Shown here: positions 1 through 64,000 of the stretch, piece by piece | How positions within the stretch are numbered: position 1 is the first letter of the stretch | How the letters are laid out: the number at the start of each line of letters is the position of its first letter | Assembly (NCBI GenBank): GCA_900553755.1 | Contig: USEX01000001.1 | Coordinates: 29,463-93,462, forward strand | DNA: 64,000 nt | Direction: 5' to 3' | From: an uncultured Clostridium sp. | Lineage (GTDB): Bacteria > Bacillota > Clostridia > TANB77 > CAG-508 | Made by a program: the position numbers and the translations under genes | The notes under the pieces: model-generated | Told to the model about the DNA's origin: nothing | Databases searched by the model: none | The model's input: only the letters and a program-made list of their open reading frames with translations

Positions 1-1957
1 TTTATGTGCCATTCTTAGGCTTATATCTTTTTTATATAATGCAGAATTGGCAAATGAAAATCTTTGTTCAAACATTTCGTTATAGTCTTTAAATGCTTCT
101 GCCAATCCATCTTCTTTAAAGTCAAATCCATCATTGTTATCGATGCTAGGATCAACTAATATTGCAAATTTTAGTCCTGTTTTTTTGCTTTTAAATAATT
201 TATAATATGTAATCGCTTCCTTTATGCTTGAAGTAGCAAATATAGCTGAAAATTTACCATTTCTACTTAATCTTGGATACACATTTAAAATATCATCGAC
301 TACCATTTCTCTATGTTTATCTGTTTGATATTGTGTTTTGGGTAGATAGTCTTCTATTCCTTTTGTATATAATCCGTTTGAATCTTTTGTACCCGCCATC
401 GGTTTGTCCATAAATTCATAATATTTCTTAGCAGTTATTGGGTTTGAAATTGCTTCAGCTTCACTATGACATTTGCATTCGTGTAATGCAACATTTTTTC
501 TTACATCACTATCTTTAAATGTTTTTACTTGATTTACATCAAATCCCAAAACATTTTTATCTCTTATTCCATCTGCTATTGTATATCTATGTAATTCATT
601 TCCAAATATGTCTGTAGTTTCACTGTTTTTCTTTTTATTTTCTTCAAAAATTGGTGTTCCAGTAAATCCAAAGAATACAGCTCTTGGAAAAGTATCTCTT
701 ATTGCTTGATGCATATCTCCAAATTGTGATCTATGACATTCATCAACAATAAATACAATTCTTTTTTTATTTATCTTTTCAATATCAGATTCATTTATAC
801 CTTTTTCGTATCTTATTCTACTCATTTTTTGAATAGATGTAACAATCAAAGTATCTATCGGATTTTTACTTAATAATTTGACTTTTAATTCTTCTGTATC
901 TTCTGTTGATTGAACAATTTCATCTTCGTCTGCAAAACCATTGTAATCTCTTAATGATTGTATTCCTAGTTCAATTCTATCAATTAAGAATATTACTTTG
1001 TCAGCATCTTTTGAGTTTGCAATTAATTGAGCTGATTTAAATGATGTCATTGTTTTTCCTGAACCTGTTGTATGCCAAATATAACCACCTCTTGTATTTG
1101 GGTCATTCCAATCTTTTATTGTTGAAACTTTATCTGATATAGCATTTGCAGCATAATATTGATAACTTCTCATTACTTTTAAACAATTATCTGTATCATC
1201 GGCAACAGTATAAAATCCTATTAATTGATGTGCCATTGGAATTGATAATAAGCTTGAAATTACCTTTTTCCAATCATTTATAGGTTCATTATTAAAATCT
1301 TCCCAGTGAAAATAAAAATCTGAATTAAATTTTCCATCTGGTCCTGGGTTTGCAAAGTAAATCGTTTCTTCTGGATTCATTGCAACAAATATTTGTACTA
1401 ATGAATATATTCCATTAAATATTCCTTCGTGTGCATATTTTTCAATTTGTGTAGATGCTTGTGATATTGGAATATTTGATTTTTTTAATTCTATATGGAA
1501 TACAGGCATACCATTAATAAGCAAGATTAAATCTCCTCGTCTATTATTAAGAATTGGTGATTTTGTATTAAAAATTGGCTGTTCAGCTATTTGATATCTA
1601 CTATCTCCTCCTGCAATTTCATTTCTATCATATATCTTTAAAGATACTTCTTTTCCAAAATGTGCTTTATCATTTGGATTATCTCTTTTTATTGATACAG
1701 TTCTGCCATTTATAAATCCATTTAACTTTAATGGTGTTCTTAATTTTGTAATTTGCTCAACTATTTGTTGCATTTCTGTATCTGTTAAAGGGTATTCATT
1801 TAATCTATCTATTTGTCTATTATTTTCAAATAATATGTTTGCCCAATTTTTTAATAAATCTTTTTCTGTTGGATGATTTAACACTCCATGTTTCCAGCCA
1901 TGCTTTTGTAACTCACTTACAACGGCTTTTTCAAATTCTAATTCATCATCAAATGCC
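1..1957 (-). CDS. hsdR: Type I restriction enzyme R subunit (HsdR), N-terminal part; C-terminus lies beyond the window edge
   Basis: Translated from the sequence (not in the ORF track because it is partial): MAFDDELEFEKAVVSELQKHGWKHGVLNHPTEKDLLKNWANILFENNRQIDRLNEYPL... The ATG is at 1957. The Walker A-like motif TTGSGKTMTSFKSAQLI and the DEAD/DECH box IVFIVDECHRSQFG are present. It lies immediately downstream of hsdS in the same operon. Confidence 0.85.
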
Positions 1958-1975
1958 ATTTTTATCCTCCTTTTA

Positions 1976-3145
1976 TTAAACAAACATCTTTTCAATCAGT
2001 GATTTTTTTACATTTTTCAATTGTTCTAACTTACGTTGATGAAGAGTGATAAGGTTATCTATCTTTGAAATTATATTTCCAATTAAGGATTGTTCTTGCA
2101 AATTATTTGGCATTTTTAGTTCGATTTCCATCATAATATTTGCGTTTAATTTTGCTCTTCCACCACCAACTAATAATGATTCAATATTAGTTTGAGAAAT
2201 TGCATATTTTATAAATTTATTATTGGCTTTTTCTTTTTTTGCTTGTAGTACATGAACATGGTTATTTGCCCAAATATAGCCATTTACATACTGTACTGGA
2301 TAATTTTTCAAATCATTAGCTCCATCTTCTGCAACTAATATAAATTCTCCATTATGTGTATAACCTTTTACATAGTCTTGAATACCATTAGCACCATAAT
2401 AAGGAGTATCCCCTTTTATTCTTAAGTTTGCTGCAACAGGAACTCTTAAATTATCATATCTATCCATAATTTCATTTAGCTTACGCTGTTCCCAAGCTTC
2501 AGTAAATCCTTTAAATCTTATTTCTGGTACATTATTGCCATTTTTAGGAAACATTTTTTCTAATAATGACTTTTTAATGTTTACTAGCTTATCACACTTT
2601 CTCTGATGAAGAGTGATAAGGTTATCTATCTTTTCAAATAATTGTCCAATTTTATGTTGTTCATTATAACTAGGTATTTTTATATTCATTTTTTGTAAAT
2701 CCAAAAATGATAAAACTTTTTGACCTGTACCTGTACAAGTATAAGAAATTTCATGAATAATTTCCTTGCTATGATTAAGTTCTAATGAAATGAAAAATAT
2801 ATCACTATTTTTCCCAGTAAAAACTGGATAAAACTTGCTTATAATGCCTTTATTGCAACGTTTGTTAATATTAAAAGTAAAATCAACTCCATCACTTCTA
2901 TTTCTGTATGTGCAATAATTTAGTGGTAAGATGTTGTACCCTGTAATATCATGATTTTGTATTCTACCAAAATGTTCTTCTTGTAATACAACTCCTTCAC
3001 TTTTAGATGAAGTTAATATTGGTAAATCACATCCAGAATCAACAGTTTCTTTATATTCAGAGATTACTTCATTTAGCTTACGCTGTTCCCAAGCATCTGT
3101 GAATCCTTTAAATCTTATCTTAGGTTTTTGTTCATTTTTTTTCAT
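1976..3145 (-). CDS. hsdS: Type I R-M specificity subunit HsdS (two TRDs)
   Basis: The two-TRD architecture is present, with the conserved HsdS repeat NLITLHQRK occurring twice and KPKIRFKGFTDAWEQRKL / PEIRFKGFTEAWEQRKL at the start of each half. The likely start is the internal Met (MKKNEQKPK...) at 3145, which overlaps the hsdM stop (ATGA-type coupling). The tracked ORF extends to 3181. Confidence 0.85.
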   Translation of the reverse strand: MKKNEQKPKIRFKGFTDAWEQRKLNEVISEYKETVDSGCDLPILTSSKSEGVVLQEEHFGRIQNHDITGYNILPLNYCTYRNRSDGVDFTFNINKRCNKGIISKFYPVFTGKNSDIFFISLELNHSKEIIHEISYTCTGTGQKVLSFLDLQKMNIKIPSYNEQHKIGQLFEKIDNLITLHQRKCDKLVNIKKSLLEKMFPKNGNNVPEIRFKGFTEAWEQRKLNEIMDRYDNLRVPVAANLRIKGDTPYYGANGIQDYVKGYTHNGEFILVAEDGANDLKNYPVQYVNGYIWANNHVHVLQAKKEKANNKFIKYAISQTNIESLLVGGGRAKLNANIMMEIELKMPNNLQEQSLIGNIISKIDNLITLHQRKLEQLKNVKKSLIEKMFV

Positions 3146-3146
3146 T

Positions 3147-5714
3147 CTATATACCTCCCAACAAAGATTTAAATTCTTCAAGACCTTTCATGTCATATTC
3201 ACTACCTGTAAGCTCATCTATCATACTTGATAATTCCTTTTCTTCTTTTTTTATTTGTTTATCAATGTCTATTAACGTTTCACTATATTTGCTTGAAATA
3301 GCTTCAATTTTCTTTACAAGATTAGATATAACTTCATTAGATAAATCATTTAATTTATCTGATAATGTATCAATCCATTTAATTTTTAGTAATTCATTAA
3401 TCTCACTATCAGTTAAATTTTCTATTGCTTTTTTAGAATCATCAATCAATTTCTCGGTCCCATTTTTTACTTCCTTTTTTAAATTTTTCTCTGTCTCTTG
3501 TAATTTATTAACCTTCAATAATATTTCTTCAATTGAGTCTTTTTCTACTTCTATTTTTTCTTTAACAATTTCCTTGGCTCTTATTGCAACTTTTTTAAAA
3601 TCAAATGCAGTATTATCATCGTTTGAAATAGAATCTTTATCATCTTCTTGCACGTTTTCGAACAATTCTTCATACTGGCTAGAAATATCTGATAATTTAT
3701 TGTTTTTATCATTAATACTATCTAATTCATCTTTTAGCTTATATTCTTGTATTAATTCTAATGGTATTATTCTGCCAACCCATCCTTCTTGAATTTCTTC
3801 TTCTTTTCCATTCTTCTTTTTTAAAACCATTTTAGGATCAACTTTCCTTACAGAATCTAATCCTTCAGTTTGAATTATTTCTAAATCTTGTGCAATTTTA
3901 TTCCAAGAATCATCTAATATTTGGAAAGCTTCATAATTATCAATTAAATTATTTGAATCTAGCATATCAAATAATTCTCTGCTTAAATCTTCTTCACCTC
4001 TATTTATATCTATGTTGTTAATATCATCTAACAAGTATTTATTTAAGTGACCGTTATAATTTTTTAATATTTCTTTGTAATTTTCTTTAAATTTAATAAC
4101 TTCATTATTATTGTTTACAATTTCATCAACTTTTTCTGACTTTAATTCGTTATAATCATTATTGATTTTATTAAATAAATCTGCCTTTAGGCTTGGAAAT
4201 GCTTTCCAATATTTATCAAGGCTTTCAAGTTCTATTTCAGGTATTCCACCAAACATTAATGAATAGATATCGTAGCTTTCTTGTTCATCTGAAGAATCCA
4301 CATATCTTGGAATATTTAAGTTATAGTCATTGTTTCTTATTTCATCTCTTGAAACTACCCTTGAATATTTAGCAATATCTTTCCTTTTTATTACTGTATC
4401 AACAATCTTCTTAATATCACACGCTCTTAATTTATTATTTTTTCCTTCTTTTATAAATCCTTTTGATGCATCAATAATTTGAATATCAGTATTTGTTTTA
4501 TTTTTCTTTAAAATCATAATTATTGTTGGAATTCCTGTACCAAAAAAGATATTAGCTGGAAGTCCAATTATACAATCTATATTATTTTTCTCAATAAGGT
4601 TTTTACGTATTTCCCCTTCTTCTCCACCTCTAAACAATACTCCGTGAGGTAAAACAATAGCCATAATTCCATCATCCTTTAAATGATATAAATCATGCAA
4701 AAGAAATGCATAATCTGCTTTTGATTTTGGAGCAAGACCATAATCTTTAAAACGAGCATCTACCTCCATATCTGTAGGATCCCAATTTTGTGAATATGGT
4801 GGATTTGAAACTACTGCATCAACATATAGTGGAGTATATTCATGTTTTTCATCGAAAAATGGCCAGTCTTCTGCTAATGTATCTCCATTTCTTGTAACAA
4901 TATTTTCAGGCAAAATACCACGCATTACTAGATTCATTCTAGTTAAGTTATATGTATTTTGTTTTAATTCTTGTGCAAAATATTTTATTCTGTTTTCACC
5001 TTTTATATATTTAGAAGCTGATTTTCCTATATTTATAAGCAATGAACCAGAGCCTGATGTTGGATCGTAAATTTCAATTTTATCTCTATCTTTTAAATGT
5101 TCTGCAATTATTTCAGACATTAGCAAAGATACTTCATGTGGGGTATAAAATTCTCCCGCTTTTTTACCAGCATTGGCAGCAAAATTTGAAATTAAATATT
5201 CATAAATAAAGCCTAATACATCATAATCTTGCTTTCCATCCATAGGAATATCTTTAATTAAATACAATAAATCACTTATTGCTTTCGTTTGTGACTTACT
5301 ATTATCTCCTAATTTACTTAAGCCAGTTTGTAAAGTATTGAATATTCCTTCAAATACTTTTTTATGATTAGGATTAATTAATCTATCAAAAGCAGAAAGA
5401 CCGTCTCTAACATTTGACACATCAAAGTCTTTACCTTTTTTTATCCATGTACTAAATAAATTGTCATATGCAATGAAATAACCTATACGATTTTTTAATT
5501 GGTCAACAATTCTGGTGTTGGATTCTTGAAGTATTTGCTTTAATTCTTCTTCATCAGAAGCCCCCATAGCTTCCATTTCTTTTACTTCCTTGTTTGACAA
5601 GAATTTATAAAATATAAAACCTAGAATATAATCCTTATATTCATTTGCTTCTATTTTGGAACGCATTTTATTTGCTGATTCCCATATTTTTGATGCTAAT
5701 TGTTGTTTGTTCAT
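3147..5714 (-). CDS. hsdM: Type I R-M N6-adenine DNA methyltransferase HsdM, long form (855 aa) with about 350-aa Lys/Glu/Asp-rich coiled-coil C-terminal extension
   Basis: It has the N-terminal HsdM_N-like region (LASKIWESANKMRS...) and the N6-MTase motif IV VVSNPPYSQNW. The SAM-binding region is YDPTSGSGSLLI. The C-terminal third is low-complexity coiled coil. Confidence 0.85.
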   Translation of the reverse strand: MNKQQLASKIWESANKMRSKIEANEYKDYILGFIFYKFLSNKEVKEMEAMGASDEEELKQILQESNTRIVDQLKNRIGYFIAYDNLFSTWIKKGKDFDVSNVRDGLSAFDRLINPNHKKVFEGIFNTLQTGLSKLGDNSKSQTKAISDLLYLIKDIPMDGKQDYDVLGFIYEYLISNFAANAGKKAGEFYTPHEVSLLMSEIIAEHLKDRDKIEIYDPTSGSGSLLINIGKSASKYIKGENRIKYFAQELKQNTYNLTRMNLVMRGILPENIVTRNGDTLAEDWPFFDEKHEYTPLYVDAVVSNPPYSQNWDPTDMEVDARFKDYGLAPKSKADYAFLLHDLYHLKDDGIMAIVLPHGVLFRGGEEGEIRKNLIEKNNIDCIIGLPANIFFGTGIPTIIMILKKNKTNTDIQIIDASKGFIKEGKNNKLRACDIKKIVDTVIKRKDIAKYSRVVSRDEIRNNDYNLNIPRYVDSSDEQESYDIYSLMFGGIPEIELESLDKYWKAFPSLKADLFNKINNDYNELKSEKVDEIVNNNNEVIKFKENYKEILKNYNGHLNKYLLDDINNIDINRGEEDLSRELFDMLDSNNLIDNYEAFQILDDSWNKIAQDLEIIQTEGLDSVRKVDPKMVLKKKNGKEEEIQEGWVGRIIPLELIQEYKLKDELDSINDKNNKLSDISSQYEELFENVQEDDKDSISNDDNTAFDFKKVAIRAKEIVKEKIEVEKDSIEEILLKVNKLQETEKNLKKEVKNGTEKLIDDSKKAIENLTDSEINELLKIKWIDTLSDKLNDLSNEVISNLVKKIEAISSKYSETLIDIDKQIKKEEKELSSMIDELTGSEYDMKGLEEFKSLLGGI

Positions 5715-5910
5715 TTTCTCTACATTTTAATCAATTGTATAAATTAATAAAAAATTAAATTATTTATTTGATTAAATCCTTTCTTTTATTGTTTTATTGA
5801 TACTAGCAATTCATTTCCTTGTATCATGTATTTTTTTACAAATATCTAGTATATTTTATATCATAAATTCGTTTTTTTAACAACAAAATGCGACAAAAAA
5901 ATAAAAAAAT

Positions 5911-5935
5911 ATCAATGGCAAAACCATTGATATAA
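5911..5935 (-). terminator. Rho-independent terminator after the 101-aa gene
   Basis: Inverted repeat ATATCAATGG-caaaa-CCATTGATAT. On the minus strand it is followed by a T-run. Confidence 0.5.
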
Positions 5936-5944
5936 AAGCGTTTT

Positions 5945-6250
5945 TTAAAAGTTATGTTTACTATTTATCATAGTAATTTTATTTAATAATTCATTATATT
6001 CATCTCTAGTTATATTATCAGGTAGTTTTTTACACTCAGCTTTTTCTTCTTCTGTCATTTCATCATCATAATAATATAATATAACATCTCCATTTAATTG
6101 TTCAAACTCATACTCTGTGTAAATCTTATTTGATAATTTAATACCTAACTTTTCTAATGTTGTTTTTTCCTTATCAGTAAATTCTTTATTTACATCAACA
6201 ACTTCTTTATTAAAGTATCTTTTTTTCCATTTTTTCAAGGTATCATCCAT
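5945..6250 (-). CDS. Hypothetical acidic protein (101 aa), co-transcribed with the receiver-domain gene
   Basis: ORF in the track. It sits 7 nt downstream of the receiver gene on the same strand. Confidence 0.45.
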   Translation of the reverse strand: MDDTLKKWKKRYFNKEVVDVNKEFTDKEKTTLEKLGIKLSNKIYTEYEFEQLNGDVILYYYDDEMTEEEKAECKKLPDNITRDEYNELLNKITMINSKHNF

Positions 6251-6256
6251 AAAAAA

Positions 6257-6748
6257 TTACCTCTTCTTAAATAATTTTTTAAATATACTTTTTCCTTCAG
6301 TATTTTCCTCTTTCTCTTGATGTTTTTCTATTATATCACTTTCATTTGTGCTTTGTAAATACAAGAAGTCACCAATTGCGTATTTCAATTGACTTTCATA
6401 GGAAATTTTACTTATTACTTTAAAAACTCCTAAGTCATACGCTTTCTTATTAAATTCTGCACCAGAATCTCCTGTTACAAGAATAAATTGTGGCTTATGA
6501 GCAATACTAGAATTATTAACGAGTTCAATTACATCTATTCCATTTTTCTCTGGCATTTGATTGTCTGTTATAACTAAATCTGGTTGTAAATTAACAATCA
6601 TTTCATATTCTTCTTGTCCGTTTTTTGCTATTCCTATTACATCGATCTCACTAAAAGATGATGCAACTTTTTTGTGTTGTTCTGCTATAACATTTACATC
6701 ATCTGCAATTACTACTTTTATTTTTCCCATTTTTCTTTCACTTTCCAA
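6257..6748 (-). CDS. Stand-alone response-regulator receiver (CheY-like REC) domain protein, no output domain
   Basis: The REC signature is present: KIKVVIADDVNVIAEQ...DLVITDNQMPEKNGIDVIELV...FILVTG, with the phospho-acceptor Asp in DLVITD. The C-terminal ~40 aa are charged with no recognisable DNA-binding domain. Confidence 0.7.
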   Translation of the reverse strand: MESERKMGKIKVVIADDVNVIAEQHKKVASSFSEIDVIGIAKNGQEEYEMIVNLQPDLVITDNQMPEKNGIDVIELVNNSSIAHKPQFILVTGDSGAEFNKKAYDLGVFKVISKISYESQLKYAIGDFLYLQSTNESDIIEKHQEKEENTEGKSIFKKLFKKR

Positions 6749-6796
6749 TTTATTAAAAATATTATATCAATAAATTTTATAATGTTATGTCGAAAC

Positions 6797-6842
6797 TTGT
6801 CGACAATTCAAATGTAACCTGCTGAGGTTATATTGTAACAAA
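6797..6842. promoter_or_regulatory. Divergent promoter/operator region with two palindromes (TTGTCGACAA; TAACCTgctgAGGTTA)
   Basis: A perfect 10-bp palindrome lies at 6797-6806 and a 6-bp-arm inverted repeat at 6826-6842. Both sit between the divergently transcribed XRE and receiver genes. Confidence 0.35.
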
Positions 6843-6892
6843 AAATTGTTATAAAATCAATATATTCAATAAAAATTTAGAAGGAGATTTTT

Positions 6893-7153
6893 ATGAGTAG
6901 AAGAAATACTAACATTGGTGATAGTCTTAATATTGTGAAAGATAGAATAAGATACTATCGTGAACTTAATAATTATTCATATCAAGCTTTATCAGATAAA
7001 TTGATGCTTCAAGGTATAGATATTCATAAACAGGAAATTTATAAAATTGAAACTGGTAAAAGAACTGTTGTTGATTATGAACTTTGCGGTTTTGCTAAAG
7101 TTTTTGGAATAAAATTAGAAGATTTAGTATCAGACTATATGGATAAAATATAA
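6893..7153 (+). CDS. XRE-family helix-turn-helix transcriptional regulator (86 aa)
   Basis: An HTH_3-like segment YSYQALSDKLMLQGIDIHKQEIYKIETGKRTV is present. The RBS GAAGGAGA lies 8 nt upstream of the ATG. It is one of only three plus-strand genes in the window. Confidence 0.75.
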   Translation: MSRRNTNIGDSLNIVKDRIRYYRELNNYSYQALSDKLMLQGIDIHKQEIYKIETGKRTVVDYELCGFAKVFGIKLEDLVSDYMDKI

Positions 7154-7189
7154 GAACTAGAATTATATAATGCTCTAGTTCTTATATTT

Positions 7190-7612
7190 TTAGTCAAAAA
7201 TTATGCTTTTAAATATATCACTATTTATATCAACTATATCTTTTATATCTATTATTAAATCGTTTTGCATAATAATTTGTCCGTTATAATTGTCTATCTT
7301 TTTAACATTATTTACAATGGTTTCATATTTTCCACCGTCTTTTTTTGTATCAGGTATAAAATATGTTATTTCTACTTTAGGTCTATTTGATAGCATTTCT
7401 TGGATTACTTGAATTTTCATATCCAATATCAATTTTACTTCTTCGTCCAATTCTATTCTTTTGTCTGTAAGTCTAGCTGTTTCTTTAACTTGTCCATCAT
7501 AACCAGTTAATGCTGCAAAAGGTGCAAATTGTGCCGACCTTTGATATAAACTCATTTTGGGATGTTTAGATATTGGTCTTTGTAAATTTATTATATCATC
7601 ATAATTTCTCAT
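7190..7612 (-). CDS. YolD-like protein (partner of UmuC-like Y-family polymerases)
   Basis: It is 140 aa, and its start overlaps the stop of the polymerase gene (ATGA at 7612). The size and position match the B. subtilis yqjW-yqjX / uvrX-yolD arrangement. The motif LYQRSAQFAPFAALTGYD is present. Confidence 0.6.
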   Translation of the reverse strand: MRNYDDIINLQRPISKHPKMSLYQRSAQFAPFAALTGYDGQVKETARLTDKRIELDEEVKLILDMKIQVIQEMLSNRPKVEITYFIPDTKKDGGKYETIVNNVKKIDNYNGQIIMQNDLIIDIKDIVDINSDIFKSIIFD

Positions 7613-9102
7613 TAAGCTTTATGACCTCCTACCTGTTCATTTCTTTCAATTGTTGTTCCTCCATCTTCAAAATTCATTCCTTTTAGAATTGCATTTTTAC
7701 CATATTTTTTCTTTATATCTAAAATTGACCTTTGAAGATTTCTTTCTTTCTTTTCTTCATCATGTTTCTTTTCTAATTCGTGATAATCTGTAAATAAGTC
7801 TATTTGTTCAAATGTATTTTCTTTTTCTGCCTGTTCTTCATTTATAACATTATTGGCTGAAATCGTAATTCTTCTTGTAAGTAAGTTTTTATCTATTATT
7901 CTGTCATATAATTCAAGGATTGCTTCTCCTATTATTTTATTAGAAGAAGTTTTATGGTCTAAATTGATTGTACCATGAGCATGTTTTGGTACACTTCTTC
8001 CATATCTATCAATTGTAACTTCTCCTTTATAATCGATATTGCTATTTGTTAAATTATCTATATCATAGCCAACAGTTAATACTAATTGGTTTGTTACCAT
8101 GTGTTTATCTACTAAATCTAAAACTAATAATTCTGTCATTTCTTTTATTATAAGTTTTGTTTTTTCATAATTGTATGGGCAATGTAATACTTGTCCTGAA
8201 CTTATGCTATTTGTTGTCGGAACATAAGATTTTATACTTTGCATAGTACATGGCTCATATCCCCAAGCATGGTCTATAAGTAGTTCTGCATTGATTCCAA
8301 AAAGCTTAAATAATTTATCTTCATTTTGAATTGAACATCTAGCGACATCTCCCATAGTATGCATATTATTTTGCTCTAGTTTTTTAGCTATTCCCTTTCC
8401 TACTCTCCAAAAATCAGTAAGAGGTTTGTGATTCCATAGTTGTCTTTTATACATTTCTTCATCTAAGCATGCAATTCTAACACCTTGTTTATTTGCCTTT
8501 GCATGTTTTGCAACAATATCCATTGCAATTTTTGCAAGATAAAGGTTAGTTCCTACACCACATGTTGCTGTAATGCCTGTTGTTTCATATACTTCTTGAA
8601 TTACTTTTGTTGCTAATGTACTTGCTTTCATTTGATATGTTTGTAAGTAATGTGTAACATCTATAAATACTTCATCAATAGAATACACATATATGTCATC
8701 TGGAGAAAAATATTTCAAATAAATATTATAGATTTCTGTACTATATTTCATGTATTTATTCATTTGAGGTGGTGCTACAATGTAGTCTAATTCATATTCA
8801 GGATGTTTTTTTAATTCACTATCTTCGTAAGATTTTCCGCTTAATATATGTCCTGGTGCATTAAGTTTTCTATTTGTGTTTACTTCTCTAACTTTTTGAA
8901 TAACCTCAAATAATCTTGCTCTACCTGGTATTCCAAATTGTTTTAGAGATGGACTAACTGCAAGACAAACTGTTTTTTCAGTTCTACTACTATCAGCAAC
9001 TACTAAATTTGTTGTTAGAGGGTCTAATCCTCTTTCTCTACATTCAACTGAAGCATAAAAGCTTTTTAAATCAATTGCAACATATATGTTTTTATTTTGC
9101 AT
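7612..9102 (-). CDS. Y-family (UmuC/DinB/ImpB-like) translesion DNA polymerase
   Basis: The N-terminus IYVAIDLKSFYASVECRERGLDP...LAVSPSLKQFGIPGRARLFE is the ImpB/MucB/SamB catalytic core signature. It is 496 aa, with RBS GGGAGGTGG upstream. Confidence 0.85.
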   Translation of the reverse strand: MQNKNIYVAIDLKSFYASVECRERGLDPLTTNLVVADSSRTEKTVCLAVSPSLKQFGIPGRARLFEVIQKVREVNTNRKLNAPGHILSGKSYEDSELKKHPEYELDYIVAPPQMNKYMKYSTEIYNIYLKYFSPDDIYVYSIDEVFIDVTHYLQTYQMKASTLATKVIQEVYETTGITATCGVGTNLYLAKIAMDIVAKHAKANKQGVRIACLDEEMYKRQLWNHKPLTDFWRVGKGIAKKLEQNNMHTMGDVARCSIQNEDKLFKLFGINAELLIDHAWGYEPCTMQSIKSYVPTTNSISSGQVLHCPYNYEKTKLIIKEMTELLVLDLVDKHMVTNQLVLTVGYDIDNLTNSNIDYKGEVTIDRYGRSVPKHAHGTINLDHKTSSNKIIGEAILELYDRIIDKNLLTRRITISANNVINEEQAEKENTFEQIDLFTDYHELEKKHDEEKKERNLQRSILDIKKKYGKNAILKGMNFEDGGTTIERNEQVGGHKA

Positions 9103-9267
9103 ATTCCACCTCCCTATCTCAATTTTATATGAATTATATCATTTTATTTTGTTGTTGTAAACACTTGTTTGCTAGTAAATATAAAAATTTAGATTAGTTA
9201 TGTTTCAAACTAATCTATTATTCTTTTAGAATAAATATTTATAAGACAACAAATAATCAAGTTTTTT

Positions 9268-9744
9268 CTAAAAGTCGTTTTGCATTTTTTCAAATAAATC
9301 GTAAATTTTTTCTATTTCTATAGGATATACAGAATAACCGTTAATAAAATATTTTTTATTTTCAGCTTCTATATAGAAATCCCAGCATACATCATCTAGG
9401 TTATTAGACGTATATTCTTGATTTGATATTTTGTTCCAATCCGAATTATTGACTATTTCTATAATCTCATTTATGTAATTATTAAATTCAATATTTTTAA
9501 CTTTTAACTTTTCATTTAATTCTTTGAATTTTTCATCTTTAAATGATAAAGTATTATATTCTTTTATAAACTCTTCTGCATTTGGAATATAATTTGGAAT
9601 TACAGAATGACAATATTCAAACTTATATTTACAATCTTGTGCTTTTTTAGATAGTTTATAATATGTTCCTCCGCCGAAGAACAATTGATGATAATATCCT
9701 ATAATCATAGAAACACCTCCAATAAACCACATTATTATTTGCAT
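9268..9744 (-). CDS. Hypothetical protein with N-terminal TM segment (158 aa)
   Basis: ORF with an N-terminal hydrophobic segment WFIGGVSMIIGYY. Confidence 0.4.
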   Translation of the reverse strand: MQIIMWFIGGVSMIIGYYHQLFFGGGTYYKLSKKAQDCKYKFEYCHSVIPNYIPNAEEFIKEYNTLSFKDEKFKELNEKLKVKNIEFNNYINEIIEIVNNSDWNKISNQEYTSNNLDDVCWDFYIEAENKKYFINGYSVYPIEIEKIYDLFEKMQNDF

Positions 9745-9794
9745 TATATCATAAAGAAGTAAATAATTTTCAACTAATTACCTGCTCTATATCC

Positions 9795-10019
9795 TTATAA
9801 ATGATTTTCATTTAAATTTTTATCAAAATATTTTTTACATTTATCACAATAGAAAGTATCTCTGTTAAAGTCAAAACTACACCCCGAAACATATTTTATT
9901 TTGCTTTCTTTAATTTTTTTTAGATTCTTACCAAATAAACTACCAAAAATAACTGATAATTCATTTTTGCAATAAGGACATTTTAAATGTAATAATCCTA
10001 GATTTATTCTATCTTCCAT
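9795..10019 (-). CDS. Small zinc-ribbon protein (CPYC...CDKC)
   Basis: It has two CxxC pairs (CPYCKNEL ... CDKCKKYF) within 74 aa. Confidence 0.4.
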   Translation of the reverse strand: MEDRINLGLLHLKCPYCKNELSVIFGSLFGKNLKKIKESKIKYVSGCSFDFNRDTFYCDKCKKYFDKNLNENHL

Positions 10020-10167
10020 TGTATCTACCTCATAAATTACTTATATAATTTATTATTTTTTATTTTCTTCAGTATTAGCTTTATATAATTCGGTATATTG
10101 ACATTTTTTGAAAATTATTGTCTATAATATTTTTTAATTTGAAACTAGTTATATCTATATCACAAAA

Positions 10168-10929
10168 CTAGATAAATTTAAATCCTTTTGGAGCTTTAGT
10201 GGCATTAGAACTTCCGTCTCCTGAGATATAGATTGTTCCAATTTTTTTTCTTCCGATAATCCCTTTTTTATAAATTTCATATCCATCAACATAAGTATTG
10301 TTTTTTCCCGAAAAAGATCCAATTCTCTCATAACTTATTTTTTTATTATCTAAAGTTATAAGTGAATTCAAATATTTATACTCTAATTCAACAGATGTTA
10401 CTTCTATTGGATTTTCTACAACAAATCCATAGTTTTCGTTTGAATCATCTGAATATTTTATAACAGAAAATTTAGAGGGAAATGTTTCTTTTTCATAATA
10501 ATATTCTTTTTCTATTTTATCTAATGATGTAAAATCATATATTCCTTGTTCCATTTCTCCTGTTTCTTCATTAAAACCATAAGTAAAATATGAATATACA
10601 ATGCACCAAGCAAATTTTTCTTTTTCTTCCACATTTAAGTCATTTTTGTAAAATGATATATAATTTTTATCCAATAATTTAATGGCTGTTCTTATCCTTT
10701 CTTCTTTTGGAACCTCATTTATTATTTTAGGTATTTTCCCTTGTAATACATCAGTAATAAAATCATAAATTAGCAGAATTTCATTAACACTATATTTATA
10801 ATTTATAAACTTTGATATAATTGTACACATATTTGAATTTGCAACTATTCCTCTATTACCTATGTCTATATTATTTTCTATCATAAATTTTTTTACTTGA
10901 TTGTATACTTTTTCTTCTAATATTTCCAT
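10168..10929 (-). CDS. Hypothetical protein (253 aa), third gene of LMW-PTP operon
   Basis: ORF 10 nt downstream of the 91-aa gene on the same strand. I recognise no motif in it. Confidence 0.45.
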   Translation of the reverse strand: MEILEEKVYNQVKKFMIENNIDIGNRGIVANSNMCTIISKFINYKYSVNEILLIYDFITDVLQGKIPKIINEVPKEERIRTAIKLLDKNYISFYKNDLNVEEKEKFAWCIVYSYFTYGFNEETGEMEQGIYDFTSLDKIEKEYYYEKETFPSKFSVIKYSDDSNENYGFVVENPIEVTSVELEYKYLNSLITLDNKKISYERIGSFSGKNNTYVDGYEIYKKGIIGRKKIGTIYISGDGSSNATKAPKGFKFI

Positions 10930-10939
10930 ATTGTTTCTC

Positions 10940-11215
10940 CTATTCTTTTATTGCTATCATCAGTTCATTTGATTGTACCGTTCTACTTGCATTTTCATAA
11001 GTAAACTTTGCTCCAGTAAAATAAACATTATAGTCTTTATTTTCAAAGTAATCTTTGTTCATTCTTAAAAATTCATCTACTTCAGCTTCAGATAAATTAT
11101 TTTTTATCCTTAACTCATAAAAAGTATATCTAATATAATTTGGATTTTCTTTCTCCTTAGATGAAATATAATTAATTGTAAAACTTTTTAACTCTTTATC
11201 TGTCATTAAGCTCAC
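10940..11215 (-). CDS. Hypothetical protein (91 aa), translationally coupled to LMW-PTP gene
   Basis: Its start overlaps the PTP gene stop by 20 nt. Confidence 0.4.
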   Translation of the reverse strand: MSLMTDKELKSFTINYISSKEKENPNYIRYTFYELRIKNNLSEAEVDEFLRMNKDYFENKDYNVYFTGAKFTYENASRTVQSNELMIAIKE

Positions 11216-11663
11216 TCCTTATCTTATTAAGAAAACAATTACATCCCTCTATAATATCATTATAAGTAATTTCAAAATTTCCAGTGTACCATGGATCAGC
11301 AATATCTCTTGGATTACTAGAAAATTCTAAAAGCCTATATACTTTATTATCAACATCTTGTCCAACAATTCCAATTATATCTCTTATATTTTTATTTTCC
11401 ATGCCAATAATATAGTCAAATTTCTTATAATCATTCTTTGTAATTCTTCTTGCTTTATGGTTTGTATATGGAATACCTTTTTGTTCTAACTTATCTATTG
11501 TTCCATAATGCATTCCATTACCTATTTCTTCATAGCTTGTTGCAGCAGAATCTATATAAAACTTATTTTCAAGTCCATTCTTTTTTACCATATCCTTAAA
11601 GACAAATTCTGCCATTGGAGAACGACAAATATTGCCTAAACATACAAATAGTATTTTTATCAC
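11196..11663 (-). CDS. Low-molecular-weight protein-tyrosine phosphatase
   Basis: The N-terminal P-loop ILFVCLGNICRSPMAEFVF (CX5R(S/T)) is present, and the DPWY motif (IADPWYTGNFE) lies near the C-terminus. At 155 aa it is typical of YfkJ/YwlE/Wzb-class enzymes. Confidence 0.8.
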   Translation of the reverse strand: MIKILFVCLGNICRSPMAEFVFKDMVKKNGLENKFYIDSAATSYEEIGNGMHYGTIDKLEQKGIPYTNHKARRITKNDYKKFDYIIGMENKNIRDIIGIVGQDVDNKVYRLLEFSSNPRDIADPWYTGNFEITYNDIIEGCNCFLNKIRSELNDR

Positions 11664-11745
11664 TTATTACTCCCACCTTACTTTGCACATTATATCATAT
11701 AATTAGTAAAAAAACTTAAAATATATTAAATTTCTACAAAAAAAT

Positions 11746-11790
11746 AAATCCAGGTACTTACTTATATAGAGTAAATACCTGGATTTTTTA
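11746..11790. terminator. Bidirectional rho-independent terminator
   Basis: Inverted repeat AAATCCAGGTA ... TACCTGGATTT flanked by A/T runs. It lies just after the 62-aa gene stop. Confidence 0.5.
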
Positions 11791-11976
11791 TTTCATTTTT
11801 TCTTTTGATTTTTTTATTATAATTCTATTTATATCTTTTTCAGTAATTATTCTGTTTCCAATAGAGACACCAGCAGAATTAACAATTTCTACTAAATATT
11901 CATTATTCTTTATATTTAAAATTGTTGCTCTATTTTTATCATTTAGTTCTACTACATCAAATATTTTTAATTTCAT
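11788..11976 (-). CDS. Hypothetical small protein (62 aa)
   Basis: ORF only, 29 nt downstream of the CHAP gene. Confidence 0.3.
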   Translation of the reverse strand: MKLKIFDVVELNDKNRATILNIKNNEYLVEIVNSAGVSIGNRIITEKDINRIIIKKSKEKMK

Positions 11977-12005
11977 TATTTATTACCCTTTCGTTTGTTA
12001 TATTT

Positions 12006-13652
12006 TTAATACATTGGAGTGCCATATCCTCTGATTTCGTTACTATTTAAATCATAATCTCTTTCCTTACAACTATCACTTGAGTTTCCCTCTATAGTAT
12101 AAACACGCCCATTTTCAACACATTTTACAATTCCGACATGGTCTGCAATGCCATCATGTTTATCAGCCCAGTCAAAGAATATGATATCTCCAGGTTTTGG
12201 AATATATCCGCCATCTTGCCATAAACCACATGCTTTAAACCATGCAACTCCTTCCGATTCACAACTTGCAAATTTCGGTATTATACCTGCATCAATATAT
12301 CCACATTCATTTGCACACCAAGATACAAATGTTGCACACCATTCAACTCTTGAACTAAATCCATACCAAGACCAATAAGGTTGTCCACCAACATTTCCTA
12401 TTTGACTTTGAGCTACGGCAACAATATCATTACTTCCTGAAGAATTATATATAACATTTGCCCACATGCTTACATAGTCATCTTTTAGTAGTTCATTTAA
12501 TTGTTCTCTTTGCGATGAATTAAAATTGTATTTGTCAGCCATTTCTTCAGCTGTTTTATGATTTATTTTGATATGTAATTTTGTATGAGTTATTGTTTTA
12601 TATTCAGTCCAAGTTAAATGTATAATAACTTTTTCTTCAGTTGATTCTTCTTTTGTAAATGCAATTTCATTCATTTCCCAAAATATCTTTTTAATTTCCT
12701 CAATTTTATTATCATCTAATGACATCATTTCTGTTTGATAATTGCCATTACTATACTTTGCTACATAAACAGATAAAACTTCTTTCCACTCTGCTCTACT
12801 TCCTTCAATGTCGTATTCTTCATAAGGATTTTCTTGCTGAATAGCTGTAATCTTATTCATGAATTCGGTGTTTAATTCAGATATAACCTGTGACATATTT
12901 TTAGAATTTGATTCATACTCATTTGAGAAAAAAATACCAAAAACAGAACTTACTAAAAATCCTATCATGCAAATAACTATTATTATCATTACAACTATCC
13001 ATCCACCTGCAATCAAAAACATAATTAAACTTTTCATTGCTGCAATCATCATTTTTACTGCTCTAATTACTGCTTTAATAGTTGCTTTTGTAGCCTTAAC
13101 ACTTGCTTCAGCTGCTGCTTTTATTCTTTGAGCAGTTTTTTGAGCAACCTTTGCAGTTGCTTTTGCTTTTTTTTCAGTATGTATTGTGATATTTTTTGAT
13201 GTTTTTATTGATTTAATACCTGTACTACTTGCAGTTTTAATAAATTTTCCTTTATTCTTTTGTGATGTTCTAATAGTTTTGTGTTTTATAGGAGTATTTA
13301 TTTTTTTAGAATTCTTTTCTATGTATTCTTTCTCTTTACCTCTTGCAATTTTATTTTTAAATGCTTTTACTCTTTCAACACCTTTATTGATATCTTCAAC
13401 AGATTCTTTTACTGCATTTTTACCATATTTATTAAAAGCATAAATACTTTTATTAGTTGCTATATTAGTTCCGTTAGAAATTTTATTGCTTGCATACTCA
13501 ACTTCATTTTCTCCATCTGGATTATAGGTGTTTTCCCACTTATCTTTTGTAGAAACAATATTACTTTTTATTCTAGCCGAAGTGTTGACAGATTTGTCTA
13601 ATGTTTTTACTTTTCCCCTAACTTTTGTTTTTATATCAGCCACATTTTGCAC
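12006..13652 (-). CDS. T4SS-associated cell-wall hydrolase: basic N-terminal region, single TM, C-terminal CHAP domain (VirB1-functional analogue; Tn916 Orf14 / PrgK / TcpG class)
   Basis: A TM helix MFLIAGGWIVVMIIIVICMIGFLV is present. The C-terminal CHAP catalytic Cys/His are SSRVEWCATFVSW ... HVGIV. It sits just downstream of the VirB4/sortase genes. Confidence 0.8.
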   Translation of the reverse strand: MQNVADIKTKVRGKVKTLDKSVNTSARIKSNIVSTKDKWENTYNPDGENEVEYASNKISNGTNIATNKSIYAFNKYGKNAVKESVEDINKGVERVKAFKNKIARGKEKEYIEKNSKKINTPIKHKTIRTSQKNKGKFIKTASSTGIKSIKTSKNITIHTEKKAKATAKVAQKTAQRIKAAAEASVKATKATIKAVIRAVKMMIAAMKSLIMFLIAGGWIVVMIIIVICMIGFLVSSVFGIFFSNEYESNSKNMSQVISELNTEFMNKITAIQQENPYEEYDIEGSRAEWKEVLSVYVAKYSNGNYQTEMMSLDDNKIEEIKKIFWEMNEIAFTKEESTEEKVIIHLTWTEYKTITHTKLHIKINHKTAEEMADKYNFNSSQREQLNELLKDDYVSMWANVIYNSSGSNDIVAVAQSQIGNVGGQPYWSWYGFSSRVEWCATFVSWCANECGYIDAGIIPKFASCESEGVAWFKACGLWQDGGYIPKPGDIIFFDWADKHDGIADHVGIVKCVENGRVYTIEGNSSDSCKERDYDLNSNEIRGYGTPMY

Positions 13653-13667
13653 CTCCTTCTTCTAGTT

Positions 13668-14420
13668 TTATATAATTTGTTTTGCAACAACAACTAATCT
13701 GCTATTTTGAGCAGAATATTCGCAAGTTGATAATGTTATTAACTTCTCCTTATAATTTGGAATAATACCTGTATTATAAAAAGACATTGAACAACACTTT
13801 TTTATAAATTCTGAATATTCTTCTTGTGAATCTAATTCTATATTTTGATAATATTTAAAAGTATTACTTTCATATAACTTAGTTTTAAAAACTGCGAATA
13901 TTTCATATTTTTTAATACCATCTAAAGTATAAAATTTAATTATTTTATGATTATCATAATATTGTTTATCCTTATAATTTTCTAAAATTCCAAACATTTT
14001 TGAATTTTTCATGTGATGACCATATACTATTAAATTTTCACTTGTGTCTAAATTACATTCTTCTGCTAGAAATGGAGTTCCATAAGAAGAATATTCTTTA
14101 TTGAAATTTCTTTTCAAGTAATATTCTGGTCTATCTTTTGTTTGCATTACTGGGTAATCTAAACTAGTATTATCTATTTTTATCCAACCTATTAAATCAT
14201 CATTTTGAGCATATAAATCAGTTAAATTTATATCTCTATTTGGGTTCAGGTTGCCTTTTGAATTGTTTTCATTATCGACTTGTATAATTTTATATAATTC
14301 TTTAAAAAACGATTCTTGTTCTTTTTCAACTTTTAATTGTTTATATATAAAATAACTGCTAATAACTATTAAAGCTATTAGCAGTATTACTATTATGAAA
14401 TATACTATTTTTTTCATCAT
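13668..14420 (-). CDS. srtB: Class B sortase
   Basis: It has an N-terminal TM anchor. The active-site His is in LIVYGHHM and the Cys in LITLSTCEY (the TLxTC sortase motif, LSTC variant typical of class B). It is 250 aa. Confidence 0.7.
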   Translation of the reverse strand: MMKKIVYFIIVILLIALIVISSYFIYKQLKVEKEQESFFKELYKIIQVDNENNSKGNLNPNRDINLTDLYAQNDDLIGWIKIDNTSLDYPVMQTKDRPEYYLKRNFNKEYSSYGTPFLAEECNLDTSENLIVYGHHMKNSKMFGILENYKDKQYYDNHKIIKFYTLDGIKKYEIFAVFKTKLYESNTFKYYQNIELDSQEEYSEFIKKCCSMSFYNTGIIPNYKEKLITLSTCEYSAQNSRLVVVAKQII

Positions 14421-16750
14421 ATACCCTCTCCTGGTTTTGTTGTCATGAGTTTATATAACTCGGTATTGCGTGGAAATCTGTTTTTAAAAGGAACTAGACT
14501 TCTACCTACTTTTATAAGTCCCTCTCCTGCACCACTATTAGTTATATAACTCATTTGTAAATCTGATATATTTAATAATTTAGCAAGTTCGATTCTATCA
14601 GTACTTGCTTGATTTAGCATTACAATAAATTCAGAGTTAGCAAGCATTGTTCTTGCTGTATGGCTTTGTAATAAGTCATCAACATTTTGAGTTATACCTG
14701 TTGCATAAGCTCCATACTTTCTTACCCTTTTCCATAATGTAAATAAGAAATTTGCTGAATATTCATATTGAAATAATAAGTATATCTCATCAATAAATAT
14801 ATATGTATTTCTACCTTTCGCTCTATTGGCTGTAATTCTATTTAAAATGGAATCTAATACTACAAGCATTCCAAGCGGAAGTAATTGCTTACCTAAATCT
14901 AAAATATCATAACATATTAATCTGTTATTTGTATCAACATTAGTTTGCTTAGCAAATGTATTCAAACTACCATCTGTAAATAATTCAATTGCAAGAGCAA
15001 TTTCCTTTGCCTCAGGCTCATTTTGATTCAGCAATTCTTCTCTAAAATCTTGTAATGTCGGTGGTGTGCCTTTATAATTGTTTTGTTGATATGTTCTATA
15101 AACAGAGGCTGTACATCTATCAATTATAGATTTTTGTTTTGCACCTAGATTAGCACTACCAATTAATTGTTCGCATAAAGACAAAATGAACTCCGATTTT
15201 AGGATAACTGGATTTGCTCCATCTCCATATTCGGAATTCATGTCCATTGCATTTATATGATTATCACTTGTTGCAGACACATGTATTACTTCTCCACCGA
15301 GTGCTTTTACAAGTCTTGATTCTTCACGTTCCGGATCTACAATAATAACATCTGCATTAGGATCTCTTAATATTATTGATACTATTTCATTTTTTGCTGC
15401 AAAGGATTTACCACTACCAGATACACCTAAAATGAATGAGTTACCATTTAAAAGCTGTTTTCTATCTGCTATTATCATGTTTTTACTTATAACATTTTGA
15501 CCATAATAAATTCCATTTTCGTGCCTTATTTCTTGAACTTTAAAAGGCATAAATACTGCTAAACTTTCTGTTGTAAGTGTTCGTAAAGCGTCAATTTTTC
15601 TAACACCAAACGGCATTGCAGTATTTAATCCATCTAACTGTTGAAATCGTAACACCCCTAATTGACATAGATTTTTTCTTGCAATAGTTTTTAAACTTTC
15701 AGTATCATTATCTAATTGTTCTTTTGTATCTGCAGTATGAACAATTGTTAATACTGATAAAAACATTCTCTGGTCTCTTTGTATTAAATCATCTAAAAAC
15801 TCTTTGCTTTCTTTACGCTGTTGTTCCATATCATATGGAATAATAGCAGAAAAGTTGTTATTAGCATTTTGTTTTCTTTGCCAATTGGTAATATTCGTCT
15901 CTATTCCTAATCTTCTATTTTCGGCTTCTCGAACAGCCTCATCCATTGGCACAGGAATAATATCTATACTCATCATCATATTTCTATTTAATTCCGTTAA
16001 TTCTGATACCATTGAATCTTTAATATATGACGCATACTCTTTTAAAAATAATACTCTACCATATCTATTTCCGATTTTGAAATAATCGCTTTGGACTTCA
16101 AATGTGTCAGGACAGATAAAGTCTTTGAAATTATGACCTTTTCTTAAATTTTCTTTCATATCAAATCTAAAAGAAGTTTCTTCTCCTACTCTATAAAAAT
16201 CATGGCATATCCTTAATCTTTCTTCTGCGTCTAATTCTATACATCTTGAACCTAATGATGCAAAATGATTTACAAGTTCAGATGTTGTTCGTGCAAAATA
16301 ATTTCGTGCTTCCTCTATAGATTTCTTGTTTATTGATATTGTAATTATCTTTTCTTGTACTATCCCATTTGCTCCTTTTGCCTGTTCTAAAAGCATATCG
16401 TTATATTCTTTTCTATATTTATCAAGCTCATCTCCTTGATATTTCATAAGTATTGTTTTTTCAAAATCTAATCTATTTATTCTTCTATTATTAATTGTTA
16501 TTTTAGATGTAGCTCCACTATCTAAACTATTTAATAAGTCACTATAATCTAAAAACATTGTTTCTTTATCTTCATGACTTGCTACCGCATAATTAATGTC
16601 TAAAAATCTATACGATTTTGAATATTTATTTTTTTGAACTTCAAAAATACCATCGTCATAAATTGTTTTAATTGGTATTATATCTTGTACATTTCTTGGC
16701 ACAACAAATTTTTCTTTATCTCTTTTAAATAATTCTTTTAATGTTTTCAT
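14417..16750 (-). CDS. VirB4-family T4SS ATPase (TcpF / PrgJ / Tn916 Orf16 class)
   Basis: It is 777 aa with Walker A ILGVSGSGKSFAAK and a Walker B region TYIFIDEIYLLF. Its start overlaps the VirB3-like gene stop. Confidence 0.85.
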   Translation of the reverse strand: MKTLKELFKRDKEKFVVPRNVQDIIPIKTIYDDGIFEVQKNKYSKSYRFLDINYAVASHEDKETMFLDYSDLLNSLDSGATSKITINNRRINRLDFEKTILMKYQGDELDKYRKEYNDMLLEQAKGANGIVQEKIITISINKKSIEEARNYFARTTSELVNHFASLGSRCIELDAEERLRICHDFYRVGEETSFRFDMKENLRKGHNFKDFICPDTFEVQSDYFKIGNRYGRVLFLKEYASYIKDSMVSELTELNRNMMMSIDIIPVPMDEAVREAENRRLGIETNITNWQRKQNANNNFSAIIPYDMEQQRKESKEFLDDLIQRDQRMFLSVLTIVHTADTKEQLDNDTESLKTIARKNLCQLGVLRFQQLDGLNTAMPFGVRKIDALRTLTTESLAVFMPFKVQEIRHENGIYYGQNVISKNMIIADRKQLLNGNSFILGVSGSGKSFAAKNEIVSIILRDPNADVIIVDPEREESRLVKALGGEVIHVSATSDNHINAMDMNSEYGDGANPVILKSEFILSLCEQLIGSANLGAKQKSIIDRCTASVYRTYQQNNYKGTPPTLQDFREELLNQNEPEAKEIALAIELFTDGSLNTFAKQTNVDTNNRLICYDILDLGKQLLPLGMLVVLDSILNRITANRAKGRNTYIFIDEIYLLFQYEYSANFLFTLWKRVRKYGAYATGITQNVDDLLQSHTARTMLANSEFIVMLNQASTDRIELAKLLNISDLQMSYITNSGAGEGLIKVGRSLVPFKNRFPRNTELYKLMTTKPGEGI

Positions 16751-17109
16751 TCTGTTTTTCTCCCTCCTTTTTCTAATTTTTCAATTGAATTTTTATTTGC
16801 TTCGTAGTAAATGTTAGTTGCTTTAAATGTGAGTTTTTTTGGAGTTAGAATTTCTGATTTAAACCAAGCTAAAATAAATTGTTCGGCATTCATTCCGTTA
16901 TATGTAACAAACCCTAAAACAGCAAATGGGCATGCACCTAATATGCATACCCATGACAATGTTTCTATACCAAAATATGGTTTTAATATAAAATAAAGTA
17001 CTACAGAAACTATCAAAGCAATTATAGAAAATAAAAACTGCCTCATAGACAGTCCAAAAAATATCGACTCAGTATATTGTCGAATTTCTCTATTAATTTT
17101 TACTTCCAC
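16747..17109 (-). CDS. VirB3-like small membrane protein (PrgI / Tn916 Orf17 class)
   Basis: It is 120 aa with two TM helices and lies immediately upstream of, and overlapping, virB4, which is the conserved position. Confidence 0.5.
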   Translation of the reverse strand: MEVKINREIRQYTESIFFGLSMRQFLFSIIALIVSVVLYFILKPYFGIETLSWVCILGACPFAVLGFVTYNGMNAEQFILAWFKSEILTPKKLTFKATNIYYEANKNSIEKLEKGGRKTE

Positions 17110-17154
17110 TTATCTATCACTCCTATCTTGATTTATTTTTATCTTTAACAATTT

Positions 17155-17985
17155 TTATAATCCCATCATTTCTCTTACAATTCTGTCAGATGCTTTTATT
17201 GTTCCAACAAGCACTAACATATTAAATATAAGTTCTCCTATGTATTTCCAAACCATAGTTACTGCAGCAGCATTTGTATCTACCGTTGGTGGACTAGAAG
17301 CAAATAACGAGAATATAACACATGCTAACACAATAATTGCTCCCTCTAAACAAACACTACAATAAGATTTTAAAAAGTTTTTACCTACACTTTGAGTTGG
17401 CTCTCCTGCAAATGTACTTAATGGTATAGGAGCAATGGCAGTATATAAATATAGTTTAAAAAACCTACCATACACACTTAAAATCATAATAAATGAAATA
17501 ACAGTAACAAATAGTCCTCCTATAAGTGTTACAGCCCATAATGGTATGCTTTCAAAAAATCCACAAGCATTGATAGCATCTATCATTGCCTGTGGTAAAG
17601 TTGCCTGAGTTGCTTCTCCAAGTCCTGCTGAAGACATTATTGTTGAAACAACTCCTTGTATAATTTTAAAAATTGCCATCATAAGTTCAAGTCCATAAGT
17701 AACTAGACCTTTTGCTAATACAAATCTTATAAAAAGTTTTAGAGCATGTTCAGGTTTTTTTACTTCTGCAAAACTTCCACATGTTTTCATTACTCCTACA
17801 ACAAAGAATAAAACTAACAGTCCTAATCCAATTGCTTGTAAAGCACCATGAATATTAACTATCACATTCCAAATTGTGCCACCTCTAAAAGAATCTGGAG
17901 ATGTAGATACTAAAGTCCATATTTCATTTAACTTTTCGTTCCAGGTATCTAATGAATTTTGTAAATTTCCTACTACCCAATTCAA
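17155..17985 (-). CDS. Polytopic membrane protein, VirB6/TrbL-like candidate
   Basis: It is 276 aa with at least 5 predicted TM helices, between the pilin-like and VirB3-like genes. Confidence 0.45.
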   Translation of the reverse strand: MNWVVGNLQNSLDTWNEKLNEIWTLVSTSPDSFRGGTIWNVIVNIHGALQAIGLGLLVLFFVVGVMKTCGSFAEVKKPEHALKLFIRFVLAKGLVTYGLELMMAIFKIIQGVVSTIMSSAGLGEATQATLPQAMIDAINACGFFESIPLWAVTLIGGLFVTVISFIMILSVYGRFFKLYLYTAIAPIPLSTFAGEPTQSVGKNFLKSYCSVCLEGAIIVLACVIFSLFASSPPTVDTNAAAVTMVWKYIGELIFNMLVLVGTIKASDRIVREMMGL

Positions 17986-18065
17986 ATAAATTCACCTCCT
18001 ATATAAAATTAACTTAAACCAAATAAAGCAAATATCATATCAAGATATTTGCCTTAACTATATTT

Positions 18066-18395
18066 TTATCCACCAGTTATTAGTGATAGTATTTCTTTTG
18101 CAAATGTTATTACTACGCCGCCGGCTAAAGTCATAATTCCATTAGCTCTTTGTGAAGGGTCATGACTTTTTAATGACATACCAATTTGAACTATACCAAA
18201 TCCAAGTATTATCATACCTACAGCTCTAATCAATCCAAAAATAAAATTTGATAAATTATTTATTACTGATAATGGGTCATCTGCCGCAAAAGAATTGCTT
18301 GCTTGGGCAATAAATAAAATAATTACATATAATATAATAACGGCTATCTTAAACAATAGTCTCTTAACATTAAATTTTTTCTTTTCCATTTTCAA
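18066..18395 (-). CDS. Small secreted double-TM protein, VirB2/TrbC pilin-like (Maff2-type)
   Basis: It has a signal peptide ending ...NSFAADDP and two hydrophobic helices (GLIRAVGMIILGFGIVQIG; IMTLAGGVVITFA). It is 109 aa and overlaps the T4CP stop. Confidence 0.4.
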   Translation of the reverse strand: MKMEKKKFNVKRLLFKIAVIILYVIILFIAQASNSFAADDPLSVINNLSNFIFGLIRAVGMIILGFGIVQIGMSLKSHDPSQRANGIMTLAGGVVITFAKEILSLITGG

Positions 18396-20187
18396 ATTCC
18401 TCCATAATATATTTTTCTAATTCTTCTTCAGATAAAATCTCATAATCTGAAGTTATTTCTTCAATTTCTTGTGCAGATTCAAAATTATCATAATCGAATG
18501 ATAATGTAGCAATTGCATTTTCAGTTTCACCATGTATATATGGCTTAGCTTTTCCTAAACCTGATAATGCAACATTTTTATGTTCAAATAAATTGAACTT
18601 TAAATCTAAAACTGGTCTTTCTCCTCTAATAAAAAGAAGTGCGTATTTATTATCTAACATTCGCACTTCATCTGGAGTTAATAACTCTCTCCCACTATTT
18701 TGATAATTAGTAGAATAACTACCGCTTCTGCCTGAACTTTTGCCATAAGTATTAGTGTCTATTGTTTCTTTACCTAATAATTCAGAAACATATTTATGTG
18801 TTGATTGTTCATTTCCTCCCAAATATAAGAATTCATCACAATTTCCTACAATTGATTCCCATTGTTTTTCAAATAGTGCTTTCAATTGTGCTAGATTTTG
18901 CAAGATTATAGATACAGATACTTCTCTTGAACGCATTACTGATAAAATCTTGTCAAAATCGTCAGGTAAACTCACATTTGCAAACTCGTCCATTACAAAA
19001 TGAACATGAACAGGTAAACTCCCACCATACTTATGGTCTGCTAAATAAAACAATTGTTGAAATATTTGTGTATATAAAATACTAACTAAAAAATTAAATG
19101 ATATATCATTGTCTGGTATTATAGCAAACAATGCTACTTTCTTTTCTCCTAAACTTGGCAAATCTAATTCATCTGTCATAGTCATATTTGCTAAACTTTC
19201 GAGATTAAACTTTTCAAGTCTTGCAGCTAAGGTTATTTGTATAGACTTTAGTGTTTTTGCACTTCCACTATGATAATCATGATAATATTTAACTGCTATA
19301 TGTTCAGGATTTTTAGCTTCTAATCTATTCATCAGCATATCTAGTGGACTTACATAACTATCATCGTCTTCATGAACATCTCCTGCTCTTAATAGTTCCA
19401 TAACCATAACAAAATTTTGTTCTTCTTCTGGTGCTTCATACATTAGATAAAATATTAATGATAATAAAAGCATCTGTGCTGCTGTATCCCAAAAAGGATC
19501 ATTTGAACTTGCTCCTTTTGGAGTAGTGCTTTTAAATAGATTAGTTACTAATTTTTGAACATCATTATCATTCTTTAAATACACAAATGGATTATAGCAA
19601 TGACTTCTATCCATATTTATTAAATCTAATACTCTTACTTCATAGCCTTTTTTCTCTAGTAAGTAGCCTGTGTCACGCACAATTTCCCCTTTAGGATCAA
19701 GACAAACAAAAGATGTATTAGCTTGCATAATATTAGGCTTGCAATAACTAAAAGTTTTTCCAGCACCACTACCTCCAACAACTAATACATTTAGATTTCT
19801 TTTATGTTCTTTTCCATTTAAACCAATTCTTACATTTTTAGTTAATATCTTGTTCATGTTTTCAGGTTTCTGCATATATTTTTTATTTAACTGGCTTGCT
19901 ATTCCCCATTTTGCTGAGCCATGTTCCTCCCTCCTACGATAATTCTTTTTTGTTGATTCATATATTGCTATTATCATAATGTAAATGAGTAAAAAAATAA
20001 GAATAGATTTTATACTATTCTCACACCAACTTATTTTAAACGGATTATTCATTGAATTAGTAAATCCTGTAATTATACTTACTAATCCATTGTTTAGATT
20101 TGGTGCTACCATTAAAGCTAACCAAATCGTAGGAATTAAACCTAAAATATATAGTATTCTATTTTGTAATTGTTCATCTTGTCTCAT
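18370..20187 (-). CDS. Type IV coupling protein (VirD4/TraG/PcfC family)
   Basis: Two N-terminal TM helices are present. Walker A is VLVVGGSGAGKTFSY and the Walker B region is HFVMDEFAN. It is 605 aa. Confidence 0.85.
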   Translation of the reverse strand: MRQDEQLQNRILYILGLIPTIWLALMVAPNLNNGLVSIITGFTNSMNNPFKISWCENSIKSILIFLLIYIMIIAIYESTKKNYRRREEHGSAKWGIASQLNKKYMQKPENMNKILTKNVRIGLNGKEHKRNLNVLVVGGSGAGKTFSYCKPNIMQANTSFVCLDPKGEIVRDTGYLLEKKGYEVRVLDLINMDRSHCYNPFVYLKNDNDVQKLVTNLFKSTTPKGASSNDPFWDTAAQMLLLSLIFYLMYEAPEEEQNFVMVMELLRAGDVHEDDDSYVSPLDMLMNRLEAKNPEHIAVKYYHDYHSGSAKTLKSIQITLAARLEKFNLESLANMTMTDELDLPSLGEKKVALFAIIPDNDISFNFLVSILYTQIFQQLFYLADHKYGGSLPVHVHFVMDEFANVSLPDDFDKILSVMRSREVSVSIILQNLAQLKALFEKQWESIVGNCDEFLYLGGNEQSTHKYVSELLGKETIDTNTYGKSSGRSGSYSTNYQNSGRELLTPDEVRMLDNKYALLFIRGERPVLDLKFNLFEHKNVALSGLGKAKPYIHGETENAIATLSFDYDNFESAQEIEEITSDYEILSEEELEKYIMEEFENGKEKI

Positions 20188-20384
20188 CTTATATAGTTTC
20201 CTTTGAGTCTATTTAATACAAGCTTTTGTTTTTTGACTGGGGCATCCATTAACTTTAATATAATATCATCGACTGAATCAGTTGATATACCATCTTCTAA
20301 TAACTTACTTCGTAGATGATTTAATGCATTGATAGTTGTTCCTTTTTCATATCTATCAAATTCAATTACATATTTTTCTTCCAT
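20184..20384 (-). CDS. Hypothetical small protein (66 aa) between T4CP and PcfB-like genes
   Basis: ORF whose stop overlaps the T4CP start (ATGA). Confidence 0.35.
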   Translation of the reverse strand: MEEKYVIEFDRYEKGTTINALNHLRSKLLEDGISTDSVDDIILKLMDAPVKKQKLVLNRLKGNYIR

Positions 20385-20393
20385 CGTTACCTC

Positions 20394-21167
20394 CTATCTA
20401 GATTTATCTTTTTTTGTATTTAACTTGTTTTTATTTTTCTTACCTTTTGATAAATCTTTAGATTTAGAAGATGTTTTTTCTTCTTTTGCTATTTCTTCTC
20501 TTATTTCTTTTAACTCTTTTCTTACTGATTTTTTTACAACCTTAGTATTGCCCTCGTGCTTTTTTAACATTCCTGATGAATTCTTTGACAGATTCTCTTT
20601 GCTGTCTTTTTCTAGGAGGGGGACTTGTTTTTCCTCATTCTGTAATGGTACTAATTCTTGTTTTTCTTTTTCTTTTATTTCTATATCTTTTTGTTCTACG
20701 CCTAATTGTTTATCATTAGGAATATTATTTTTATCTTTTGCTTTTTCCTCTCTAGTCTTTTGAATTTCAGTTCTAATTTGAGCTTCATTGACTGTAGCAA
20801 TTTTAAATCTTTCAACTATTCTATTAATTTTAGAGGCATCTTCTGCTCGTACCATTATATCAACCATTCCATCAAAGTTTTTATTGTGTTTATCAATTAA
20901 AGCAGAATATAAAACACCATACCTTTTTGCCTCTTGCATAAACATTTTTAAATCTTGTTGTTTTAAAGAGAATACTTTTAATTCTTTACCACTCTTAAGC
21001 ATATTTGTTAATCTTGTTTTTCCTTTTGTTTGAGTTTGATTTTTTAAAATTGCAGCAAGTAATGCAACTACTTCTTTTGCTGCTGTTCCCGTTACTCTAA
21101 GACAAACATCTCCTGTTTTTAAAATCATACTTGTCATCTGTTCTGCTGACTCACTTGATATACTCAT
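20394..21167 (-). CDS. PcfB-like (DUF3801-type) conjugal transfer protein with Lys-rich disordered tail
   Basis: The N-terminal ~130 aa (LKTGDVCLRVTGTAAKEVVALL...KRYGVLYSALIDK...DIMVRAEDASKINRIVERF) resemble, from my recollection, the PcfB family found between relaxase and T4CP in Gram-positive plasmids. The C-terminal half is KE-rich. Confidence 0.5.
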   Translation of the reverse strand: MSISSESAEQMTSMILKTGDVCLRVTGTAAKEVVALLAAILKNQTQTKGKTRLTNMLKSGKELKVFSLKQQDLKMFMQEAKRYGVLYSALIDKHNKNFDGMVDIMVRAEDASKINRIVERFKIATVNEAQIRTEIQKTREEKAKDKNNIPNDKQLGVEQKDIEIKEKEKQELVPLQNEEKQVPLLEKDSKENLSKNSSGMLKKHEGNTKVVKKSVRKELKEIREEIAKEEKTSSKSKDLSKGKKNKNKLNTKKDKSR

Positions 21168-22521
21168 CTTTATTTTTCTCCTTTCTACTTTTTTCTTCTT
21201 TATTCTTCTCTTCTAAGTTTTCTTTTATCTTTGGTATTCTGTATTCAATATCTTCTATTAATCTCAACTCCTTCCTTATATTTTCAATTTTAAAATTTAA
21301 TTCAGCTATTTGATTACATATTAACTTTTGCTTTTCTGGAGTGTTTTCTAATTTTCTATATCTCCATAAACTTTCTCTCTCAGATAATATGTTATTTAGT
21401 TCTATATTTATATTTTCTTTATAACTATTCAACTCATCTTTTGTATTTAAATTATTTGCATTTAGAAATTTTGCTTCTTCAGAATATTTGTCCATTATTT
21501 TTATATCTGCTCTAATGCTAGCAGGTAATCTTTTATTTACATTTTTAGTATTAGGAAATACTTTTAAAAGAAAACAATAATGATAATATAAAGCAATGAA
21601 TCCTTTTGCTTTCTTTTTAGATTTTTTATATGTGCCTTTATACTTGTTTGATGTACCTTTTAATTTATACGCTTCTATAAAAGGTATTCTTGTATCATTT
21701 TCTTCAACTATTCTTGTCTTAATTCGTTCTACTGAATAATCTGCACCAAACGCTCTTTCGATTCTAATATTTCTATTGTAATTCTTATGTTTTACACTAA
21801 TCTTTCCGCTTCTAAATATAATTTCATAGTCCATTTTTTTCATTATTGATTTAAAATCTTCAAATGAAAAAGCTTGACCAATTGCAAAATCAATATCTCT
21901 TTTTGTAGTGTTTTTATAATTATTTTCACTTGAATATTTTTTATAAAAATTATCATAATTTATTAGACCTTTCTTACCAATATTCTTATCAATAACTTTT
22001 AAGTCATATTCTTTACAAAGATTATCTGATGTTGCTCTAATGGCAGAATATGTTTTATTATTGTTGTAATATTTCTTTCCATCTTTAAATGATACTGAAT
22101 TGATGACTATATGATTATGATAGTGGTTAGTATTTAAATGAGTTGATACAACACACTCAAATCTGTCAGCAAATAACTCATTACAAAGTTCAATTCCTAT
22201 TTTATGAGCCAACTCAGGAGTTACTTTCTCATTATTTTCAAATGACTGAATTAAATGAAAAGCTAATATTCCATCTTCTTTTTCATATATTTGCTTTGTA
22301 ATTTTCATTTGCTCATAAGCGTCCTCTGCATTGCAATTTATACCGGTAACATATAATTTCTTTTCAGTTTTATAATCAGCTTCAATATAATCTAAAACAT
22401 TATGTAGGTCTTGATAGTTTATTGCACCATAGTTCTTATTATTTGTTTTATTTTCATTACATGCATAATCTAATACATGATCAAGTCTTACCTTAATAGG
22501 TATAATTTTTGTGATAGCCAT
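21151..22521 (-). CDS. Conjugative relaxase, MobA/VirD2-type (PF03432 relaxase/mobilisation nuclease; MOBQ/MOBP-like)
   Basis: The His triad HLNTNHYHNHIVINSV is present and the N-terminal MAITKIIPIK.. is typical. The C-terminal coiled-coil tail is KE-rich. The gene is directly downstream of mobC. Confidence 0.8.
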   Translation of the reverse strand: MAITKIIPIKVRLDHVLDYACNENKTNNKNYGAINYQDLHNVLDYIEADYKTEKKLYVTGINCNAEDAYEQMKITKQIYEKEDGILAFHLIQSFENNEKVTPELAHKIGIELCNELFADRFECVVSTHLNTNHYHNHIVINSVSFKDGKKYYNNNKTYSAIRATSDNLCKEYDLKVIDKNIGKKGLINYDNFYKKYSSENNYKNTTKRDIDFAIGQAFSFEDFKSIMKKMDYEIIFRSGKISVKHKNYNRNIRIERAFGADYSVERIKTRIVEENDTRIPFIEAYKLKGTSNKYKGTYKKSKKKAKGFIALYYHYCFLLKVFPNTKNVNKRLPASIRADIKIMDKYSEEAKFLNANNLNTKDELNSYKENINIELNNILSERESLWRYRKLENTPEKQKLICNQIAELNFKIENIRKELRLIEDIEYRIPKIKENLEEKNKEEKSRKEKNKDEYIK

Positions 22522-22835
22522 TACAAATATTCCTTTTTAACTTTATTCATAAATTCACACCAATTTCTTGCTTCTTTTTCATAATAGCTTTTATCAATTT
22601 CATTCAAATAATTTGCCTTATGTGCAATTTGATTTAAGTTATTTCCTATATGAGTTAATTGAAACATTACATCATAAAATCTATCATCTGGTTTTTCTCT
22701 TATTCTTTTATTTAGTATTAGTCTTCTAATATATTCTGCTTGACTAATCTTAGCTCTAGAAACATCACTTTTTAATTTGGCATATTCTTCATCACTAAGC
22801 ATAATATCTATTCTATTATTTCTGCTCCTAGCCAT
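22521..22835 (-). CDS. mobC: MobC-like ribbon-helix-helix relaxosome accessory protein
   Basis: It is 104 aa with the N-terminal RHH-like segment RIDIMLSDEEYAKLK and the MobC motif IGNNLNQIAHKAN. It is coupled (ATGA) to the relaxase. A paralogous gene is at 63598..63903. Confidence 0.7.
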   Translation of the reverse strand: MARSRNNRIDIMLSDEEYAKLKSDVSRAKISQAEYIRRLILNKRIREKPDDRFYDVMFQLTHIGNNLNQIAHKANYLNEIDKSYYEKEARNWCEFMNKVKKEYL

Positions 22836-22851
22836 AATCTACTCCTTTCAA

Positions 22852-22910
22852 TATGGGGATTGGGGCAACGCCCCATAACTTTAATAAAAATCCCCTGATT
22901 TTTTATTAAA
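22852..22910. other. Candidate oriT: GC-rich hairpin TATGGGGattggggcaacgCCCCATA followed by an AT-rich inverted repeat TTAATAAAAATC/GATTTTTTATTAA
   Basis: These are the only GC-rich palindromes in the 200-bp region immediately upstream of mobC-relaxase. That is the typical position of oriT in MobC/MobA systems. Confidence 0.4.
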
Positions 22911-23035
22911 TCGAATTTCGTGTGAACAAATTCAATGCTTGCTAGGACATATCGAGCCAAGCTCTCTATGTCACTTTTTTTGTAAGCATTATCTTCGATT
23001 GTAATTTTATTTTGCAATAACATATACAATTTTTA

Positions 23036-23410
23036 TTACAAATCTTCTTTATATTGTTTATATAAGTTTTCCAGATTTTTAATATCTTCATTTGTAATTT
23101 TCACTTGTAAAAACCCTTCTTTACATACCTTTTTTTCTGCTTTATCAAATGTATTTAATAGTTCATTTATGAATACATCTGCATTATTATTTGGAAGGTC
23201 ATATCCTTGTGCAGTAAATCTATCTCTTCTTTTACTTATTATTTCTTTACATGAATATCTTAATTGTTTAATATCTTCATCATCAAAGTTAATTTTTTCC
23301 TCGTCAAGGTAATATTTATCAACCTTGTTAATTGCATCTGCTTTATCTTTTGCAGCCACAAATATCTCCTTTATCGATGTTGCTAACATTGTTACTTTAA
23401 ATTTTTTCAT
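23036..23410 (-). CDS. Hypothetical protein (124 aa), first gene of leading region
   Basis: ORF only. Confidence 0.4.
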   Translation of the reverse strand: MKKFKVTMLATSIKEIFVAAKDKADAINKVDKYYLDEEKINFDDEDIKQLRYSCKEIISKRRDRFTAQGYDLPNNNADVFINELLNTFDKAEKKVCKEGFLQVKITNEDIKNLENLYKQYKEDL

Positions 23411-23442
23411 TTTACTTATTCTCCTTTACATTTATAAAATTT

Positions 23443-24429
23443 TTATTCTCTCAAATGTTCTTTAGTTTTTTTAAATTTAATACTATCTTTTGTCTTTTTA
23501 AGTCCAAGCTTATAACACAAAAAGTCGTTGACATCTTTACCATAAGGTACTGGACAATCAACGACTATATATTCCTTTGGAATCACAATTTGAAATGCTT
23601 TTGTTGCATTTCTTCCTGCTAAATCCCTATCGAAATGTAATACAATATTTTTTACATTTTGGTGTTCTTTCAAATATGTTTCAATCGCAATAGGTATTTT
23701 GCTATTTTCAATACATTTTGCAGGTTGATATACTCCTGCTAAAGCTATTAAATTTTCTTTCTTATAATCAATTCCTTTATACATTAAAAGTGTAGCATAA
23801 GATAATAAATCAATAGAGCTTTCAAATACATGAATTGTATTATTCGGTACATTTGAAAGTAGTCTAAATGAATATTTTTTATCACTGCCTGTAGCATCTC
23901 TCATATATCTTGTTTGGTTTGTTGCTCTACAACCTGCATAACGAATATTATTACAATTATCATATCCAACAAATACAACATTGTTTGTATTTTCTTCCTG
24001 ATATATCAAATTTTTTTTATAACATTCTTCTATAATTGTTTCTGCAATTCCTCTGTTAATTAAGTATTCCTTTGCTATGTTAAAAGTATTAGATTTCTTT
24101 GGTACTTTTAATTCACTTTTCTTTGGTACTTTACTATCTTTACTTAATGAAAAAGGAATTGATTTTACATTACCATTGGCTAACAATTGAACAGCCTCTA
24201 TAAAAGTATAATTCTTTACTTTTATTAGATAATCAATTGCATTATTTCCACCAATTCCTTGCGAAAACCAATTCCACAAACCATTGCTAATTTTTAAACT
24301 ATCATGACTTTTTGTACAATAATTATTTCCACCTTCATGTACTAATTCATTTGGTTCATAATTTTGCAAATATGTAAGCAAATCTATCTTCTGTAATTCT
24401 TTGATTTGTTCTGGTGGAATGTATGGCAT
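23443..24429 (-). CDS. Toprim-domain (DUF3991-like) primase-like protein of conjugative elements
   Basis: Toprim acidic motifs are present: the conserved Glu in IHVFESSIDLLS and DxD in VLHFDRDLAGRNA. It is 328 aa. Confidence 0.6.
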   Translation of the reverse strand: MPYIPPEQIKELQKIDLLTYLQNYEPNELVHEGGNNYCTKSHDSLKISNGLWNWFSQGIGGNNAIDYLIKVKNYTFIEAVQLLANGNVKSIPFSLSKDSKVPKKSELKVPKKSNTFNIAKEYLINRGIAETIIEECYKKNLIYQEENTNNVVFVGYDNCNNIRYAGCRATNQTRYMRDATGSDKKYSFRLLSNVPNNTIHVFESSIDLLSYATLLMYKGIDYKKENLIALAGVYQPAKCIENSKIPIAIETYLKEHQNVKNIVLHFDRDLAGRNATKAFQIVIPKEYIVVDCPVPYGKDVNDFLCYKLGLKKTKDSIKFKKTKEHLRE

Positions 24430-24443
24430 ATTAACACCTCCAT

Positions 24444-25199
24444 CTACCTAGAATCTTTATTTTTTTGTTTTTGTTCTATTTTAAAATCTTCTTCTATGTG
24501 TTCAATGGAATTATCTACAGCATATTCCAACATTTCGTTAAAATTGCCATCACATTTTAGCCATTCGTCATAGCAGTCATTAAGTATATTAGGACATTTT
24601 AATAACGATTTGCATTCATTTATTGATAAGTCTTTTTTCTCAAATGCATATAACATTTCTTGTTTACAAACTTTCTCATAAGCTCTTTCAATAATTACTT
24701 CCGGTCTTTCTTTTTTCATTTCTTCGATGAAATCGTTATATTCATTTGTTAGCTTTTCATGAACTCTTTGCTTTAGACCATCTTCATAACTGTAGATATC
24801 TCCTCTTTGTAGTTTTACTTTATTTTTATCTTCAACATAGTTTTCTAATAGATATGATGGCGGAATGATACCATCTCGTTTTAATGCTTGTATTAAATCT
24901 GTACCTTTTTCCATATATAAATCTCTTTCTATTGTAAGACCAAATGGTAGTTTTAAATCTTGTAATTCTGACAACATAACCGTACCAAATTCTGCTAATT
25001 TATCATCTCCAAGATGACAATATCCAAACAATTCATAATCTCCATTTTTTTGTTTTGTTCCCTCTGTAATGTACCAGGTTCCTACTCCTGTTGGATTGAA
25101 AAACTTCGCAATTACTTCTGCATTTCCTCCTTTTCCATCTTGACTTCCAATAGGATATTCTTCAAATTTCTTTTCAATTTCTTCAGTAATTAATTTCAT
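24444..25199 (-). CDS. DUF2958-like conserved conjugative-element protein
   Basis: The N-terminal motif PIGSQDGKGGNAEVIAKFFNPTGVGTWYITEG...ELFGYCHLG matches my recollection of the DUF2958 family that travels with ArdC/Toprim genes. Confidence 0.45.
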   Translation of the reverse strand: MKLITEEIEKKFEEYPIGSQDGKGGNAEVIAKFFNPTGVGTWYITEGTKQKNGDYELFGYCHLGDDKLAEFGTVMLSELQDLKLPFGLTIERDLYMEKGTDLIQALKRDGIIPPSYLLENYVEDKNKVKLQRGDIYSYEDGLKQRVHEKLTNEYNDFIEEMKKERPEVIIERAYEKVCKQEMLYAFEKKDLSINECKSLLKCPNILNDCYDEWLKCDGNFNEMLEYAVDNSIEHIEEDFKIEQKQKNKDSR

Positions 25200-25218
25200 T
25201 AAATTCTCCTTTCTGACA

Positions 25219-25256
25219 TAAAAAAAGAGATATTAACTTTCTACATTAATATCTCT
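25219..25256 (-). terminator. Rho-independent terminator after DUF1810 gene
   Basis: An 11-bp stem AGAGATATTAA/TTAATATCTCT is followed on the minus strand by a T-run. Confidence 0.55.
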
Positions 25257-25331
25257 TCACAAATATCTTTTCACTATTTAATTATCATTTAATAATATTT
25301 CACTCGAAGTTTTATGCTTTATACTATTCAT

Positions 25332-25766
25332 TTATTTTTTATCAAGTTGATTACATATTCTAATTGTGTTCTCGTCTAGTTTTCCATCATAAAATTTATT
25401 TAATACTTTTTTGAAAACTTCTAATTCAGGTTTTACTATATTAAATAATGTCATAGAAGAACACAATTTCAAATCATCAGGAAATCCCATTATATTTATT
25501 ATATCATTTGATTCTAAGCTTAATAGTGCATTACACATATTAATTAGATTGTCAAATAGGTACTTATCTTCTAAATATGCTTGTGCTTCCTCCATACTTT
25601 TAATAGAATAATATTCTGCCATTTTACTATGCCCTAAACCTTTAATTTGAGGGAATATGTACCAAATCCAATGACTTTGTTTTTTTCCTAATTTTATTTC
25701 TGATAATGCAATATTATAATTTTGTTGTTGAGCTTTTATAAATCTATCTAAATTATATTTTTCCAT
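25332..25766 (-). CDS. DUF1810-family protein
   Basis: The hallmark motif SHWIWYIFPQIKGLG is present. It is 144 aa. Confidence 0.65.
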   Translation of the reverse strand: MEKYNLDRFIKAQQQNYNIALSEIKLGKKQSHWIWYIFPQIKGLGHSKMAEYYSIKSMEEAQAYLEDKYLFDNLINMCNALLSLESNDIINIMGFPDDLKLCSSMTLFNIVKPELEVFKKVLNKFYDGKLDENTIRICNQLDKK

Positions 25767-25788
25767 ATTTTAATAACCACATATTTTC

Positions 25789-26628
25789 TTAATTAAGTTT
25801 TACATTTTCATCATACTTATTCTTTTTATACATATATTTTTTGCCAAAATATTTAACACAATTAGGTATGTAATGACTTTTGTAACCTCTACATGTTTCA
25901 TTCAACAATAAACTTGTAACTTTAAAACTTCTGGATTTTTTTGTATATTCATAAGATACTTTATACTCTTCTAGAACTTTTTTAATTTCTTCTTTAGTTC
26001 CATCATATAATATTTCTTCCAGTTCATCTATATCCATTAATGATTCATTTCGCATTTCATTATAATATTCTTTAGCAGGATATTGGTCAAAATATCTTTT
26101 TACTAAATTATCGCTTTTCCAAATTTTCCAATCTGTTCTATTTTCATAATTATAATGCCATATTTCATCATCTGGATACTCTATTCCTTCAATATAATCT
26201 TCATTATTTTCTGCCCATTCTTCATATTCAGTATCCTCCAAGTACAATGTATTTTCTTGTACATTTTCTCCATCCCAAAAGAATTTAGAAAGATATATTT
26301 TACTTTCCTCACATGCATACCATGTTAATTCTTTTTTAAACATTTCAACGGCTTTTACTATTGCACAAATTGGATATAACCATTTTGTTAAAAATTTTAT
26401 TTCTATTAGTCCTTCCTTGTTTTTTTCGTAAGAAAAACCCCAACCATAATAAATACTTTCTCCATATTTTTCGTCATATTTATTTAATGATTTCACTCCA
26501 AATAGTTTATTAAATGATATATATGGCTCATCTAATTTTTCATTTTCATCTATTGGATAATAATCAATAAAATATTCGTTTAATATTTTTTCAGTACATA
26601 CAATTTTATTTACAACATAATTTGCCAT
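25789..26628 (-). CDS. Hypothetical Trp/Tyr/Glu-rich protein (279 aa)
   Basis: ORF only. The acidic, aromatic-rich composition is the kind seen in some DNA-mimic anti-restriction proteins, but I recognise no motif. Confidence 0.4.
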   Translation of the reverse strand: MANYVVNKIVCTEKILNEYFIDYYPIDENEKLDEPYISFNKLFGVKSLNKYDEKYGESIYYGWGFSYEKNKEGLIEIKFLTKWLYPICAIVKAVEMFKKELTWYACEESKIYLSKFFWDGENVQENTLYLEDTEYEEWAENNEDYIEGIEYPDDEIWHYNYENRTDWKIWKSDNLVKRYFDQYPAKEYYNEMRNESLMDIDELEEILYDGTKEEIKKVLEEYKVSYEYTKKSRSFKVTSLLLNETCRGYKSHYIPNCVKYFGKKYMYKKNKYDENVKLN

Positions 26629-26740
26629 ATAATCGCCTCCAAAATATGCTACTTCAATATTATTAATTAATGCTTGTCTAATGTCATAAAAAGCAAGTGA
26701 TTTACTGCCTAATTACTTTTCCTGTTTAGTATAATTCACG

Positions 26741-27181
26741 TTATAGTTGATCATTTACAATTTTCTCATTTTTCTTATTCCATCTGGTAGCACAATTTAA
26801 ACAGATAAAATCTCTTACATCATCTCCATATGTTGCCCATGGATTGCAAAATAGCCCCATATTTTCAAATTTTTTCTTTTCTTTCTCTTTTTGTCTATTA
26901 CTACCATTATACAATCTATAAAATAAATCTCCAGCATACGTTCTTACAACATATTTTCCACTACAATTAGGGCATATCATATCTTTTGAGTTTTTTTCTA
27001 TATGTCCACTTACACCTACAACCCAATTCAATATAAAACTATATTTTTTGGAATTTTTTATATCAAAATTTTCAAACTCATTTTCTAGTTTTTTAATTAA
27101 TTCTCCAAATGTAGTAGTTTCTTTTTCCATTTTAAATATTTTTTCTATTTCTTCGTTTGTAAGAATTATATTATATTTCAA
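26741..27181 (-). CDS. Hypothetical zinc-ribbon protein (CPNC...CLNC)
   Basis: It has two CxxC pairs, CPNCSGKY and CLNCATRW. Confidence 0.4.
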   Translation of the reverse strand: MKYNIILTNEEIEKIFKMEKETTTFGELIKKLENEFENFDIKNSKKYSFILNWVVGVSGHIEKNSKDMICPNCSGKYVVRTYAGDLFYRLYNGSNRQKEKEKKKFENMGLFCNPWATYGDDVRDFICLNCATRWNKKNEKIVNDQL

Positions 27182-27287
27182 CTAAAGTGACCTCCATTCA
27201 AATTACTATTCTCTTGCAACTATAATACTCTACAAGAGCAGATATTTTTTAATAAACTATTTGCCTTTAAAATTGTAATTTGTATTG

Positions 27288-27671
27288 TTATTTAGCCCAA
27301 GCACTCAAAATAACTTTATCAAATAATTTAAATTCACCACTTATTACTTCGTTGATTTGATTATCACTATTTTCTTTTCGTTGAATAAAATATTCATATT
27401 CAACAGTATATCCAATTCCATACATTTTTTCTTTTGGTAACTCCCTACCTGTACTTACATAAAAATCAGTAACTCTTGTCTTAATTAATGGTTCTACTCC
27501 TAAATGGTTATTAAATCTAATTAGTTCTACTGTAACCAACAAAGCATAAGCAACAATAATTGCAACAAAAACAATTCCAACAATTTTAAGTTTTTTCATT
27601 AATTCCCACCTCTCTAATAACAAATTACTATTAATCGAGATGATTATATCATATATTTTATTAAAAAACAT
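27288..27671 (-). CDS. Hypothetical single-TM protein (127 aa)
   Basis: ORF with a TM segment LKIVGIVFVAIIVAYALLVTV. Confidence 0.35.
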   Translation of the reverse strand: MFFNKIYDIIISINSNLLLERWELMKKLKIVGIVFVAIIVAYALLVTVELIRFNNHLGVEPLIKTRVTDFYVSTGRELPKEKMYGIGYTVEYEYFIQRKENSDNQINEVISGEFKLFDKVILSAWAK

Positions 27672-27708
27672 AAGAAGATACTAAATTTCTTTAATATCTT
27701 CCAATTTT

Positions 27709-28044
27709 TTAAATATTAAGCATGTCCATTTCTTCCAAAAATATGTATGCCTCTTTTGCTCCTAATTTGTATGCCTCAATTAGTTCCAGTGTATCCATTA
27801 AACTGAATATAGTTACTAACTCATTAAATGCTTTCATTTCTTCTTTTTCAAAATTCATAGGTTTGTTATTTTCAACAAATTCTCTTATTTGAGGATATTT
27901 TTCATATATTTTTTTACTTTCTTCTTGTAATTCTATATAATCCTCTCTATTAATAAGATTCTTTCTTTTGTGTTCTTCAAACGAATCTGTAAAGGCATCA
28001 TGATTTTGATTTATAAAACTATCTAAGACTTTCTTCATTATCAT
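27709..28044 (-). CDS. Hypothetical protein (111 aa)
   Basis: ORF, overlapping/coupled with the upstream 119-aa ORF. Confidence 0.35.
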   Translation of the reverse strand: MIMKKVLDSFINQNHDAFTDSFEEHKRKNLINREDYIELQEESKKIYEKYPQIREFVENNKPMNFEKEEMKAFNELVTIFSLMDTLELIEAYKLGAKEAYIFLEEMDMLNI

Positions 28045-28378
28045 ATACCTCCATTTGCTTTTCTATTTCTTTTTTTGCATTTAAACCGTCCATAAATCCT
28101 AATTTGTAAAAGTTCACATTCCAAAATTCTGACATCTCTAAAACATTTTCAAATAAGAAATTTTCAATTTTCTCCTCTAATTCTTCATGATATTCCTTAG
28201 GTACATAATTCAATAATTCTTTCATTCTTTTCTCTGTATCATCTATTAATCCTTGATACTCTTTTGAATTGGTAGTAACTTTGCTTGAAAATTCCTCTCT
28301 TCTTGCCTCACATAATTCATCTAAAATAGAACAACTAAAAAAATCATCAATATTTTTCATGGCAACCTCCTTCAACAA
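28019..28378 (-). CDS. Hypothetical protein (119 aa)
   Basis: ORF 40 nt downstream of the giant gene. Confidence 0.35.
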   Translation of the reverse strand: MLKEVAMKNIDDFFSCSILDELCEARREEFSSKVTTNSKEYQGLIDDTEKRMKELLNYVPKEYHEELEEKIENFLFENVLEMSEFWNVNFYKLGFMDGLNAKKEIEKQMEVYDNEESLR

Positions 28379-28418
28379 TAATGATATTATATAATCAAAA
28401 TTTTAACAAATGTGCAAA

Positions 28419-31400
28419 TTATCTTTCTCTATTATCTTTGTAGTTTTGACTTTTTTCATCGTCAATATCATTATCTAAAAGTTCATGTTCCTTTTCGTTA
28501 AGATTTAACTTAATATTTAGTTCATCAAGTCTCTTTTGCTTTTCTTGTAACTCTTGCTCTTGTGGAAATTCTTTTTGCACTTCTTTTTCTGCATTTGCTA
28601 GTTGTACTTTTTCATTTTCAAGTTGAGCTTTAGTAGGCTCAATTTGTTCTGATATTTTTTCTAGACAATTATCAATTCTTTGTATATTACCATGAACATC
28701 ATTTCCTAATTCAATATAATAGCTATATTCATTTTTTATCTTTAACTTGAATAATTTACTAAATCTATCATATTCTAATTCTAAATTAAATCCTCGATAG
28801 TTTCCTATATATTCTAAATCTGCATTTTTCTTATTATTACAAGCATCTAGTATTGCTTGTCCTGCTTTTGCTTTTTCATTAAATGTAACATTATTTATTA
28901 CCATAGGACTAAATTCATTTTCATTTATTTTTGTATAATCTTTTAAATGTTTTGTATCATTTTCAAGTGCTACAATTTTATCTTCTAATCTTTTGATTTC
29001 TTTTGGATAATATTTTGCAATTCTATCTTGTAAATCATATTTTTCTCCCATAAAACTTTGCTTTAAAAGTTTTAACTTGGCAACTGCAGTATCTAATTCT
29101 GTTTTCTCCAATATATCTGGATTGCCTGTTGCTAGTGCTTTTATTTCTCCATAAGATAATGCTTTCTCATCAACATCTTCAGCAACTCTAACTGGAGTTT
29201 TAGAAGTCATAATTTGCGAAATGAATTTTTGTTTATTTTCCACCAACTGATAAAGGTATGCATCAAAAGTTCCCTCTGTAACATACGTATATACATCAAT
29301 TTCTTCATTTCTATTTCCTTGTCTAATTCCTCTACCATTTCTTTGAGTTAAATCTGCTGGTCTCCATGGACAATCAAGATGATGTAATGCTATAAGCCTG
29401 TCTTGTACATTTGTTCCTGCTCCCATTTTACTTGTACTACCTATAAGAACTCTTACATCACCATTCCTTACCTTAGAGAATAATTCTTTTTTCTTAACTT
29501 CATTATCAGCCTCATGAATAAACGCTACTTGTTCTCTTGGAATTCCTTTTAATACAAGTTTTCTTCTTATATCGTTATAAACATCTGTAAACTTGTAATT
29601 ACCATTTTCATCTAATAATTCTTCATTTTGTTTTGGTGTTGATAAATCACAAAATACTAATTGAGTTGACTTGTTTTCTTTTGTGTTATTCCAAATATCA
29701 TAAACATTATTTATACATGTATTTACTTTACTATATGGATCATCCTCTAACATATCATTCATTAGTCTTTGATCCAATGCTAGTTTTCTCCCCTCATTAG
29801 TTATTTTTAACATATTATCTTTTGCTGCATCAACCATACCATTTCTTATTCTTTCAGCTCTATTTCCAAGTTCTTCAACCATATCCTTTTGTATTGCACT
29901 AGGTTTAGTAACAATATTTTTAAAGTTAGCCTTTGGAACAGGAAGATTTAAAGTCTCGGCTGTTTGTATATCTGCTATTTCTTTGAATAAATTCATAAGC
30001 TCTGGTAAATTATGAAATTTTGCGAATCTAGTTTTTGCTCTGTAACCTGTACCCTCTGGAGACAATTCAATTGCTGTAACTGTCTCTCCAAATGTACTAG
30101 CCCAGGAATCAAAAAAATCCAGTCCCATTTTTTCGAGTCCATTGTATTGCAAATACCTTTGCATTGTATAAAGCTCTACCATGGAATTGCTGACAGGTGT
30201 TCCTGTTGCAAAAACAGTTCCCTTTCCTCCTGTTAACTCATCAAGGTATCTACATTTCATGTATAAATCCGAACTTTTCTGAGCTTCTGTTTGTGCTATT
30301 CCTCCAACATTTCTCATTTTCGTATATAAAAAAAGGTTTTTAAAATTATGTGCTTCATCTACAAATAACTTATCAACTCCTAATTGTTCAAAAGTTACAA
30401 CATCATCTTTGCCATCTTGATTATTTAATTTTTCAAGTTTGCTTTCTAATCCTTTTCTTGTTTTTTCTAGTTGCTTAATTGTAAAATTTTCTCCACGATT
30501 TCTTTTAACTTCGTCAATACCATTTAATACGTCATTGATTTGTTTTTCTAACATTTCTTTTTGCCTTTCGACAGACATAGGTATTTTTTCGAATTGTGAA
30601 TGTCCAATGACAACTGCATCGTAATCTCCTGTTGCTATACGACTACAGAATTTTTTTCTATTAGCAGTTTGAAAATCTTTTTTAGTAGCGACAAGTATGT
30701 TTGCAGACGGATATAATTGAAGAAACTCTGAAGCAAATTGTTCAATTATGTGATTAGGAACTACAAATAAGGATTTGTTACATAAACCAAGTCTCTTGCT
30801 TTCCATAGCTGCTGCAACCATCTCAAATGTTTTTCCAGCTCCAACTTCATGTGCAAGTAATGTGTTACCTCCATATAAAATATGTGCTATGGCATTTACT
30901 TGATGTTTTCTTAATTTTATTTCTGGATTCATTCCAACAAAATTCAAATTACTACCATCATACTCTCTTGGTCTAATACTATTAAACTTTTCATTATAAA
31001 TCTTGGTGAGTTGTTCCCTTCTATTTGTGTCTTTCCATACCCATTCTTCAAACGCTGCTTTAATTTGTTCTTGCTTTGATTGAGCAATAGCTGTTTCTTT
31101 TTTGTTTAATACTCTTGTTTTTCTTCCTTCTTCGTCAATTATGGTATCAAAAATCTTTACATCCTTTAAATTTAAAGTAGTTTCAATTATTTTGTACGCA
31201 TTAATTCTATCAGTACCATAAGTTTTATATGCCTTTACATTACTTCTATCTCGACTTTTGTTTTCTATGTACCATTCTGAATTGTACTTTGAATATCTTA
31301 CTTTGATATCCCAGGTAGCATATACTGGTGTATCTAATAATTCAAACATAAATTGTCTTATGATTTCCTCAGGTATCCATGTAGCACCTAGCTTTATTCC

Positions 31401-34400
31401 TATTTCATTTGCTTGAATGTCTTTTGGCATAACCTTTTTCAAACTATCTACATTGATTTGAAATTCTGGATGTGTCAAAGCAAATTCTTCAGCTATTTTC
31501 AATTTTTCTCTTACATTTCCTGATAAATATTCATCGGAAGTATAGAATGTACCTCTATGAAGCGGGTCTTCATAAATTACTCCTTCAAGTTCTTTTATTA
31601 TTGTTTCTTTATCTTTATTAGTTAATTCAGACATATAATCTAAATCAACTCTTGCTTTTTCTGACATTGAAACAATTAATGCTTCATCGCTTGTCGAAAC
31701 CTCTTTAATTTCCTTATACGGCTTAATTGTTCTTTTTGTAAACATATCTGCTTTTCGTACAAATTTTCCTTCGCCATCTAACACTTCTAAAGAACATAAA
31801 AGAAAATAACTACTATCCTCAGAAAAGGCTAAATTATTTCCTCTACTATTAATTAGTCCGTATTGTTTTACAAAATTATCATACAATCTATTTAATCTTA
31901 ATTGCTCTTGTTTTATATTTTCTTCAGGATAATCCTCTGTCTGCATATCTATTAGTGTTCTAACGCAATCTCGAAGTTCTATCATTCCTTTTATTCTATT
32001 TACAGAAGTAACAGGGAGTTCTTGTAAATACATTTTACTATTTTCTCTAAAATATATATTTCCATCTTTTATTGTATAAGAAAAATTTCTAACACTTGGA
32101 TCAGCATTAATAAATTTTTCATCTTCTTCTATATCATCTATTTCATATTCACTAATTTCAGCATGAATATTAGTTATTGCATAGTCTAATTGATTTTCAA
32201 GAGGTATATCATTATTGGGAATACATGTTGAATCTAATCCATATTGTGTAGTTTTCATTTCCATTGTTCCTAAAACCATTTCAGGGTTATCTACAAAGTA
32301 CTTATTCATTTTTATTCCATTATCATTAGTATCAAGATAAACCCAATCTGGTTCATTATTTGTCATATTTTCTCTTTTTTGTAGAAATAAAATGTCAGAT
32401 GTTACCTCCGTACCTGCATTCTTAGAAAATGTGTTGTTGGGTAATCTAATTGCACCAAGCAAATCAGCTCTTTGTGCTATATATCTTCTTACAGTGGGAT
32501 TTTCCTTATCCATTGTTCCTTTTGAAGTTATAAATGCAATTATTCCTCCAGGTCTTACCTTATCTAAAGTTTTTCCAAAGAAATAATCATGAATTAAAAA
32601 ATTGTTTTTGTCGTATTTTTTGTCATGTATTTTAAAATCTCCGAACGGAACATTGCCAACAGCAACATCAAAGAAACTATCTGGCAAATCAACTTTTTCA
32701 TAACCATTAATAGTAATATTTGATTTTTGATATAATTGTCTAGCAATTCTTCCTGATATAGGATCTACTTCTATTCCATACAATTTACTTTCATTCATAG
32801 AATCAGGAATACTACCTAAGAAGTTTCCTGTACCACAACTAGGCTCTAGTATATTAGCATTCTTTACTCCCATATTTTCAAGTGCTTTATATATAGATTT
32901 AATTACTATTGGTGGTGTATAAAAAGCTGTCAATGTTGACGCTCTCGCATTTTTATATTCTTCTTCAGAAAGTAAATCCTTTAAAACTTTATATTCATTT
33001 GACCAGTTTGAGTCTTTATCATCAAATGCTTTTGCAAGTCCACCCCATCCAACATATTTAGATAAAATTTCTTGTTCTTCTTTAGTTGCTAGTCTATTTT
33101 CATCTTCGCATTTTTTTAGAACTTTTATAGCCTCAATATTATTTGAAAATCTTTCTCTTGGTGTACCCACTCCTAAATTATCATCAGTTATTTTGTAATT
33201 TATTCTGTCTATATTAGATATTTCTGGTGAACTATTATAAGTTTCTCTTTTATTTTCTTTTGTATCAAATTTTGGCTCTATAATATTTGATTTTTTTATT
33301 TCATCAATTATTTCATTAAAATCTTGTTGCAATTCCTCATTATTGTCTTCTGCACTTTTAACTTGTTCTAGATAATCTATAAGTTCTTCTTTTCCATCTA
33401 AATCTTCTTTTACTTGTTCAATTGTATTTTCTTCTCTATCAAAGATATCGTACTTATTTTCTAAATCAAGTAGTTTTTCATCTAAAGATTTATTTTCAAT
33501 AGTTGTCTCTTTTTCTTCTGCCTTTTCTCTTGTCTTATATAAGTGTGAGTTCGAAGGATTTTCTTTTATTATTTTTTCAAATTCTTCAATTGACATTTCT
33601 CTGCCTAGTAATGGAAATTTCAAATCATAAAGTTGAACATTCATTACACCAATATTAGATATTTCATAGCTATCACTGCCAATATAAACTATATCTCCTA
33701 GATGGTAATCTAAAACTTTTTCAACTGGTATTTCTTTAATACTTTCTATTTTTTCTTTAGCATCATTATCTAACCATGCAAGGTATTCATCAAATTCTTT
33801 AGAATTTAAGTATCTGTCTGCTAAAATTAACTCTTTTAATCTTTTTTCTACATAGTTCCATGTCAATAATTTTTCTGGTCTATCATCTTTAAATCCTTTA
33901 TATAATAAAATTCCCTTACTATCATGTTGTTGTCCAAAATCTGCGTAACTATATGCTGCACTTGAGCCACCAATACCATATTCATGTTTAAGAAAATCAA
34001 TATTTTCTTTTGCTGACATGCTTGAAGTCATTTGTCTAAATATTCTAAATTTTCCCTTTGCAAATCCACTACCATTTTGCAAAGTTCTGTCTATCATTTC
34101 TTGTGTGAATTCAAAAATAGCAGGTATATCATTATTTGATATATCTGCTATTTTTTGCTTTTGTTCTTCTTCTGATATTAAATTTAATTGTAGATTAGTT
34201 CCTGAATTGTTATCTCCTCTGCCATATTCCTTAAATTGTTCATTATCTGAACCCACTTCATTTGGTCTTGTGCTTTCATTTCTTCTGTTATATTCGCTTT
34301 TTTCATTAAATCTTTCATTATTGTTTCTATTCGTTCTGTCGCCGATTTTTGAATTTCTACTAGATGACTTGTAAGTTCGTTTTTCATTAGTAAAGCCATA

Positions 34401-35369
34401 TATAAACCTTTTTTCTGTTCCTTCAGATAATTTAACCTCATGTGATAATATTTGCCCTGAACTTGATTCTCGTTTGTTTCCTTTATCATAAGATTCGGTA
34501 TCTGATAATCTCCTTCTTGTCTGTATGTTAATTCCATAATCAACACTCCTTTCGTTTTCTTTGATTATATTATTATCTAATTTTTCTTTTTCTGCAAATG
34601 TATGATTTTTAATTTTTTCTTGAGTTTGCAATTTTTTAATTGTTTGATGTATTTCTCTTATATTATTTTCTGCAATATCACTTGTTGCTGCTCCTAATCT
34701 TGAAATTGTTTCTAAAGTGTTGAAATCTACTATACCTCTAAAATCATCAATTGAGAAATAATCAAATGGATTTATACCACATCTTTGCATAGTCATATAT
34801 GCTACACTATTTGATAATAATGTTCTAAATCTTGTTTCAATATTAAAGTCATCTAAATCTTCTAAAAAACTATTATCTTTTGCAACTATTAAGTCGCTTA
34901 AATAATCTTGAATATTATCTTCAACAGAATTATAAGAAGCGGATATTATTGCTTCTGCTAAATTTGATTTATTTTCTAATTCTCCAAATCTAGCTTCTAA
35001 TGAATCAATTAAGTCATTATTATATTTATCTTCGATTTTCCATAAGTTTAACTTCGTCCCAGTATAATTGTGTGTATCTGAAACATCAAAAACATGTCTC
35101 AGTCTAGTGTTACCATTTTCTTCACTAAGTAATGCTATTCCTTTTGCACCTTTATTAACCCATCTTTTAACTTTATTATTCCAGGTTTCAATATCAGCAC
35201 AAGCAGTAGCTTCTGGTTTTTGCACAAAAATTAATACTTGCTCTGCAAAATTGTACTTATAATTATTTGAAGCCGTTATCAAAAAAGAAGCCCAATTTTC
35301 TGGACTTCTGCTTATCTCTGAAAGTGTTTCATTATATAAATTTACAATGTTTTGTAATTTCGAAGGCAT
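28419..35369 (-). CDS. Giant (2316 aa) multidomain protein: ArdC_N-like ssDNA-binding domain + N6-adenine DNA methyltransferase + SF2 (SNF2/DEAH) helicase; phage P1 DarB-like antirestriction methylase-helicase
   Basis: The N-terminus VLIFVQKPEATACADIETWNNKVKRWVNKGAKGIALL is the ArdC N-domain pattern. MTase motif I is ILEPSCGTGNFLG and motif IV is DVAVGNVPFGDF. Helicase motif I is LLAHEVGAGKTFEM, motif II is LFVDEAHNFKN and motif VI is LTQRNGRGIRQGN. The real start is probably the second ATG (MPSKLQ) at 35369, with RBS AGGAGG 7 nt upstream. Confidence 0.8.
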   Translation of the reverse strand: MPSKLQNIVNLYNETLSEISRSPENWASFLITASNNYKYNFAEQVLIFVQKPEATACADIETWNNKVKRWVNKGAKGIALLSEENGNTRLRHVFDVSDTHNYTGTKLNLWKIEDKYNNDLIDSLEARFGELENKSNLAEAIISASYNSVEDNIQDYLSDLIVAKDNSFLEDLDDFNIETRFRTLLSNSVAYMTMQRCGINPFDYFSIDDFRGIVDFNTLETISRLGAATSDIAENNIREIHQTIKKLQTQEKIKNHTFAEKEKLDNNIIKENERSVDYGINIQTRRRLSDTESYDKGNKRESSSGQILSHEVKLSEGTEKRFIYGFTNEKRTYKSSSRNSKIGDRTNRNNNERFNEKSEYNRRNESTRPNEVGSDNEQFKEYGRGDNNSGTNLQLNLISEEEQKQKIADISNNDIPAIFEFTQEMIDRTLQNGSGFAKGKFRIFRQMTSSMSAKENIDFLKHEYGIGGSSAAYSYADFGQQHDSKGILLYKGFKDDRPEKLLTWNYVEKRLKELILADRYLNSKEFDEYLAWLDNDAKEKIESIKEIPVEKVLDYHLGDIVYIGSDSYEISNIGVMNVQLYDLKFPLLGREMSIEEFEKIIKENPSNSHLYKTREKAEEKETTIENKSLDEKLLDLENKYDIFDREENTIEQVKEDLDGKEELIDYLEQVKSAEDNNEELQQDFNEIIDEIKKSNIIEPKFDTKENKRETYNSSPEISNIDRINYKITDDNLGVGTPRERFSNNIEAIKVLKKCEDENRLATKEEQEILSKYVGWGGLAKAFDDKDSNWSNEYKVLKDLLSEEEYKNARASTLTAFYTPPIVIKSIYKALENMGVKNANILEPSCGTGNFLGSIPDSMNESKLYGIEVDPISGRIARQLYQKSNITINGYEKVDLPDSFFDVAVGNVPFGDFKIHDKKYDKNNFLIHDYFFGKTLDKVRPGGIIAFITSKGTMDKENPTVRRYIAQRADLLGAIRLPNNTFSKNAGTEVTSDILFLQKRENMTNNEPDWVYLDTNDNGIKMNKYFVDNPEMVLGTMEMKTTQYGLDSTCIPNNDIPLENQLDYAITNIHAEISEYEIDDIEEDEKFINADPSVRNFSYTIKDGNIYFRENSKMYLQELPVTSVNRIKGMIELRDCVRTLIDMQTEDYPEENIKQEQLRLNRLYDNFVKQYGLINSRGNNLAFSEDSSYFLLCSLEVLDGEGKFVRKADMFTKRTIKPYKEIKEVSTSDEALIVSMSEKARVDLDYMSELTNKDKETIIKELEGVIYEDPLHRGTFYTSDEYLSGNVREKLKIAEEFALTHPEFQINVDSLKKVMPKDIQANEIGIKLGATWIPEEIIRQFMFELLDTPVYATWDIKVRYSKYNSEWYIENKSRDRSNVKAYKTYGTDRINAYKIIETTLNLKDVKIFDTIIDEEGRKTRVLNKKETAIAQSKQEQIKAAFEEWVWKDTNRREQLTKIYNEKFNSIRPREYDGSNLNFVGMNPEIKLRKHQVNAIAHILYGGNTLLAHEVGAGKTFEMVAAAMESKRLGLCNKSLFVVPNHIIEQFASEFLQLYPSANILVATKKDFQTANRKKFCSRIATGDYDAVVIGHSQFEKIPMSVERQKEMLEKQINDVLNGIDEVKRNRGENFTIKQLEKTRKGLESKLEKLNNQDGKDDVVTFEQLGVDKLFVDEAHNFKNLFLYTKMRNVGGIAQTEAQKSSDLYMKCRYLDELTGGKGTVFATGTPVSNSMVELYTMQRYLQYNGLEKMGLDFFDSWASTFGETVTAIELSPEGTGYRAKTRFAKFHNLPELMNLFKEIADIQTAETLNLPVPKANFKNIVTKPSAIQKDMVEELGNRAERIRNGMVDAAKDNMLKITNEGRKLALDQRLMNDMLEDDPYSKVNTCINNVYDIWNNTKENKSTQLVFCDLSTPKQNEELLDENGNYKFTDVYNDIRRKLVLKGIPREQVAFIHEADNEVKKKELFSKVRNGDVRVLIGSTSKMGAGTNVQDRLIALHHLDCPWRPADLTQRNGRGIRQGNRNEEIDVYTYVTEGTFDAYLYQLVENKQKFISQIMTSKTPVRVAEDVDEKALSYGEIKALATGNPDILEKTELDTAVAKLKLLKQSFMGEKYDLQDRIAKYYPKEIKRLEDKIVALENDTKHLKDYTKINENEFSPMVINNVTFNEKAKAGQAILDACNNKKNADLEYIGNYRGFNLELEYDRFSKLFKLKIKNEYSYYIELGNDVHGNIQRIDNCLEKISEQIEPTKAQLENEKVQLANAEKEVQKEFPQEQELQEKQKRLDELNIKLNLNEKEHELLDNDIDDEKSQNYKDNRER

Positions 35370-35371
35370 TA

Positions 35372-35626
35372 TCATTCCTCCTTTCCTTTATTTCCTGAAA
35401 AAAATTCTATAATCCCATTTTTTATATTTCTTCTTTTATTTGTTTTATAGTTTTCTTCAATAACAACCTTAAAATCCATTATTAAACTTTTCTCAAAAGG
35501 GGAAAAATCTCCAATGGAGTCTAAATCTTGCCATTTTATATTAATCAATTTTTCAGTTGTATTGATGTTATATTTAAATAATTTTTCTAAAGTTTTTGTT
35601 ATATCATTCATCTTATAAACTGCCAT
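35372..35626 (-). CDS. Hypothetical protein (84 aa), translationally coupled upstream of the giant gene
   Basis: Its stop overlaps the giant-gene start. RBS AAGGAGG is upstream. Confidence 0.4.
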   Translation of the reverse strand: MAVYKMNDITKTLEKLFKYNINTTEKLINIKWQDLDSIGDFSPFEKSLIMDFKVVIEENYKTNKRRNIKNGIIEFFSGNKGKEE

Positions 35627-35646
35627 TTAATTTCCTCCTTATTTTA

Positions 35647-35670
35647 AAAGTGGCTATTTTTCAAGCCACT
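35647..35670 (-). terminator. Hairpin (AAGTGGCT...AGCCACTT) between adhesin gene stop and next RBS; weak terminator/attenuator
   Basis: A 7-8-bp stem is followed on the minus strand by a UUUUAAAAU tract. Confidence 0.35.
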
Positions 35671-35675
35671 CTAAT

Positions 35676-38600
35676 TTAATTTTTAAATTTTTTTAATCCC
35701 AAGAAAACTAAAACTGCAAGCAATAAGCTTGATATAATTAAAACCTTAATCCAAACTCCAATATTACTATCATCTCCAGTTTTTGGTGTTTCAATTTTTT
35801 CGTTTTCAAATTCAAAACTGTAAATACAATTTTCGTCTTCACTAATTAAGTTGTCATTAATATATACACCTTTGTCATTAATATCAACTTTTACAACTTG
35901 TTCGGATAAAGAGTATCCTGATGGAGCTTTTATCTCTTTAATGTAATATGTACCATATTTTAATTCTTCAAATAAAGCTGTTCCATCTTCTTTATTAGAT
36001 TTTACTTCTTTTATTAGCATTGTACATTCTGGATCTTCATAAATAGCAAATATAAATTTGTCTTTAATAGTTTCTTTAGTTTCAGAATCTATTTTAACTA
36101 TTTTAATGTTTTTTAATATTGGCATATCTTTCATTTCTATTTTTTGAGTTTCTTTTTCAGTTGTAACTATAAATTTTATTTCTTCCGTAATTTCATAACC
36201 ATAAGGAGCTGTTGTCTCTCTTAAAATATAAGTTTTACCTTCTTCTAATCCTTTTACTTGATGTGGTTCTTTAGTAGAAATCCACTTATCTATTATATTT
36301 CCATCTTCATCAATTACCTCTAATTCAGCACCCTCAAGCTCATTTCCATTTGTTAAATCGGTTTTAGTAATTTCTACTAATTTATCAATCATAATTATTT
36401 TTTGATTATTTTTGTCTGTTGTAACTTTAAATTCTATATCAGATGCTTTTACATAGTTTCCTACTGCTAATTCTTCATGTAATTTGTAGGTTTTATTTTC
36501 TTCTAATCCTGTGACTTTATGAGGTTCTTTTCCAGAAATCCATTCTTCAATTAAATTTCCGTCTTCATCTAATACTTGTAATTTTGCCCCCTCAATTTCT
36601 ATACCAGAAATATCTTCTTTTGAAATTTCTACTATTTTATCTATCATTGTTACCTTCTGTATCTCTTTTGTATTTTCTATTGTAAATTTTACGTCTGAAG
36701 ATATCACATAATTCTTTGGTGCTATTTCTTCTTTTAGTATATATTCTTTTCCTATTACAAGACCTTCAATTTTATGTGTATTTTCTGATGAAGTCCAAGT
36801 ATCTATAACATTATTGTCACTATCTAATATTGTAAGCTTAGCTCCTACAAGTTCTCCATTTCCTGTGATATCAGTCTTAGAAAATTCTACAATAGTAGTA
36901 TCATTAGAAATATTTAAATCCTCAGTATATACTTTTGTAGTTAGGTCTTTTTGCTCGAATATTATTTCATATTTTTTATCATTTAACACAAGACCATCTA
37001 AAGTCTTTACTTCTACAATCTCATATTTTCCCATTGGGAGATTAGTAATTGTTAATTTTCCATCTTTTGTTAGTTTGTATTTATTTATTTCTTGACCTTT
37101 ATTATAGATTATACTGCCATCTGCTTTATCTAAAATGTCTTCTTTAGATAATAGTTTAAATTCGATACCAGATAAGTCTGATATATCAATTAAAGAAGTA
37201 TCTGCATCTTCTCTTAATGCAATAGTTTTATTTAGTTTTATTGTTCCCGTTGGCTGTTTATTTGCTATTACAACTTCTTTTATAAAATCTCCATCTGTAT
37301 CAGTGTCGTAATCCTTTACATTTTTTATATCAAATATTACTGCACTATCTAATTGCAAAAAACCATCTGGAACTTTTATTTCTTTTATTTCATAACTACC
37401 AACAGGTAATTTTAAAGGTGTTGTAACTTCTGCACAATTATCATTTTTGCTATTATACGAATTAGTAGGAACTACAATATTGTCGGCATTAGTTGTAAAA
37501 GATGTATATGTTGTATTTCCAACTTTTTGAGATATAGTTTCACCCTTTTTAAATAATATCTTTTTTGTTGCTCTATCATATATATCCTTAGTAGCTTTTA
37601 TTTCAAAAGTTGTTGAATTTAATGTTACATTTTTTTCAGTATTTTTGTCTTTTTTCACAAGTTTAATATATGTTTCTAATTGTTCATTGTTTACTACTAA
37701 ATGCTTTGTTTTCTTAGCAATTTCGTTTATTTCTGTTTCATCATCTGTAATGCTGAATGTAAAATCAACTGCTGATTCATAATCTGTTGGTGTTTTTGTT
37801 TCTTTTACAACAAATTTACCATAAGGCAACTTATTTTGAGTATAGGCGTTTCCATCACTATCAGTTTTAATTACTTCGTATGTTGGTGCTATTGCTTGAG
37901 CTTCTGTGACTCTCTTAATATCAACTCCTACTTTGTTTCCATATTCATCAATTCCATTCCATACTTCAGCATAAGTATAGCCTTGTTGATATGCTTTCTC
38001 TACTGCTGAGTTTAATTTAATTGTAAATTCTGCTCCTTCTAGTCCAGGAGTTTCTCCTGAATTTTCTTTTATACCAGATTTAAAAATGTGAACTCCCATT
38101 TCTTTGACTTTTTCTAAACTTGTTATAGTATTGTAAATTACTTTTGTATATTGGTCTTTATATGTTAAATTAACCTCATATTCTTTTGAATCTAGCATAT
38201 ATCCTAAAGGTGCTGTTTCCTCTTTAACCATATATTTTCCTAATGGTAAGTTTGTTATATCTTCAGTTGTTCCTTTTTCATTTATGGTTCTAGTTGCAAC
38301 TAAATCTCCAGCTGAAAAGAATTTTTTAGTTTTGGCTTTATTATATATATCTTCTTTTGCATATATTTTATATACTGCTCCATTAAATGAAGCATCTCCT
38401 TGTGGTATAGAACCTGTTTTTGAATCCTTTTTTACAATAGTTATTGTTGCTGTAGGTTCCTCATCAACAATGTCTTTTACATCTAAATATACAATCTTTG
38501 TTGTTTGGTCTTTATATTTTAAATTTGCATCGTATTCTTTTTCATTTAATAGATATCCTTCTGGTGCACTTGTTTCTTTTACATAGTAATGTCCTAAATG

Positions 38601-39931
38601 TAAGTTTGAAAATCTGACCATTCCTTCATCATCAGTAACGGCTTTTTTTACTAATTCTCCTTTTTTATACCATGTAATTGTACCTGCAACATTTTTTATA
38701 TCTTCTTTTGCATATAAAGATATTTCTGCTCCTTTTAGTTTGTCACTTATATTATTTGTTTTATATACTTTTATTTCTCCAATAGGTTCTTCATTGACTA
38801 TTGCTTTAGTAGCTATTTGATTTACTTTTACTTCAACATCATAAGAGTTTGTATCTATAAGATAACCATAAGGAACAGATATTTCTTTTATTGTATATGT
38901 TCCTTTTTTTAATTTTTCAATAGTTATTTTACCATTTGTAACAGTTACATCTTTATCATAATCATTTGGACCTCTAACATTAAATACTGCTCCATTTATT
39001 AAATCTCCGTTAGTATTTAATTTTTGTAGTTCTACTTTTCCAAATGATTCAATATTTAATGAAAGATTTAATGTTACTGGATCATTATAATTCATACAAT
39101 AAAATTGATTTTGAGCACCTGATGGAAACTCAAAATATACCATTGTGTCATTATCTTCTGTTCCATTCTTTAACATACCCCATTCTAAAAATGTACTGTC
39201 AGATACTCTATAGTTTTGTAAATCAGTATTTTCATCTACTGAAATAGTCATAGAATTACTTCCATTTTGATGAATAAATCTTATTCCATCTTTTGTATTA
39301 TCTATTGTTCCATATTCTGCAAGAACACCATTTAAATCCGTTATAGTTTTACTTTCTCCAGCTTGAATTGTAATTGTTGTACCATTAAAGCTAGGTCTTG
39401 TTTCGATACTAGCAATTTCACTATTTATTCTGTTTTTAAAATCTACATAGCCTTGTTGCTCGTCTGCTTTAATAAATGTAGCTGTACTTTGTCCAAGTGT
39501 TTCCCAAATGAATTGTTGAGTAAATACATAATCCCATTTAACCCATTTCATATCACTTGCTAAAATTCCACCATCTACGGTATAGCCTCCATTATTTTTA
39601 TACCACCCTAAATAAGCTATTTTACATGCTTTTCTTATGTTTGAATCAGTAGGTGTGTAATAAATTCCATTGTATGATGTACCAGTTTTGAAATCTACTC
39701 CATGTTCTGCACAAAATACTGTTCTTTTTTCTCCTGTTTTTAAATTATTCAATCTTCTAATTAAAACTCCTGTTGTTCCACTAACATTATCTGTTGTTTC
39801 CATTCCTGAAGCATATTGAGCTCCAGACCATGTTCCACTTCCTGATGCAGCAAAAACTGGTTGAACAACATTAAATAATGTAAAGAATAACATTATAGTT
39901 GAAATAATTTTATTTAATTTCTTTTTTTTCA
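35676..39931 (-). CDS. Sortase-anchored surface adhesin (1418 aa): signal peptide, many Cna-B/prealbumin-like repeat domains, C-terminal PKTG sorting signal + TM + basic tail
   Basis: The real start is MKKKKLNKIISTIMLFFTLF at 39931, with RBS GGAGGT 6 nt upstream; the tracked ORF has 14 extra codons. Repeated motifs of Cna-B stalk domains are present (GxYxIKExxAPxGY, YEIKEIKVPDGF). The C-terminus is ETPKTGDDSNIGVWIKVLIISSLLLAVLVFLGLKKFKN. Confidence 0.8.
36120..36893. repeat. Three diverged tandem ~255-bp (85-aa) repeats inside the adhesin gene
   Basis: The protein repeats are ...DITGNGELVGAKLTILDSDNNVIDTWTSSENTHKIEGL..., ...DISGIEIEGAKLQVLDEDGNLIEEWISGKEPHKVTGL... and ...DLTNGNELEGAELEVIDEDGNIIDKWISTKEPHQVKGL.... 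Confidence 0.7.
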
Positions 39932-40002
39932 TTTTTACCTCCATCTTGAAACAAAAAAAGAACAAGCATTTCACTTGTTCTCAAAGTCTCATATATATTA
40001 TT

Positions 40003-40713
40003 TTAATTATAGTAAAGGTTTATAGTCCATTTTCCACAATAAGGACAGCTCCAATCTTCGTATCCATAAGGGCAATTTTTATGATAAGATTCATCGTCTA
40101 TCTCAAAATTCTCCCACTTATCTCCCCATATTTTTATAATTGAATTATAATAAGCAACTGCTTCTGACTCATTATTGAACCACTTTCCAGAATTTCCCGT
40201 TTCAACTTTATGATTATTTCCACTACACTTTGGAGTTTCGTTTTCTTGCTCTATTGTTTCAATTTTCGTTTGCTCCTGCTTTTGTTTTGGCATTTCTTGT
40301 TTTTGTGTATCTTTCGGAATTGTTGTGGTAATAATAGATTCTTCTTTTTCAGATGATAAATTTTCTAGATTCTTATCTTGTGTTTCCTTAATTGTCTGCT
40401 TTGGTGTTACTATTTCCTCTTTTTTAGGTTCTGAAATAGTTATAATTTTTATTTCTTCTCTATCATTCTCATTGTCTATCTTTTCTTGTAAAATATTGTT
40501 TTCATCAATAATTGCATCATTGATTATCTCACTATTTTCAACTAATTCAACATTTTTTGTTTGTCCATCACAAATTATATTCTCATTTGAAACTTCTTGC
40601 ATATAATTTTCTTGATTAGGCTTTTCAAAGCAATTTAGCCCTATTCCAGTCAAAATCATTGTAAAAATTAATCCTGAAGATATTATGATATATTTTAAAT
40701 TCATAAAAATCAC
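40003..40713 (-). CDS. Secreted/membrane-anchored protein with Glu/Lys-rich linker and Cys-rich C-terminal domain
   Basis: It has an N-terminal signal/TM segment IISSGLIFTMILTGIGLNC and a C-terminal segment CSGNNHK...CPYGYEDWSCPYCGKW. Confidence 0.4.
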   Translation of the reverse strand: MIFMNLKYIIISSGLIFTMILTGIGLNCFEKPNQENYMQEVSNENIICDGQTKNVELVENSEIINDAIIDENNILQEKIDNENDREEIKIITISEPKKEEIVTPKQTIKETQDKNLENLSSEKEESIITTTIPKDTQKQEMPKQKQEQTKIETIEQENETPKCSGNNHKVETGNSGKWFNNESEAVAYYNSIIKIWGDKWENFEIDDESYHKNCPYGYEDWSCPYCGKWTINLYYN

Positions 40714-40909
40714 TCTCCTTCTAATTTCATTTTACTTTGATTCAATGAACCAGACAAATGTGTAAATTATAAAAACATTATTTTACCACCTCGCTTTTAT
40801 TTATTATATATTTTAATTATTATATTACTTTTCAGATAGTATAGATAGTTATATTAAAGGGGATTGTAAGGGGGAACTCTTGGAAAAAGTACACACACTT
40901 GTTACATAA

Positions 40910-41860
40910 CTATCTTTCCAAAGCTCTTTTTTTGGCTCTTTCTCTCTGATTATGTTCTTGTACACACATAAATATAAAGTCTTCTTTTTCCTGATTAGTT
41001 TTTATATTTTTGGGAAACTCAGCTTCAAATCTATCTGCATTAAATTTCAACTTTTCAATTTGATTTGGCTTTTCTTGACTCATTAATTCTTCAATTTTAT
41101 CAGCGTCCAATTTTCCTTCTTGTTCTAGTTTTTTCATGTGTATTGCTTGTGCTAAGCTTGGAGTAATATCAGAAAATTGCATAACATCTAATAATACATA
41201 TTGATTATCTTCACTTAGATAGGATATTTCAACGGCAGGTCTAAATGCTATTTTCTTTTCATCAACCATGTCTAAAATTTCTGGTATCAGTTCAGTTAGT
41301 CTTATGTATCTTCTAATTTGCTCTCTGCTTTCTCCTGATTCTTCAGCTATCCTTTCTCTTGAAGTCATATTATCAGACTTCTGCACCACTGGTGCCGAAG
41401 TTAAATCTTTTCTTTCTCCTTGTCTTTTTATTGCTTCTAATTTCATTTTGTAAGCAAAAGCCTTTTCACTTGGCAATACTTCTTCTCTTTGATTTTCATT
41501 ACTATCTACCATTAGAATTGTAGCTTCTTCATCTGTTAAGTCCTTAATAATAGCAAGTATATCTTCTTTTCCTGCTAATTCACTTGCTCTTTTTCTTCTA
41601 TGACCTGAAATCATTTCATATCTTCCATTTTCCTTTTTTCGAACTATAACTGGTTGTGAAACACCATATTCTTTAATGCTTTCGCTTAATTCTTGCATTT
41701 TTTCGTTATCAACAACTTTATAGGGATGGTTAGGAAAATCATCTATTTCACTTAATGGTATTGGTATAACATATTCTTCTGCATCTCTTTCAGTTTGTGT
41801 TGTAAACAAATCATCTAGCGATATCTTTGGTAATTCCATTCTTTTGTCTTTGTCTGTCAT
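40910..41860 (-). CDS. parB: ParB/Spo0J-family partition protein
   Basis: The ParB N-domain box is VIVRKKENGRYEMISGHRRKRASELAG. The likely start is MTDKDK at 41860, with RBS AGGAGGTG upstream. Confidence 0.8.
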   Translation of the reverse strand: MTDKDKRMELPKISLDDLFTTQTERDAEEYVIPIPLSEIDDFPNHPYKVVDNEKMQELSESIKEYGVSQPVIVRKKENGRYEMISGHRRKRASELAGKEDILAIIKDLTDEEATILMVDSNENQREEVLPSEKAFAYKMKLEAIKRQGERKDLTSAPVVQKSDNMTSRERIAEESGESREQIRRYIRLTELIPEILDMVDEKKIAFRPAVEISYLSEDNQYVLLDVMQFSDITPSLAQAIHMKKLEQEGKLDADKIEELMSQEKPNQIEKLKFNADRFEAEFPKNIKTNQEKEDFIFMCVQEHNQRERAKKRALER

Positions 41861-42638
41861 CTGCCAACACCTCCTTTGCAAATTCTTCATAAGCAGTTGC
41901 TACTTTACTATTCTTGTCATATTTAAATATACTTTTACCTCTTGATGTAGATTCTGCCGTTTTAACTGCAAGTGGTATTTGAGAGTTATATAATTTTATT
42001 GCCTTTCCATAAGTTTCTTTTAAATCTTGTATGGTTTCTTTTGATAAATTTGTTCTACTATTAACTAATGTAAGCAGAATTCCTCCAACTTCTAAACCTG
42101 GATTTATTGTTCTTTTAACTCTTGAAACAGTCTTTAACAAGTGTCCCATTCCTTTTGCGGCAAGAAAGTGGTCTTGTACTGGAATAATAACTTTATCACT
42201 ACAAGCTAGAGCATTAATAGTTAGCATTCCAAGAGAAGGCATACAATCAATTAAAATATAATCATAATCTTTTTTTACATCACTCAAAATCGTTCTAATT
42301 GTTATTTCTCTACTCATTGCATTTACGAGCATTGCTTCTGTTGCTGAAAGGTCTAAATCTGAAGGTATTAAGTCTATACCTTCATTATTCTTTAAAATCG
42401 CTTGTCTTGTATCAAGTTGTGAATCATAAATTACTGATTCCATTAGTTGAGCTAATGTAGTTTTTAATTCACTTTCATTATATCCCATATATGTAGTTAA
42501 GTCTCCCTGTGGATCAGCATCTACAACTAAAACTTTTTTGCCTTGATTTTTCAGTGCAACACCTAAGTTAAATGTTGTTGTAGTTTTACCAACTCCACCT
42601 TTTTGATTAGCAATTGCTATAACCTTACAATCAGACAT
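41811..42638 (-). CDS. parA: ParA/Soj-family partition ATPase
   Basis: It has the deviant Walker A KVIAIANQKGGVGKTTTTFNLG and is 275 aa. Confidence 0.85.
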   Translation of the reverse strand: MSDCKVIAIANQKGGVGKTTTTFNLGVALKNQGKKVLVVDADPQGDLTTYMGYNESELKTTLAQLMESVIYDSQLDTRQAILKNNEGIDLIPSDLDLSATEAMLVNAMSREITIRTILSDVKKDYDYILIDCMPSLGMLTINALACSDKVIIPVQDHFLAAKGMGHLLKTVSRVKRTINPGLEVGGILLTLVNSRTNLSKETIQDLKETYGKAIKLYNSQIPLAVKTAESTSRGKSIFKYDKNSKVATAYEEFAKEVLADDRQRQKNGITKDIAR

Positions 42639-42639
42639 C

Positions 42640-43098
42640 TTAATCCACCTCCTTAATCAGACCTATATTCTTAGCCTTTATATAAAGTGAACATTTAAGT
42701 CTTATATCTTCAAACTTGAAATCTTCTTTTGTTAAATTCATGTGTTCACATATAAATTCTTCATCTCTTTTATCTAAATATTTGTATTTTATAATGTAAT
42801 AACCAACTATATCATTTTCATTATAAAGTTCATTTATAAATGAATTGATTAGTTGTCTCCATCTTTTGTATTTATTTATAATTTCATCTTTTTCAAAACG
42901 AATTATCATATCTTCCAAAGTATTATTTGCTCTATTAATTGCTTTTAAATAAGCTACATTTGTGACTTTAATCTTATCTATCAAATCATCTTTTCTGCTA
43001 TCAATTAATTTATCCATATTTTTATAATTGTGTAGCATAAAAGTTATTTCTCTATTTATACTTTTAGGAAGATATATAACATTTTTAATTTTTTCCAT
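42640..43098 (-). CDS. Putative small transcriptional regulator (sigma-70 region-4 / ArpU-like?), 152 aa
   Basis: The C-terminal segment ICEHMNLTKEDFKFEDIRLKCSLYIKAKNIG looks like an HTH. It lies directly upstream of parA. The family assignment is weak. Confidence 0.3.
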   Translation of the reverse strand: MEKIKNVIYLPKSINREITFMLHNYKNMDKLIDSRKDDLIDKIKVTNVAYLKAINRANNTLEDMIIRFEKDEIINKYKRWRQLINSFINELYNENDIVGYYIIKYKYLDKRDEEFICEHMNLTKEDFKFEDIRLKCSLYIKAKNIGLIKEVD

Positions 43099-43142
43099 GT
43101 TTACCTCCCAAATGAAAAAAGAGCTGATTATATATCAACTCT

Positions 43143-43445
43143 TTATCTTTCTCTATCTTTTTTCTTCTTCTCTTTATGAATATCCTTTTGAAGTTTCTCA
43201 TATATTTCAAATGCTTTGTCACCATCATATTCTTTATCTAAGGTTATTTTACCTCTTTCAATAAATTCTTTTGTAAAAACAAATTTACCTGTATCAGCAA
43301 AATTATATCTACCTTGAGTATCTTTTCCAAGATACATTGCAGTTACAGGTATATTTTCATCTTTAAAAAGAGGAATATTAATTGTTACATAATTTCCTGA
43401 TTCCAAATTCTCTAAATAATTAATTGCTTCCTGTTCCTTCATCAT
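43143..43445 (-). CDS. Hypothetical protein (100 aa)
   Basis: ORF only. Confidence 0.35.
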   Translation of the reverse strand: MMKEQEAINYLENLESGNYVTINIPLFKDENIPVTAMYLGKDTQGRYNFADTGKFVFTKEFIERGKITLDKEYDGDKAFEIYEKLQKDIHKEKKKKDRER

Positions 43446-44010
43446 CCTCGACCTCTTTTCTATTTGTTACCAATTTTTTATCATCTTCTGGTACAAATAA
43501 ATTATTAAAATCTTCAAATGCTTTATTAAGGTATTCGTATATTGTAATATCTTCTATATCATCCGTTCCTATTGCATCTAAATCATCATTAAACCAATCA
43601 TTTATATCATCTAAATCAAATATGCAATCTACTGAATTTAATTTATCAACTATATCTATAACAACAGGTATTTCTTTCTTTATAGAATCGTATAAATCTT
43701 GATTTGTAAATATTTCTTCAATCATAACAAGAAATTTATCCTTATCATCAAAACATTCTCTATCAAGTAAACTTATTACATTATTCATTCCTAAAACAAA
43801 TAAGCTTGTATTTTTAGAAGTAGAAAATTCTCCTGCATATTCATCTTTAATGCATTCAACATTATTTATTGCATCATTAAATACTGCTGACTTAACAATT
43901 AATTTTTCTAGTTCTTTTCCTATTTTCTCATTTATATTCTTTTCATCTATTTCAAAAGAGTCATCCTCTAATATTGTTTGTAGTTTTGTTTCTAATTTTT
44001 TTATATTCAT
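43420..44010 (-). CDS. Hypothetical highly acidic protein (196 aa)
   Basis: ORF only. It is the first gene of the operon that ends with parAB. Confidence 0.35.
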   Translation of the reverse strand: MNIKKLETKLQTILEDDSFEIDEKNINEKIGKELEKLIVKSAVFNDAINNVECIKDEYAGEFSTSKNTSLFVLGMNNVISLLDRECFDDKDKFLVMIEEIFTNQDLYDSIKKEIPVVIDIVDKLNSVDCIFDLDDINDWFNDDLDAIGTDDIEDITIYEYLNKAFEDFNNLFVPEDDKKLVTNRKEVEDDEGTGSN

Positions 44011-44085
44011 TTATATTTCTCCTCTCAATTAAGAGGCATAACAAAAAGAGCTAGTATATAAATACTAACCAAGATTTAATCATTA

Positions 44086-44250
44086 TTATAACTTCTCAAG
44101 AACATCTAGGTATTTAAGAATAATATCATCAATTATGTCTGTTTCTTCACCTAATTCTATTAGCTTTGTTCTTTTTTCATTTAACGAATTAATAATTACT
44201 CGCACCTCAAAATTATCTAATTTAATATTTCTTTTAAAGGTTTTAAACAT
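44086..44250 (-). CDS. Unannotated 54-aa ORF (MFKTFKRNIKLDNFEVRVIINSLNEKRTKLIELGEETDIIDDIILKYLDVLEKL)
   Basis: It is not in the ORF track because it is under 60 aa. RBS GGAGTG is about 9 nt upstream of the ATG at 44250. It is a helical, small-regulator-like peptide. Confidence 0.3.
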   Translation of the reverse strand: MFKTFKRNIKLDNFEVRVIINSLNEKRTKLIELGEETDIIDDIILKYLDVLEKL

Positions 44251-44374
44251 AAAAAATCACACTCCATTTATCTTTTATAGTAATATAATAAATACTATTT
44301 TTAGATAATTCAAATGTGTAAATTTGTTATTGGATTTATATTTAAGAATTAAAAATTTTTGATTTAAAAACTAT

Positions 44375-44467
44375 ATCTGAACGCACGATTAGTTTCATTT
44401 TGCGTAATGTTTATTGTCTTTTTTCAAATCTGAATGCACGATTACTTTGATTTTGTGCAATGTTTTA
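44375..44467. repeat. Two 40-bp direct repeats (period 53 bp), each with an internal 5-bp inverted repeat: candidate iterons/operator
   Basis: Repeat 1 is atctgaACGCAcgattagtttcatttTGCGTaatgttta (44375-44414). Repeat 2 is atctgaaTGCACgattactttgattttGTGCAatgtttta (44428-44467). Confidence 0.6.
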
Positions 44468-44663
44468 TACTCATTATAAATTAGTAGCACTATGCTACCT
44501 AACAATCTATCATAGCTAATATATATACTAAGTATTTTATTTTGTCAATACTCTTTTATAAAAATTTCTCTACAGGCATTTACAATATACTCCTTATTAT
44601 AATTCTAAACATTTTTTATAATCTTCTTTATTCAACCTCAGCGACAACTTACTGCACAAATTA

Positions 44664-45572
44664 TTATTGGATATTCTTAATAATTCCATCCCTTTTCATT
44701 TTATCAATTATCTTTGCATAAACTCTATCTCGTACCCATAGTTCAGATGATGACTCCAATATTTTATTAATTGTTATCCACCTTACACCACTGTTTTCAT
44801 CCTCTTTTATATGTATTTCTTCATTTTCATCAGCTTCTAATAAATATGTAACATTAAGATGAACATGTGAACCTACATATCTTCCTCTTTTTTCATGGCC
44901 ATTTACATTAATTACTTCTAGCGAATAAATATCTTTAGAAATTGGAACAACATTTTTTATTCCTGTTTCTTCTTTCGCTTCTTTCATAGCAACATATAAA
45001 AGATCATTATCTCCATCACTATGTCCTCCTACCCATGCCCAAGAATTATATATTCTATGATATGCCATTAGAATTTTTGATCTGTCTTTATTGAGGACAA
45101 ATGCTGAACTAGTAAAATGCCCATATTCGTTTTGTCTAGTTAATACATCATCAAAATCTTTAATATAATTTAGCATTATTTTCTTATCAACTTCTTCTTG
45201 TTCATTATATGGAACAAATTTTTCAATATTATTTTTTAAACTATCTACATTAATTTTGATTTTAATGCCTAAAACTCCATATTCTTTCTCTTTTTCTGGC
45301 GAATAATACTGATACATAGATTTTGTTTTTCTTATTATTTCTTCTTCATCTAGGTATATATTTCTAAATAAGTTTTCAAAAGTATCTTCTCTATATAATT
45401 CAGTAACATCAACTAACAACTTTTCTTGCAAATCTGGTAATTTTGAAAATTCTATCTGGTCTCCAATTTTTATTTGTTGTCTTTTTTCATCATATAATCT
45501 AAATTCAATTGTTTTTGTTCCATTTTTTATTCTTTCAAATGGGCTTTCATTTAATTTCATTTTATTTACCAT
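44664..45572 (-). CDS. ASCH-domain / NUDIX hydrolase fusion protein
   Basis: The N-terminal region is ASCH-like. The C-terminal Nudix box is [24 protein letters not shown]. Confidence 0.65.
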
Positions 45573-46869
45573 ATATGTGTCCCTTTATTTTTTGTATAAA
45601 TTCATCATTGTTTTTTGTTGCTAGCATTAAGTTTATTAGTTGCTCTGTTACTTCTGAAACTGGATTACTTGATAGTGCTTTCCTTAAGCTAAATACAGTT
45701 TTCAATTCTTCTGGTGTAAGCAATTTTTCTTCTCTTCTTGTGCCTGATTTATTAATATTAATTGCTGGGAAAATTCTTTTTTCTGAAAGAGATCTATCCA
45801 AATGAACTTCCATATTTCCAGTTCCTTTAAATTCTTCGAATATTACATCATCCATTCTACTTCCTGTTTCAATTAAAGCTGTTGCTAAAATTGTAAGGCT
45901 ACCACCATTTTCTATATTTCTTGCAGCTCCAAAGAATTTTTTAGGTTTATGTAATGCACTAGGATCAAATCCTCCAGATAATGTTTTACCTGATGAAGGT
46001 ACAACTAAATTATAGGCACGTGCGAGCCTTGTTATACTATCCAACAAAATTACTACATCTTTTCCCTGCTCTACTAATCTTTTTGCTCTTTCCAACACCA
46101 TCTCAGCAACTTTTACATGGTGTTCTGGTAACTCATCAAATGTAGAATATATTACATCTCCATTGATAGATCTTTTCATATCGGTAACTTCTTCTGGTCT
46201 TTCATCTATTAATAAGACAATTAATTCTATTTCTGGATTGTTGCTAGATATACTTTTAGCAATTTTCTTTAATAGTGTAGTTTTACCTACTTTGGGTGGA
46301 GCTACAATCATACCTCTTTGGCCTTTTCCAATTGGGCAAATTAAATCAATTATACGCATCGAGTACTCTTCAGGAATAGTTTCTAATTTTATTTTTTCTT
46401 CAGGATATATTGGAATTAAGTCATCAAATTTTGTTCTTCTATAAGCCTTTTCTGGAGCTTCCCCATTTACTTCACCTACATATATTAAAGCAGGAAATTT
46501 CTCACCATCTCCTGGTTTTCTAGCTATACCTTTAATCTTATCTCCCTTATCTAATCTAAATCTTCTTATTTGAACAGGAGATATATAAACATCTTTTGGA
46601 GTTGACAAATAGTTTTCGCCTCTTAAAAAACCATATCCATCAGGAAGAACTTCTAAAATTCCTTCAACAATTTCATCTCCCTCATTGGTTAATTTATATC
46701 CAGAATCATTATTATTAGTGCTTGATTCCTCTGTAGATAATGTTTCACTAGTTAATGCTTTTATTAATTCATCTTTTTTTAATTTTGATACATTTTGTAT
46801 CCCTTTTTCTTTGGCTAATTGCCTTAATTCGACTAATGTGCAATCTGTAAAATTCATATTTTCCTCCAT
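45562..46869 (-). CDS. rho: Transcription termination factor Rho
   Basis: It has an N-terminal Rho_N domain and a cold-shock-like RNA-binding region. Walker A is [18 protein letters not shown]. The Q/R-loop region is characteristic. It is 435 aa. Confidence 0.9.
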
Positions 46870-47010
46870 TCATATATTAAAAAATTATATTTATTTTTTG
46901 TTGGGATTTTTTAGATTTTATAAGTAATTTAAAATAATTTATTGAAAAAATTGTTGAAATTTAAATGAACAAAATTTAAGAAAAGAGAGAAAATAATAAT
47001 ATTTTCTCTT

Positions 47011-47292
47011 TTATTTATCTACATCTACGTATATTCTTTCGTTAGGTAAGTACATGTCTAATTTTTCTCTAGCTACTTCTTCTATGTAATCAATAGAAGA
47101 TACACTCTCTTTAGTAGCTAACAGCTTTTCTTTTGTTTCGTTAGCTGTTTGAATCTTTTTTGAATAATCATCTTCAGTTTTTTTATATGTATTTAATGTT
47201 TTTTGTTGTGATATTAAAGTTACTACAAAATACAACATAATCATACCAATAAATATTTTTTTGTATAATTTTTTCATATGTAATATCTCCAT
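47011..47292 (-). CDS. divIC: Septum formation initiator (DivIC/FtsB family)
   Basis: It has a single TM and a coiled coil, ending EEVAREKLDMYLPNERIY, which is typical of FtsB/DivIC. Its position is downstream of yabP-yabQ, as in Bacillus. Confidence 0.6.
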   Translation of the reverse strand: MEILHMKKLYKKIFIGMIMLYFVVTLISQQKTLNTYKKTEDDYSKKIQTANETKEKLLATKESVSSIDYIEEVAREKLDMYLPNERIYVDVDK

Positions 47293-47329
47293 TTTTATAA
47301 TTTAATCAACTATATTATATTATTCTACA

Positions 47330-47644
47330 TTATGTACTAAAATCCTTTCTTTTAAGAAAAATTTTTTTATTTTTTTTACTTGGTTTTATATTTTTCTTCA
47401 TTTTTTTAAGGTTAATAACTAATAGCATTAATGGTTTGTTTAATAATTTCTTTATACCTTTAAGTAAATAAATAAACGGTAATGCGCATACATACAATAC
47501 TTTACTTAATACAAATTTTAGCATTTTTATAAGTTTTACATTAATCTTGATGAAATATTTGCTAATGCTTAATAAATATGCTATTATTCCCAATGTAAGA
47601 GCACAAAACATATACAATCGTATATTACCGATTGTTATAAACAA
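47330..47644 (-). CDS. Membrane protein with basic tail (104 aa); possibly C-terminal part of a split yabQ
   Basis: Its start overlaps the 3' end of the yabQ ORF by 20 nt in another frame. Confidence 0.3.
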   Translation of the reverse strand: MFITIGNIRLYMFCALTLGIIAYLLSISKYFIKINVKLIKMLKFVLSKVLYVCALPFIYLLKGIKKLLNKPLMLLVINLKKMKKNIKPSKKNKKIFLKRKDFST

Positions 47645-47831
47645 ATATAATAAATATTAAGAAAATCTCTGTTATTATGCCAAATAAAATATCCTCTAAA
47701 AATGTATGAAAATCATTTATTTTAAAGGATCTCCTTATTATTCTAAATATATCAAAAAAAATTCCTATAATTATGCCACTGGCAAAAAATATTAAAAACA
47801 AATTTAATTGTTTTACACTATCAGAATTCAT
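47625..47831 (-). CDS. yabQ: Spore cortex biosynthesis protein YabQ-like (68 aa ORF)
   Basis: It is a small two-TM protein immediately after yabP. The motif FFDIFRIIRR is present. Confidence 0.5.
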   Translation of the reverse strand: MNSDSVKQLNLFLIFFASGIIIGIFFDIFRIIRRSFKINDFHTFLEDILFGIITEIFLIFIIFVYNNR

Positions 47832-47845
47832 AATACAGTATATCC

Positions 47846-48142
47846 TTATTTAAATATTTTTCCTAAGATACTAGTACTTTTCTTTGCTAAATCGCCTTCA
47901 CTATATCCTAAATTATATATTTCTCCTTCTATTATTATTTCCGAACTATCTATACTTAATTTATTTATCCTTAGGTCTTCGCCTTTTACAGTCAAAAGGC
48001 CTAATTGTGTTTCTACTATTACAATTTGGTCATCAAAGCTTAAAACATCTAGCACTCCTGTAATTGTTAATTTTTCTCGACTTTCCAATATTACATTTTG
48101 GATAATATTATTATTTTGTGTTAATCCATTCCTATCGTCCAT
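47846..48142 (-). CDS. yabP: Sporulation protein YabP
   Basis: The signature LTITGVLDVLSFDDQIVIVETQLGLLTVKGEDLRINKLS is present. It is 98 aa. Confidence 0.75.
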   Translation of the reverse strand: MDDRNGLTQNNNIIQNVILESREKLTITGVLDVLSFDDQIVIVETQLGLLTVKGEDLRINKLSIDSSEIIIEGEIYNLGYSEGDLAKKSTSILGKIFK

Positions 48143-48291
48143 ATTATTTTCATCCTTTCTGAAAAATCATATATTTCATTATATGCTAGTCTTGTCTTTT
48201 TTAGAACAGTATATTTCTTTTTCAAATTTATTGATTTTTTATATATTTATAGCTATAATAATTATTAATATTTAATAAAAAGGAGGTAAAA

Positions 48292-48960
48292 ATGCAAGAA
48301 CCTATAGTAGAAACAAACCAGAATAAAATTTTAGGAAAGACTTTTTTCTTGATGTTTTTAGGATTGCTTGGAACAGCTTTAGTAGCAATTTACTTATACT
48401 CATCAGGAAGAATTGTAAAATTATTGACAACTAATATGCTTGAGGTAATGGTATTAGTTGAGTTTTTGGTAGTGATTTTATTTAGTTTATTGTTTAAAAA
48501 GCTGCCAGCATCTGTAGTAACTATTTTATATTTTGTATATGCATTTATTAATGGTGTTTCGTTTTCTTTAATATTTGCTGCTTTTGAGTTAAATTCTATA
48601 ATTTACTTATTCGTAGCAGCTGCAGCACTTTTTGGAATATTTGCTTATATGGGATATAAATCAAAAAAAGATTTAAGTAATTGGTCTAATTACTTAATGC
48701 CCTTGCTTTTTGTTTGTTTAATTGTTAGTATCGTGAATATATTTTTAGGCAATTCTCTACTTGATATTATTTTAGACTGGGTTATATTAATTTTATTCTT
48801 TGCTATAACAATGTATGATATAAATAAAATTAAAGAACTTCAGCATGTAGAATGTATTGACCAGAATAAAATTTATGTTTATGGTGCAATGGAATTATAC
48901 CTTGATTTTATAAATATTTTTATACGCATTTTATCTATATTTGGAAAACGTAAAGATTAA
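48292..48960 (+). CDS. Bax-inhibitor-1/YccA-family membrane protein
   Basis: It has 7 predicted TM helices, and its size and topology fit the BI-1 family. RBS AAAGGAGG is present. Confidence 0.65.
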   Translation: MQEPIVETNQNKILGKTFFLMFLGLLGTALVAIYLYSSGRIVKLLTTNMLEVMVLVEFLVVILFSLLFKKLPASVVTILYFVYAFINGVSFSLIFAAFELNSIIYLFVAAAALFGIFAYMGYKSKKDLSNWSNYLMPLLFVCLIVSIVNIFLGNSLLDIILDWVILILFFAITMYDINKIKELQHVECIDQNKIYVYGAMELYLDFINIFIRILSIFGKRKD

Positions 48961-48987
48961 AAATAAGATTGGAAGCTAATTCCAGTC

Positions 48988-50089
48988 TTATTTTTGCTTT
49001 AAATAACTATCTATAAAATCATTTATATCTCCATCCATAACTGCCTGCACATTGCCTGTTTCATAACCAGTTCTATGGTCTTTTACAAGCGTATATGGAC
49101 AAAAAACATATGAACGAATTTGGCTTCCCCACGCTATATCCATTTGAGAACCTTTTAAATCTTCTATTTTATCTTTATGCTCTTTTTCTTTTAAATCCAA
49201 TAACTTTGATTTCAGCATTTTCATGGCCGTTTCTCTGTTTTGAATTTGAGAACGCTCAGATTGACAAGCAACTACTATATTGGTTGGCAAATGTGTTATT
49301 CTTACAGCAGATGAAGTTTTGTTTATATGCTGTCCTCCAGCACCTGAAGCACGATAAGTATCAATTCGTAAATCTTCTGGGTTAATATCTATTTCTATAT
49401 CTTCCGTTATTTCTGGCAATACTTCCACAGAAGCAAAGGATGTATGCCTTCTTCCTCCAGCGTCAAAAGGAGATATCCTTACTAGTCTATGTACTCCCAT
49501 TTCACCTTTTAAATATCCATATGCATATTCACCAATTACTAGAAATGTTACACTTTTTATTCCTGCCTCTTCCCCATCTAATCTATCTAGTTCCTTTATG
49601 TCATAACTATTTTGATTTGCCCATCTTAAATACATTCTGTATAGCATCTGTACCCAGTCTTGTGCTTCAGTTCCTCCAGCTCCAGGATGTAATGTAACTA
49701 TAGCATTATTCTGATCATATTTTCCTGATAATAGAGTATTTATTTCTAGCTTTTTTAATTTCTTTTCTATTTCGTTTGTCATTTTTAAGATTTCAATAGC
49801 TTCATCATCAGAATACTCTTCTTCTATCAATAAGTTATTATAATCTACTAAATCTTCTAATTCTATTTTTATCTTCTTGTAATCTTCTACTTTTGACTTT
49901 ATAAAATTTATTTTCTTCAGAACTTTACTAGATTTCGCAGAGTCATCCCAGAAGTTATTTTCCAAGGTTTTTTCTTCTAATCCTTTAAGCTCTTTTTCCA
50001 ATAAATCAATGTCAAAGTGAATCACCTATTTCTTGTAATTTCTCTTTTAAAGTATTAATTTTTTTAGCATTTTCTTCCAAATCAATCAC
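48988..50089 (-). CDS. prfB: Peptide chain release factor 2 with programmed +1 frameshift
   Basis: The GGQ motif (RASGAGGQHINKTSSAVR) and the SPF tripeptide (RISPFDAGG) are present. Frame 0 starts at GTG 50089 (RBS AAGAGGTG), and 25 codons (VIDLEENAKKINTLKEKLQEIGDSL) end at CTT TGA C (50017-50012). That is the conserved RF2 shift site, preceded by the SD-like AGGTGA. A +1 shift continues DIDLLEKELKG... to the stop at 48988. Confidence 0.85.
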
Positions 50090-50194
50090 AAAATCACCTC
50101 TTTACTATTTTATACTTTATCATAACTACATAATTTTATCAACATAAAATTAATATCTACCTAACAATTATGCTAGGTAGATATCTTGAGGAAG

Positions 50195-50560
50195 CTACTT
50201 TTTTCTAACTGCTTCATAATATGTCTTTGTATTGTATGCCTCTTTAATGAAGTCAGCATGCAAATATTGCATTCTTTTTTGCAAATCCTTCAATGCCTTA
50301 CTTTTACAAGTAAGCTTTATGAAATCTTTGCGATTCTTTCTAAGGTTCTCTTGAATCTTCAGCTGCGTTTCATACACAGGAGTTTCTAACTTCTTCCAGT
50401 CATTTAATAGATTTTTCGAATCTATTCTATTCTGGCAAATCAATTTCTCCAATTCCTTTCGCTGACGTTTGAGTTCCGTCATGATTTTCTCTGTTTTTAT
50501 TATCGAATCCCGATAGAACTGTAACCTTTCTTCTAGTTTTTTTGTTGACATGTACAGCAT
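50195..50560 (-). CDS. Hypothetical coiled-coil protein (121 aa)
   Basis: It is an ORF with a strong RBS GAGGAGGAAAG. A 40-aa fragmentary ORF lies just upstream. Confidence 0.4.
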   Translation of the reverse strand: MLYMSTKKLEERLQFYRDSIIKTEKIMTELKRQRKELEKLICQNRIDSKNLLNDWKKLETPVYETQLKIQENLRKNRKDFIKLTCKSKALKDLQKRMQYLHADFIKEAYNTKTYYEAVRKK

Positions 50561-51105
50561 ATACTTTCCTCCTCAAAATTATTATTACACGCCTTTAATA
50601 TTATAACATGTTGTTATCTTTTAGTCAAAAAATTAATTTTCCTCACGTATTCTGCAGTCAGATATATCAGGCTTTTGAATATCCTCATCTTTTATTACAT
50701 CAAACTCATAAAATCTTTCTGTTATCCATGTACCATTCATAGTTCTCATTACTAATCCAGATTCTTTATCTACCCATGCTCTTGATTATAAATATTTAAT
50801 TTTGCCATTGTAATCCCCACCTATAAAATTACCACATTATCTATGCAAAATTTGTCGAAATTAAATTATTAAAATATTGTGTAATAAAATCAAATAAATT
50901 TTCATCAAAATTACTTGCAAAAGGAATAATTCCAATTATTTTTAAAACTATTAATATACCAAATATAATAAAAGCATAAATAACATATAAAATTGTATAT
51001 TCTATACTTCATATGTTACTATATGCCCTAATACTTTTACTAACTTATACACCTTTTATATCTCTCACCTTTCTTATATTTTATACAATAATTATATAAA
51101 TTAAA

Positions 51106-51125
51106 GGCTCTATGTCAATAGAGCC
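51106..51125 (-). terminator. Rho-independent terminator after AAA+ ATPase gene
   Basis: Stem GGCTCTAT / ATAGAGCC, followed on the minus strand by a T-rich tract. Confidence 0.5.
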
Positions 51126-51156
51126 AAACAATTTCATTATTATTTTGTTTTTTAAA

Positions 51157-52389
51157 TTAATTATTTTTTTCATCAATTAACCAATCCAATACATTTATCT
51201 TCTTTATTCCATCAAAGTCTGCATCTAAATCATCATCTAATGTCAAAATGTATTTAGGATAATTATCATTTATTTTCCTCAATGGAGTTAATTCTCTATC
51301 TAAAATTTTATTATCTCCTTCATTTTCTCCTCTAGTTGTTAATGCAACTTGATAATATATAGTATTTTCTGGCTTTCTTGCTACGAAATCAACTTCTAAA
51401 TCATCATATTTTCCTATATATACTTCATATCCTCGTCTCAACAATTCAAGATACACAACATTTTCTAATATATGCCCCATATCTCGACCAGAGCCTTGTC
51501 CTAACATATAATATCTTAATCCTATATCTATTACATAATATTTTTCTTGAGTTTTTAAAAACTCTTTTCTTTTAATATCATATCTGTTGGCTTTAAATAC
51601 TAAATAGCTATCTATTAATGCATCTACATAGTTTGAAATTGTATTATATGATGGATTTTTATCTATTCCTTCAATATTATCACTTATGCTTTTCATACTT
51701 GTTCTATTTCCTATGTTGTCATACAAATATTTTGTAACTCTTTCTAAGACATTCTTATCTGTTATTCCCTTTCTTTGCATTACATCTTTAAATAAAATAG
51801 TATTATATATTCCATCTAAAAATAAATTTATATTTTCTGGGTTTATTTTATATAATTGGGCTGCTTGAGGAAATGAACTATATCTTAGATAATCTCTAAA
51901 TTTTCTTGACAAGTCTGTTTTATCTTCAAAGCTTGATAAATATTCTTTAAACGATAATGGTAACATTTTTATTTCTATATATCTTCCTGTAAGCAATGTT
52001 GCTAATTCTGAAGATAATAAATATGCATTTGAACCTGTTATATATAAGTCTACATCTTTATTTATAAATAAACTATCTACTGTTTTTTCAAATTCGTTTA
52101 CATTTTGAATTTCATCTAGAAAAACGTATGTCTTTTTTCCTTTTACTAATCTTTCTTTTATATATTCATATAATTTTTTTCTGTCTTGTAATTCCTCATA
52201 ATCTGCGTTTTCAAAATTTATTGATATTATTTGCTTTGCTTCTACTCCATTTTCTTTTAAGTAATCTTGAAAAATTTCAAGTAATGTTGATTTCCCACAT
52301 CTTCTTATTCCTGTGATAACTTTTATTATTTGTTGATCTTTGAAATTTTTTAATATAGATAAATAATTTTCTCTACTTATTATTTCCAT
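51157..52389 (-). CDS. AAA+ ATPase with C-terminal DUF4143-type domain
   Basis: Walker A is VITGIRRCGKSTLLE and Walker B is YVFLDEIQNV. The likely start is MEIISRENYL at 52389 (RBS AGGAGGAG). The tracked ORF is longer. Confidence 0.75.
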   Translation of the reverse strand: MEIISRENYLSILKNFKDQQIIKVITGIRRCGKSTLLEIFQDYLKENGVEAKQIISINFENADYEELQDRKKLYEYIKERLVKGKKTYVFLDEIQNVNEFEKTVDSLFINKDVDLYITGSNAYLLSSELATLLTGRYIEIKMLPLSFKEYLSSFEDKTDLSRKFRDYLRYSSFPQAAQLYKINPENINLFLDGIYNTILFKDVMQRKGITDKNVLERVTKYLYDNIGNRTSMKSISDNIEGIDKNPSYNTISNYVDALIDSYLVFKANRYDIKRKEFLKTQEKYYVIDIGLRYYMLGQGSGRDMGHILENVVYLELLRRGYEVYIGKYDDLEVDFVARKPENTIYYQVALTTRGENEGDNKILDRELTPLRKINDNYPKYILTLDDDLDADFDGIKKINVLDWLIDEKNN

Positions 52390-52673
52390 AAATCTCCTCC
52401 TAACTATAATAATTATACTATCTTTTATTATTATAGTCAAGTTCTTTCAAAATTATGAAAAAACTTTTGATTTTTCAGTAGTTTTTTCAAATGGCTCCTA
52501 TGTAATTTTTTTTAAAAGTAATAAAAATAAAGGAAATATCAATGTTTTTGAGATTTTTTCTCAAATTTTATTGATATTCCCTATTATTTTTTACTTGATT
52601 ATGTATCGAAGTTTTATCTGTCTATATACAAATAATTCAAACTTCTGCATAACGTTTCGTTATTATTCGTATT

Positions 52674-53063
52674 TTATAACACATATTTAGATATAAGCGA
52701 ATTTATCATTCTTATATCAACATTTGATTTAAAATCAAATTGTAATATATGTCCATTACTAAATGTAAGGATTAGTTCGCTATCTATATCCATAAAACCC
52801 GCTGTTTCTATTCCATAATACTGTATTTTTGAATACGGATATGAAAAATATGCAATTTTTTTACCTGTGACTCCCTTTACATTCACAACAAAAATTCTAT
52901 TATTAGTAAATATAACCTGATCTCTAATAGTTTTAAATGCACACATTATTTTTTCACTATCTACTAATAATTTCTCAATTTCTGGTCGTACTTCTTTTAT
53001 TTCTATAGCTTTTAAGTTTAAAAAATTAGAATCTAAATTAATTCCTGTAGAAATATTTGGCAT
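52674..53063 (-). CDS. Bacterial PH-domain (bPH/YokE-like) protein
   Basis: It is 129 aa, with the segment DQVIFTNNRIFVVNVKG...ELILTFSNGHILQFDF. Confidence 0.4.
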   Translation of the reverse strand: MPNISTGINLDSNFLNLKAIEIKEVRPEIEKLLVDSEKIMCAFKTIRDQVIFTNNRIFVVNVKGVTGKKIAYFSYPYSKIQYYGIETAGFMDIDSELILTFSNGHILQFDFKSNVDIRMINSLISKYVL

Positions 53064-53177
53064 AACATCCCCTCCTTTTTTATTTTTAGCAATATAATTA
53101 TATCATATTTTTAAAAGTCATCTAATTATGTAATATAATATCGGATTTTATTTTGTAATCAAATAAAAATTCAATAT

Positions 53178-53948
53178 TTATTCAAATATACTTTCATATT
53201 CTAATGGTACAATATTTTCATATAATAAAGTAAACTGTGAATTTACTTGCTTATAATCATGATAATGTCCAAAATACCATCTTTTAAATGTGCATTTTTC
53301 TGAAATCTGCTGTAAATAGTCAGTTAAAACATCTCTTTTATATGTTGAATTTATTAATGCTTGTACATTTGTTGGGCAACAATGAGATATGATGTAATCT
53401 ACTTTGTAATTTATTTTTTCTAGATTTTTTATTCCATTTTCCATTTCTTGCTTTGTGGGAAGCTCTAAATCCCACCATGAAAAATCTCTAATTCTAAAAT
53501 ATGCTCCTCTTTTACGATACTCATATATTTTTTCTTCTTCATCTAAATTCAATATTCCATCTTGAATATCATGCGATTTAGCACCACCAAAAGCAAATAT
53601 TTTTTTATTATCAATATCAAAAATTTCTCCTCTCATTAAGTGTAATACTAAATCTCTTATCTTGTGTACTTTTCCACCTTTCCATTCTTCAATTGGATGA
53701 TTATATAATCTTGTATAATTTTCATAATTTCCATCTACAAACAATGTGGTAAAATTTTTATTGTCTAACCAATCTAGTAGCTCTTTTTCTCTGCTACTCT
53801 CTTCTTCAAATGTCCATACTCCACCAAAATCTCCACATATTATTACATAATCATCTTCCGTCATTTCTGATTGTATTGGAAATTTTTCTTCGGTAAATCG
53901 TTGAAAATCACTATGTGTATCGCCTGTAATGTATATCATAATTCTCAC
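53178..53948 (-). CDS. Calcineurin-like metallophosphoesterase
   Basis: The motifs YITGDTHSD, ICGDFGGVW, VDGNYENY and GHYHDY are present (GDxH / GDxxD / GNHE-like / GHxH). Confidence 0.8.
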   Translation of the reverse strand: MRIMIYITGDTHSDFQRFTEEKFPIQSEMTEDDYVIICGDFGGVWTFEEESSREKELLDWLDNKNFTTLFVDGNYENYTRLYNHPIEEWKGGKVHKIRDLVLHLMRGEIFDIDNKKIFAFGGAKSHDIQDGILNLDEEEKIYEYRKRGAYFRIRDFSWWDLELPTKQEMENGIKNLEKINYKVDYIISHCCPTNVQALINSTYKRDVLTDYLQQISEKCTFKRWYFGHYHDYKQVNSQFTLLYENIVPLEYESIFE

Positions 53949-53954
53949 CTTCTT

Positions 53955-54455
53955 TTAGAATTCTTCATTAGAGTAGTCTTTTCCAAATCTACTTGGAGTA
54001 AAATACTTAACTTCTCCCTTATCATTTACTGAAAAGATATGTAAACACAAAATTTCTGCTATTTCCTTTGGTATTCTTCTTAATGCAACTTGTGCTGATT
54101 CCCAATATAGTCCTAATCCATATTTATATGCATGATTTATTCCTGATATTTTTCCATCTGTTTTGGACATAGAATATCTTTTTACATCCATTCTTGTTAT
54201 TATTTGCCCTAAAGCATTTAGCCATCCCTCTCTATTGATTGACTTAGCAGATTTTGCATAGGATTTGCCTTTACACTCAATATAAAAATATTCACTATTT
54301 CTTTTACCACCAACTAATTTTATATCAACACCATGTTGATGTAATTCACTCTTTTTTACTTTTTCTTCATGCCAATTACCATTTTCTTTATTTATCATAA
54401 ATTCTATGATTTTGTCTACAATAAATTGTTCTGTGATTTTTTCATTCATTTGCAT
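53955..54455 (-). CDS. Small PD-(D/E)xK nuclease-fold protein (166 aa)
   Basis: It has the motif GVDIKLV ... EYFYIECKGK (D-x15-E-x-K). It lies 17 nt downstream of hsdR and 6 nt upstream of the phosphoesterase. Confidence 0.5.
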   Translation of the reverse strand: MQMNEKITEQFIVDKIIEFMINKENGNWHEEKVKKSELHQHGVDIKLVGGKRNSEYFYIECKGKSYAKSAKSINREGWLNALGQIITRMDVKRYSMSKTDGKISGINHAYKYGLGLYWESAQVALRRIPKEIAEILCLHIFSVNDKGEVKYFTPSRFGKDYSNEEF

Positions 54456-54472
54456 TAATCCCCTTTTATATA

Positions 54473-57400
54473 TTAGTTTTCTTCAATCATTCCTTTGCAT
54501 TGTAATTCTGCTTGTCTAATAACTAATTGAACTGCTGAATCTCTTTTAACTGGTGGATAATCATATTTTATTAATAGTTTTTTTATTTCATATCTCATTC
54601 TAGCTCTAGCATCTTTTCTAATATCCCAATCTATTGTCATATTTGAATTTATTGTATCTACTAATTCTTTTGCTATTTTTACTAAAGTTTCATCTTTCAT
54701 CAATTCTTTAACCTGAGGATCATTGCCTAATGCATCAAAAAAGGCTTTTTCTTCAACTGATAAATTATATTCATTTCCTGCTGCTAGTTCTTTTTCAATT
54801 TCGTTTTTTAGATTTATCATTTCTTGTATTATTTTTTCTATATCTTCTACACTTGTTCTTTCATTGTATGCTGTTGCTATTTTTTGAAATTTTGTAGAGA
54901 ATTTTTCTTGCATAACAATATTTTGTATTCCCACTTTTTCAACATAATCTTTTAATGCCTGATTCAAGATTTCTACTGCAATGTTCTTTTTTTGCATTTT
55001 TGCTATTTTATTCATCAATTCATCACTTAGAAGCATTATTCTATTACTATTTTGTACTTTTCCAATTTGTAACATTTCATCATCTTGGATTGCTCTTTCA
55101 AGCATTTTTCCAACATGTTCGTTAATTTCTTTGCTATCTATTGTATTTCCACTATTGCTTAACTTTTTTATAAATGATCTAACTGAAATAAAAAATAATA
55201 TTTCATCCTTTATTTCTTGTGTTAGTTCTCCTGCACATAATGAATATAAATTTTTACAATCATAACTATATTTTAAAAATTCTTTCTTAGTCTTTTCATC
55301 TTTTAAAACCCAATCTGCTCCTGCCATAATTATTTCATACTTATCACTATCTGTTGTTGTAGCAAAATGGCTATATATAAATCCATGAAATATATTTCTT
55401 ATTAATTCGATTTTGTCCATTAAAACTTTAACAATTTCCGTATTGTCTACTACGTTTCCTTGATCACGTTTTGTATAAGTCTTTAATGCATCTATTAACC
55501 ATCTTTTTAATCCAATATAATCTACAATTAGTCCTCCCTGTTTGTCTTTAAATACTCTATTTACTCTTGCTATTGCTTGCATTAAGTTATGTGCTTTCAT
55601 TGGCTTGTCTACATACATTGTCCCTAGTGATGGTACATCAAATCCAGTAAGCCACATATCCACAACAATTGCAATTTTGAATTCCGAATTATAATCTTTA
55701 AAGTCTTTTTCAAGTTGATGTTTATCTTTTGAAGAGCCAATTGCTTTTTGCATTTCTTCATCATCTTTATTATTTGATGTTATTACCATATGTATTTTAT
55801 TTTTCCATTCTGGCTTTAATTCTAAAAATTTTTTATACATTGTATATGCTGTTCTTCTTGAGTAAGCAACAACCATTGCTTTATTTGCAACTGTATTTTC
55901 AATATCACTATAATTTTTTATAATATCTTTTACTATAAGTTCTAATCTATCTGGATCTTCAATAATTTCTTGCATTTTTGCCATTTCTTTTTTAGATTCA
56001 TTTAATGTTTCTTCATCTACACCTTCATCCTTTTCAAGATATGTGTAATAATCGTCTATCTCATCTAATATCTTTTGGTTTAATCCAACTCTTGCCATCC
56101 TTGCTTCATACATAATCGGTACTGTTGCGCCATCGAGAATTGCTTGAGTCATATCATATGTATCTATTACATTTCCGAAAATTTCTGATGTTGACTTATC
56201 TTTTGTTTCGACTGGGGTACCTGTAAATCCAATATAAGTAGCATTTGGAAATGCTGTATGTAAATATTTTGCAGTTCCGTATTTTTTATATGCTATCATT
56301 TTTTCTTTATCAAATTTCATTGTAGCATCTATGCCGTAATGACTTCTATGTGCTTCATCAACTAAAACTAAAATATCATCTCTTTTACTAAATACTCCTG
56401 TTTCTTCTTCAAATTTTTGTAATGTTGTAAAAAATATTCCTCCTGATATTCTATTATCAAGCTTCTCATTTAAATCTGTCCTACTCTCAATTTGCACTGG
56501 TTTTTGTTTTAGAAATTCTGAACACTGTGAAAATGTATTGAATAATTGATCATCTAAATCATTTCTATCTGTAACTACAACAATACTTGGATTTTTTAAT
56601 ATTTTTATCATATTTGCTGAATAGAACACCATAGAAAAACTTTTACCTGATCCTTGTGTATGCCATAATATTCCTGCTTTTCCTGTTCTTTCGTTATAAG
56701 CTTTTTCTGTGCTTTTAATTGCTTTTTTTACACCAAAATATTGATGATATGCTGCTAAAATTTTATTATCTCCACTCCACATTATAAAGTTATTTATAAT
56801 GTCCATTATTCTGTCTTTTCTCATCATTCCATTAAATAATGTATTATGTGTTGCCATATTTTCTTTTACAACATCTGTATCTTCAATCTTTTTCCATTCT
56901 GAAAATCTACTCCATGGACTTGTTATAGTTCCTGCTCTTGCTTGTACACCATCACTCACTATTAAAAATTGATTATAATAAAATAATGTTGGAATATGTA
57001 CATTTTGATATCCTTTTAACTGGTTATATCCATCTTCTAATTTTACTTCTTCTCTCGTTGTGCTTTTTAATTCAATAACTACTAGGGGCATTCCATTAAT
57101 AAACACAATTATATCAGGACGTTTTTCACTTTCTTCAATAATTGTATATTGATTAATTGCTTTAAATGTATTTATTTCTATATTATTAAAATCAATTACT
57201 TTTATTGTTTTGTATCTAGTTGTTCCATCTTCTTGAATTGGAACTTTTATTCCTTCTAATAAATACTGTGTAAATTGTTTATTGTTTAATATTGTATTAT
57301 TATTGTCCAAATTCTTTATTAAACGGATAACTTCTTTAATATCTTCATTTGTAATATTTTTATTTAATTTTGTTATCGCTCTTTCTAAGTCATCATCTAG

Positions 57401-57511
57401 TATTACATTTGAATAATTTTCTCTTTCTAATTCATATCCATTTAATGTTTCATATCCTAAGTTTGTTAATAATTCCATTGTTATTTTTTCTAGTGTTGCT
57501 TCATCAAACAT
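54473..57511 (-). CDS. hsdR: Type I restriction enzyme R subunit
   Basis: It is 1012 aa with Walker A ILWHTQGSGKSFSMVF and DEAH box LVLVDEAHRSHYG. The nuclease motif region is VVIELKSTTRE. Confidence 0.9.
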   Translation of the reverse strand: MFDEATLEKITMELLTNLGYETLNGYELERENYSNVILDDDLERAITKLNKNITNEDIKEVIRLIKNLDNNNTILNNKQFTQYLLEGIKVPIQEDGTTRYKTIKVIDFNNIEINTFKAINQYTIIEESEKRPDIIVFINGMPLVVIELKSTTREEVKLEDGYNQLKGYQNVHIPTLFYYNQFLIVSDGVQARAGTITSPWSRFSEWKKIEDTDVVKENMATHNTLFNGMMRKDRIMDIINNFIMWSGDNKILAAYHQYFGVKKAIKSTEKAYNERTGKAGILWHTQGSGKSFSMVFYSANMIKILKNPSIVVVTDRNDLDDQLFNTFSQCSEFLKQKPVQIESRTDLNEKLDNRISGGIFFTTLQKFEEETGVFSKRDDILVLVDEAHRSHYGIDATMKFDKEKMIAYKKYGTAKYLHTAFPNATYIGFTGTPVETKDKSTSEIFGNVIDTYDMTQAILDGATVPIMYEARMARVGLNQKILDEIDDYYTYLEKDEGVDEETLNESKKEMAKMQEIIEDPDRLELIVKDIIKNYSDIENTVANKAMVVAYSRRTAYTMYKKFLELKPEWKNKIHMVITSNNKDDEEMQKAIGSSKDKHQLEKDFKDYNSEFKIAIVVDMWLTGFDVPSLGTMYVDKPMKAHNLMQAIARVNRVFKDKQGGLIVDYIGLKRWLIDALKTYTKRDQGNVVDNTEIVKVLMDKIELIRNIFHGFIYSHFATTTDSDKYEIIMAGADWVLKDEKTKKEFLKYSYDCKNLYSLCAGELTQEIKDEILFFISVRSFIKKLSNSGNTIDSKEINEHVGKMLERAIQDDEMLQIGKVQNSNRIMLLSDELMNKIAKMQKKNIAVEILNQALKDYVEKVGIQNIVMQEKFSTKFQKIATAYNERTSVEDIEKIIQEMINLKNEIEKELAAGNEYNLSVEEKAFFDALGNDPQVKELMKDETLVKIAKELVDTINSNMTIDWDIRKDARARMRYEIKKLLIKYDYPPVKRDSAVQLVIRQAELQCKGMIEEN

Positions 57512-57606
57512 AATTTGCCCCCTAAATTATATTATTTTATTACTATATTTATACTTTTTTCAGTTTTTCATTATTATATACTGCTTATTTGTCCATTTTT
57601 AATCAT

Positions 57607-57700
57607 ACAAATAGTAATTTGTATGATTATATTTCTATTTTATCTAAGTCTATTTCTCCACTCATAAGTTTTGGTAGTAATGCATCTCTTAACTGTGTTA
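57607..57700. repeat. ~94-bp repeat copy A at 3' end of hsdS1 (direct repeat of 59876-59969), includes 12-bp palindrome AATCATACAAATagtaATTTGTATGATT
   Basis: The first 73 bp are identical to the second copy and the remainder is about 85% identical. Confidence 0.85.
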
Positions 57701-58811
57701 ATGATTGATTTTGTTCACTATTTAAAATCATTTTGCTATAAATTGGATTACATTTTTCATAAAATGTCTCTAATTCATCTTCTTTAGGAATTGGAATTTC
57801 AATATTTTCAATATCTGATGTGCTAATATTAGGTTGAGCACTACCATATCCTTTTGAATTTAGCGTATTTTGCATATCCTCTAATAGAAATAAACAATTT
57901 AAATATAATTCACTATATTTATCATTTCCTCTTATAACACCAACACGTTGATTTAAGAAATATCTATAATCTTGTCCATATAAATATCCTGTTTTTCCTA
58001 ATTCAGCCCCTGTCATTGCTATAATTACATTACCTCTTAATAGTAAAAACTTTTTGTCTACTTTGTCAGCCACTTCATCATATACACATTGAGTATTATC
58101 TATATCAACTCCGCTTGCACTTATGTTTTTTATTTTTAAAATTTTGTTGTTTGTAGTCTCATTTAGTAAATCTTTACCTTTAAATGCGTAACCACCTTGA
58201 ATTTTTCCTATATCATTAACATTCCCATTTCGCACAAATTCATTATTATAATAATGTTCCTTAATATATTGTTCTAAAATCTTGTACAAATTATCATTTG
58301 TTTTATTATTTAATCCAATTTTATTATCTATATTATTTAATATTTTTACAATTTTATCTTGAATATTTCTAGCTGGTAAATCTATTTCTATATTTTCAAA
58401 AGTTGATTTATTAAGTATTGGCATTGTTGATCCGCCAGCGATTCCTTTTAAATATTCTTTTTTATCACTAAAATAATAATATAAATAGTGAGGATTGCAT
58501 ATATCTTTAATATCTGTTATAGAATTGATTTGCTGATTTGTAATTCCTGGTCTATTAATCATATATACCTTTCCCATATCAGAGCCTATACAACTGATAC
58601 ATACACTATCTTTTTTAATTATTTGTGATTTAAATTTATCTTCTACAAAAGATGTTAAATATCGTTCCGTGCTCTCTATATATTTGCAATTATCTTTCAT
58701 ATCCCTTGGAGTAACAAACAAATACTTATCAGCTAGTTCTGAAAAATTTTCAAGTTGTTTAGTTGATGGAGTTTTTCCAGTTACAATTTTACCTATATCT
58801 TTTAATTTCAT
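57627..58811 (-). CDS. hsdS: Type I R-M specificity subunit (full length, two TRDs)
   Basis: It is 394 aa with the central conserved KTNDNLYKILEQ and the C-terminal LRDALLPKLMSGEIDLDKIEI. Confidence 0.85.
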   Translation of the reverse strand: MKLKDIGKIVTGKTPSTKQLENFSELADKYLFVTPRDMKDNCKYIESTERYLTSFVEDKFKSQIIKKDSVCISCIGSDMGKVYMINRPGITNQQINSITDIKDICNPHYLYYYFSDKKEYLKGIAGGSTMPILNKSTFENIEIDLPARNIQDKIVKILNNIDNKIGLNNKTNDNLYKILEQYIKEHYYNNEFVRNGNVNDIGKIQGGYAFKGKDLLNETTNNKILKIKNISASGVDIDNTQCVYDEVADKVDKKFLLLRGNVIIAMTGAELGKTGYLYGQDYRYFLNQRVGVIRGNDKYSELYLNCLFLLEDMQNTLNSKGYGSAQPNISTSDIENIEIPIPKEDELETFYEKCNPIYSKMILNSEQNQSLTQLRDALLPKLMSGEIDLDKIEI

Positions 58812-58822
58812 AAAACTTTCTC

Positions 58823-59824
58823 CTATCCTATATACTTTCTATGTGATATTTTCACATTATTTTGATTTACCATTGCATAATGCATAGTTGTCTCTATTTT
58901 TACATGTCCTAATAATTTTTGTACTTGTTCTATTGGCATACCTTTATCAATTGCCATTGTTGCTAGTGTTCTTCTAAATTTATGTGGATGAACTTTATTT
59001 ATTTCTGTTTCTAATCCTATTTTTCTAACTATCAATTCAATTCCAGCAATTGATAGTCTTTGGTACGGCTTATTTTTCGAAACAAATAATGCTTCATTCT
59101 CATCTTGTCGAGTGTTTATGTATTGTTTTAGATGTATTTTTGTTCTTGCATCAAAATATACTTCTCTTTGCTTATTTCCTTTTCCAAATGCTTTACAAGA
59201 TCGATCTTCAAAATTAATATCTGAAATATTCAATTTTATTAATTCTCCAACTCTTATTCCCGTTGAATATAATAATTCAATTAATACTAAATCTCTAATA
59301 CAATTACTTGTATCTCGTAATTTTTCAAGATTTTCATCTGTTAAAGTTTCTTTTATTATTGTTGGTGTTTTTACCTTATGTATTCTTCTAACGGGACTCT
59401 TTATAATATAGTCTTCATCCTCTAACCAAGCAAAAAAACTAGATAAAACTCTTCTTAAATTATCAATAGTTACTGCATTACATTTTGTATTTTCTTTGTA
59501 ATCTGCTAAATATTTCCTGATTTCTTCTGTTTGAATCTCTTTAATTGGCTTATCTATTGTATTTATTAATTTCTCGATGATTTCTCTGTAGTATTTTAAA
59601 GTTCTAGTTGAACAACCCTCTACTTCTTTTGCAGAAAGAAAAATATTTATATAATTATCATTGGTTTCTTTTATCTGTTGTTTTTCTTTTTCATCAGTTA
59701 AAATATTTATTTCAACTTTTTTTAAATTATTCTCAAGTGTTTCTTTTAATTTTTCTAATTGATATTGAGTTAATACAAGTGCCATATCATTTGTAATGTT
59801 AATAATTATGTCTGTTTTAATCAT
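58823..59824 (-). CDS. Tyrosine site-specific recombinase (phage-integrase family) embedded in hsdS locus
   Basis: The catalytic C-terminus is HPHKFRRTLATMA ... LLGHVKIETTMHYAMV (R, HxxR and Y present). It is 333 aa. Confidence 0.85.
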   Translation of the reverse strand: MIKTDIIINITNDMALVLTQYQLEKLKETLENNLKKVEINILTDEKEKQQIKETNDNYINIFLSAKEVEGCSTRTLKYYREIIEKLINTIDKPIKEIQTEEIRKYLADYKENTKCNAVTIDNLRRVLSSFFAWLEDEDYIIKSPVRRIHKVKTPTIIKETLTDENLEKLRDTSNCIRDLVLIELLYSTGIRVGELIKLNISDINFEDRSCKAFGKGNKQREVYFDARTKIHLKQYINTRQDENEALFVSKNKPYQRLSIAGIELIVRKIGLETEINKVHPHKFRRTLATMAIDKGMPIEQVQKLLGHVKIETTMHYAMVNQNNVKISHRKYIG

Positions 59825-59875
59825 ATAATATTCCTCCTCTAAAGAATATTATATCATTTTATGTAAATTAGTTAA

Positions 59876-59969
59876 ACAAATAGTAATTTGTATGATTATA
59901 TTTCTATTTTATCTAAGTCTATTTCTCCACTCATAAGTTTTGGTAGTAGTGTATCTCTTAATTGCTCTA
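59876..59969. repeat. ~94-bp repeat copy B at 3' end of hsdS half-cassette
   Basis: It matches 57607-57700 in the same orientation. Confidence 0.85.
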
Positions 59970-60483
59970 ATGTTTCATTTTGAGAAATATTTAAAAAATA
60001 CTTATTTTGTATTTGTTTTGCAATGTTATTGTATTCTTTTAAAATAGCATCACTTGGAACTTTAACAATAATGTCTTTAATATTGTCAATCGTTATTTGT
60101 GGTTGTGCAGAACCGGTTGTATACGAATAATAAGGATTTAATAATGATAATTCTTTTAGATAAAAATAATACTTTCTATCACATTCTAATATCAATGAAT
60201 TATTAGTAACAAAGCAGTTTGGCTTTGTAAATATGACTTTGCCTGATGCTGCACCTCTACATGAAACAAGAACTTGCGATTCATCATACATTTTTTCTTT
60301 ATAAAACCCTATAATCCCGTTACCACCATACACTGGATAACCTTCTGATAATATATTCTTTGTTGGTAGTCCTTTTCCGTATTTAATATTACAAAATTCT
60401 TTTAAAGTTAATTCTTTAATGTAATTATTTTTATTATTATCATTAAAATATTTAAAAAATAACTGTTTAGACAATTCTAACAA
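59896..60483 (-). CDS. hsdS: hsdS half-cassette (central conserved region + TRD + conserved C-terminus); TTG-initiated or silent
   Basis: The frame reads TNDNL-LELSKQLFFKYF ... LRDTLLPKLMSGEIDLDKIEI. The last 18 residues are near-identical to hsdS1. Confidence 0.7.
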   Translation of the reverse strand: MLELSKQLFFKYFNDNNKNNYIKELTLKEFCNIKYGKGLPTKNILSEGYPVYGGNGIIGFYKEKMYDESQVLVSCRGAASGKVIFTKPNCFVTNNSLILECDRKYYFYLKELSLLNPYYSYTTGSAQPQITIDNIKDIIVKVPSDAILKEYNNIAKQIQNKYFLNISQNETLEQLRDTLLPKLMSGEIDLDKIEI

Positions 60484-60535
60484 ATTATCATTTGTTTAAT
60501 TCTTAAGCCACATTATATAACAAATTATCATTTGT
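60480..60535. repeat. 17-bp direct repeat aacaaattatcatttgt x2 flanking a 23-bp spacer (40-bp frameshifting insertion in hsdS2); a third copy lies at 58286-58301 in hsdS1
   Basis: Each copy encodes the conserved central TNDNL. The upstream half reads TNDNL-LYNVA-stop and the downstream half reads TNDNL-LELSKQ in a different frame. Confidence 0.8.
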
Positions 60536-61018
60536 CTGAATATTTAATTCTATTTTTTTATCAATATCAAATAATACTTTTGATATTTTCTTTTGCTGCG
60601 ATTTATCAAAATCTAGAATCTCTATATTTTCCAATTCTTTTCTATTTATAGAATCAAATACTGTTCCAGTAGATTTCATTTTAATTTCTTTTATAGAATT
60701 TTTCAGCAAATAATATAAATATTGATTATTACCATCTTTCATTTCTATTGAACATAGACCTCTGCCAATACATATGTCTTTATTAGCTATATTCAAATCC
60801 CCTACCGGAGCTCTTACACTCATTAATACTGAATTTTTTTTCCCAATTTTTTTTGGTTCTGTTGTCCAAGTATCAATTGTTGGATATAAAAAATTAAAAG
60901 TTTTATTCCCCTGTAAAAAAGGAATCCCTCTTCCATTATTATTGTAAGAACTTCCACTTGGAGATTGTCCCATATTAATATCTGCTATTTCCTTTAATTT
61001 AATTTTATTAAACTGCAT
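60503..61018 (-). CDS. hsdS: hsdS half-cassette (N-terminal TRD + central conserved region), truncated by stop after TNDNLLYNVA
   Basis: It starts MQFNKIKLKEIADINMGQSP, which is typical of an HsdS N-terminus, and ends IDKKIELNIQTNDNLLYNVA. The tracked ORF extends to 61075. Confidence 0.7.
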   Translation of the reverse strand: MQFNKIKLKEIADINMGQSPSGSSYNNNGRGIPFLQGNKTFNFLYPTIDTWTTEPKKIGKKNSVLMSVRAPVGDLNIANKDICIGRGLCSIEMKDGNNQYLYYLLKNSIKEIKMKSTGTVFDSINRKELENIEILDFDKSQQKKISKVLFDIDKKIELNIQTNDNLLYNVA

Positions 61019-61043
61019 TTTATACCTACCTTTTTTGATTATT

Positions 61044-61970
61044 CTACCACTGAAATATAATTTCATCACTTTCATTTGTAACTTTTATAAATTCTTTTGT
61101 TTCATCTAAAATAACATTAATATTTTTTCTATCTTCTAGTTTACATTTTATTATAACAACGTTGTTATCTTCGCATTCTTCAAATTTAATATTTTTTATT
61201 CTTACTATTGATTTTCCTAATGCATTACTAATTTTTTCTGAAAAATACTCTGTTCTTGAAAACTCTATATACTCAGATAAATCCCTTAAATTGTATTCTT
61301 TACAGATAAAATCAACAATATCTGTATCGTTCTTTGCACTTGTAGCTTTACCTCTTCTTTCTTTTATTTCATCATTCCAATTTAAGCCATTAAATATATT
61401 ATCATTAGTCGCAATTATATATTCAGAATTTTCTTTCTCCATCTTTTCTTTAATACTTTCTAATATAACAACATCTTTAAATCCAGCATCACTAAATTTT
61501 TTGTTATTAGTTCCTCCAAAAAAGAATGGTCTCTTCTTTTGAATAGCTCTTTCTATAATGGGATAAAATTTATCTTTGCTTGGATATGATAAAACTTCCA
61601 TATATTCTTTCTCTTTTGAAATATATTTATTGAAATTCGGCTTTAAATAATCCTCGTACTCTTTTACATTAGAATATCTATTTCTAATAATATTAATGTC
61701 ATATCCAACTTTTACAATATCTGATTTTATTGAATTATACCCATCATCTAAATTATCTAACTTTTCTTGTATATTTTTGTACTCTTCAATATAATGTTTA
61801 TATATTTCATCCAATACTATTTGTGGAATAATTATTTTAAAATTATTATAACCATTATATGTAATAAATTTTTTTAATCTAGCATATACATTATTAAATT
61901 TAAATTCAAATAATTTCTTGTTTTGAATTTCTATTACATTTGTATCCAAAAATATATTTACTTTTCTCAT
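61044..61970 (-). CDS. PIN-like domain protein (308 aa) between hsdM and hsdS
   Basis: The N-terminal NIFLDTNVI, KDVVILESI and IIATNDNIF segments carry the acidic residues of a PIN/DUF4935-like fold. Its start overlaps the hsdM stop (ATGA). Confidence 0.45.
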   Translation of the reverse strand: MRKVNIFLDTNVIEIQNKKLFEFKFNNVYARLKKFITYNGYNNFKIIIPQIVLDEIYKHYIEEYKNIQEKLDNLDDGYNSIKSDIVKVGYDINIIRNRYSNVKEYEDYLKPNFNKYISKEKEYMEVLSYPSKDKFYPIIERAIQKKRPFFFGGTNNKKFSDAGFKDVVILESIKEKMEKENSEYIIATNDNIFNGLNWNDEIKERRGKATSAKNDTDIVDFICKEYNLRDLSEYIEFSRTEYFSEKISNALGKSIVRIKNIKFEECEDNNVVIIKCKLEDRKNINVILDETKEFIKVTNESDEIIFQW

Positions 61971-63484
61971 ATTTCATATCCTATTGCTTTCAAATTGTTT
62001 TTTATTTCTTCATCTAGTTTTGCACTCTCTTGCATTTGCTCTGTCAATTTTGATGTTAAGTCTTTCATTTTCTCTTCAAAAGGCATACCATCGTCTTCAA
62101 CTTCCTTTGTTCCAACATATCTTCCTGGTGTTAAGACATAGTTGTTTTCTTTTATTTCAGAAATATCAGCTACTTTGCAAAATCCTGCAATATCTTCGTA
62201 ATTTACATTATTAATAAAATGATGATATGTACTTGAAATTTTATTAATATCTTCATCAGAAAGTTCTCTTAACTTTCTTGTAACCATATTTCCCATTTCT
62301 CTTGCATCAATAAATAATGTTTTTTCAGTTTGCTTTTTATTTCTATTTATAATCCAAATACTACAAGGAATTGTAACTGTATAAAATAAATTTGATGGCA
62401 TTGCTAAAATACAATCTACTAGATCTGCTTCTAATATATTTTTTCTTATTTCTCCCTCTCCTGAGGTATCAGAAGATAATGCTCCATTTGCTAATATTAT
62501 TGCTGCTTTACCATTTATTGATAATTTATCTATCATATGTTCTACCCATGCCATATTGGCATTTCCTTTAGGTGGTATTCCATACTTCCATCTTGGGTCT
62601 TGCAATAATTTTTCTTGTCCCCAATCACTTATATTAAATGGTGGATTTGCTAAAATAAAATCGGCTTTTAATCCTTTATGTAAATCATTTTGAAATGTGT
62701 CATCTGCAAATTTTCCAATATCACCATTTAAACTTCTAATTGCTAAGTTCATTTTTGCTAATTTCCATGTGGTTGGATTCTTTTCTTGTCCATATATTGC
62801 TAAATCTTGTACTTTCCCTTGATGTCTTTCAATAAATTTTGTACTTTGTACAAACATTCCTCCTGATCCACAACATGGATCATATATTCTTCCTTTATAT
62901 GGCTCTATCATTTCTACCATTGTTCTAACAAGACATGCCGGAGTATAGAATTCTCCACCTTTTTGTAATTCTTTTGCTGCAAATTCTCCTAAGAAGTATT
63001 CATATATTCTTCCTAAAATATCTTTATCTTGAGCTTCTTTACTTCCAATTTTTATATTTGTAAATAAATCTATTAATTCTCCAAGATTTACGTTTCTATA
63101 ATCTGGGCTGTTATACTCTTTTATTAATACTCCCTTTAATGATGGATTTTCTTTTTCTATTTCATCAAGTGCTTCGTCTATATATTGTCCTATATTTGCA
63201 TCTTTAGAATGTGCATTTAAATATTCCCATCTTGCTTTAGCTGGAACATAAAAGATATTATCCATTGTATATGAATCTCTATCTTCTTCCATTCCATCTC
63301 CATTTTCAACTAATTGGCGATATCTTTCTTCAAATGCATCAGATATATATTTTAAAAATATTAATCCCAATATTATAAATTTATAACTAGATACTGGAAC
63401 TGCTCCTCTCATTTTATCAGCTGCAGCATATAATTTTTTTTCTAGTTCTTGTAACTCTTCTTCACTATTCATTTTATCCTCCAA
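61967..63484 (-). CDS. hsdM: Type I R-M N6-adenine methyltransferase
   Basis: It is 505 aa with motif IV ILANPPFNISDW and motif I YDPCCGSGGMFV. The HsdM_N region is present. Confidence 0.9.
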   Translation of the reverse strand: MEDKMNSEEELQELEKKLYAAADKMRGAVPVSSYKFIILGLIFLKYISDAFEERYRQLVENGDGMEEDRDSYTMDNIFYVPAKARWEYLNAHSKDANIGQYIDEALDEIEKENPSLKGVLIKEYNSPDYRNVNLGELIDLFTNIKIGSKEAQDKDILGRIYEYFLGEFAAKELQKGGEFYTPACLVRTMVEMIEPYKGRIYDPCCGSGGMFVQSTKFIERHQGKVQDLAIYGQEKNPTTWKLAKMNLAIRSLNGDIGKFADDTFQNDLHKGLKADFILANPPFNISDWGQEKLLQDPRWKYGIPPKGNANMAWVEHMIDKLSINGKAAIILANGALSSDTSGEGEIRKNILEADLVDCILAMPSNLFYTVTIPCSIWIINRNKKQTEKTLFIDAREMGNMVTRKLRELSDEDINKISSTYHHFINNVNYEDIAGFCKVADISEIKENNYVLTPGRYVGTKEVEDDGMPFEEKMKDLTSKLTEQMQESAKLDEEIKNNLKAIGYEI

Positions 63485-63597
63485 AAAATTTCTAATTATC
63501 CTATTTATTTTATATCACACAATCCAATTTTTAACAATAAAAATCCCAATATTTTAAACTATTTTGTCGAAAAGTTTTTATAATTTCTAGTGTTTTC

Positions 63598-63903
63598 TTA
63601 CCACTTATTTTGTAACTCATTAATTACATTCCATACCTTTCCTATTTCTTGTTTCACCTCACTTAAATCCACAGTATAAATCCTTCCACTATTCGACAAA
63701 TACGTTAATTGATTTATATTATTTCCTATCCTTCTAAATTCTGATACAACTTCATTTAATCCATCAACTATAACTATCTCTTTATCTAAACCTTGTTCAA
63801 TCAAATATTCTGATAAACTTAGTTTAGCAATTTTGCTTTTCTCAATCAATCCGCTCTTCTCTTTTTCACTAACTCTAATTGTTATAATTTTATCTTTCTT
63901 CAA
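63598..63903 (-). CDS. mobC: Second MobC-like RHH relaxosome accessory protein
   Basis: It has an RHH-like IITIRVSEKEKSGLI and the MobC motif IGNNINQLTYLSN (compare IGNNLNQIAHKAN at 22521-22835). It is 101 aa. Confidence 0.65.
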   Translation of the reverse strand: MKKDKIITIRVSEKEKSGLIEKSKIAKLSLSEYLIEQGLDKEIVIVDGLNEVVSEFRRIGNNINQLTYLSNSGRIYTVDLSEVKQEIGKVWNVINELQNKW

Positions 63904-63914
63904 ATTATCATCTC

Positions 63915-63972
63915 CATTTCATAAAAGGGTTTGGGACTGTCCCAACTATCAAGCCCCCTTTGTATGCACAAA
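63915..63972. other. Two GC-rich hairpins upstream of second mobC (GGGACtGTCCC; CCCCTTTGTatgcACAAAGGGG): candidate second oriT
   Basis: These are perfect palindromes in an otherwise AT-rich intergenic region directly 5' of the mobC-like gene. Confidence 0.35.
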
Positions 63973-64000
63973 GGGGAATCTTGCTAAAAACATTTCTCTT

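Follow-up and report, generated by a model that had tools for sequence, protein, structure and literature searches.

The region from 23036 to 35626 of the window (the whole stretch of 64 kb of DNA that was analysed) rather probably forms the oriT-proximal flank, and probably the leading end, of a conjugative element that belongs to the Tn1549 superfamily and is integrated into the chromosome. The region is organised in two layers. The element is widespread among low-GC gut Firmicutes. With moderate confidence we assign to the first layer a conserved backbone for establishment and DNA processing and to the second an element-specific accretion block (25332-27671). Thus, the stretch mixes conserved DNA-establishment genes, among them one giant DarB-like anti-restriction candidate and one primase, with an ordinary cargo hotspot. 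An earlier note on this DNA had described a leading-region anti-defence island, of which the oriT flank and the giant were retained in our analysis but not the anti-defence role of the small ORFs, the hallmark labels or the Frpo hairpins. The description as an island packed with novel anti-defence proteins was rejected in favour of an establishment backbone with ordinary cargo.

The region (Table 1) is a run of minus-strand ORFs located between the pair formed by the NikA/MobC protein and the relaxase (21151-22835) and a SpaA adhesin (35676-39974). It comprises 11 credible ORFs, all on the minus strand, so that the about 14 same-strand genes reported before keep their strand but not their number. 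This co-orientation is no mark of the region, since the minus strand carries essentially all real genes of the window. A 73-aa ORF (22808-23029) is not counted as credible because it has a TTG start, lacks a ribosome binding site (RBS) and straddles the conserved oriT core. The likely true starts also shorten two of the small proteins, one from 119 to 113 aa and the slot protein, which would have 127 aa if the upstream ATG were the start, to 103 aa.

Table 1. Features of the oriT-proximal region (positions in the window)
Feature	Position	Strand	Evidence
oriT core, predicted T-strand	22852..22948	+	GC hairpin, inverted repeat, then AATGCTTG|CTAGGAC
p124, first ORF on the predicted leading side	23036..23410	-	good RBS
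DUF3991 + Toprim_2 protein, candidate DnaG-type primase, backbone	23443..24429	-	Pfam 3e-12 and 3.4e-11
DUF2958 (N-terminal) + DUF3848 (C-terminal) protein	24444..25199	-	Pfam 3.3e-15 and 7e-22
Terminator-like hairpin downstream of DUF1810	25225..25257	-	12-bp AT-rich stem, then coding-strand T-run
DUF1810 protein, Rv1873-like, element-specific	25332..25766	-	Pfam 3.3e-54
p279, Api92/DUF1281-like ferredoxin-like core (~residues 1-190) + lineage-specific tail	25789..26628	-	
p146, single 4-Cys zinc ribbon	26741..27181	-	CPNC and CLNC motifs
Variable cargo slot, 103-aa protein with N-terminal membrane anchor	27288..27599	-	RBS and start read directly
Terminator-like hairpin + T-run downstream of p111	27674..27701	-	z ~ -2.5 on both strands
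p111, DUF6664-like acidic four-helix protein, second half of split tandem pair, backbone	27709..28044	-	Pfam 26.8 bits
p113, first half of tandem DUF6664-like pair, backbone	28019..28360	-	in 51 loci
Giant polyvalent protein, 2318 aa	28419..35375	-	Pfam domains and DarB homology
18/19-bp hairpin inside the giant ORF	34113..34155	.	hairpin scan
p84, small basic protein, backbone	35372..35626	-	strong RBS

The two layers were separated by BLASTP and jackhmmer over 86 loci that had been retrieved with the DUF3991/Toprim protein as query. In the backbone p84 is followed by the giant, the split tandem DUF6664 pair (p113 and p111), the DUF2958(-DUF3848) protein and the DUF3991/Toprim primase candidate, whereas the genes of the 146-aa, 279-aa, DUF1810 and slot proteins are absent from the wider family in the 86 loci compared. 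The DUF3991/Toprim protein, with more than 7792 homologues and partial matches to dnaG and phage primase models, occupies the same position in nearly all of these loci, for which it served as the query. Just upstream of it 43 loci contain DUF2958-like ORFs of 111-130 aa, and it is the DUF2958 part by which its neighbour belongs to the backbone. The assignment of p111 to DUF6664 is borderline (cut-off 27 bits) and the local Pfam copy gave no family for it; p111-like proteins are found in 54 loci and the all-helical AF2 model (pLDDT 83) gave no fold match. In many relatives both halves of the pair are fused to proteins of 199-220 aa, and the profile of p113 weakly matches the second half, too. 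The stop of p84 overlaps the start of the giant (35372-35375) and its relatives (71-99 aa, in 26 loci) lie just upstream of the giant where labelled on the synteny map. The conservation of p84, p113/p111 and DUF2958 beside the giant was counted against the explanation preferred here. Finally, p124 has no match in Pfam, PHROGs, PADLOC or the PDB, and its relatives (144-149 aa) in five other loci are mostly located upstream of the Toprim gene, not downstream.

From the N-terminus the giant is composed of a WH_1 domain, a disordered linker, an Eco57I-like N6-adenine methylase (~810-1005, motif NVPFG), an SNF2 helicase (~1486-2060, Pfam SNF2/ResIII/Helicase_C) and a coiled-coil tail. Residues 726-2266 are, by homology, a DarB-like methylase-helicase dyad with 34-40% identity to phage “DarB-like antirestriction” proteins over ~1500 residues; to P1 DarB itself the identity is 26% (residues 799-1812, E 9e-20). 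Judged from its sequence, the giant is the only gene product of the region with a homology link to anti-defence. Like P1 DarB, the DarB-like proteins and the polyvalent proteins with such a dyad (Iyer et al. 2017), it combines an N6-adenine methylase and a following SNF2 helicase in a single chain of more than 2000 aa; for Tn1549-family elements, too, such dyads have been reported from variable regions. In contrast with P1 DarB, the giant is encoded by a conjugative element and not packaged in a virion, its anti-restriction role is putative and it possesses the additional WH_1 domain, linker and tail. Unlike in the dyad proteins, neither ArdC_N nor a metallopeptidase domain was detected in the giant. 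The earlier note had named the protein an ArdC_N-methylase-helicase giant; methylase and helicase are confirmed, but the N-terminal 130 aa gave no match, to ArdC_N or any other family, in the local Pfam when hits up to E 5 were listed (HMMER filters discard most of those above ~0.1), and a 14-sequence profile retrieved nothing from PDB sequences. The label WH_1 comes from a newer Pfam release. About 1221 nt from its start the giant ORF contains a hairpin that is the only intragenic one among the five window hairpins of 13 or more pairs; relatives have hairpins of differing sequence at the same relative position.

The gap between relaxase pair and p124 (22836-23035) holds a genuine oriT. It is strongly structured as single-stranded DNA (z = -5.1), with a GC hairpin at 22852-22877 (+) and an inverted repeat GAATTT/AAATTC (arms 22913-22918 and 22928-22933). 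Of 60 distinct upstream sequences, 57 contain the core GTCCTAGCAAGCA with an adjacent perfect inverted repeat of 6-7 bp, whose arms vary in a compensatory fashion across relatives. The same architecture recurs in the intergenic gap that precedes Tn1549 mobC. Further features shared with the Tn1549-family (MOBP7) elements of Firmicutes are the MobC/NikA accessory protein and PF03432 relaxase downstream of oriT, the core TAGCAAGCA with adjacent inverted repeat and GGGG-N-CCCC-AAN-CCCC, VirD4 and VirB4, variable regions with polyvalent or methylase-helicase proteins, and cargo that lies beyond the oriT gap as seen from the relaxase. The differences include the relaxase (~36% identity, N-terminal 280 residues only) and the gene order, which here is all co-directional with the Toprim primase gene directly upstream of oriT. 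Moreover, topoisomerase III and integrase were not seen within the window, and the host lineage has 27% GC.

On the + strand, inverted repeat, 8 nt and TGCTTG|C are arranged as in RP4 (IncP oriT), where the relaxase gene enters last. By this analogy the nick is predicted between 22941 and 22942 of the + strand; the region 23036-35626 would then be the leading side, would enter first, and the T-strand would be the template for its genes. The earlier placement of the region beyond oriT, opposite the relaxase, is thus supported by a genuine oriT, and its leading polarity is suggested by the comparison with RP4. It is highly improbable that the relaxase instead nicks the minus strand at GGGG-N-CCCC-AATCCCC just upstream of nikA, so that relaxase and secretion genes would go in first and the region last. 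This motif is kept across the family and on the coding strand has the shape of a hairpin with a conserved 3' tail, and in several lineages the coding strand forms G.T pairs in the inner stem of the oriT hairpin (C.A on the + strand), a hint that the other strand, or an RNA, may be where this hairpin matters. Its spacing to the inverted repeat varies, however, with ~40 extra nt in the window, whereas the core AGCAAGCA lies 1-3 nt from the repeat in 48 of 48 sequences, and it is the other strand on which repeat, 8 nt and TG|C mirror RP4. Also, the hairpin of the Tn1549 gap and the adjacent core span ~28 nt, which fits the minimal oriT of 28 bp that Tsvetkova et al. reportedly defined in 2010.

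In another reading the whole run would be a leading-region anti-defence island, with the small proteins as new anti-restriction, anti-CRISPR or SOS-type inhibitors that are expressed early from the incoming ssDNA. This appears unlikely to us. The position relative to oriT and relaxase, the gene orientation, which fits the T-strand as template, and the DarB-family gene are shared with the leading-region islands of plasmids, where the DarB family is enriched (Samuel et al. 2024); anti-defence genes are over-represented in leading regions, and several of the small proteins are acidic. [quoted passage not shown] The small ORFs, proposed before as prime candidates, have no match in PADLOC, PHROGs, NCBIfam or the PDB and resemble no anti-defence or defence-related model or fold; the accessory ones (p146, p279 and DUF1810 being element-specific) reside in a hotspot that elsewhere holds ordinary cargo, relatives of p279 are chromosomal, and co-orientation extends over the window. 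Missing known domains may still be compatible with new ones. Toprim, DUF2958 and DUF1810 (E 3e-54) are correctly named by Pfam but do not qualify as hallmark anti-defence functions, their names being absent from the supplements of the leading-region paper and the anti-defence literature searched. DUF1810 was rejected as such a hallmark; it matches M. tuberculosis Rv1873 (PDB 2JEK, 1e-30), of no assigned function. Frpo-type ssDNA promoters, suspected in the gaps 25200-25331, 26629-26740 and 27182-27287, were not found; the short AT-rich stems with coding-strand T-runs in these gaps look like terminators, e.g. the hairpin AAGAGATATTAA...TTAATATCTCTTTTTTTAT downstream of DUF1810 (z = -2.7 on the + and -1.9 on the - strand).

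The accretion block contains the slot gene, p146, p279 and DUF1810 and is bounded by two terminator-like hairpins. Among the loci compared DUF1810 occurs only in six near-identical elements (L001-L006), and in elements otherwise 95-100% identical the slot carries seven alternative cassettes. The family of p146 is rare (20 representatives among 1.84 billion proteins) and without PDB relative. Of the two CxxC zinc ribbons claimed earlier it is the only one (CPNC...CLNC), since the 84-aa p84 has no cysteine. For the hotspot position, 67 clusters were surveyed with Pfam and matched 56 families, including ABC transporters, HTH regulators, CAAX proteases, hydrolases and the bile-salt hydrolase family as well as Tag glycosylase, PLD, beta-lactamase fold, ZIP and MerR; ArdA, anti-CRISPR, SSB and PsiB are not among the 25 most frequent of them. 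In Tn1549 the vanB operon is found upstream of the mobC gap, with the relaxase on the other side of that gap. For the slot gene, p146, p279 and DUF1810 a role as host-benefit or self-protection cargo is more likely than one in anti-defence.

The 279-aa protein is acidic and aromatic-rich, as had been noticed (pI 4.86, W+Y+F 18.6%; rich in W, Y and E). The idea of an ArdA/Ocr-type DNA mimic had to be abandoned, since its fold is Api92-like; the best match is Api92/DUF1281 (PDB 2ijr), with sequence identity of ~5% and a Pfam score under the cut-off. Some chromosomal relatives (442-467 aa) carry a WapI-like immunity domain fused to this core, and stand-alone relatives are found in ordinary chromosomal neighbourhoods. 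Together with the composition and the general benefit to the host of genes at the hotspot position, this is consistent with the block, p279 above all, being cargo for interbacterial competition: p279 would neutralise a contact-dependent toxin as an orphan protein of immunity type, spread by the element as host benefit. We regard this more specific reading as distinctly unlikely, because the window has no toxin gene near p279, the fusion is indirect support and Api92 has no assigned function. Moreover, at least one proteobacterial plasmid region with integrative-conjugative-element genes has Api92/DUF1281 proteins next to ArdC, so a conjugation-linked role of p279 is conceivable.

For the preferred two-layered flank the following course of transfer is proposed. 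The relaxase would nick the + strand at TGCTTG|C (22941|22942), which would enter the recipient with its 5' end first, and the putative DUF3991/Toprim primase would start synthesis of the complementary strand. The giant, either co-transferred as protein or expressed early, would move along the new duplex by its SNF2 motor and methylate adenines, and this might shield the element in cis against restriction, in the manner of P1 DarB. In the cargo layer, p279 could, for example, act as an immunity-type binding protein.

The window has a GC content of about 27%, and nearly all of its real genes lie on the minus strand. Read in this direction, ParA, ParB, a 236-aa ORF and a 1432-aa adhesin with SpaA repeats precede the region under study, which is followed by a NikA/MobC-like protein, a PF03432 relaxase, DUF3801 and a VirD4 coupling protein and, further along the transfer array, by a pilin-like protein, a VirB6-like protein, PrgI and VirB4, then a sortase and a CHAP hydrolase. 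Since this array is bordered by Rho, a release factor and two type I restriction–modification (R-M) loci, it is a conjugative element integrated in the chromosome. Megablast of window 18–36 kb against PLSDB gave no match, and neither a tRNA nor an element integrase was found within the 64-kb window. The plasmid-borne relaxases nearest to that of the window are at most 37% identical, that of Tn1549 on pMG2200 being among them. With its MOBP-type PF03432 relaxase, MobC accessory protein and Tn1549-like oriT layout the element agrees with the Tn1549 family, but as its relaxase is only about 36% identical to that of Tn1549 it can be counted as a member only at the level of the superfamily. The element is frequent in gut metagenomes, where proteins identical to its own are present in 79–112 assembly blocks, and its family comprises more than 260 relatives among species-representative genomes. 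In one of the two flanking R-M loci a tyrosine recombinase gene is adjacent to hsdS, an arrangement as in phase-variable specificity shufflons. At its far end the transfer array carries a gene for an ImpB/MucB/UmuC-type translesion polymerase; umuC-like genes often border anti-defence islands (Samuel et al.).

Features of the element and its flanks (window coordinates; lengths in aa; loci are related loci used for comparison)
Feature	Position	Strand	Remark
Type I R-M locus	1976-5714		beside the element
ImpB/MucB/UmuC-type polymerase gene	7612-9102
NikA-like gene and relaxase gene	21151-22835	-
oriT core	22852-22948
ATGGGG-N-CCCC-AAT-CCCCAT	22852-22877		just upstream of NikA-like gene
oriT inverted repeat	22913-22933	+
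Predicted nick	22941|22942	+	by analogy with RP4
Region under study	23036-35626	-
p124	23036-23410	-	relatives in five other loci
Toprim (DUF3991 + Toprim_2)	23443-24429	-	backbone
DUF2958	24444-25199	-	backbone, 43 loci
Block framed by two hairpins	25332-27671
DUF1810	25332-25766	-
p279 (Api92/DUF1281-like)	25789-26628	-
p146	26741-27181	-
Variable slot	27182-27708
Slot gene (103)	27288-27599	-
p111	27709-28044	-	backbone, p113-like/p111-like pair 51/54 loci
p113	28019-28360	-	backbone, see p111
Giant (2318)	28419-35375	-	backbone
Intragenic hairpin	34113-34155		about 1.2 kb into giant gene
p84	35372-35626	-	backbone, 26 loci
Type I R-M locus	54473-63484		beside the element
hsdS	57627-58811
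Tyrosine recombinase gene	58823-59824

The position assigned to the region in the earlier note, next to oriT and on the side opposite to the relaxase gene, is borne out, and the 200-bp oriT gap folds as single-stranded DNA far better than shuffled sequence (z = -5.1). The common orientation of its genes, also claimed there, is real and yet uninformative because the entire window shares it. For comparison 80 related loci were retrieved via the Toprim protein and six via the exact 279-aa protein. On the coding strand ahead of the NikA-like gene three elements are conserved in 57 of 60 distinct upstream sequences, namely a core GTCCTAGCAAGCA, a perfect inverted repeat of 6–7 bp at a distance of 1–3 bases from this core and, nearer to the NikA-like gene, GGGG-N-CCCC-AAT-CCCC. 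The arms of the repeat vary by lineage with complementarity kept (GAATTT(G)/(C)AAATTC, TGCATTT/AAATGCA, GAATATA/TATATTC). The gap upstream of mobC in Tn1549 shows the same layout, its arms being GGGAGTG/CACTCCC. Blastn of the oriT core against PLSDB gave chance matches only, and a full-text literature search for the core matched only unrelated oligonucleotide papers.

The RP4 nick falls within ATCCTG|C at a distance of 8 nt on the 3' side of an inverted repeat; the strand cut is the complement of the relaxase mRNA, and transfer of the relaxase gene comes last. On the plus strand of the window the inverted repeat is followed by AATGCTTG and then CTAGGAC, so that here similarly 8 nt separate the repeat from the putative cleavage point in TGCTTG|C. 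A nick predicted there by this analogy would let the region be transferred first, and the plus strand would serve as template for each of its genes; leading polarity is thus probable. The rival candidate is a nick at the GGGG/CCCC element on the opposite strand; some inner stems have G·T pairs on the coding strand that speak for it, and we regard it as very improbable. The GGGG/CCCC site itself, with equivalents in 57 loci and in Tn1549, can form two alternative hairpins because GGGG pairs with either CCCC run. Conceivable roles are those of a site for an accessory protein, of a switch or of a second candidate nick site.

The region had been described as an island of about 14 genes, but only 11 credible ORFs occupy it, and a 73-aa ORF (22808–23029) overlies the oriT core and has no ribosome binding site (RBS). 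The Pfam assignments hold. Two ORFs listed with 119 and 127 aa most likely begin at internal ATG codons with good RBSs, yielding 113 and 103 aa in agreement with gene callers on related contigs. As to two supposed CxxC zinc ribbons, CxxC pairs are present in the 146-aa protein (p146) only, and the 84-aa ORF (p84) contains no cysteine.

Two comparisons across the loci, by BLASTP and by iterated profiles, separate a family backbone from accessory genes. The backbone runs from the adhesin through p84, the giant, a p113-like/p111-like pair, DUF2958 and Toprim to oriT. The 111-aa protein (p111) is a borderline match to DUF6664 (26.8 bits against a cut-off of 27) and is modelled as a four-helix protein for which no structural match was found. 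It and the 113-aa protein (p113) are distant paralogues, missed by BLASTP and detected by iterated profiles, and in many relatives the pair is fused into a single protein of 199–220 aa (e.g. L014:9112-9729); in the window this tandem DUF6664-like backbone protein is therefore split in two. Among the loci compared p146, p279, DUF1810 and the slot gene are confined to six near-identical copies of the window element. In many loci (L010, L041, L045, L074 and others) the ORFs of the coupling protein and the giant are fragmented under the standard bacterial code with their order retained, which suggests either hosts in which TGA is a sense codon or pseudogenisation of many copies.

In the interval from the giant to the NikA-like gene, gene sets differ greatly among relatives. 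A Pfam census of 67 clusters from there yielded ABC transporters, HTH regulators, CAAX proteases, alpha/beta hydrolases, choloylglycine hydrolase, Tag glycosylase, PLD, the beta-lactamase fold, a ZIP transporter and MerR, and of the 56 Pfam families matched the 25 commonest include no recognised anti-defence family. At finer scale the slot that separates p111 from p146 is filled by one of seven cassettes in elements 95–100% identical to the window (L001–L006, L092–L101) that come from different metagenomes: the 103-aa membrane protein; a 122-aa protein; a 229-aa protein with a hydrolase and DUF3781; a 587-aa protein; Tag glycosylase; DUF3592 with a 192-aa protein; and an HTH regulator with DUF5301 and a cation-efflux pump. 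In Tn1549 the mobC gap has the vanB operon on its relaxase-distal side. Taken together, the varied gene sets, the seven cassettes and the placement of vanB mean that the leading flank is a cargo hotspot. In the window the block from DUF1810 to the slot has a hairpin at either end; both have a T-run on the coding strand and look like intrinsic terminators. The region would best be read as a conserved establishment backbone in which an ordinary cargo hotspot is embedded.

As judged from homology, the giant is the only gene of the region linked to anti-defence. Its first 130 aa or so form a domain that the newest Pfam calls WH_1; after it come a low-complexity linker, a DNA N6-adenine methylase of the Eco57I type (PADLOC MTase_II, 1e-11, with an NVPFG motif), a SWI2/SNF2 helicase (matches to SNF2-rel_dom, ResIII and Helicase_C) and a coiled-coil tail. 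Residues 726–2266 (about 1500 residues) are 34–40% identical to many phage proteins annotated as 'DarB-like antirestriction', and residues 799–1812 match P1 DarB itself with 26% identity (tblastn, E 9e-20). Such a methylase–helicase dyad is that of polyvalent proteins (Iyer et al. 2017), and earlier work reports it from the variable regions that Tn1549-family elements have; a DarB family is also among those enriched in plasmid leading regions (Samuel et al. 2024). The methylase and helicase parts of the earlier description stand, but a Pfam search with matches listed up to E <= 5 did not detect its ArdC_N domain, nor did a family profile of the N-terminus match the PDB; a motif resemblance to ArdC-N (W...R.V.KG.KGI) was read by eye. 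Matches to DISARM DrmD and PLD-helicase span the generic helicase C-domain only and fall far below family cut-offs, and a defence-system identity of the giant was rejected.

For the small proteins, which had been put forward as prime anti-defence candidates, searches of NCBIfam, PHROGs, PADLOC and the PDB gave no match besides sub-threshold partial ones. The literature searched gave no link of DUF1810, DUF2958, DUF3848, DUF3991 or DUF6664 to anti-defence, and the first four are all absent from the supplements of Samuel et al. DUF1810 matches Rv1873 (PDB 2JEK), and the p146 family has 20 representatives among 1.84 billion proteins. The 279-aa protein (p279) had been suspected to be a DNA mimic. 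It shows neither an ArdA- nor an Ocr-like fold, and its relatives are found in ordinary chromosomal contexts, some with the conserved core fused to a WapI-like toxin-immunity domain (P0133, P0128; L089–L091), which argues against a mimic of this type; the idea was rejected on fold and distribution. These features suggest an immunity-type binding protein, against which counts the occurrence of DUF1281 beside ArdC in a proteobacterial plasmid region with conjugative-element genes. The WapI-fused relatives (L089–L091) adjoin variable defence genes, i.e. type I R-M, GmrSD and an AAA_21/RloB pair.

Single-strand promoters of the Frpo type had been anticipated in the intergenic gaps. None of the hairpins there resembles an Frpo promoter, nor was an ssi-type signal seen upstream of genes in the gaps examined: with z from 0.8 to -2.7 they carry either short AT-rich hairpins that end in T-runs on the coding strand or, as in 26629–26740, no structure of significance. 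Too short and followed by such T-runs, these hairpins led to rejection of the Frpo idea. Outside the oriT gap the sole near-perfect inverted repeat of at least 13 nt lies within the giant gene, the other six being 76–87% complementary. This hairpin of 18/19 bp is flanked by an A-tract and a T-tract. Five hairpins of the 64-kb window have 13 pairs or more, and it alone among them is intragenic. In relatives, too, giant ORFs carry hairpins at this relative position, with unrelated sequences: 24 such ORFs contain 10 hairpins, of which 8 are placed there, at about nt 1211–1269 in L016, L036, L061, L070 and L084. The hairpin might serve as an internal attenuator or as a single-strand signal.

Leading-region anti-defence islands as described by Samuel et al. 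(2024) cluster anti-restriction, anti-CRISPR and SOS-inhibition genes, SSB and methylases, whereas here the DarB-like giant alone qualifies, no other gene matching such a family in Pfam, NCBIfam, PHROGs or PADLOC. From the earlier proposal the location, the probable leading polarity and the giant thus remain, but not an island with several hallmark functions. It is tentatively proposed, as a rather unlikely reading, that p84, the acidic p113/p111 tandem DUF6664 pair and DUF2958, which accompany the giant on the presumptive leading side, form an unrecognised establishment or anti-restriction module of Gram-positive conjugative elements, with the position-conserved hairpin in the giant gene as a single-strand priming site or attenuator timing their expression. 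The conserved small backbone proteins and this hairpin are the parts worth an experiment. Once it is known which flank is the first to enter and backbone is told from cargo, the search for Gram-positive establishment factors shrinks from eleven genes to four or five. It also emerges that cargo gathers in a hotspot on the leading side of these elements, efflux, bile-salt hydrolase family and hydrolase genes being among the genes there, as is vanB in Tn1549; this bears on the spread of adaptive and resistance genes in the gut.

Follow-up and report, generated by a model that had tools for sequence, protein, structure and literature searches.

A DarB-like polyvalent methylase-helicase gene in a predicted conjugative element of an uncultured Clostridia bacterium

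The giant gene and its surroundings

The window (the whole 64,000-nucleotide stretch of DNA that was analysed) contains on its minus strand, at 28419-35369, a gene whose translation, like the entry in the ORF list, is 2316 aa long. It is a single open reading frame that extends on the same strand to a first ATG at 35375 (28419-35375), use of which would give a protein of 2318 aa. The second ATG, at 35369, is the likely translation start, because AGGAGG lies 7 nt 5' of it, at Shine-Dalgarno spacing. A search of public collections found that NCBI/ENA already contains an identical 2316-aa protein, and the coordinates and length reported in a first-pass annotation of this DNA agree with the ORF, with the 35369 start and with the public sequence. 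All of the peptides quoted in that annotation were located in the protein, and VLIFVQKPEATACADIETWNNKVKRWVNKGAKGIALL corresponds to residues 45-81. The giant gene is genuine but unremarkable: it belongs to a very large family of DarB-like "polyvalent" methylase-helicase proteins that has been described before, with homologues in more than 7,500 protein clusters and at least partial matches to the protein in 2,225 plasmid records. A megablast search of window positions 28000-40000 against plasmids and phages returned zero matches, indicating that the element described below is not among the deposited plasmids or phages.

As judged from gene content, the giant gene sits in a chromosomally integrated, Firmicutes-type conjugative element of an uncultured Clostridia bacterium. 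The transfer genes (12006..22835, minus strand) were identified with Pfam and include NikA/MobC, a MobA/VirD2-type relaxase, DUF3801, a VirD4 coupling protein, a VirB2-like protein, PrgI, a VirB4-like ATPase, a sortase and a CHAP hydrolase, with the relaxase, VirD4, VirB4, PrgI and CHAP genes lying 6-16 kb from the giant gene. Upstream of nikA is a candidate oriT (22850..22980, given without a strand), which consists of an inverted repeat and conserved non-coding blocks. Two relatives (L004 and L005) share the blocks TGTCCTAGCAAGCATTGAATTTG and GGGGC..GCCCCAATCCCC, and the apex of the hairpin carries compensatory changes in L004. The giant gene lies 5-12 kb upstream of the candidate oriT, NikA and relaxase and is transcribed towards them, and it would fall within the region of the element that enters first.

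On the other side of the giant gene are further element genes (35676..42638, minus strand), identified with Pfam and NCBIfam as a 1432-aa surface protein with 10 SpaA repeats, a 236-aa ORF, ParB and ParA, and their order is identical in L005. The position of the giant gene is likewise conserved in relatives, between a surface adhesin and the primase-like, NikA and relaxase genes. In one relative, an Apyc1-like anti-defence gene is found directly downstream of the giant gene homologue. A search for the boundaries of the element found no tRNA genes and no convincing flanking direct repeats, and no integrase was found between 5.7 and 44 kb; since neither an integrase nor the element boundaries were found, the element may be inactive. 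A promoter scan of this AT-rich DNA was uninformative, returning matches more rarely than in shuffled sequence.

Between the surface protein and the giant gene is an 84-aa ORF (35372..35626, minus strand), which the junction sequence suggests is tightly coupled to the giant gene. Its TGA overlaps the 35375 ATG and is separated by 2 nt from the 35369 ATG, consistent with the translational coupling already proposed for this small upstream gene. The 84-aa ORF has no match in Pfam, NCBIfam, PADLOC or PHROG. Among the relatives compared, it is conserved only in the closest one, L004, at 86%, and is absent from L001, L003 and L005. We considered it as an obligate partner of the giant protein and rejected this idea, since it is missing upstream of the homologues in those three relatives.

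Methylase and SNF2-type ATPase in the order of DarB

The first-pass annotation had read the protein as a fusion of an ArdC-type N-domain, an N6-adenine methylase and an SF2 helicase, resembling DarB of phage P1. This three-unit reading is essentially right, with the helicase recognized by Pfam and the methylase by PADLOC, PHROG and homology to DarB; SNF2 and Helicase_C exceed the Pfam cut-offs, whereas in Pfam the methylase stays below threshold and ArdC_N is absent. Residues ~704-2306 match the PHROG family "DarB-like antirestriction" (PHROG 10089) with an E-value of 0 and 1640 bits, and in tblastn searches phage proteins annotated as DarB-like match residues ~726-2266 at 29-38% identity.

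The DarB-like module begins with an LPD36-type helical domain (residues 715-812; 32934..33227, minus strand). The LPD36 family was defined as a helical domain that bears a GxGU motif and precedes a methylase (PMC5512222). Here the motif reads VGWGGL (773-778), and G774, W775, G776 and G777 are invariant among homologues. The core of a gamma-class N6-adenine methylase follows (residues 813-1005; 32355..32933, minus strand), assigned from its motifs, PADLOC and homology to DarB. The motifs occur in order, namely the TP motif FYTPP (816-820), motif I EPSCGTGNFLG (842-852) and motif IV GNVPFGD (905-911). PADLOC models for MTase_II (1e-11) and for an orphan MTase (3e-11) match this region, and the Pfam Eco57I score falls under threshold (21.3 bits vs 25.3). 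Against PDB, the methylase matches 2F8L at 1.3e-4 and M.TaqI weakly.

Residues 1006-1483 (30921..32354, minus strand), between the methylase and the helicase, lie inside the PHROG DarB-like match and carry Pfam WH_1 and DUF8437 (PF28553, PF28554) in the precomputed annotation of homologues; they are possibly a target recognition region. Next is an SF2 ATPase of the SWI2/SNF2 type (residues 1484-2068; 29166..30920, minus strand), for which Pfam SNF2-rel_dom, ResIII and Helicase_C all exceed their cut-offs on the giant protein itself. It contains a Walker A motif GAGKTF (1510-1515), a DEAH box (1671-1674, within DEAHN 1671-1675) and motif VI QRNGRGIRQG (2009-2018). The protein ends in a conserved C-terminal domain with an acidic coiled-coil tail (residues 2069-2316; 28422..29165, minus strand), into which the PHROG match extends as far as residue 2306; a Pfam COG6_N match in this region is probably coiled-coil noise.

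The likeness to P1 DarB (AAQ13985) is borne out by the PHROG match and by three collinear BLASTP blocks (1e-25, 6e-23 and 4e-14), of which the latter two cover the ATPase region. Both proteins place the methylase before the SNF2-type ATPase, both carry the methylase motifs YTP, ExSxGTG and VGNVPFG, with NVPF identical, and they are of similar size (2255 aa in DarB vs 2316 aa), neither having a partner nuclease. DarB residues 72-274 align with the methylase core at 31% identity. However, identity between the two proteins is only 24-31%, and their C-terminal thirds do not align. Moreover, the methylase of DarB starts at residue ~70, without an ArdC-N-like or LPD16-like N-terminal region, and DarB reaches the cell by injection from the phage head, in which it is packaged, whereas the giant gene belongs to a conjugative element.

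In an alignment with 16 homologues of 59-85% identity, the motif residues are invariant, and the catalytic motifs of the giant protein are all intact and conserved among homologues. This bears on the idea that the protein counters restriction without methylation, either by coating or occluding incoming DNA or by stripping type I enzymes, its methylase fold serving only to bind DNA or SAM. Occlusion of restriction sites was the original proposal for ArdC, and the mechanism of DarB is itself described as undefined (PMC11109961), which leaves room for such a reading. Yet the SAM-binding and NVPF catalytic motifs are strictly conserved, both family-wide and in P1 DarB, which argues for selection on catalysis, and we consider this explanation quite unlikely.

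The combination of a methylase and an SF2 motor in one chain is also found in type ISP, type I and type III enzymes, and the giant protein gives weak partial matches to models of DrmD, DpdE and PLD-helicases. It might accordingly be a single-polypeptide defence or exclusion enzyme, either R-M-like with an unrecognised nuclease (compare types ISP and IIG) or a component of the DISARM or BREX type. However, the matches to defence models are limited to the generic C lobe of the helicase and lie far under the family cut-offs (for DISARM DrmD, residues ~1927-2062 only, at 37-39 bits where the cut-off is 610), and no DISARM or BREX partner genes were found near the giant gene. The Pfam scan identified no nuclease family in the protein, and Pfam and PADLOC found no nuclease or defence genes among the flanking genes. 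Foldseek searches with AlphaFold2 (AF2) models of the N-terminal 254 residues and of residues 405-625 detected no nuclease fold, and a nuclease hidden in residues 405-625 was rejected on this basis. The order of methylase before helicase is, in addition, that of DarB. Taken with these observations, a defence enzyme seems very improbable.

The sole nucleases in the window belong, as HsdR subunits, to two self-contained type I R-M operons (<1-5714 and 54473-63484). Both operons were rejected as cognate partners, since they lie at a distance of 19-26 kb and each encodes an HsdM and an HsdS of its own. The giant protein is an orphan methylase-motor without a cognate nuclease, as the first-pass annotation had stated.

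The N-terminal region

The first 112 residues (35034..35369, minus strand) form a divergent ArdC-N-like domain, modelled by AF2 as helices followed by a beta-hairpin, and they contain KGAKG and a VFDVSDT motif resembling the "squiggle" of ArdC. The AF2 model of the N-terminal 254 residues has a pLDDT of 94.7, and the order of secondary structure elements in its N-domain appears to agree with the published description of ArdC-N. The assignment of this domain as ArdC-N had been made from the sequence at first reading, and it stands in part: a search with Pfam ArdcN (PF08401) finds no match on the giant protein itself, even at E<=10, while a homologue passes the cut-off and the motifs line up. 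Specifically, 7 of 32 homologues match Pfam ArdcN, one of which exceeds the threshold; this is P0198, which scores 23.7 bits, the cut-off being 22.6, and shares 48% identity (E 6e-70) with the N-domain of the giant protein. A weak hhalign alignment of the N-domain with the ArdC-N family profile of R388 covers 83 collinear columns (P=0.028).

Other searches with this region were negative. Pfam found nothing in isolated residues 1-319; Foldseek of the N-domain model against PDB gave nothing significant and no ArdC structure, although a crystal structure of ArdC has been reported (PMC7213743); neither the N-domain alignment nor the full-length alignment matched any PDB sequence in profile searches, again with no ArdC structure; and against viral structures the sole Foldseek match was an unnamed 107-aa phage protein. 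The ArdC-N assignment is thus only indirectly supported, by the threshold-passing homologue, the weak profile-profile alignment and the motif matches.

ArdC of R388/pSa, which joins PF08401 to a zincin metallopeptidase, and the giant protein appear to share the order of N-terminal helices, KG(E/A)KG strand, beta-hairpin and VF(N/D)xx(Q/D) motif. They also share a tie to conjugative elements and to evasion of type I restriction. In contrast to ArdC, the giant protein has a hairpin that is ~13 residues shorter, no direct Pfam or Foldseek match for its N-domain, and ~2,200 more residues fused to that domain. It also lacks a metallopeptidase domain: Pfam and NCBIfam scans of the whole protein found no peptidase family, zincin-like or other.

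The N-domain is constantly joined to an all-helical bundle (residues 113-252; 34614..35033, minus strand; AF2 model helices 116-253), which is retained by 1,131 homologues of the first 254 aa and has no counterpart among solved or viral structures. A low-complexity, disordered linker rich in N, E, S, K and R follows (residues 253-412; 34134..34613, minus strand) and is poorly conserved in the homologue alignment. Residues 413-620 (33510..34133, minus strand) comprise an LPD16-like alpha+beta domain and then a small SH3-like beta-barrel, as indicated by homologue annotation, PHROG and AF2. LPD16 (PF18830) is a precomputed annotation on homologues, and phrog_38613 matches residues 428-529 at 1e-10. 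The AF2 model of residues 405-625 has a pLDDT of 78, and its best Foldseek matches in PDB are weak SH3-like barrels; the barrel is missing from some homologues. Pfam reported one chance-level match only in the segment ~403-730 (FumaraseC_C, E=7.5).

Iyer et al. (2017; PMC5512222) had already described the architecture of ArdC-N with LPD36, methylase and SNF2 in conjugative elements, together with its distribution and a proposed role for it, and the novelty of the combination was overstated in the first-pass annotation. Like the polyvalent proteins of that study (for example, those of Tn1549-like and Tn5253-like elements), the giant protein has an ArdC-N-type domain at the extreme N terminus, then LPD domains, then LPD36, an adenine methylase and SWI2/SNF2, and its gene is found in a Firmicutes element next to type IV secretion genes. 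It thereby combines, beside such genes, unrelated activities in one chain, which is what defines a polyvalent protein. It differs in that its N-domain has diverged too far to be recognized by the Pfam ArdcN model and that no zincin metallopeptidase, the companion of ArdC-N in ~70% of reported cases, was detected.

Proposed role in establishment and anti-restriction

We propose that the giant gene probably encodes a DarB-like polyvalent protein for establishment and anti-restriction of the conjugative element. Most likely, conjugative elements carry such proteins to protect their own DNA from the restriction systems of a new host. The protein would act on the DNA of its own element in the recipient, after transfer. 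The N-terminal domain may hold it on the transferred single strand or at junctions of single- and double-stranded DNA, and the SNF2 motor could then drive it along the freshly synthesized duplex as the methylase modifies adenines. Another possibility is that the motor displaces or blocks type I enzymes. By either route, the DNA of the element would be spared cutting by the type I restriction enzymes of the host.

The setting of the gene resembles that of the orphan methylases of leading regions (Samuel & Burstein, 2024; PMC11541004). Leading regions carry orphan methylases and darB genes, and their enriched anti-defence and methylase families are all encoded on the T-strand. As in those cases, the giant gene is nuclease-free, lies upstream of the candidate oriT and the relaxase, is transcribed towards them amid small genes without assigned function, and in one relative has an anti-Pycsar-like neighbour. 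Leading-region methylases are, however, mostly small and stand-alone, whereas that of the giant gene is embedded in a motor protein.

The same neighbourhood could point to a helper in DNA processing, during conjugation or replication of the element, that supplies a motor and whose methylase regulates the element epigenetically in the donor instead of countering restriction. The relaxase is a 456-aa MobA/VirD2-type protein in which no helicase domain was detected, the giant gene adjoins and is co-directional with a primase-like DUF3991/Toprim gene and the relaxosome genes, and the N-domain resembles a ssDNA-binding domain that is also present on the RP4 TraC1 primase. However, ATPases of the SWI2/SNF2 type move along duplex DNA and do not separate its strands (PMC5512222). 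Furthermore, the module also occurs in phages that do not conjugate, where it carries an anti-restriction annotation and has a genetic link to that function, and it is absent from many conjugative elements with the same type of relaxase. We therefore regard a helper function as unlikely and prefer a role in anti-restriction.

That a protein of this kind travels with, or acts on, incoming ssDNA was suggested in the first-pass annotation and is a published hypothesis for the whole protein class (PMC5512222). A more specific version is possible, though on balance doubtful: the ArdC-N-like "header" could make the enzyme a substrate of the Gram-positive type IV secretion system, such that it would ride the transferred strand into the recipient and methylate the element processively during complementary-strand synthesis, before any gene of the element is expressed. 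R388 ArdC had to be expressed in the recipient but not in the donor (PMC7213743), which counts against co-transfer as a general rule. Instead of arriving from the donor with the DNA, the giant protein may be produced early in the recipient, from the region that enters first.

Overall, the interpretation reached at first reading is partly supported. As a discovery the giant protein carries little weight, being already in public databases with thousands of close relatives. Its remaining value is that of a clean example of its class, with intact catalytic motifs, no peptidase domain and a clear element context. If the protein were delivered by the type IV secretion system and methylated processively, this would provide the DarB family as a whole with its first defined mechanism, and this element of gut Clostridia could serve as a system in which to test DarB-type methylase-motors against type I restriction, and their delivery together with DNA.

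Methylase-helicase protein of the DarB kind

The giant gene is a single open reading frame on the minus strand, which carries almost all genes of the window (G+C about 27%), and by the ORF list and translation it runs from 35375 to 28419. The stop codon of the preceding 84-aa ORF shares bases with the first ATG of the giant gene, and a second ATG, at 35369, has AGGAGG 7 nt upstream. The 2316-aa protein read from 35369 has an exact counterpart in the public protein data of NCBI and ENA, where it is encoded on a contig of 101.7 kb. Thus, the coordinates (28419-35369) and length in the first-pass annotation are correct, and all of the peptides that it quoted are present in the protein. A hairpin with a T-rich tail (35640-35675; AGTGGCT...AGCCACTTTT) separates the adhesin gene from the 84-aa ORF, so that this ORF and the giant gene may be transcribed as a separate unit.

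Three Pfam families (SNF2-rel_dom, ResIII and Helicase_C) match the helicase, each above its cut-off. For the methylase, the Pfam Eco57I family scored 21.3 bits vs a cut-off of 25.3, and Methyltransf_25 was weaker still; PADLOC identified a type II methylase (1e-11) and an orphan methylase (3e-11) over residues ~808-956, and a search of PDB sequences returned the methylase-like protein 2F8L (1.3e-4) and, weakly, M.TaqI. The PHROG family "DarB-like antirestriction" covers residues 704-2306 (E=0, 1640 bits). When compared directly with P1 DarB by BLASTP, the protein aligned in three collinear blocks, corresponding to the methylase (1e-25, 31% identity), the helicase N lobe (6e-23) and the helicase C lobe (4e-14). 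The two proteins have YTP, ExSxGTG and VGNVPFG motifs in common. Because P1 DarB has VGNVPFG too, NVPF, an unusual variant of motif IV, is the norm of the family and no defect. Across 16 homologues with 59-85% identity, no catalytic residue varies. The GxGU motif of LPD36, defined by Iyer et al. for the LPD36-methylase-SNF2 module (PMC5512222), is present as VGWGGL.

This family is very large, with more than 7,500 clusters at E<=1e-5 as a lower bound; the best 120 of these are 2264-2452 aa long and share one set of precomputed Pfam domains. Matches were found in 2,225 plasmid records, 37 of which match over 80% or more of the query, and in 164 phage records. The feature is real, its annotation largely right, and the protein of a known kind: the proposed fusion of ArdC_N, N6-adenine methyltransferase and SF2 helicase is correct in substance but not new, as "polyvalent proteins" of phages and conjugative elements were described by Iyer et al. 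in 2017 (PMC5512222), with Tn1549-like and Tn5253-like Firmicutes elements named as prototypes.

N-terminal and middle domains

In that study, ArdC-N was located at the N terminus in 93% of the conjugative-element proteins, and was proposed as a "header" for delivery with ssDNA (PMC5512222). The ArdC_N domain claimed for the giant protein was not recovered by direct tests: Pfam ArdcN did not match the protein itself, even at E<=10; PDB sequences searched with a profile of 32 N-domain homologues yielded nothing; and Foldseek with the confident AF2 model of the N terminus (pLDDT 94.7) found no ArdC. Yet ArdcN is matched by 7 of the 32 homologues, one of which scores 23.7 bits vs a cut-off of 22.6 and is 48% identical over the whole N-domain, and a profile of bona fide R388-type ArdC-N sequences aligned collinearly with the N-domain over 83 columns (P=0.028). 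The order of elements (helices, KGAKG strand, hairpin, VFDVSDT) is also that of ArdC-N as published, including its VFNADQ "squiggle". We read this domain as divergent and ArdC-N-like, though not proven. A helical bundle (residues 116-253) always follows it. No zincin peptidase was found in the giant protein by Pfam and NCBIfam scans.

The 254-aa unit of ArdC-N-like domain and bundle also occurs in proteins of ~390 aa with a TnpV domain (PF14198), including homologues P0125, P0129-P0134 and others, and a plasmid hit, H1. Since it is found in these fusions, the unit is a mobile module, not bound to the methylase-helicase.

Residues 253-412 are a low-complexity linker. The model of residues 413-620 (pLDDT 78) contains an LPD16-like alpha+beta unit and a small SH3-like barrel, and Foldseek with this model found no nuclease fold. 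The SH3/Tudor-like beta-barrel (residues 546-620, window 33510-33734; LGDxVYIG...LYD...PLxGRE) is present in some giant-protein homologues and cleanly absent from others.

A conjugative element and its candidate oriT

The giant gene is located in a conjugative element of Firmicutes type. Along the direction of transcription, the genes encode ParA and ParB, a 236-aa ORF, a surface protein (1432 aa, 10 SpaA repeats), the 84-aa ORF and the giant protein, followed by small unknown genes including DUF6664 and DUF1810, DUF2958/DUF3848, DUF3991/Toprim, NikA/MobC, a MobA/VirD2-type relaxase, DUF3801, a VirD4 coupling protein, a VirB2-like protein, PrgI, a VirB4-like ATPase, a sortase and a CHAP hydrolase. 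To the right are rho, a DivIC-type gene and a release-factor gene (prfA/prfB-type), and the element is therefore integrated in the chromosome; a protein in the release factor's cluster carries the name "Clostridia bacterium". Across positions 5700-44700 of the window, the element showed neither an integrase or recombinase nor a tRNA gene or flanking direct repeat. ParA and ParB (40910-42638) adjoin DUF2314, MepB-like and ASCH-NUDIX genes and rho. Just past the CHAP hydrolase, a Y-family polymerase of ImpB/UmuC type and a low-molecular-weight phosphotyrosine phosphatase (7612-9102 and 11196-11663) may be cargo of the element.

This gene order is repeated around giant-protein homologues of 83% and 62% identity, and the cargo between giant gene and relaxase differs among these relatives. 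At locus L004, this stretch holds an S24 peptidase, a MucBP protein and a chloramphenicol acetyltransferase. Directly downstream of the giant gene of L005 (62% identical protein), positions 16971-18170 encode a metallo-beta-lactamase-fold protein with a weak match to anti-Pycsar Apyc1, which suggests that the stretch is a variable anti-defence island.

A plausible candidate oriT lies in the intergenic region ahead of nikA (22850-22980). It contains an inverted repeat, GACATAGAGAGC/GCTCGATATGTC, whose apex changes are compensatory in L004, and two non-coding blocks kept across elements with giant proteins only 62% identical. The giant gene lies 5.4-12.4 kb from this candidate, with transcription running towards it. 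The same arrangement relative to oriT has been reported for anti-defence genes and orphan methylases of leading regions (PMC11541004), and by analogy we infer a leading-region placement for the giant gene.

Restriction systems and the proposed role

No nuclease gene adjoining the giant gene was found. Two complete type I systems do occur in the window, 19-26 kb away. The left-end operon (1-5714; hsdM-hsdS-hsdR, hsdS at 1976-3181) has an HsdR-like ORF cut off by the start of the window; its HsdM is unusually long (855 aa), the N6_Mtase match stopping at residue 479 ahead of a C-terminal extension of ~375 aa. This operon may belong either to the conjugative element, as cargo, or to the chromosome. 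The right locus (54473-63484) comprises hsdM, a partial hsdS (59896-60483), an integrase, a full hsdS (57627-58811) and hsdR. The integrase, a tyrosine recombinase (58823-59824), sits between the two hsdS copies, repeats pair 57599-57727 with 59868-59996 (88% identical) and 58286-58361 with 60520-60595, and the locus looks like a phase-variable hsdS shuffling system. A MobC-like ribbon-helix-helix ORF beside it, at the right edge of the window (63598-63903), hints at a second mobilisable element. Given that both systems come with an HsdM of their own and lie 19-26 kb off, they do not turn the giant protein into an ordinary R-M enzyme, and the claim that it has no cognate nuclease holds.

We consider it likely that the giant protein serves in anti-restriction and in establishment, with the element's own DNA as its target in the recipient. 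Its N-domain would hold it on ssDNA or junctions, the SNF2 motor would track the duplex, and protection would come either from adenine modification by the methylase or from displacement of type I enzymes by the motor. For P1 DarB itself, the mechanism is still called undefined (PMC11109961). Each of three rival readings seems less likely than this role: that the protein is a motor processing DNA for transfer, that it is a cryptic defence enzyme, or that it protects without methylating. [quoted passage not shown] The two type I systems in the window exemplify the kind of barrier against which DarB-type proteins are presumed to act.

Follow-up and report, generated by a model that had tools for sequence, protein, structure and literature searches.

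A stand-alone PD-(D/E)xK-like protein linked to restriction-modification operons in the tail of a Clostridium defence island

Additional defence genes tied to Type I restriction-modification (R-M) operons include PrrC, the R-linked RloA/RloB of Campylobacter, TgvAB of Vibrio cholerae, and the PDCs and HECs of the PADLOC 'guilt-by-embedding' collection (PMC11411939; bioRxiv 10.1101/2024.01.29.577857). Genes attached to R-M loci have repeatedly proved to be new defences, as with PrrC, TgvAB, and the PADLOC candidates. By the definition of Payne et al., an embedded gene has genes of one and the same R-M system on both sides, all on the same strand. PDC-S01, an ATPase fused to a PD-(D/E)xK domain (DUF4143), has been ranked fourth in abundance among prokaryotic defence candidates (PMC12988326). 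The HARE-HTH and RAMA domains have been proposed as readers of DNA modification (PMC11037411). A literature search found no described gene downstream of hsdR of the kind considered here, a small stand-alone PD-(D/E)xK-like protein.

The stretch of DNA analysed, called the window, comprises 64,000 nucleotides from an uncultured Clostridium sp. (assembly GCA_900553755.1, contig USEX01000001.1). Its Type I R-M operon runs on the minus strand and begins with hsdM (501 aa, 61967..63472), recognised by Pfam HsdM_N and N6_Mtase on an identical public gene. A PIN_12 protein (308 aa, 61044..61970, minus strand; PF16289 on the identical gene) lies between hsdM and the first hsdS half-gene, overlaps both, and is embedded in the sense of Payne et al.; it has no PADLOC match. 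The hsdS region (57627..61075, minus strand; Pfam Methylase_S and Phage_integrase) contains two half-genes (60503-61075 and 59896-60483), a tyrosine recombinase (58823-59824), and a full hsdS (57627-58811), all on the minus strand. It carries a 129-nt direct repeat with 88% identity as well as 40-nt repeats, its order varies among related strains, and it looks like a shuffling specificity locus. The last R-M gene is hsdR (1012 aa, 54473..57511, minus strand), with Pfam HSDR_N, SWI2_SNF2, T1R_D3-like, and T1RH-like_C domains and a PADLOC REase_I match of 1.2e-286. The earlier view that the locus is a defence island joined to Type I R-M genes is upheld. A single insertion between secA and prfB was considered for the island and rejected, as its upstream side carries no secA but a NikA/MobC-like gene, together with a transposase and fragments of genes.

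The four ORFs that the first-pass annotation had placed after hsdR on the minus strand are all present at their positions, and the folds it assigned to them are correct. They encode a PD-(D/E)xK-like protein (P166), a metallophosphoesterase (MPE), a bPH_1 protein, and an ATPase. These are real genes rather than chance ORFs, because homologues of each are numerous and comparisons with relatives give pairwise dN/dS values of about 0.05-0.3, indicating purifying selection. P166, MPE, and the bPH_1 gene all lie 3' of hsdR and are consequently not embedded.

The ORF of P166 (53955..54455, minus strand) starts 17 nt past the hsdR stop, has the ribosome-binding site AAAGGGG, and encodes 166 aa. Since close relatives do not have the first ATG, the true start is probably at 54449, giving 164 aa. 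The gap of 17-23 nt, the ribosome-binding site of its own, and the lack of a terminator suggest that P166 would be translated from the hsdR transcript.

The reported D...ECK motif is found in P166 as D44 and E60-C61-K62. Across the family E9, D44, E60, K62, Q84, and R88 are invariant or nearly so, which gives the signature E..D..ExK..QxxxR. In P166 two consecutive predicted strands carry D44 and E60-x-K62, helix 1 carries E9, and all of these residues are invariant or nearly so in 53 diverse relatives and across phyla. The catalytic signature of PD-(D/E)xK nucleases is thus present: an acidic residue on one strand, (D/E)xK on the next, and the glutamate often found in helix 1. The AF2 model has a pLDDT of 79 and matches nuclease folds weakly (MmcB-like, VRR-NUC, and NOV_C), with no Foldseek match in the PDB below E = 0.03. 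A PDB sequence search with the family profile returned nothing useful.

No Pfam, NCBIfam, or PADLOC model matches the P166 of the window above threshold. Its match to Pfam NOV_C (PF13020) reaches 17.3 bits (E = 0.0051), below the gathering threshold of 22.1 bits, and that to MTES_1575 is also sub-threshold. Mrr_cat (PF04471) does not match it, whereas five of the 53 relatives match Mrr_cat, the best at 5e-5, and NOV_C is matched among relatives too. Homology of the family to E. coli Mrr was tried and rejected (hhalign probability 0.05%). P166 consists of the nuclease domain alone and has no N-terminal domain for reading DNA or its modification. Fusions occur only in distant family members, to HARE-HTH in five relatives and to RAMA in one.

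The P166 family is small and patchy rather than clade-wide: in a set of 1.84 billion representative proteins it accounts for 126 clusters at 50% identity. Pfam, NCBIfam, and PADLOC do not annotate it, and it has no match in phage or plasmid collections; IMG/VR has only four matches in 2.9 million viral contigs. Of 39 gut Firmicute species loci that could be assessed, having at least 3 kb of upstream sequence, 17 have a Type I or III R-M gene on the same strand among the four genes preceding P166, and 19 have an R-M gene on one side or the other. The neighbouring systems include Type III systems and Type I systems from four or more unrelated families. These loci are not independent observations, because many come from related lineages sharing a common synteny. 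Roughly half of the Firmicute loci lack an R-M neighbour that can be recognised. Some lie among housekeeping genes, either after SecA or in the order ABC transporter, P166, flavodoxin, HD, prfB.

Relatives of P166 in bacteria of the Candidate Phyla Radiation (CPR) occupy a similar position. Six contexts were selected solely for the length of their contigs. In five of them the gene closely follows an R-M operon, which is of Type I once, of Type II once, and of Type III or Type III-like three times; in the remaining one its neighbour is a DNA methyltransferase. No MPE is found next to these relatives, and the 246-aa gene following one of them was tested as an MPE and is not one. A homologue in a 678-kb Mycoplasmoidaceae genome is also located inside a defence island. 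What is conserved is the link of P166 with R-M operons at large, in different phyla and with different R-M types, which the first-pass annotation had not proposed.

The R-M system ahead of P166 is exchanged freely. At two loci (L023 and L028) P166 and the neighbouring AbiLi are 99% identical while the R-M families differ, and the breakpoint of the swap is no more than about 20 nt away from where P166 starts. P166 stays 81-99% identical while the upstream R-M family changes, so P166 would not be tied to one particular HsdR. AbiLi/RloB pairs are located just downstream of P166 in about 10 species. A real unit of P166 with AbiLi/RloB was rejected because the AbiLi subfamilies found next to P166 share only 30-40% identity, further genes lie in between, and the pair is absent in the CPR contexts.

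The position of this breakpoint is what a recombination anchor would show, and it is in line with an unlikely alternative in which P166 is a conserved non-defence gene, such as a repair or resolvase-type nuclease, flanking a hot spot of island insertion and having no functional link to R-M. P166 has a dN/dS of about 0.05-0.12, unusually conserved for a defence gene, and is 79% identical between two genomes whose RF2 is 49-50% identical. Each locus examined has only one copy. A place at the edge of integrase-bearing islands, the rarity in virus and plasmid collections, and the housekeeping neighbours of several lineages also fit such a gene. The CPR relatives, however, are placed downstream of Type I, II, and III systems with different flanks, and a lineage-specific hot spot cannot explain this. 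The Mycoplasmoidaceae homologue in a defence island, the fusions to domains of restriction-enzyme type (HARE-HTH and RAMA), and the patchy distribution of the family also speak against a non-defence role.

The same breakpoint would suit a selfish or mobility-promoting nuclease of homing type, whose cleavage drives the exchange of adjacent R-M cassettes, as P166 sits exactly at the boundary of the swaps and recombinases are often near. Identity at third codon positions between the window and locus L013 is 60% for P166 and 45% for prfB, which suggests some horizontal transfer. Homing nucleases usually decay, whereas P166 is under strong and lasting purifying selection, even where synonymous sites are saturated. 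There are no conserved flanking repeats or target-like sequences around the gene across its contexts, and it has no match in the plasmid and phage collections. A homing-like role is therefore highly improbable.

The second gene, MPE, encodes a 253-aa calcineurin-like metallophosphoesterase (53178..53939, minus strand; PHROG 1649 and Pfam Metallophos). It had been described as a calcineurin-like phosphoesterase 6 nt after the 166-aa protein; the gene is there, and the distance needs correction. The GTG start of the ORF (53178-53948) is unlikely, and an ATG at 53939 with the ribosome-binding site GAAGGTGAG, as called in public contigs, places the gap at 15 nt. The match to Pfam Metallophos (PF00149) is marginal, at 21.7 bits against a cut-off of 21.5, and that to PHROG 1649 'metallo-phosphoesterase' is 3.6e-40. 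The metal-binding motifs scored for PF00149 are DxH, GD, GNH(D/E), H, GH, and GHxH. D7, H9, D37, N71, H123, H186, H225, and H227 are present, and motifs I, II, IV, V, and VI are found. Position 72, the catalytic histidine of motif III (GNHE), is histidine in 90 of 93 homologues and tyrosine only in the window (H72Y). Judged by these residues, the MPE of the window is a member of the metallophosphoesterase family, an allele without one defining catalytic residue, and it is probably impaired because tyrosine replaces this histidine.

For PADLOC PDC-S10, a full-length match of at least 50 bits was the working threshold of its authors; the match of MPE is 32.2 bits and covers residues 5-89 only, which is partial and below it. 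A PDB sequence search with MPE gave nothing useful, and its AF2 model is poor (pLDDT 48), the input homologues all being at least 91% identical. Homologues in phage and phage-like contigs are 25-50% identical. In the bacterial clade of the window MPE is common; a wide choice of defence genes can flank it, and truncation or loss of the gene is frequent.

A bacterial PH-domain protein and a DUF4143 AAA+ ATPase follow the phosphoesterase, as reported. The first has 129 aa (52674..53063, minus strand) and matches Pfam bPH_1 (PF08000) at 2.5e-37, with 128 bits over profile positions 4-122 of 122, above threshold; it also matches phrog_7115 at 7.6e-37. It is seen only in close relatives of the window, one recent lineage with 98-99% identity. 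A possible extended -10 element, TGATATAAT, is located at 53097-53105, ahead of the bPH_1 gene. No terminator was found between MPE and bPH_1, so that co-transcription of hsdR, P166, MPE, and bPH_1 is possible; hsdR, P166, and MPE, possibly with bPH_1, appear packed like one transcript. A hairpin with a U-rich tract (52523..52591, minus strand) is the likely intrinsic terminator of that transcript, with a predicted folding energy of -24.9 kcal/mol (z = -8.1; none of 200 shuffles as stable).

The ATPase comprises 410 aa from the likely ATG at 52389 (51157..52389, minus strand) and has Pfam AAA_14 (6e-36) and DUF4143 (1.2e-20) domains. A promoter-like site, TTGACT-17-TATAAT (52412..52440, minus strand), with 11 of 12 consensus matches lies directly upstream of its ribosome-binding site and ATG, and a terminator-like site is found at 51106-51125. 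By these predicted signals the ATPase is its own transcription unit. It is a full-length match to PDC-S01 (PDLC04787, 1.4e-153, residues 16-424 of 427) with the AAA_14 and DUF4143 architecture, and hence by profile a stand-alone PADLOC candidate that already has a name.

The genes after hsdR had been taken as one set. Several features are in line with P166 and MPE, with or without bPH_1 and the ATPase, acting jointly as a single new defence or abortive-infection system of several genes, attached behind hsdR. The genes are co-oriented with tight gaps of 17 and 15 nt, no terminator is detected until past bPH_1, the block from hsdR to the ATPase recurs in the closest relatives of the window, and in nine or more species P166 directly neighbours MPE at a distance of 5-24 nt. 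The co-occurrence proposed earlier as a check on the 166-aa and phosphoesterase proteins is nevertheless weak and not that of a conserved multi-gene system. MPE is present at nine of 63 P166 species loci, and P166 is directly upstream of MPE at 14 of 77 metagenome MPE loci. Because of these counts the one-system reading is largely refuted and is quite improbable.

The composition of individual loci also speaks against a single system. The slot upstream of MPE is occupied elsewhere by PDC-S18, PDC-S56, a GmrSD-like gene, SieB, and NifU, among others. An unrelated 383-aa gene replaces P166 after a 98-99% identical hsdR (L085 and L094), and the same gene lies between P166 and MPE at L121. In a close relative whose P166 is 96% identical to that of the window, MPE is deleted and P166 is kept; at L017 a short remnant of the MPE start is all that stays. 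Among the loci compared, bPH_1 and the ATPase accompany P166 and MPE in the one recent lineage only. P166, MPE, and the bPH_1/ATPase pair thus occur independently in related genomes. The missing motif III histidine of MPE, the signals and single-gene status of the ATPase, and the CPR relatives of P166 that have no neighbouring MPE point the same way.

The best explanation, and on balance a probable one, is that the island tail is a mosaic of independent single-gene cassettes, in which P166 is an R-M-linked nuclease and MPE and the ATPase are separate. The interval would form the 3' end of a defence island that has a Type I R-M operon with a shuffling hsdS locus as its base, and MPE would be a separate accessory phosphoesterase. 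The apparent system of nuclease, phosphoesterase, PH-domain protein, and ATPase ought to be neither cloned nor given a name as one unit.

The P166 family would comprise stand-alone PD-(D/E)xK proteins on the same strand at the 3' end of Type I, II, and III R-M operons in gut Firmicutes and CPR. On the basis of its signature and neighbourhood, P166 is best read as an R-M-linked auxiliary or Type IV-like nuclease. It may act as a metal-dependent endonuclease and supplement the R-M system ahead of it with a second nuclease activity. It could cleave DNA left uncut by that system, as Type IV enzymes such as Mrr beside EcoKI, or alternatively process DNA after restriction. A broader reading is tentative and rather doubtful: the family may be an unrecognised general accessory nuclease, portable and co-expressed 3' of Type I, II, and III operons in bacteria with small genomes (CPR, reduced gut Firmicutes, and Mycoplasmoidaceae), which finishes restricted DNA or restricts escapees. 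If so, many R-M systems in these lineages would be R-M-plus-nuclease modules.

P166 stands for a family that goes unflagged by current tools, probably since its members are appended to R-M operons and not embedded in them. It trails three R-M types in two very distant groups of small-genome bacteria. If P166 is an auxiliary nuclease, the annotation of R-M loci in CPR and reduced gut Firmicutes would change, and a compact new nuclease would be available to test.

When compared to the immigration control region of E. coli K-12 (mrr, EcoKI hsdR, and mcrBC), the locus is similar in that a PD-(D/E)xK nuclease gene adjoins a Type I hsdR in a restriction cluster. Some P166 relatives match Mrr_cat and have the N-terminal winged-helix-like HARE-HTH, and thus resemble the reader-plus-nuclease layout of Mrr. 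In contrast, P166 itself has no DNA-reading domain, is about half the size, shows no homology to E. coli Mrr in profile comparison, and is co-oriented and apparently co-transcribed with hsdR, whereas mrr is divergent.

The other genes differ less from what is known. The ATPase is a full-length member of PDC-S01 with nothing distinctive, and PDC-S01 itself is still without experimental validation (PMC12988326). MPE resembles the phage-type metallophosphoesterases of PHROG 1649 and differs from them in the tyrosine that replaces the motif III histidine; its likeness to PDC-S10 is partial and weak. P166 is similar to PrrC, RloA/RloB, TgvAB, and the PDCs and HECs in being an extra gene physically tied to an R-M operon. 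Unlike these embedded genes, it follows the last R-M gene instead of being nested, so that an embedding screen would miss it, and it is found behind Type II and Type III systems as well.

The genes between 63.5 kb and 51.1 kb of the AT-rich window (G+C about 27%) are all on the minus strand. Their order is hsdM, a PIN_12 gene, two hsdS half-genes, a tyrosine recombinase gene, a full hsdS, hsdR (54473-57511), P166 (encoding a nuclease-like protein; 166-aa ORF at 53955-54455), MPE (metallophosphoesterase), bPH (a bPH_1 protein, 52674-53063), and ATPase (AAA_14/DUF4143). A small coiled-coil ORF and then prfB lie 3′ of the ATPase. The coordinates and domain calls of the first-pass annotation are right overall, and three of its starts are revised. 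The MPE start is most likely the ATG at 53939, which is preceded by a GAAGGTGAG ribosome-binding site and gives a 253-aa product, so that the P166-MPE gap is 15 nt. The second ATG (54449) is the probable start of P166, since the first is absent from close relatives, and 52389 is the probable start of the ATPase. The hsdR-P166 spacer is 17 nt, and each gene has a separate ribosome-binding site. The 114-nt MPE-bPH spacer contains a possible extended -10 element and no significant RNA structure (z = -0.4). A hairpin with a U-tract follows bPH (52523-52591; dG -24.9 kcal/mol, z = -8.1), and the ATPase has a near-consensus promoter (TTGACT-17-TATAAT, 52412-52440) and a terminator-like site (51106-51125). 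These spacers and signals suggest a single transcript for hsdR-P166-MPE, perhaps extending to bPH, and a separate one for the ATPase. The set from P166 to the ATPase is under purifying selection (dN/dS about 0.05-0.3), with many homologues of each gene. The gene prfB, whose first reading frame begins at GTG 50089 (-), has the +1 frameshift site classical for RF2, CTT TGA C, at 50011-50017 (-), with a Shine-Dalgarno-like GGTGAT ahead of it, an ordinary feature.

P166 and its relatives carry the public label 'hypothetical'. P166 has no above-threshold model in Pfam, NCBIfam, PHROG, or PADLOC, and its best sub-threshold scores are with NOV_C (17.3 bits) and the PADLOC defence candidate PDC-M28B (E = 8e-4). 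The family is small: clustering at 90% identity gives 577 groups, and at 50% identity it comprises 126 clusters in a set of 1.84 billion representative proteins. Conserved in 53 diverse members across phyla are E9, G42-x-D44, E60-x-K62, G83-Q84-x3-R88, Y112-G113, and an RR(I/L)P helix. This catalytic-type signature is the classic PD-(D/E)xK pattern, and in a model (pLDDT 79) the residues fall on the helix and strands where such a pattern is expected. Some distant relatives match Mrr_cat (5e-5) or NOV_C (3e-5), and fusions comprise an N-terminal HARE-HTH in five and RAMA in one; both domains are proposed DNA-modification readers in Type IV-like nucleases (PMC11037411). Structure searches with P166 give only weak, generic nuclease-fold matches, and profile comparison with E. 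coli Mrr finds no relationship. On the residue signature, the relatives' profile matches, the weak fold matches, and the null Mrr comparison, P166 can be placed in the PD-(D/E)xK superfamily, outside Mrr_cat and NOV_C.

When a single genome was scanned for each species and the neighbouring genes were called, clustered, and annotated, 63 P166 loci emerged. All are gut MAGs labelled Clostridia, Bacilli, or 'Tenericutes', except one complete Mycoplasmoidaceae genome. P166 lies 2-65 nt 3′ of Type I restriction-modification (R-M) genes of at least four unrelated families, on the same strand, and also 3′ of Type III mod-res pairs; a YgjP-like peptidase gene occasionally intervenes. Upstream sequence of at least 3 kb is available for 39 loci. 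In 17 of these, one of the four nearest upstream genes is an R-M gene on the same strand, and the number is 19 when genes on either side are included. The genes 3′ of P166 are variable and include MPE, a WapI-like gene, AbiLi/RloB pairs, and, in single cases, Gabija, SoFic, HerA, and a Type IIG enzyme. P166 is 81-99% identical between loci with unrelated R-M systems, whose flanking AbiLi genes share 30-75% identity. Between loci L023 and L028, P166 and AbiLi are 99% identical and the R-M systems differ, with the breakpoint no more than about 20 nt from where P166 starts. At other loci the neighbours are housekeeping genes, either SecA or the run ABC transporter - P166 - flavodoxin - HD - prfB. 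A housekeeping setting outside islands, which would have spoken against a defence role, applies in part, to some P166 loci only. Some loci are at the edge of integrase-bearing islands. That P166 is a mobility nuclease is highly improbable. The Mycoplasmoidaceae homologue (L077:9995-10480, CP185406.1, 678-kb genome, genetic code 4) is full-length (161 aa) and 54% identical to the window P166 by tblastn. It persists in this very small genome next to defence-type genes. These neighbours, assigned by reading the four sequences without a family search, are a Type IIG-like methylase, an AbiL-like ATPase, an Abi-like gene, and a DUF2779-like nuclease.

A query with a HARE-HTH-fused relative recovers a subfamily from the Candidate Phyla Radiation (CPR) with 33-43% identity to P166. 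Six members were inspected, long contigs being the sole selection criterion. P0404 lies 12 nt 3′ of a Type I hsdR that has the domain architecture of the window hsdR and 32% identity to it. P0473 closes a Type II operon of HTH, Dam-like methylase, and NmeDI genes, P0438 follows a Type III mod-res-204aa run, and P0432 has a Type III res gene 5 nt upstream. P0410 follows a methylase-ResIII/YagJ-55aa run, and the HARE-HTH-fused P0321 adjoins an N6_N4 methylase, a HATPase, and a ThsB-TIR gene. MPE is next to the P166 relative in none of the six contexts. P166 is found 3′ of R-M operons across phyla, independently of any particular HsdR family and of MPE. That the same placement recurs in different phyla and with different R-M types is the strongest evidence for what would be a functional tie of the family to restriction-modification. 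The family is not simply a local anchor, and a non-defence anchor gene is an unlikely reading of P166.

A small ORF (55-69 aa) lies directly ahead of, or overlaps, the P166-family gene in two of the six CPR contexts (L171:4789-4998 and L180:2610-2777). The two ORFs are 31% identical (E = 1e-5) and look like zinc ribbons because of their many cysteine pairs. They may encode a partner protein of the P166 family, and the window lacks such an ORF.

MPE matches PHROG 1649 (3.6e-40), its homologues fall into more than 7,900 clusters, and phage and phage-like contigs carry copies 25-50% identical. The first-pass annotation joined P166 and MPE, with bPH and the ATPase, into a trio or quartet. This does not hold as one system, since P166 is directly upstream of MPE in just 14 of 77 informative metagenome loci (MPE 78-94% identical) and many different genes otherwise fill that place. 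They include PDC-S18, PDC-S56, a Mokosh-like helicase, a GmrSD/HEC-06-like gene, SieB, a second phosphoesterase, a primase-like gene, and a NifU-like gene; an unknown 383-aa gene takes the P166 place where the preceding hsdR is 98-99% identical. Several MPE copies are truncated. In L017, MPE is reduced to a 5′ remnant of about 50 nt (L017:10498-10590), P166 and hsdR are 96% and 99% identical to those of the window, and AbiLi/RloB come next. Since these genes assort independently, they form no conserved trio or quartet. A true multi-gene system is quite improbable. P166, MPE, bPH, and the ATPase are a cassette mosaic at the 3′ end of a Type I R-M operon within a defence island.

A NifU_N-type gene (126 aa) precedes MPE in about seven metagenome loci (L122, L123, L142, L151, L158, L120, and L135). 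In most of them the two genes share 10 nt at the MPE start, with a 12-nt gap in L158. The NifU_N-type gene is flanked by hsdS/recombinase genes and AbiLi, an odd site for an iron-sulfur scaffold protein. Gut contig UOOA01000354.1 (98.7 kb; L087 and L126) has two MPE paralogues about 20 kb apart, 93% and 83% identical to the window MPE, with P166 upstream of one only.

Codon 72 of the window MPE (53724-53726) is TAT (Tyr) at the motif III GNHE histidine. His occupies this position in 90 of 93 homologues, and Tyr in the window copy alone. The Tyr-72 allele is also present in public assemblies (P0121) and is therefore no read error. Loss of the motif III His greatly lowers catalysis in the metallophosphoesterase family. 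Because of this replacement, the window MPE is likely impaired. bPH_1 is seen only in close relatives of the window, 98-99% identical and always in the order MPE-bPH-ATPase. The ATPase is a full-length PDC-S01, a single-gene candidate from a 'guilt-by-embedding' screen (bioRxiv 10.1101/2024.01.29.577857) that is reported as very common, yet unvalidated (PMC12988326). All three genes are ordinary.

The PIN_12-domain gene (308 aa, 61044-61970, -) is embedded in the R-M operon and overlaps hsdM on one side and the first hsdS half-gene on the other. PADLOC gives no match for it, and its nested position makes it a defence candidate by the same 'guilt-by-embedding' logic. The hsdS region (57599-61075) has a tyrosine recombinase gene between hsdS copies, a 129-nt repeat of 88% identity (57599-57727 and 59868-59996), and 40-nt repeats. 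The repeats are direct, not inverted, in this snapshot, and the arrangement differs between related strains. On these features the region resembles a phase-variable specificity locus that undergoes shuffling. The stretch 5′ of hsdM (window 63598-63903 (-); L080:1-8800) contains a NikA/MobC-like 101-aa gene, a UPF0236 transposase, and UvrD and TIM gene fragments, which suggests that the whole block is inside a mobile-element remnant.

P166 is probably a metal-dependent PD-(D/E)xK endonuclease, to judge from its sequence and position. It would be expressed together with the restriction subunit and would act in defence by adding nuclease activity to whichever R-M system precedes its gene. This activity could be Type IV-like, as the reader-domain fusions in relatives suggest, or could process DNA after restriction, and the two options have roughly equal weight. 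The nearest analogues are mrr, which adjoins hsdR in the E. coli immigration control region; PrrC, Rlo, and TgvAB, whose genes are embedded in Type I loci (PMC11411939); and PADLOC candidates (bioRxiv 10.1101/2024.01.29.577857). Unlike these, P166 is a bare, unannotated nuclease domain that is appended rather than embedded, and it is tied to three R-M types.

Follow-up and report, generated by a model that had tools for sequence, protein, structure and literature searches.

Most likely, a restriction-modification locus of Type I from a human-gut bacterium (27% GC) changes its DNA target by a rare but known mechanism, the cutting-out and re-insertion of DNA between repeats that all run in the same direction. 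The locus lies in a window of 64 kb (64,000 nucleotides), the whole stretch of DNA that was analysed. Its specificity modules are likely to be shuffled by site-specific excision and reintegration, that is, by recombinase-mediated cassette exchange in cis. An earlier sequence-only reading of the window had proposed a recombinase-associated locus that switches its specificity, and this part of it gains support from near-isogenic relatives that display the four arrangements predicted by the mechanism. The gene order given by that reading (hsdM, a PIN-like gene, a split hsdS, a tyrosine recombinase, a full hsdS and hsdR) was confirmed. All these genes are found on the minus strand and each of them was confirmed with Pfam:

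61967-63484, minus strand, hsdM, Type I methyltransferase subunit of 505 aa (Pfam HsdM_N and N6_Mtase, E 3e-110)
61044-61970, minus strand, PIN_12-domain gene of 308 aa, flanked by hsdM and the upstream hsdS (Pfam PF16289, E 3e-19)
60503-61018, minus strand, N-half of the upstream hsdS, with its real ATG at 61018 and its stop at 60503
60536-61018, minus strand, module N1, the N-terminal TRD of the upstream hsdS (Pfam Methylase_S)
59896-60483, minus strand, C-half of the upstream hsdS
59892-60479, minus strand, cassette C1, a C-terminal TRD and conserved C-terminus (Pfam Methylase_S; stop codon 59896-59898)
58823-59824, minus strand, Xer-like tyrosine recombinase of 333 aa (Pfam Phage_integrase and SAM_4; NCBIfam NF040815)
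57627-58811, minus strand, full downstream hsdS
58302-58811, minus strand, module N2, the N-terminal TRD of the downstream hsdS (Pfam)
57623-58285, minus strand, cassette C2, a C-terminal TRD (stop codon 57627-57629)
54473-57511, minus strand, hsdR, restriction subunit of 1012 aa (Pfam HSDR_N, SWI2_SNF2, T1R_D3-like and T1RH-like_C)

Mobile-element genes are also present near the locus, namely a NikA-like gene (63598-63903) and a conjugative element (~2-42 kb).

The central repeat of the locus is an exact 16-mer, ACAAATGATAATTTGT, present in three copies on the minus strand, two of which are spaced 40 bp. The terminal repeat (TER) is 129 nt long (57599-57727 and 59868-59996, with 88% identity between the two) and includes an exact stretch of 73 nt (57607-57679, identical to 59876-59948) whose end coincides exactly with the 3' edge of another 16-mer, ACAAATTACTATTTGT. 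Both 16-mers have the same palindromic arms, ACAAAT/ATTTGT, and differ in their spacers. We propose that these two 16-bp cores, coreM and coreT, are the functional repeat units and the crossover sites, in place of the 17-bp and ~94-bp repeats that had been taken as the units; the crossover would not occur at the 94-bp coding repeat. The three copies of coreM are mid-gene and the two copies of coreT lie just 3' of each hsdS stop:

60520-60535, minus strand, coreM-1, ACAAAT-GATA-ATTTGT, proposed recombinase site that encodes TNDNL
60496-60519, minus strand, stop stuffer of 24 nt, tatataatgtggcttaagaattaa, read as L-Y-N-V-A-stop in the hsdS frame
60480-60495, minus strand, coreM-2
59876-59891, minus strand, coreT-1, ACAAAT-TACT-ATTTGT, 4 nt past the stop codon
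59848-59875, minus strand, promoter-like site for the recombinase directly after coreT-1, TTAACT-16-TATAAT with an upstream TG (consensus match)
58286-58301, minus strand, coreM-3
57607-57622, minus strand, coreT-2, inside a 30-nt palindrome, TAATCATACAAATTACTATTTGTATGATTA

The pattern ACAAAT-N4-ATTTGT has six matches in the 64 kb of the window, where chance alone would give 0.06, and five of the six are inside the locus. With arms of 6 bp and a spacer of 4 nt, the site is small by the standards of tyrosine recombinases, which counts against the switching reading. Every repeat copy is direct, as had been claimed from the letters, so inversion cannot operate and is ruled out as the mechanism. 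The promoter-like sequence is kept in all relatives, but matches of this kind occur at chance level, with no enrichment over shuffles.

The two halves of the upstream hsdS had been described as spare half-cassettes. They are instead a second complete hsdS broken by a conserved mobile stop element of 40 bp, made up of the 24-nt stuffer and one coreM: the deletion of these 40 bp in silico gives an uninterrupted hsdS ORF of 360 aa with no other lesions. Cassette C1 is in frame with both N1 and N2, and the reading frame is kept in each of the four N x C chimeras. In all close relatives, the stuffer (24/25 nt) is nearly invariant over dozens of loci and its position varies; similar short stop stuffers are found between doubled cores in lineages whose recombinases are 65-74% identical. 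The locus could nevertheless be static and decayed, with an upstream hsdS turned into a pseudogene by a chance 40-bp tandem duplication, a recombinase that is left over or works for another element, and N2-C2 as the only functional gene. The single arrangement seen for the window's strain would suit this scenario, as would the NikA-like gene and the conjugative element nearby. Yet, the near invariance of the stuffer at differing positions, the exactness of the five cores, the intact recombinase, the clean ORF and the four arrangements among isogenic relatives make it very unlikely.

Under the cassette exchange that we favor, the Xer-like recombinase would bind the arms shared by coreM (spacer GATA) and coreT (spacer TACT). 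Exchange would be restricted to M x M and T x T because the spacers differ, and such like-with-like exchange would keep the N- and C-modules in register. Two direct like sites would recombine to release a circle with the recombinase gene and N2, with predicted sizes of 2269 bp for T x T and of 2194 bp or 2234 bp for M x M. The re-entry of the circle at another like site would swap C1 and C2, and would also shift the 40-bp unit made of the stuffer plus one coreM from one hsdS gene to the other. Module N1 has a fixed position adjoining hsdM and the PIN gene; module N2 moves together with the recombinase gene. Four states are predicted: N1 and C1 interrupted with N2-C2 intact (the state of the window), N1-C1 intact with N2 and C2 interrupted, N1-C2 intact with N2 and C1 interrupted, and N1 and C2 interrupted with N2-C1 intact. 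Each state would have exactly one intact HsdS, for a total of four predicted methylation and restriction specificities, and the other hsdS would be silenced by the in-frame stop of the stuffer. The stuffer is probably safe from direct excision, given the 40-bp spacing of its flanking sites. Since the sites may be heterospecific and a distance this short probably does not allow excision, it is possible that coreM-stuffer-coreM is a purpose-built mobile stop cassette, and the locus a natural cis cassette-exchange device, a four-state switch from which exactly one of four HsdS is made; we would put the chances of this stronger claim at about even. The exchange of TRDs by gene conversion, which had also been suggested, is not needed to account for the variants.

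The arrangements of relatives were studied in about 50 loci parsed from short-read assemblies of gut metagenomes. The most informative are the relatives whose recombinase is 96% identical to that of the window (the P0028 group). Among them, 0-2 nt separate the copies of modules N3, N4, C3 and C4, and the flanks of 2-2.5 kb are 99.95-100% identical; all four predicted arrangements are present, each with one stuffer (about 8, 11, 2 and 1 contigs per state). Their C-terminal cassettes are swapped and the stuffer may be in either hsdS gene. Four other groups obey the same module grammar. Around the invariant cores, 41 distinct combinations of left and right flanks were found for coreM and 19 for coreT, and none of the ~50 loci parsed contains an M x T product, an absence that points to heterospecific, spacer-based recognition. 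Coming from different samples, the arrangements may correspond to fixed strain variants instead of switching populations.

The modules of the window were also found in other contexts. C2-like copies (97% identical) occupy either side of the recombinase: the upstream side in L107/L108, the downstream side in L105/L106. A copy of N1 (96.5% identical) is fused straight to a C cassette in L131/L132, and N1 together with the PIN gene (96%) has been seen where the upstream hsdS is intact and the downstream gene holds the stuffer. N2 is 99.2% identical in L092/L093/L095. The exact N2-C2 hsdS and the module set of the window are known from its own contig only, and activity in this strain is what we infer from its relatives.

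Contig L101, assembled with k=141, runs exactly 125 nt past both 16-bp cores (125 + 16 = 141), and L102 runs 61 nt past the core on both sides (61 + 16 = 77). Such ends are the signature expected if the assembly graph branches at the cores, and would reflect the coexistence of different arrangements in a single sample. The contigs L093, L094 and L115, with Rec-hsdS in tandem, are compatible with circular intermediates, as the mechanism would produce, but they are ambiguous. The whole diversity of arrangements could be suspected to have arisen falsely when short metagenome reads were assembled across repeats: many contigs end at cores, and the loci with zero or two stuffers or with tandem Rec-hsdS duplications (L093, L094, L097, L098, L105 and L115) could be mis-joined along chimeric assembly paths. 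Nevertheless, a 16-bp repeat cannot mislead assemblies made with k=55-141 unless the reads hold real alternative junctions, and the junction k-mers of each of the four states require the junction to exist in DNA. Ten loci of the P0028 group, from independent samples and assemblers, each have every module once and exactly one stuffer. An artefact therefore seems extremely unlikely.

Alternatively, the rearrangements could be real and result from general homologous recombination, through unequal crossing-over, gene conversion or inter-strain exchange after horizontal transfer, the embedded recombinase not being responsible. The 73 nt of perfect identity in TER could support recombinase-independent exchange, as reported for tvr, and the long repeats of tvr and ivr recombine without the locus recombinase (PMC6265443; PMC10790761). 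The C cassettes S7, S11 and S14 are shared by lineages that differ in their recombinase alleles, and this implies some exchange by horizontal transfer. Nevertheless, the mid-gene exchanges are limited to the 16-bp core between unrelated flanks, and 16 bp is far shorter than RecA-dependent exchange usually requires. In relatives with cargo genes in their cassettes, the T-side junction shares only the 16-bp coreT. Moreover, across lineages the arms are conserved and the spacers co-vary with the site type, and the S. suis homologue, the XerD of SsuCC20p, is required for switching at 14-bp sites, TAAATGATGATTTA (PMC10790761). Homologous recombination thus seems an unlikely explanation, and the rearrangements probably depend on the recombinase of the locus. 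This protein is intact and its catalytic residues align with those of the XerA-like 4a8e.

The mechanism had been presented as non-canonical, but this was overstated, since it has a precedent and matches the excision-reintegration known from the tvr/SpnIV locus of S. pneumoniae, where TRDs are shuffled in a recombinase-driven manner between two direct-repeat classes that share a core, as demonstrated experimentally (Kwun 2018, PMC6265443); other direct-repeat loci had already been noted by Huang et al. 2020 (PMC7672463). Like tvr, the locus has complete hsdM, hsdS and hsdR genes, a tyrosine recombinase between two hsdS regions in the same overall order (hsdM, hsdS region, recombinase, hsdS region, hsdR) and a fixed N-terminal TRD beside hsdM. 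It also has two classes of direct repeats with a common core (three coreM and two coreT; in tvr, MPR of ~18 bp mid-gene and TER of ~70 bp). The four arrangements of tvr arise when a recombinase-bearing circle is excised and reintegrated at another repeat, and four arrangements are likewise found here among isogenic genomes of close relatives. Contrary to tvr, no gene is found between coreT-1 and the recombinase, and the recombinase adjoins neither an attenuator nor a toxin-antitoxin pair such as TvrAT (Phd/Doc), the missing pair being a point against the favored reading. The modules are always 2+2 here (2+1, 3+1 or 2+2 in tvr), the doubled mid-gene site encloses a whole N-terminal TRD in tvr but a 24-nt stop stuffer here, the arms are common to the M and T cores while their spacers differ, and the host is a low-GC gut bacterium.

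The recombinase itself is closer to an inversion system. It is 60% identical, over residues 2-333, to the experimentally validated hsdS recombinase of the SsuCC20p locus in S. suis 10581 (L040), which contains the published SsuCC20p inverted repeats and is, with L023 and L053, among the members of the same recombinase family with mixed-orientation parts. SsuCC20p (PMC10790761) also has short palindromic arms around a 4-nt asymmetric spacer (TAAAT-GATG-ATTTA versus ACAAAT-GATA-ATTTGT), sites mid-gene and just past the stop, and a recombinase between two hsdS regions, the hsdS on both sides contributing to methylation. However, SsuCC20p has one site sequence in inverted pairs and C-terminal TRDs in opposite orientations, and therefore proceeds by inversions or double exchanges; here all modules and sites are direct, the post-stop spacer has diverged and a stop stuffer is present. 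The invertons in general (ivr/SpnIII with CreX/PsrA, Mycoplasma pulmonis hsd, B. fragilis; PMC7672463) likewise vary Type I specificity with their own recombinase, which recombines TRD modules through conserved repeats, mid-gene and terminal, but they need inverted repeats and silent, opposed partial hsdS, the copy at the expression site alone being complete. Neither inverted repeats nor opposed partial hsdS were found in the locus, where all hsdS parts and cores are on one strand and silencing would be due to a movable in-frame stop. SsuCC20p-like invertons seem to be the origin of the family, through the flipping of modules and a mutation of the post-stop spacer from TATC to TACT. Neither the heterospecific cores nor the mobile stop stuffer appear to have been described so far. 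As an analogy only, engineered cassette exchange with heterospecific lox/FRT sites relies on the same arms and incompatible spacers and keeps orientation and register; the system described here is natural and acts in cis, and its circle would carry the recombinase gene.

To our knowledge, the pneumococcal tvr locus is the only one for which the excision-reintegration of Type I specificity has been proven experimentally. The present family is common in human-gut metagenomes and widespread in human-gut Firmicutes, with natural isogenic variants in every predicted state. This suggests that the mechanism reaches beyond one pathogen, that it can arise within a recombinase family that drives inversions, and that its combination with a tiny movable stop can hold the locus to a single specificity at any given time. 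If confirmed, it would affect the detection of epigenetic and phage-defence heterogeneity in gut bacteria, as inverted-repeat tools and short-read assemblies would overlook such loci, and cassette exchange with 16-bp sites would gain a compact template from nature.

The PIN_12 gene, the one extra gene of the locus, is upstream of the first hsdS and outside every excisable segment, and it had no match in PADLOC or NCBIfam. Most relatives are devoid of it, but it is also present in L131/L132, with 95% nucleotide identity.

Every part of the layout described by the sequence-only reading is present, all on the minus strand, and Pfam supports each assignment:

63484..61967, minus strand: hsdM
61970..61044, minus strand: PIN_12-domain gene
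61018 (real ATG) to 60503 (stop), minus strand: N-terminal half of the upstream hsdS
60483..59896, minus strand: C-terminal half of the upstream hsdS
59824..58823, minus strand: tyrosine recombinase
58811..57627, minus strand: full-length downstream hsdS (hsdS1)
57511..54473, minus strand: hsdR

The central repeat is the exact 16-mer ACAAATGATAATTTGT, which codes for TNDNL and occurs in three copies:

58286-58301: central 16-mer
60480-60495: central 16-mer
60520-60535: central 16-mer

The terminal repeat extends over 129 nt at 88% identity and contains an exact block of 73 nt (57607-57679 = 59876-59948); its identity stops precisely where a second 16-mer, ACAAATTACTATTTGT, has its 3' edge, and this 16-mer is found 4 nt past the stop codon of each hsdS. 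As had been claimed, every repeat copy is in the same orientation. The mid-gene and post-stop 16-mers, hereafter coreM and coreT (sites M and T), have in common the perfect inverted arms ACAAAT/ATTTGT, whereas their asymmetric 4-nt spacers differ, being GATA in coreM and TACT in coreT. A lineage with 71-74% identical recombinases has the same arms, with AATA as the M spacer and TGTT or AGTT as the T spacer. Conserved arms combined with spacers that are constant for each type of site are typical of tyrosine-recombinase core sites. The pattern ACAAAT-N4-ATTTGT has six matches in the 64 kb of the window, where chance would give 0.06, and five of the six fall within the R-M locus; the remaining one (30763-30778, ACAAATAAGGATTTGT), inside a gene for a 2318-aa SNF2-type protein, is probably a chance match. 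The recombinase is Xer-like (NCBIfam NF040815) and its alignment with the XerA-like structure 4a8e has the catalytic R, K, H-x-x-R, H and Y all in place.

Two further features of the locus were observed. A 30-nt palindrome at 57600-57629, located between the stop of hsdS1 and hsdR, surrounds the second coreT; its arms are 13 bp long (TAATCATACAAAT-TACT-ATTTGTATGATTA), its right-hand extension is absent at the first coreT, and it could modulate read-through into hsdR or the binding of the recombinase. Only the window and two loci from relatives (L131/L132) have the PIN_12 gene at the junction of hsdM with the first hsdS; it had no match in PADLOC or NCBIfam. Elsewhere, hsdM and hsdS overlap directly in most relatives, and an unrelated 169-aa gene is found there in L116/L117; this position is a variable accessory slot.

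The two halves of the upstream hsdS are separated by one extra coreM copy and a 24-nt stuffer (tatataatgtggcttaagaattaa), which translates in the hsdS frame as L-Y-N-V-A-stop. Removing this 40-bp unit in silico yields an uninterrupted HsdS of 360 aa, and the four combinations of the N-terminal modules (N1 upstream, N2 downstream) with the C-terminal cassettes (C1, C2) are all in frame (360, 385, 394 and 369 aa). The locus therefore contains two hsdS genes, each complete apart from the interruption in the upstream one, and the idea of spare half-cassettes beside a single gene has to be abandoned. The 40-bp insert might instead be the scar of a deleted cassette, a possibility disfavoured by its conservation and mobility: within the close group the stuffer hardly varies (TTATATAATGTGGCTTAA[T/G]AATTAA; one variant ends in CAATCAG), and doubled cores, spaced by about 40-46 bp, with a short in-frame stop stuffer between them also occur in lineages whose recombinases are 65-74% identical (L003, L004, L005, L007, L025). 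Most complete loci have exactly one stuffer; the exceptions have none (L098, L100) or two (L097, L105, L117) and, like the loci with tandem recombinase-hsdS units, may be intermolecular events or assembly chimeras. By this stop codon, the stuffer would silence one hsdS and leave a single full-length HsdS per state, so that the locus would have four single-specificity states instead of two states that each combine two specificities. Intramolecular excision by tyrosine recombinases requires a longer spacing between sites, and the 40-bp spacing probably shields the stuffer from direct excision. A promoter and terminator scan returned 48 sites against 52.5 in shuffled sequences, which is the level of chance; thus, the recombinase promoter and a TATAAT within the stuffer are suggestions only. 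Literature searches found no description of heterospecific 16-bp cores or of a conserved mobile stop stuffer.

The arrangement of these modules was studied in relatives from human-gut metagenomes. The window recombinase has many homologues at 92-100% identity, and the contigs encoding four of them were examined. In one group of homologues (P0028), whose recombinase is 96% identical to that of the window, the loci carry the same four modules, 0-2 nt apart between loci, within flanks (2 kb on the left, 2.5 kb on the right) that are 99.95-100% identical. The modules are found in four states:

Module arrangements in the P0028 group (Rec, recombinase; int, 40-bp interrupter; contig counts include similar places)
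N3-C3 / Rec / N4-int-C4: L082, L084, L086, L087, L091; about 8 contigs
N3-C4 / Rec / N4-int-C3: L083, L090; about 11 contigs
N3-int-C3 / Rec / N4-C4: L085, L088; about 2 contigs
N3-int-C4 / Rec / N4-C3: L089; about 1 contig

The N-modules stay put, the C-cassettes swap and the interrupter switches gene. The same grammar, in which M, a C-cassette, T, the recombinase with an N-module, M, an optional stuffer with a further M, a C-cassette and T follow each other, is found in four other homologue groups (P0002, P0008, P0020, P0024) and in eight further contigs picked up by a scan for the core doublet. A C2-like cassette (97% identical) sits on the upstream side of the recombinase in L107/L108 and on its downstream side in L105/L106, and a PIN-N1 homologue (96% identical) is joined directly to a C-cassette in L131/L132, where the stuffer resides in the downstream hsdS. 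Invariant cores are bordered by 41 distinct combinations of left and right flanks for coreM and 19 for coreT, and the exchanges are therefore limited to 16 bp. None of the approximately 50 loci parsed contains an M x T product. The 94-bp C-terminal coding repeat was also considered as the crossover site and rejected, since relatives with extra genes in their C-cassettes have only the 16-bp coreT in common at the T-side junction.

These extra genes lie between the hsdS stop and coreT (L097 4259-4924; L116 4296-4929; L115 4425-4928; L092 7208-7603) and comprise a 221-aa gene, a pair of 130 and 72 aa, a 167-aa gene and a DUF6173 gene, the last being the only one for which Pfam gave anything convincing. 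They travel with the cassette between both positions (L098 vs L099/L100; L116 vs L119) and could be addiction or defence genes. In three loci (L093 2022-7634; L094 2085-7676; L115 871-7760), the unit made up of C-cassette, coreT, recombinase, N-module and coreM is duplicated in tandem with two recombinase copies, which could reflect either a real amplification, after an excised circle had integrated, or an assembler looping twice through a graph cycle. Identical or nearly identical C-cassettes also occur with different recombinase alleles and N-modules (class S7 in L094, L126, L131 and L132; S11 in L097-L100 and L126; S14 in L105-L107 and L132), which suggests that strains trade cassettes from a common pool, on top of the shuffling inside each genome.

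Many contigs that carry a recombinase measure only about 1.6 kb, from coreT to coreM. One of them (L101), from a k=141 assembly, runs exactly 125 nt past both cores (125 + 16 = 141), and another (L102) runs 61 nt past the cores on both sides (61 + 16 = 77). A 16-bp repeat is too short to break such assemblies; therefore, the same flank must be joined to two partners in the reads. This indicates that arrangements co-exist within one sample, and either phase variants or co-resident strains would fit.

The best-supported mechanism is excision and reintegration as demonstrated at the pneumococcal tvr/SpnIV locus, where direct repeats belonging to two classes with a common core bound a circle that the recombinase cuts out, and reintegration at another repeat shuffles the TRDs (PMC6265443). 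The switching and direct-repeat logic of the sequence-only reading holds, but the mechanism that it called non-canonical has this published precedent. The window locus probably operates like tvr/SpnIV. A TvrAT-like pair is absent from it. A T x T exchange would release a circle of 2269 bp and an M x M exchange one of 2194 or 2234 bp, every circle carrying the recombinase gene, its putative promoter and N2. Excision at one class of site followed by reintegration at the other would swap C1 and C2, and the use of both coreM copies flanking the stuffer would relocate it. A scheme of the tvr type yields exactly the four states of the P0028 group.

The locus is also related by descent to the SsuCC20p-type systems. 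The recombinase of Streptococcus suis 10581 (L040) is 60% identical to that of the window, and its locus is SsuCC20p: both 14-bp inverted repeats described for that system, TAAATCATCATTTA and TAAATGATGATTTA, are present at the mid-gene and post-stop positions; switching there was shown to need the xerD of the locus (PMC10790761). The window coreM (CAAATGATAATTTG) clearly belongs with these sites. Another locus (L066) pairs TAAATGATAATTTA with its own exact inverse TAAATTATCATTTA. In the window, inverting the coreM spacer gives TATC, from which the coreT spacer, TACT, departs at two positions. One reading of these sequences is that the direct-repeat family derived from an SsuCC20p-like inverton whose post-stop site lost its compatibility with the mid-gene one.

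The window itself matches contig Ga0117820_1000004 (101,875 bp) of JGI metagenome 3300013900. An exact-protein look-up with its recombinase and hsdS1 returned this contig only and no alternative state of the same strain; the exact module set is thus known from one contig. A megablast of the 10-kb locus against a plasmid collection gave no match. The intact parts and the states seen in relatives suggest that the locus switches in the window strain too.

The surrounding DNA has 26-29% GC and its ORFs of at least 200 aa are all on one strand but two. It includes rho and prfA, and a NikA/MobC-like gene adjoins the R-M locus. A conjugative element fills much of the window (1976-42638):

7612-9102: Y-family polymerase
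12006-13652: CHAP-domain protein
13668-14420: sortase
14417-16750: VirB4/TraG-like ATPase
18370-20187: type IV coupling protein
21151-22521: relaxase
23443-24429: Toprim/DUF3991 protein
28419-35375: SNF2-type helicase protein, 2318 aa
35676-39974: SpaA-repeat adhesin
40910-41890: ParB

A second Type I pair lies within this element and consists of a 401-aa HsdS (1976-3181) and an 855-aa HsdM-like protein (3147-5714); no hsdR or recombinase was seen beside it. The region just downstream of hsdR (51157-54455) looks like a defence island:

51157-52440: AAA_14/DUF4143 ATPase, strong match to the PADLOC candidate system PDC-S01 (E 1e-153)
52674-53063: bPH_1 protein
53178-53948: metallophosphatase-like gene, weak match to PDC-S10
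53955-54455: unannotated 166-aa gene
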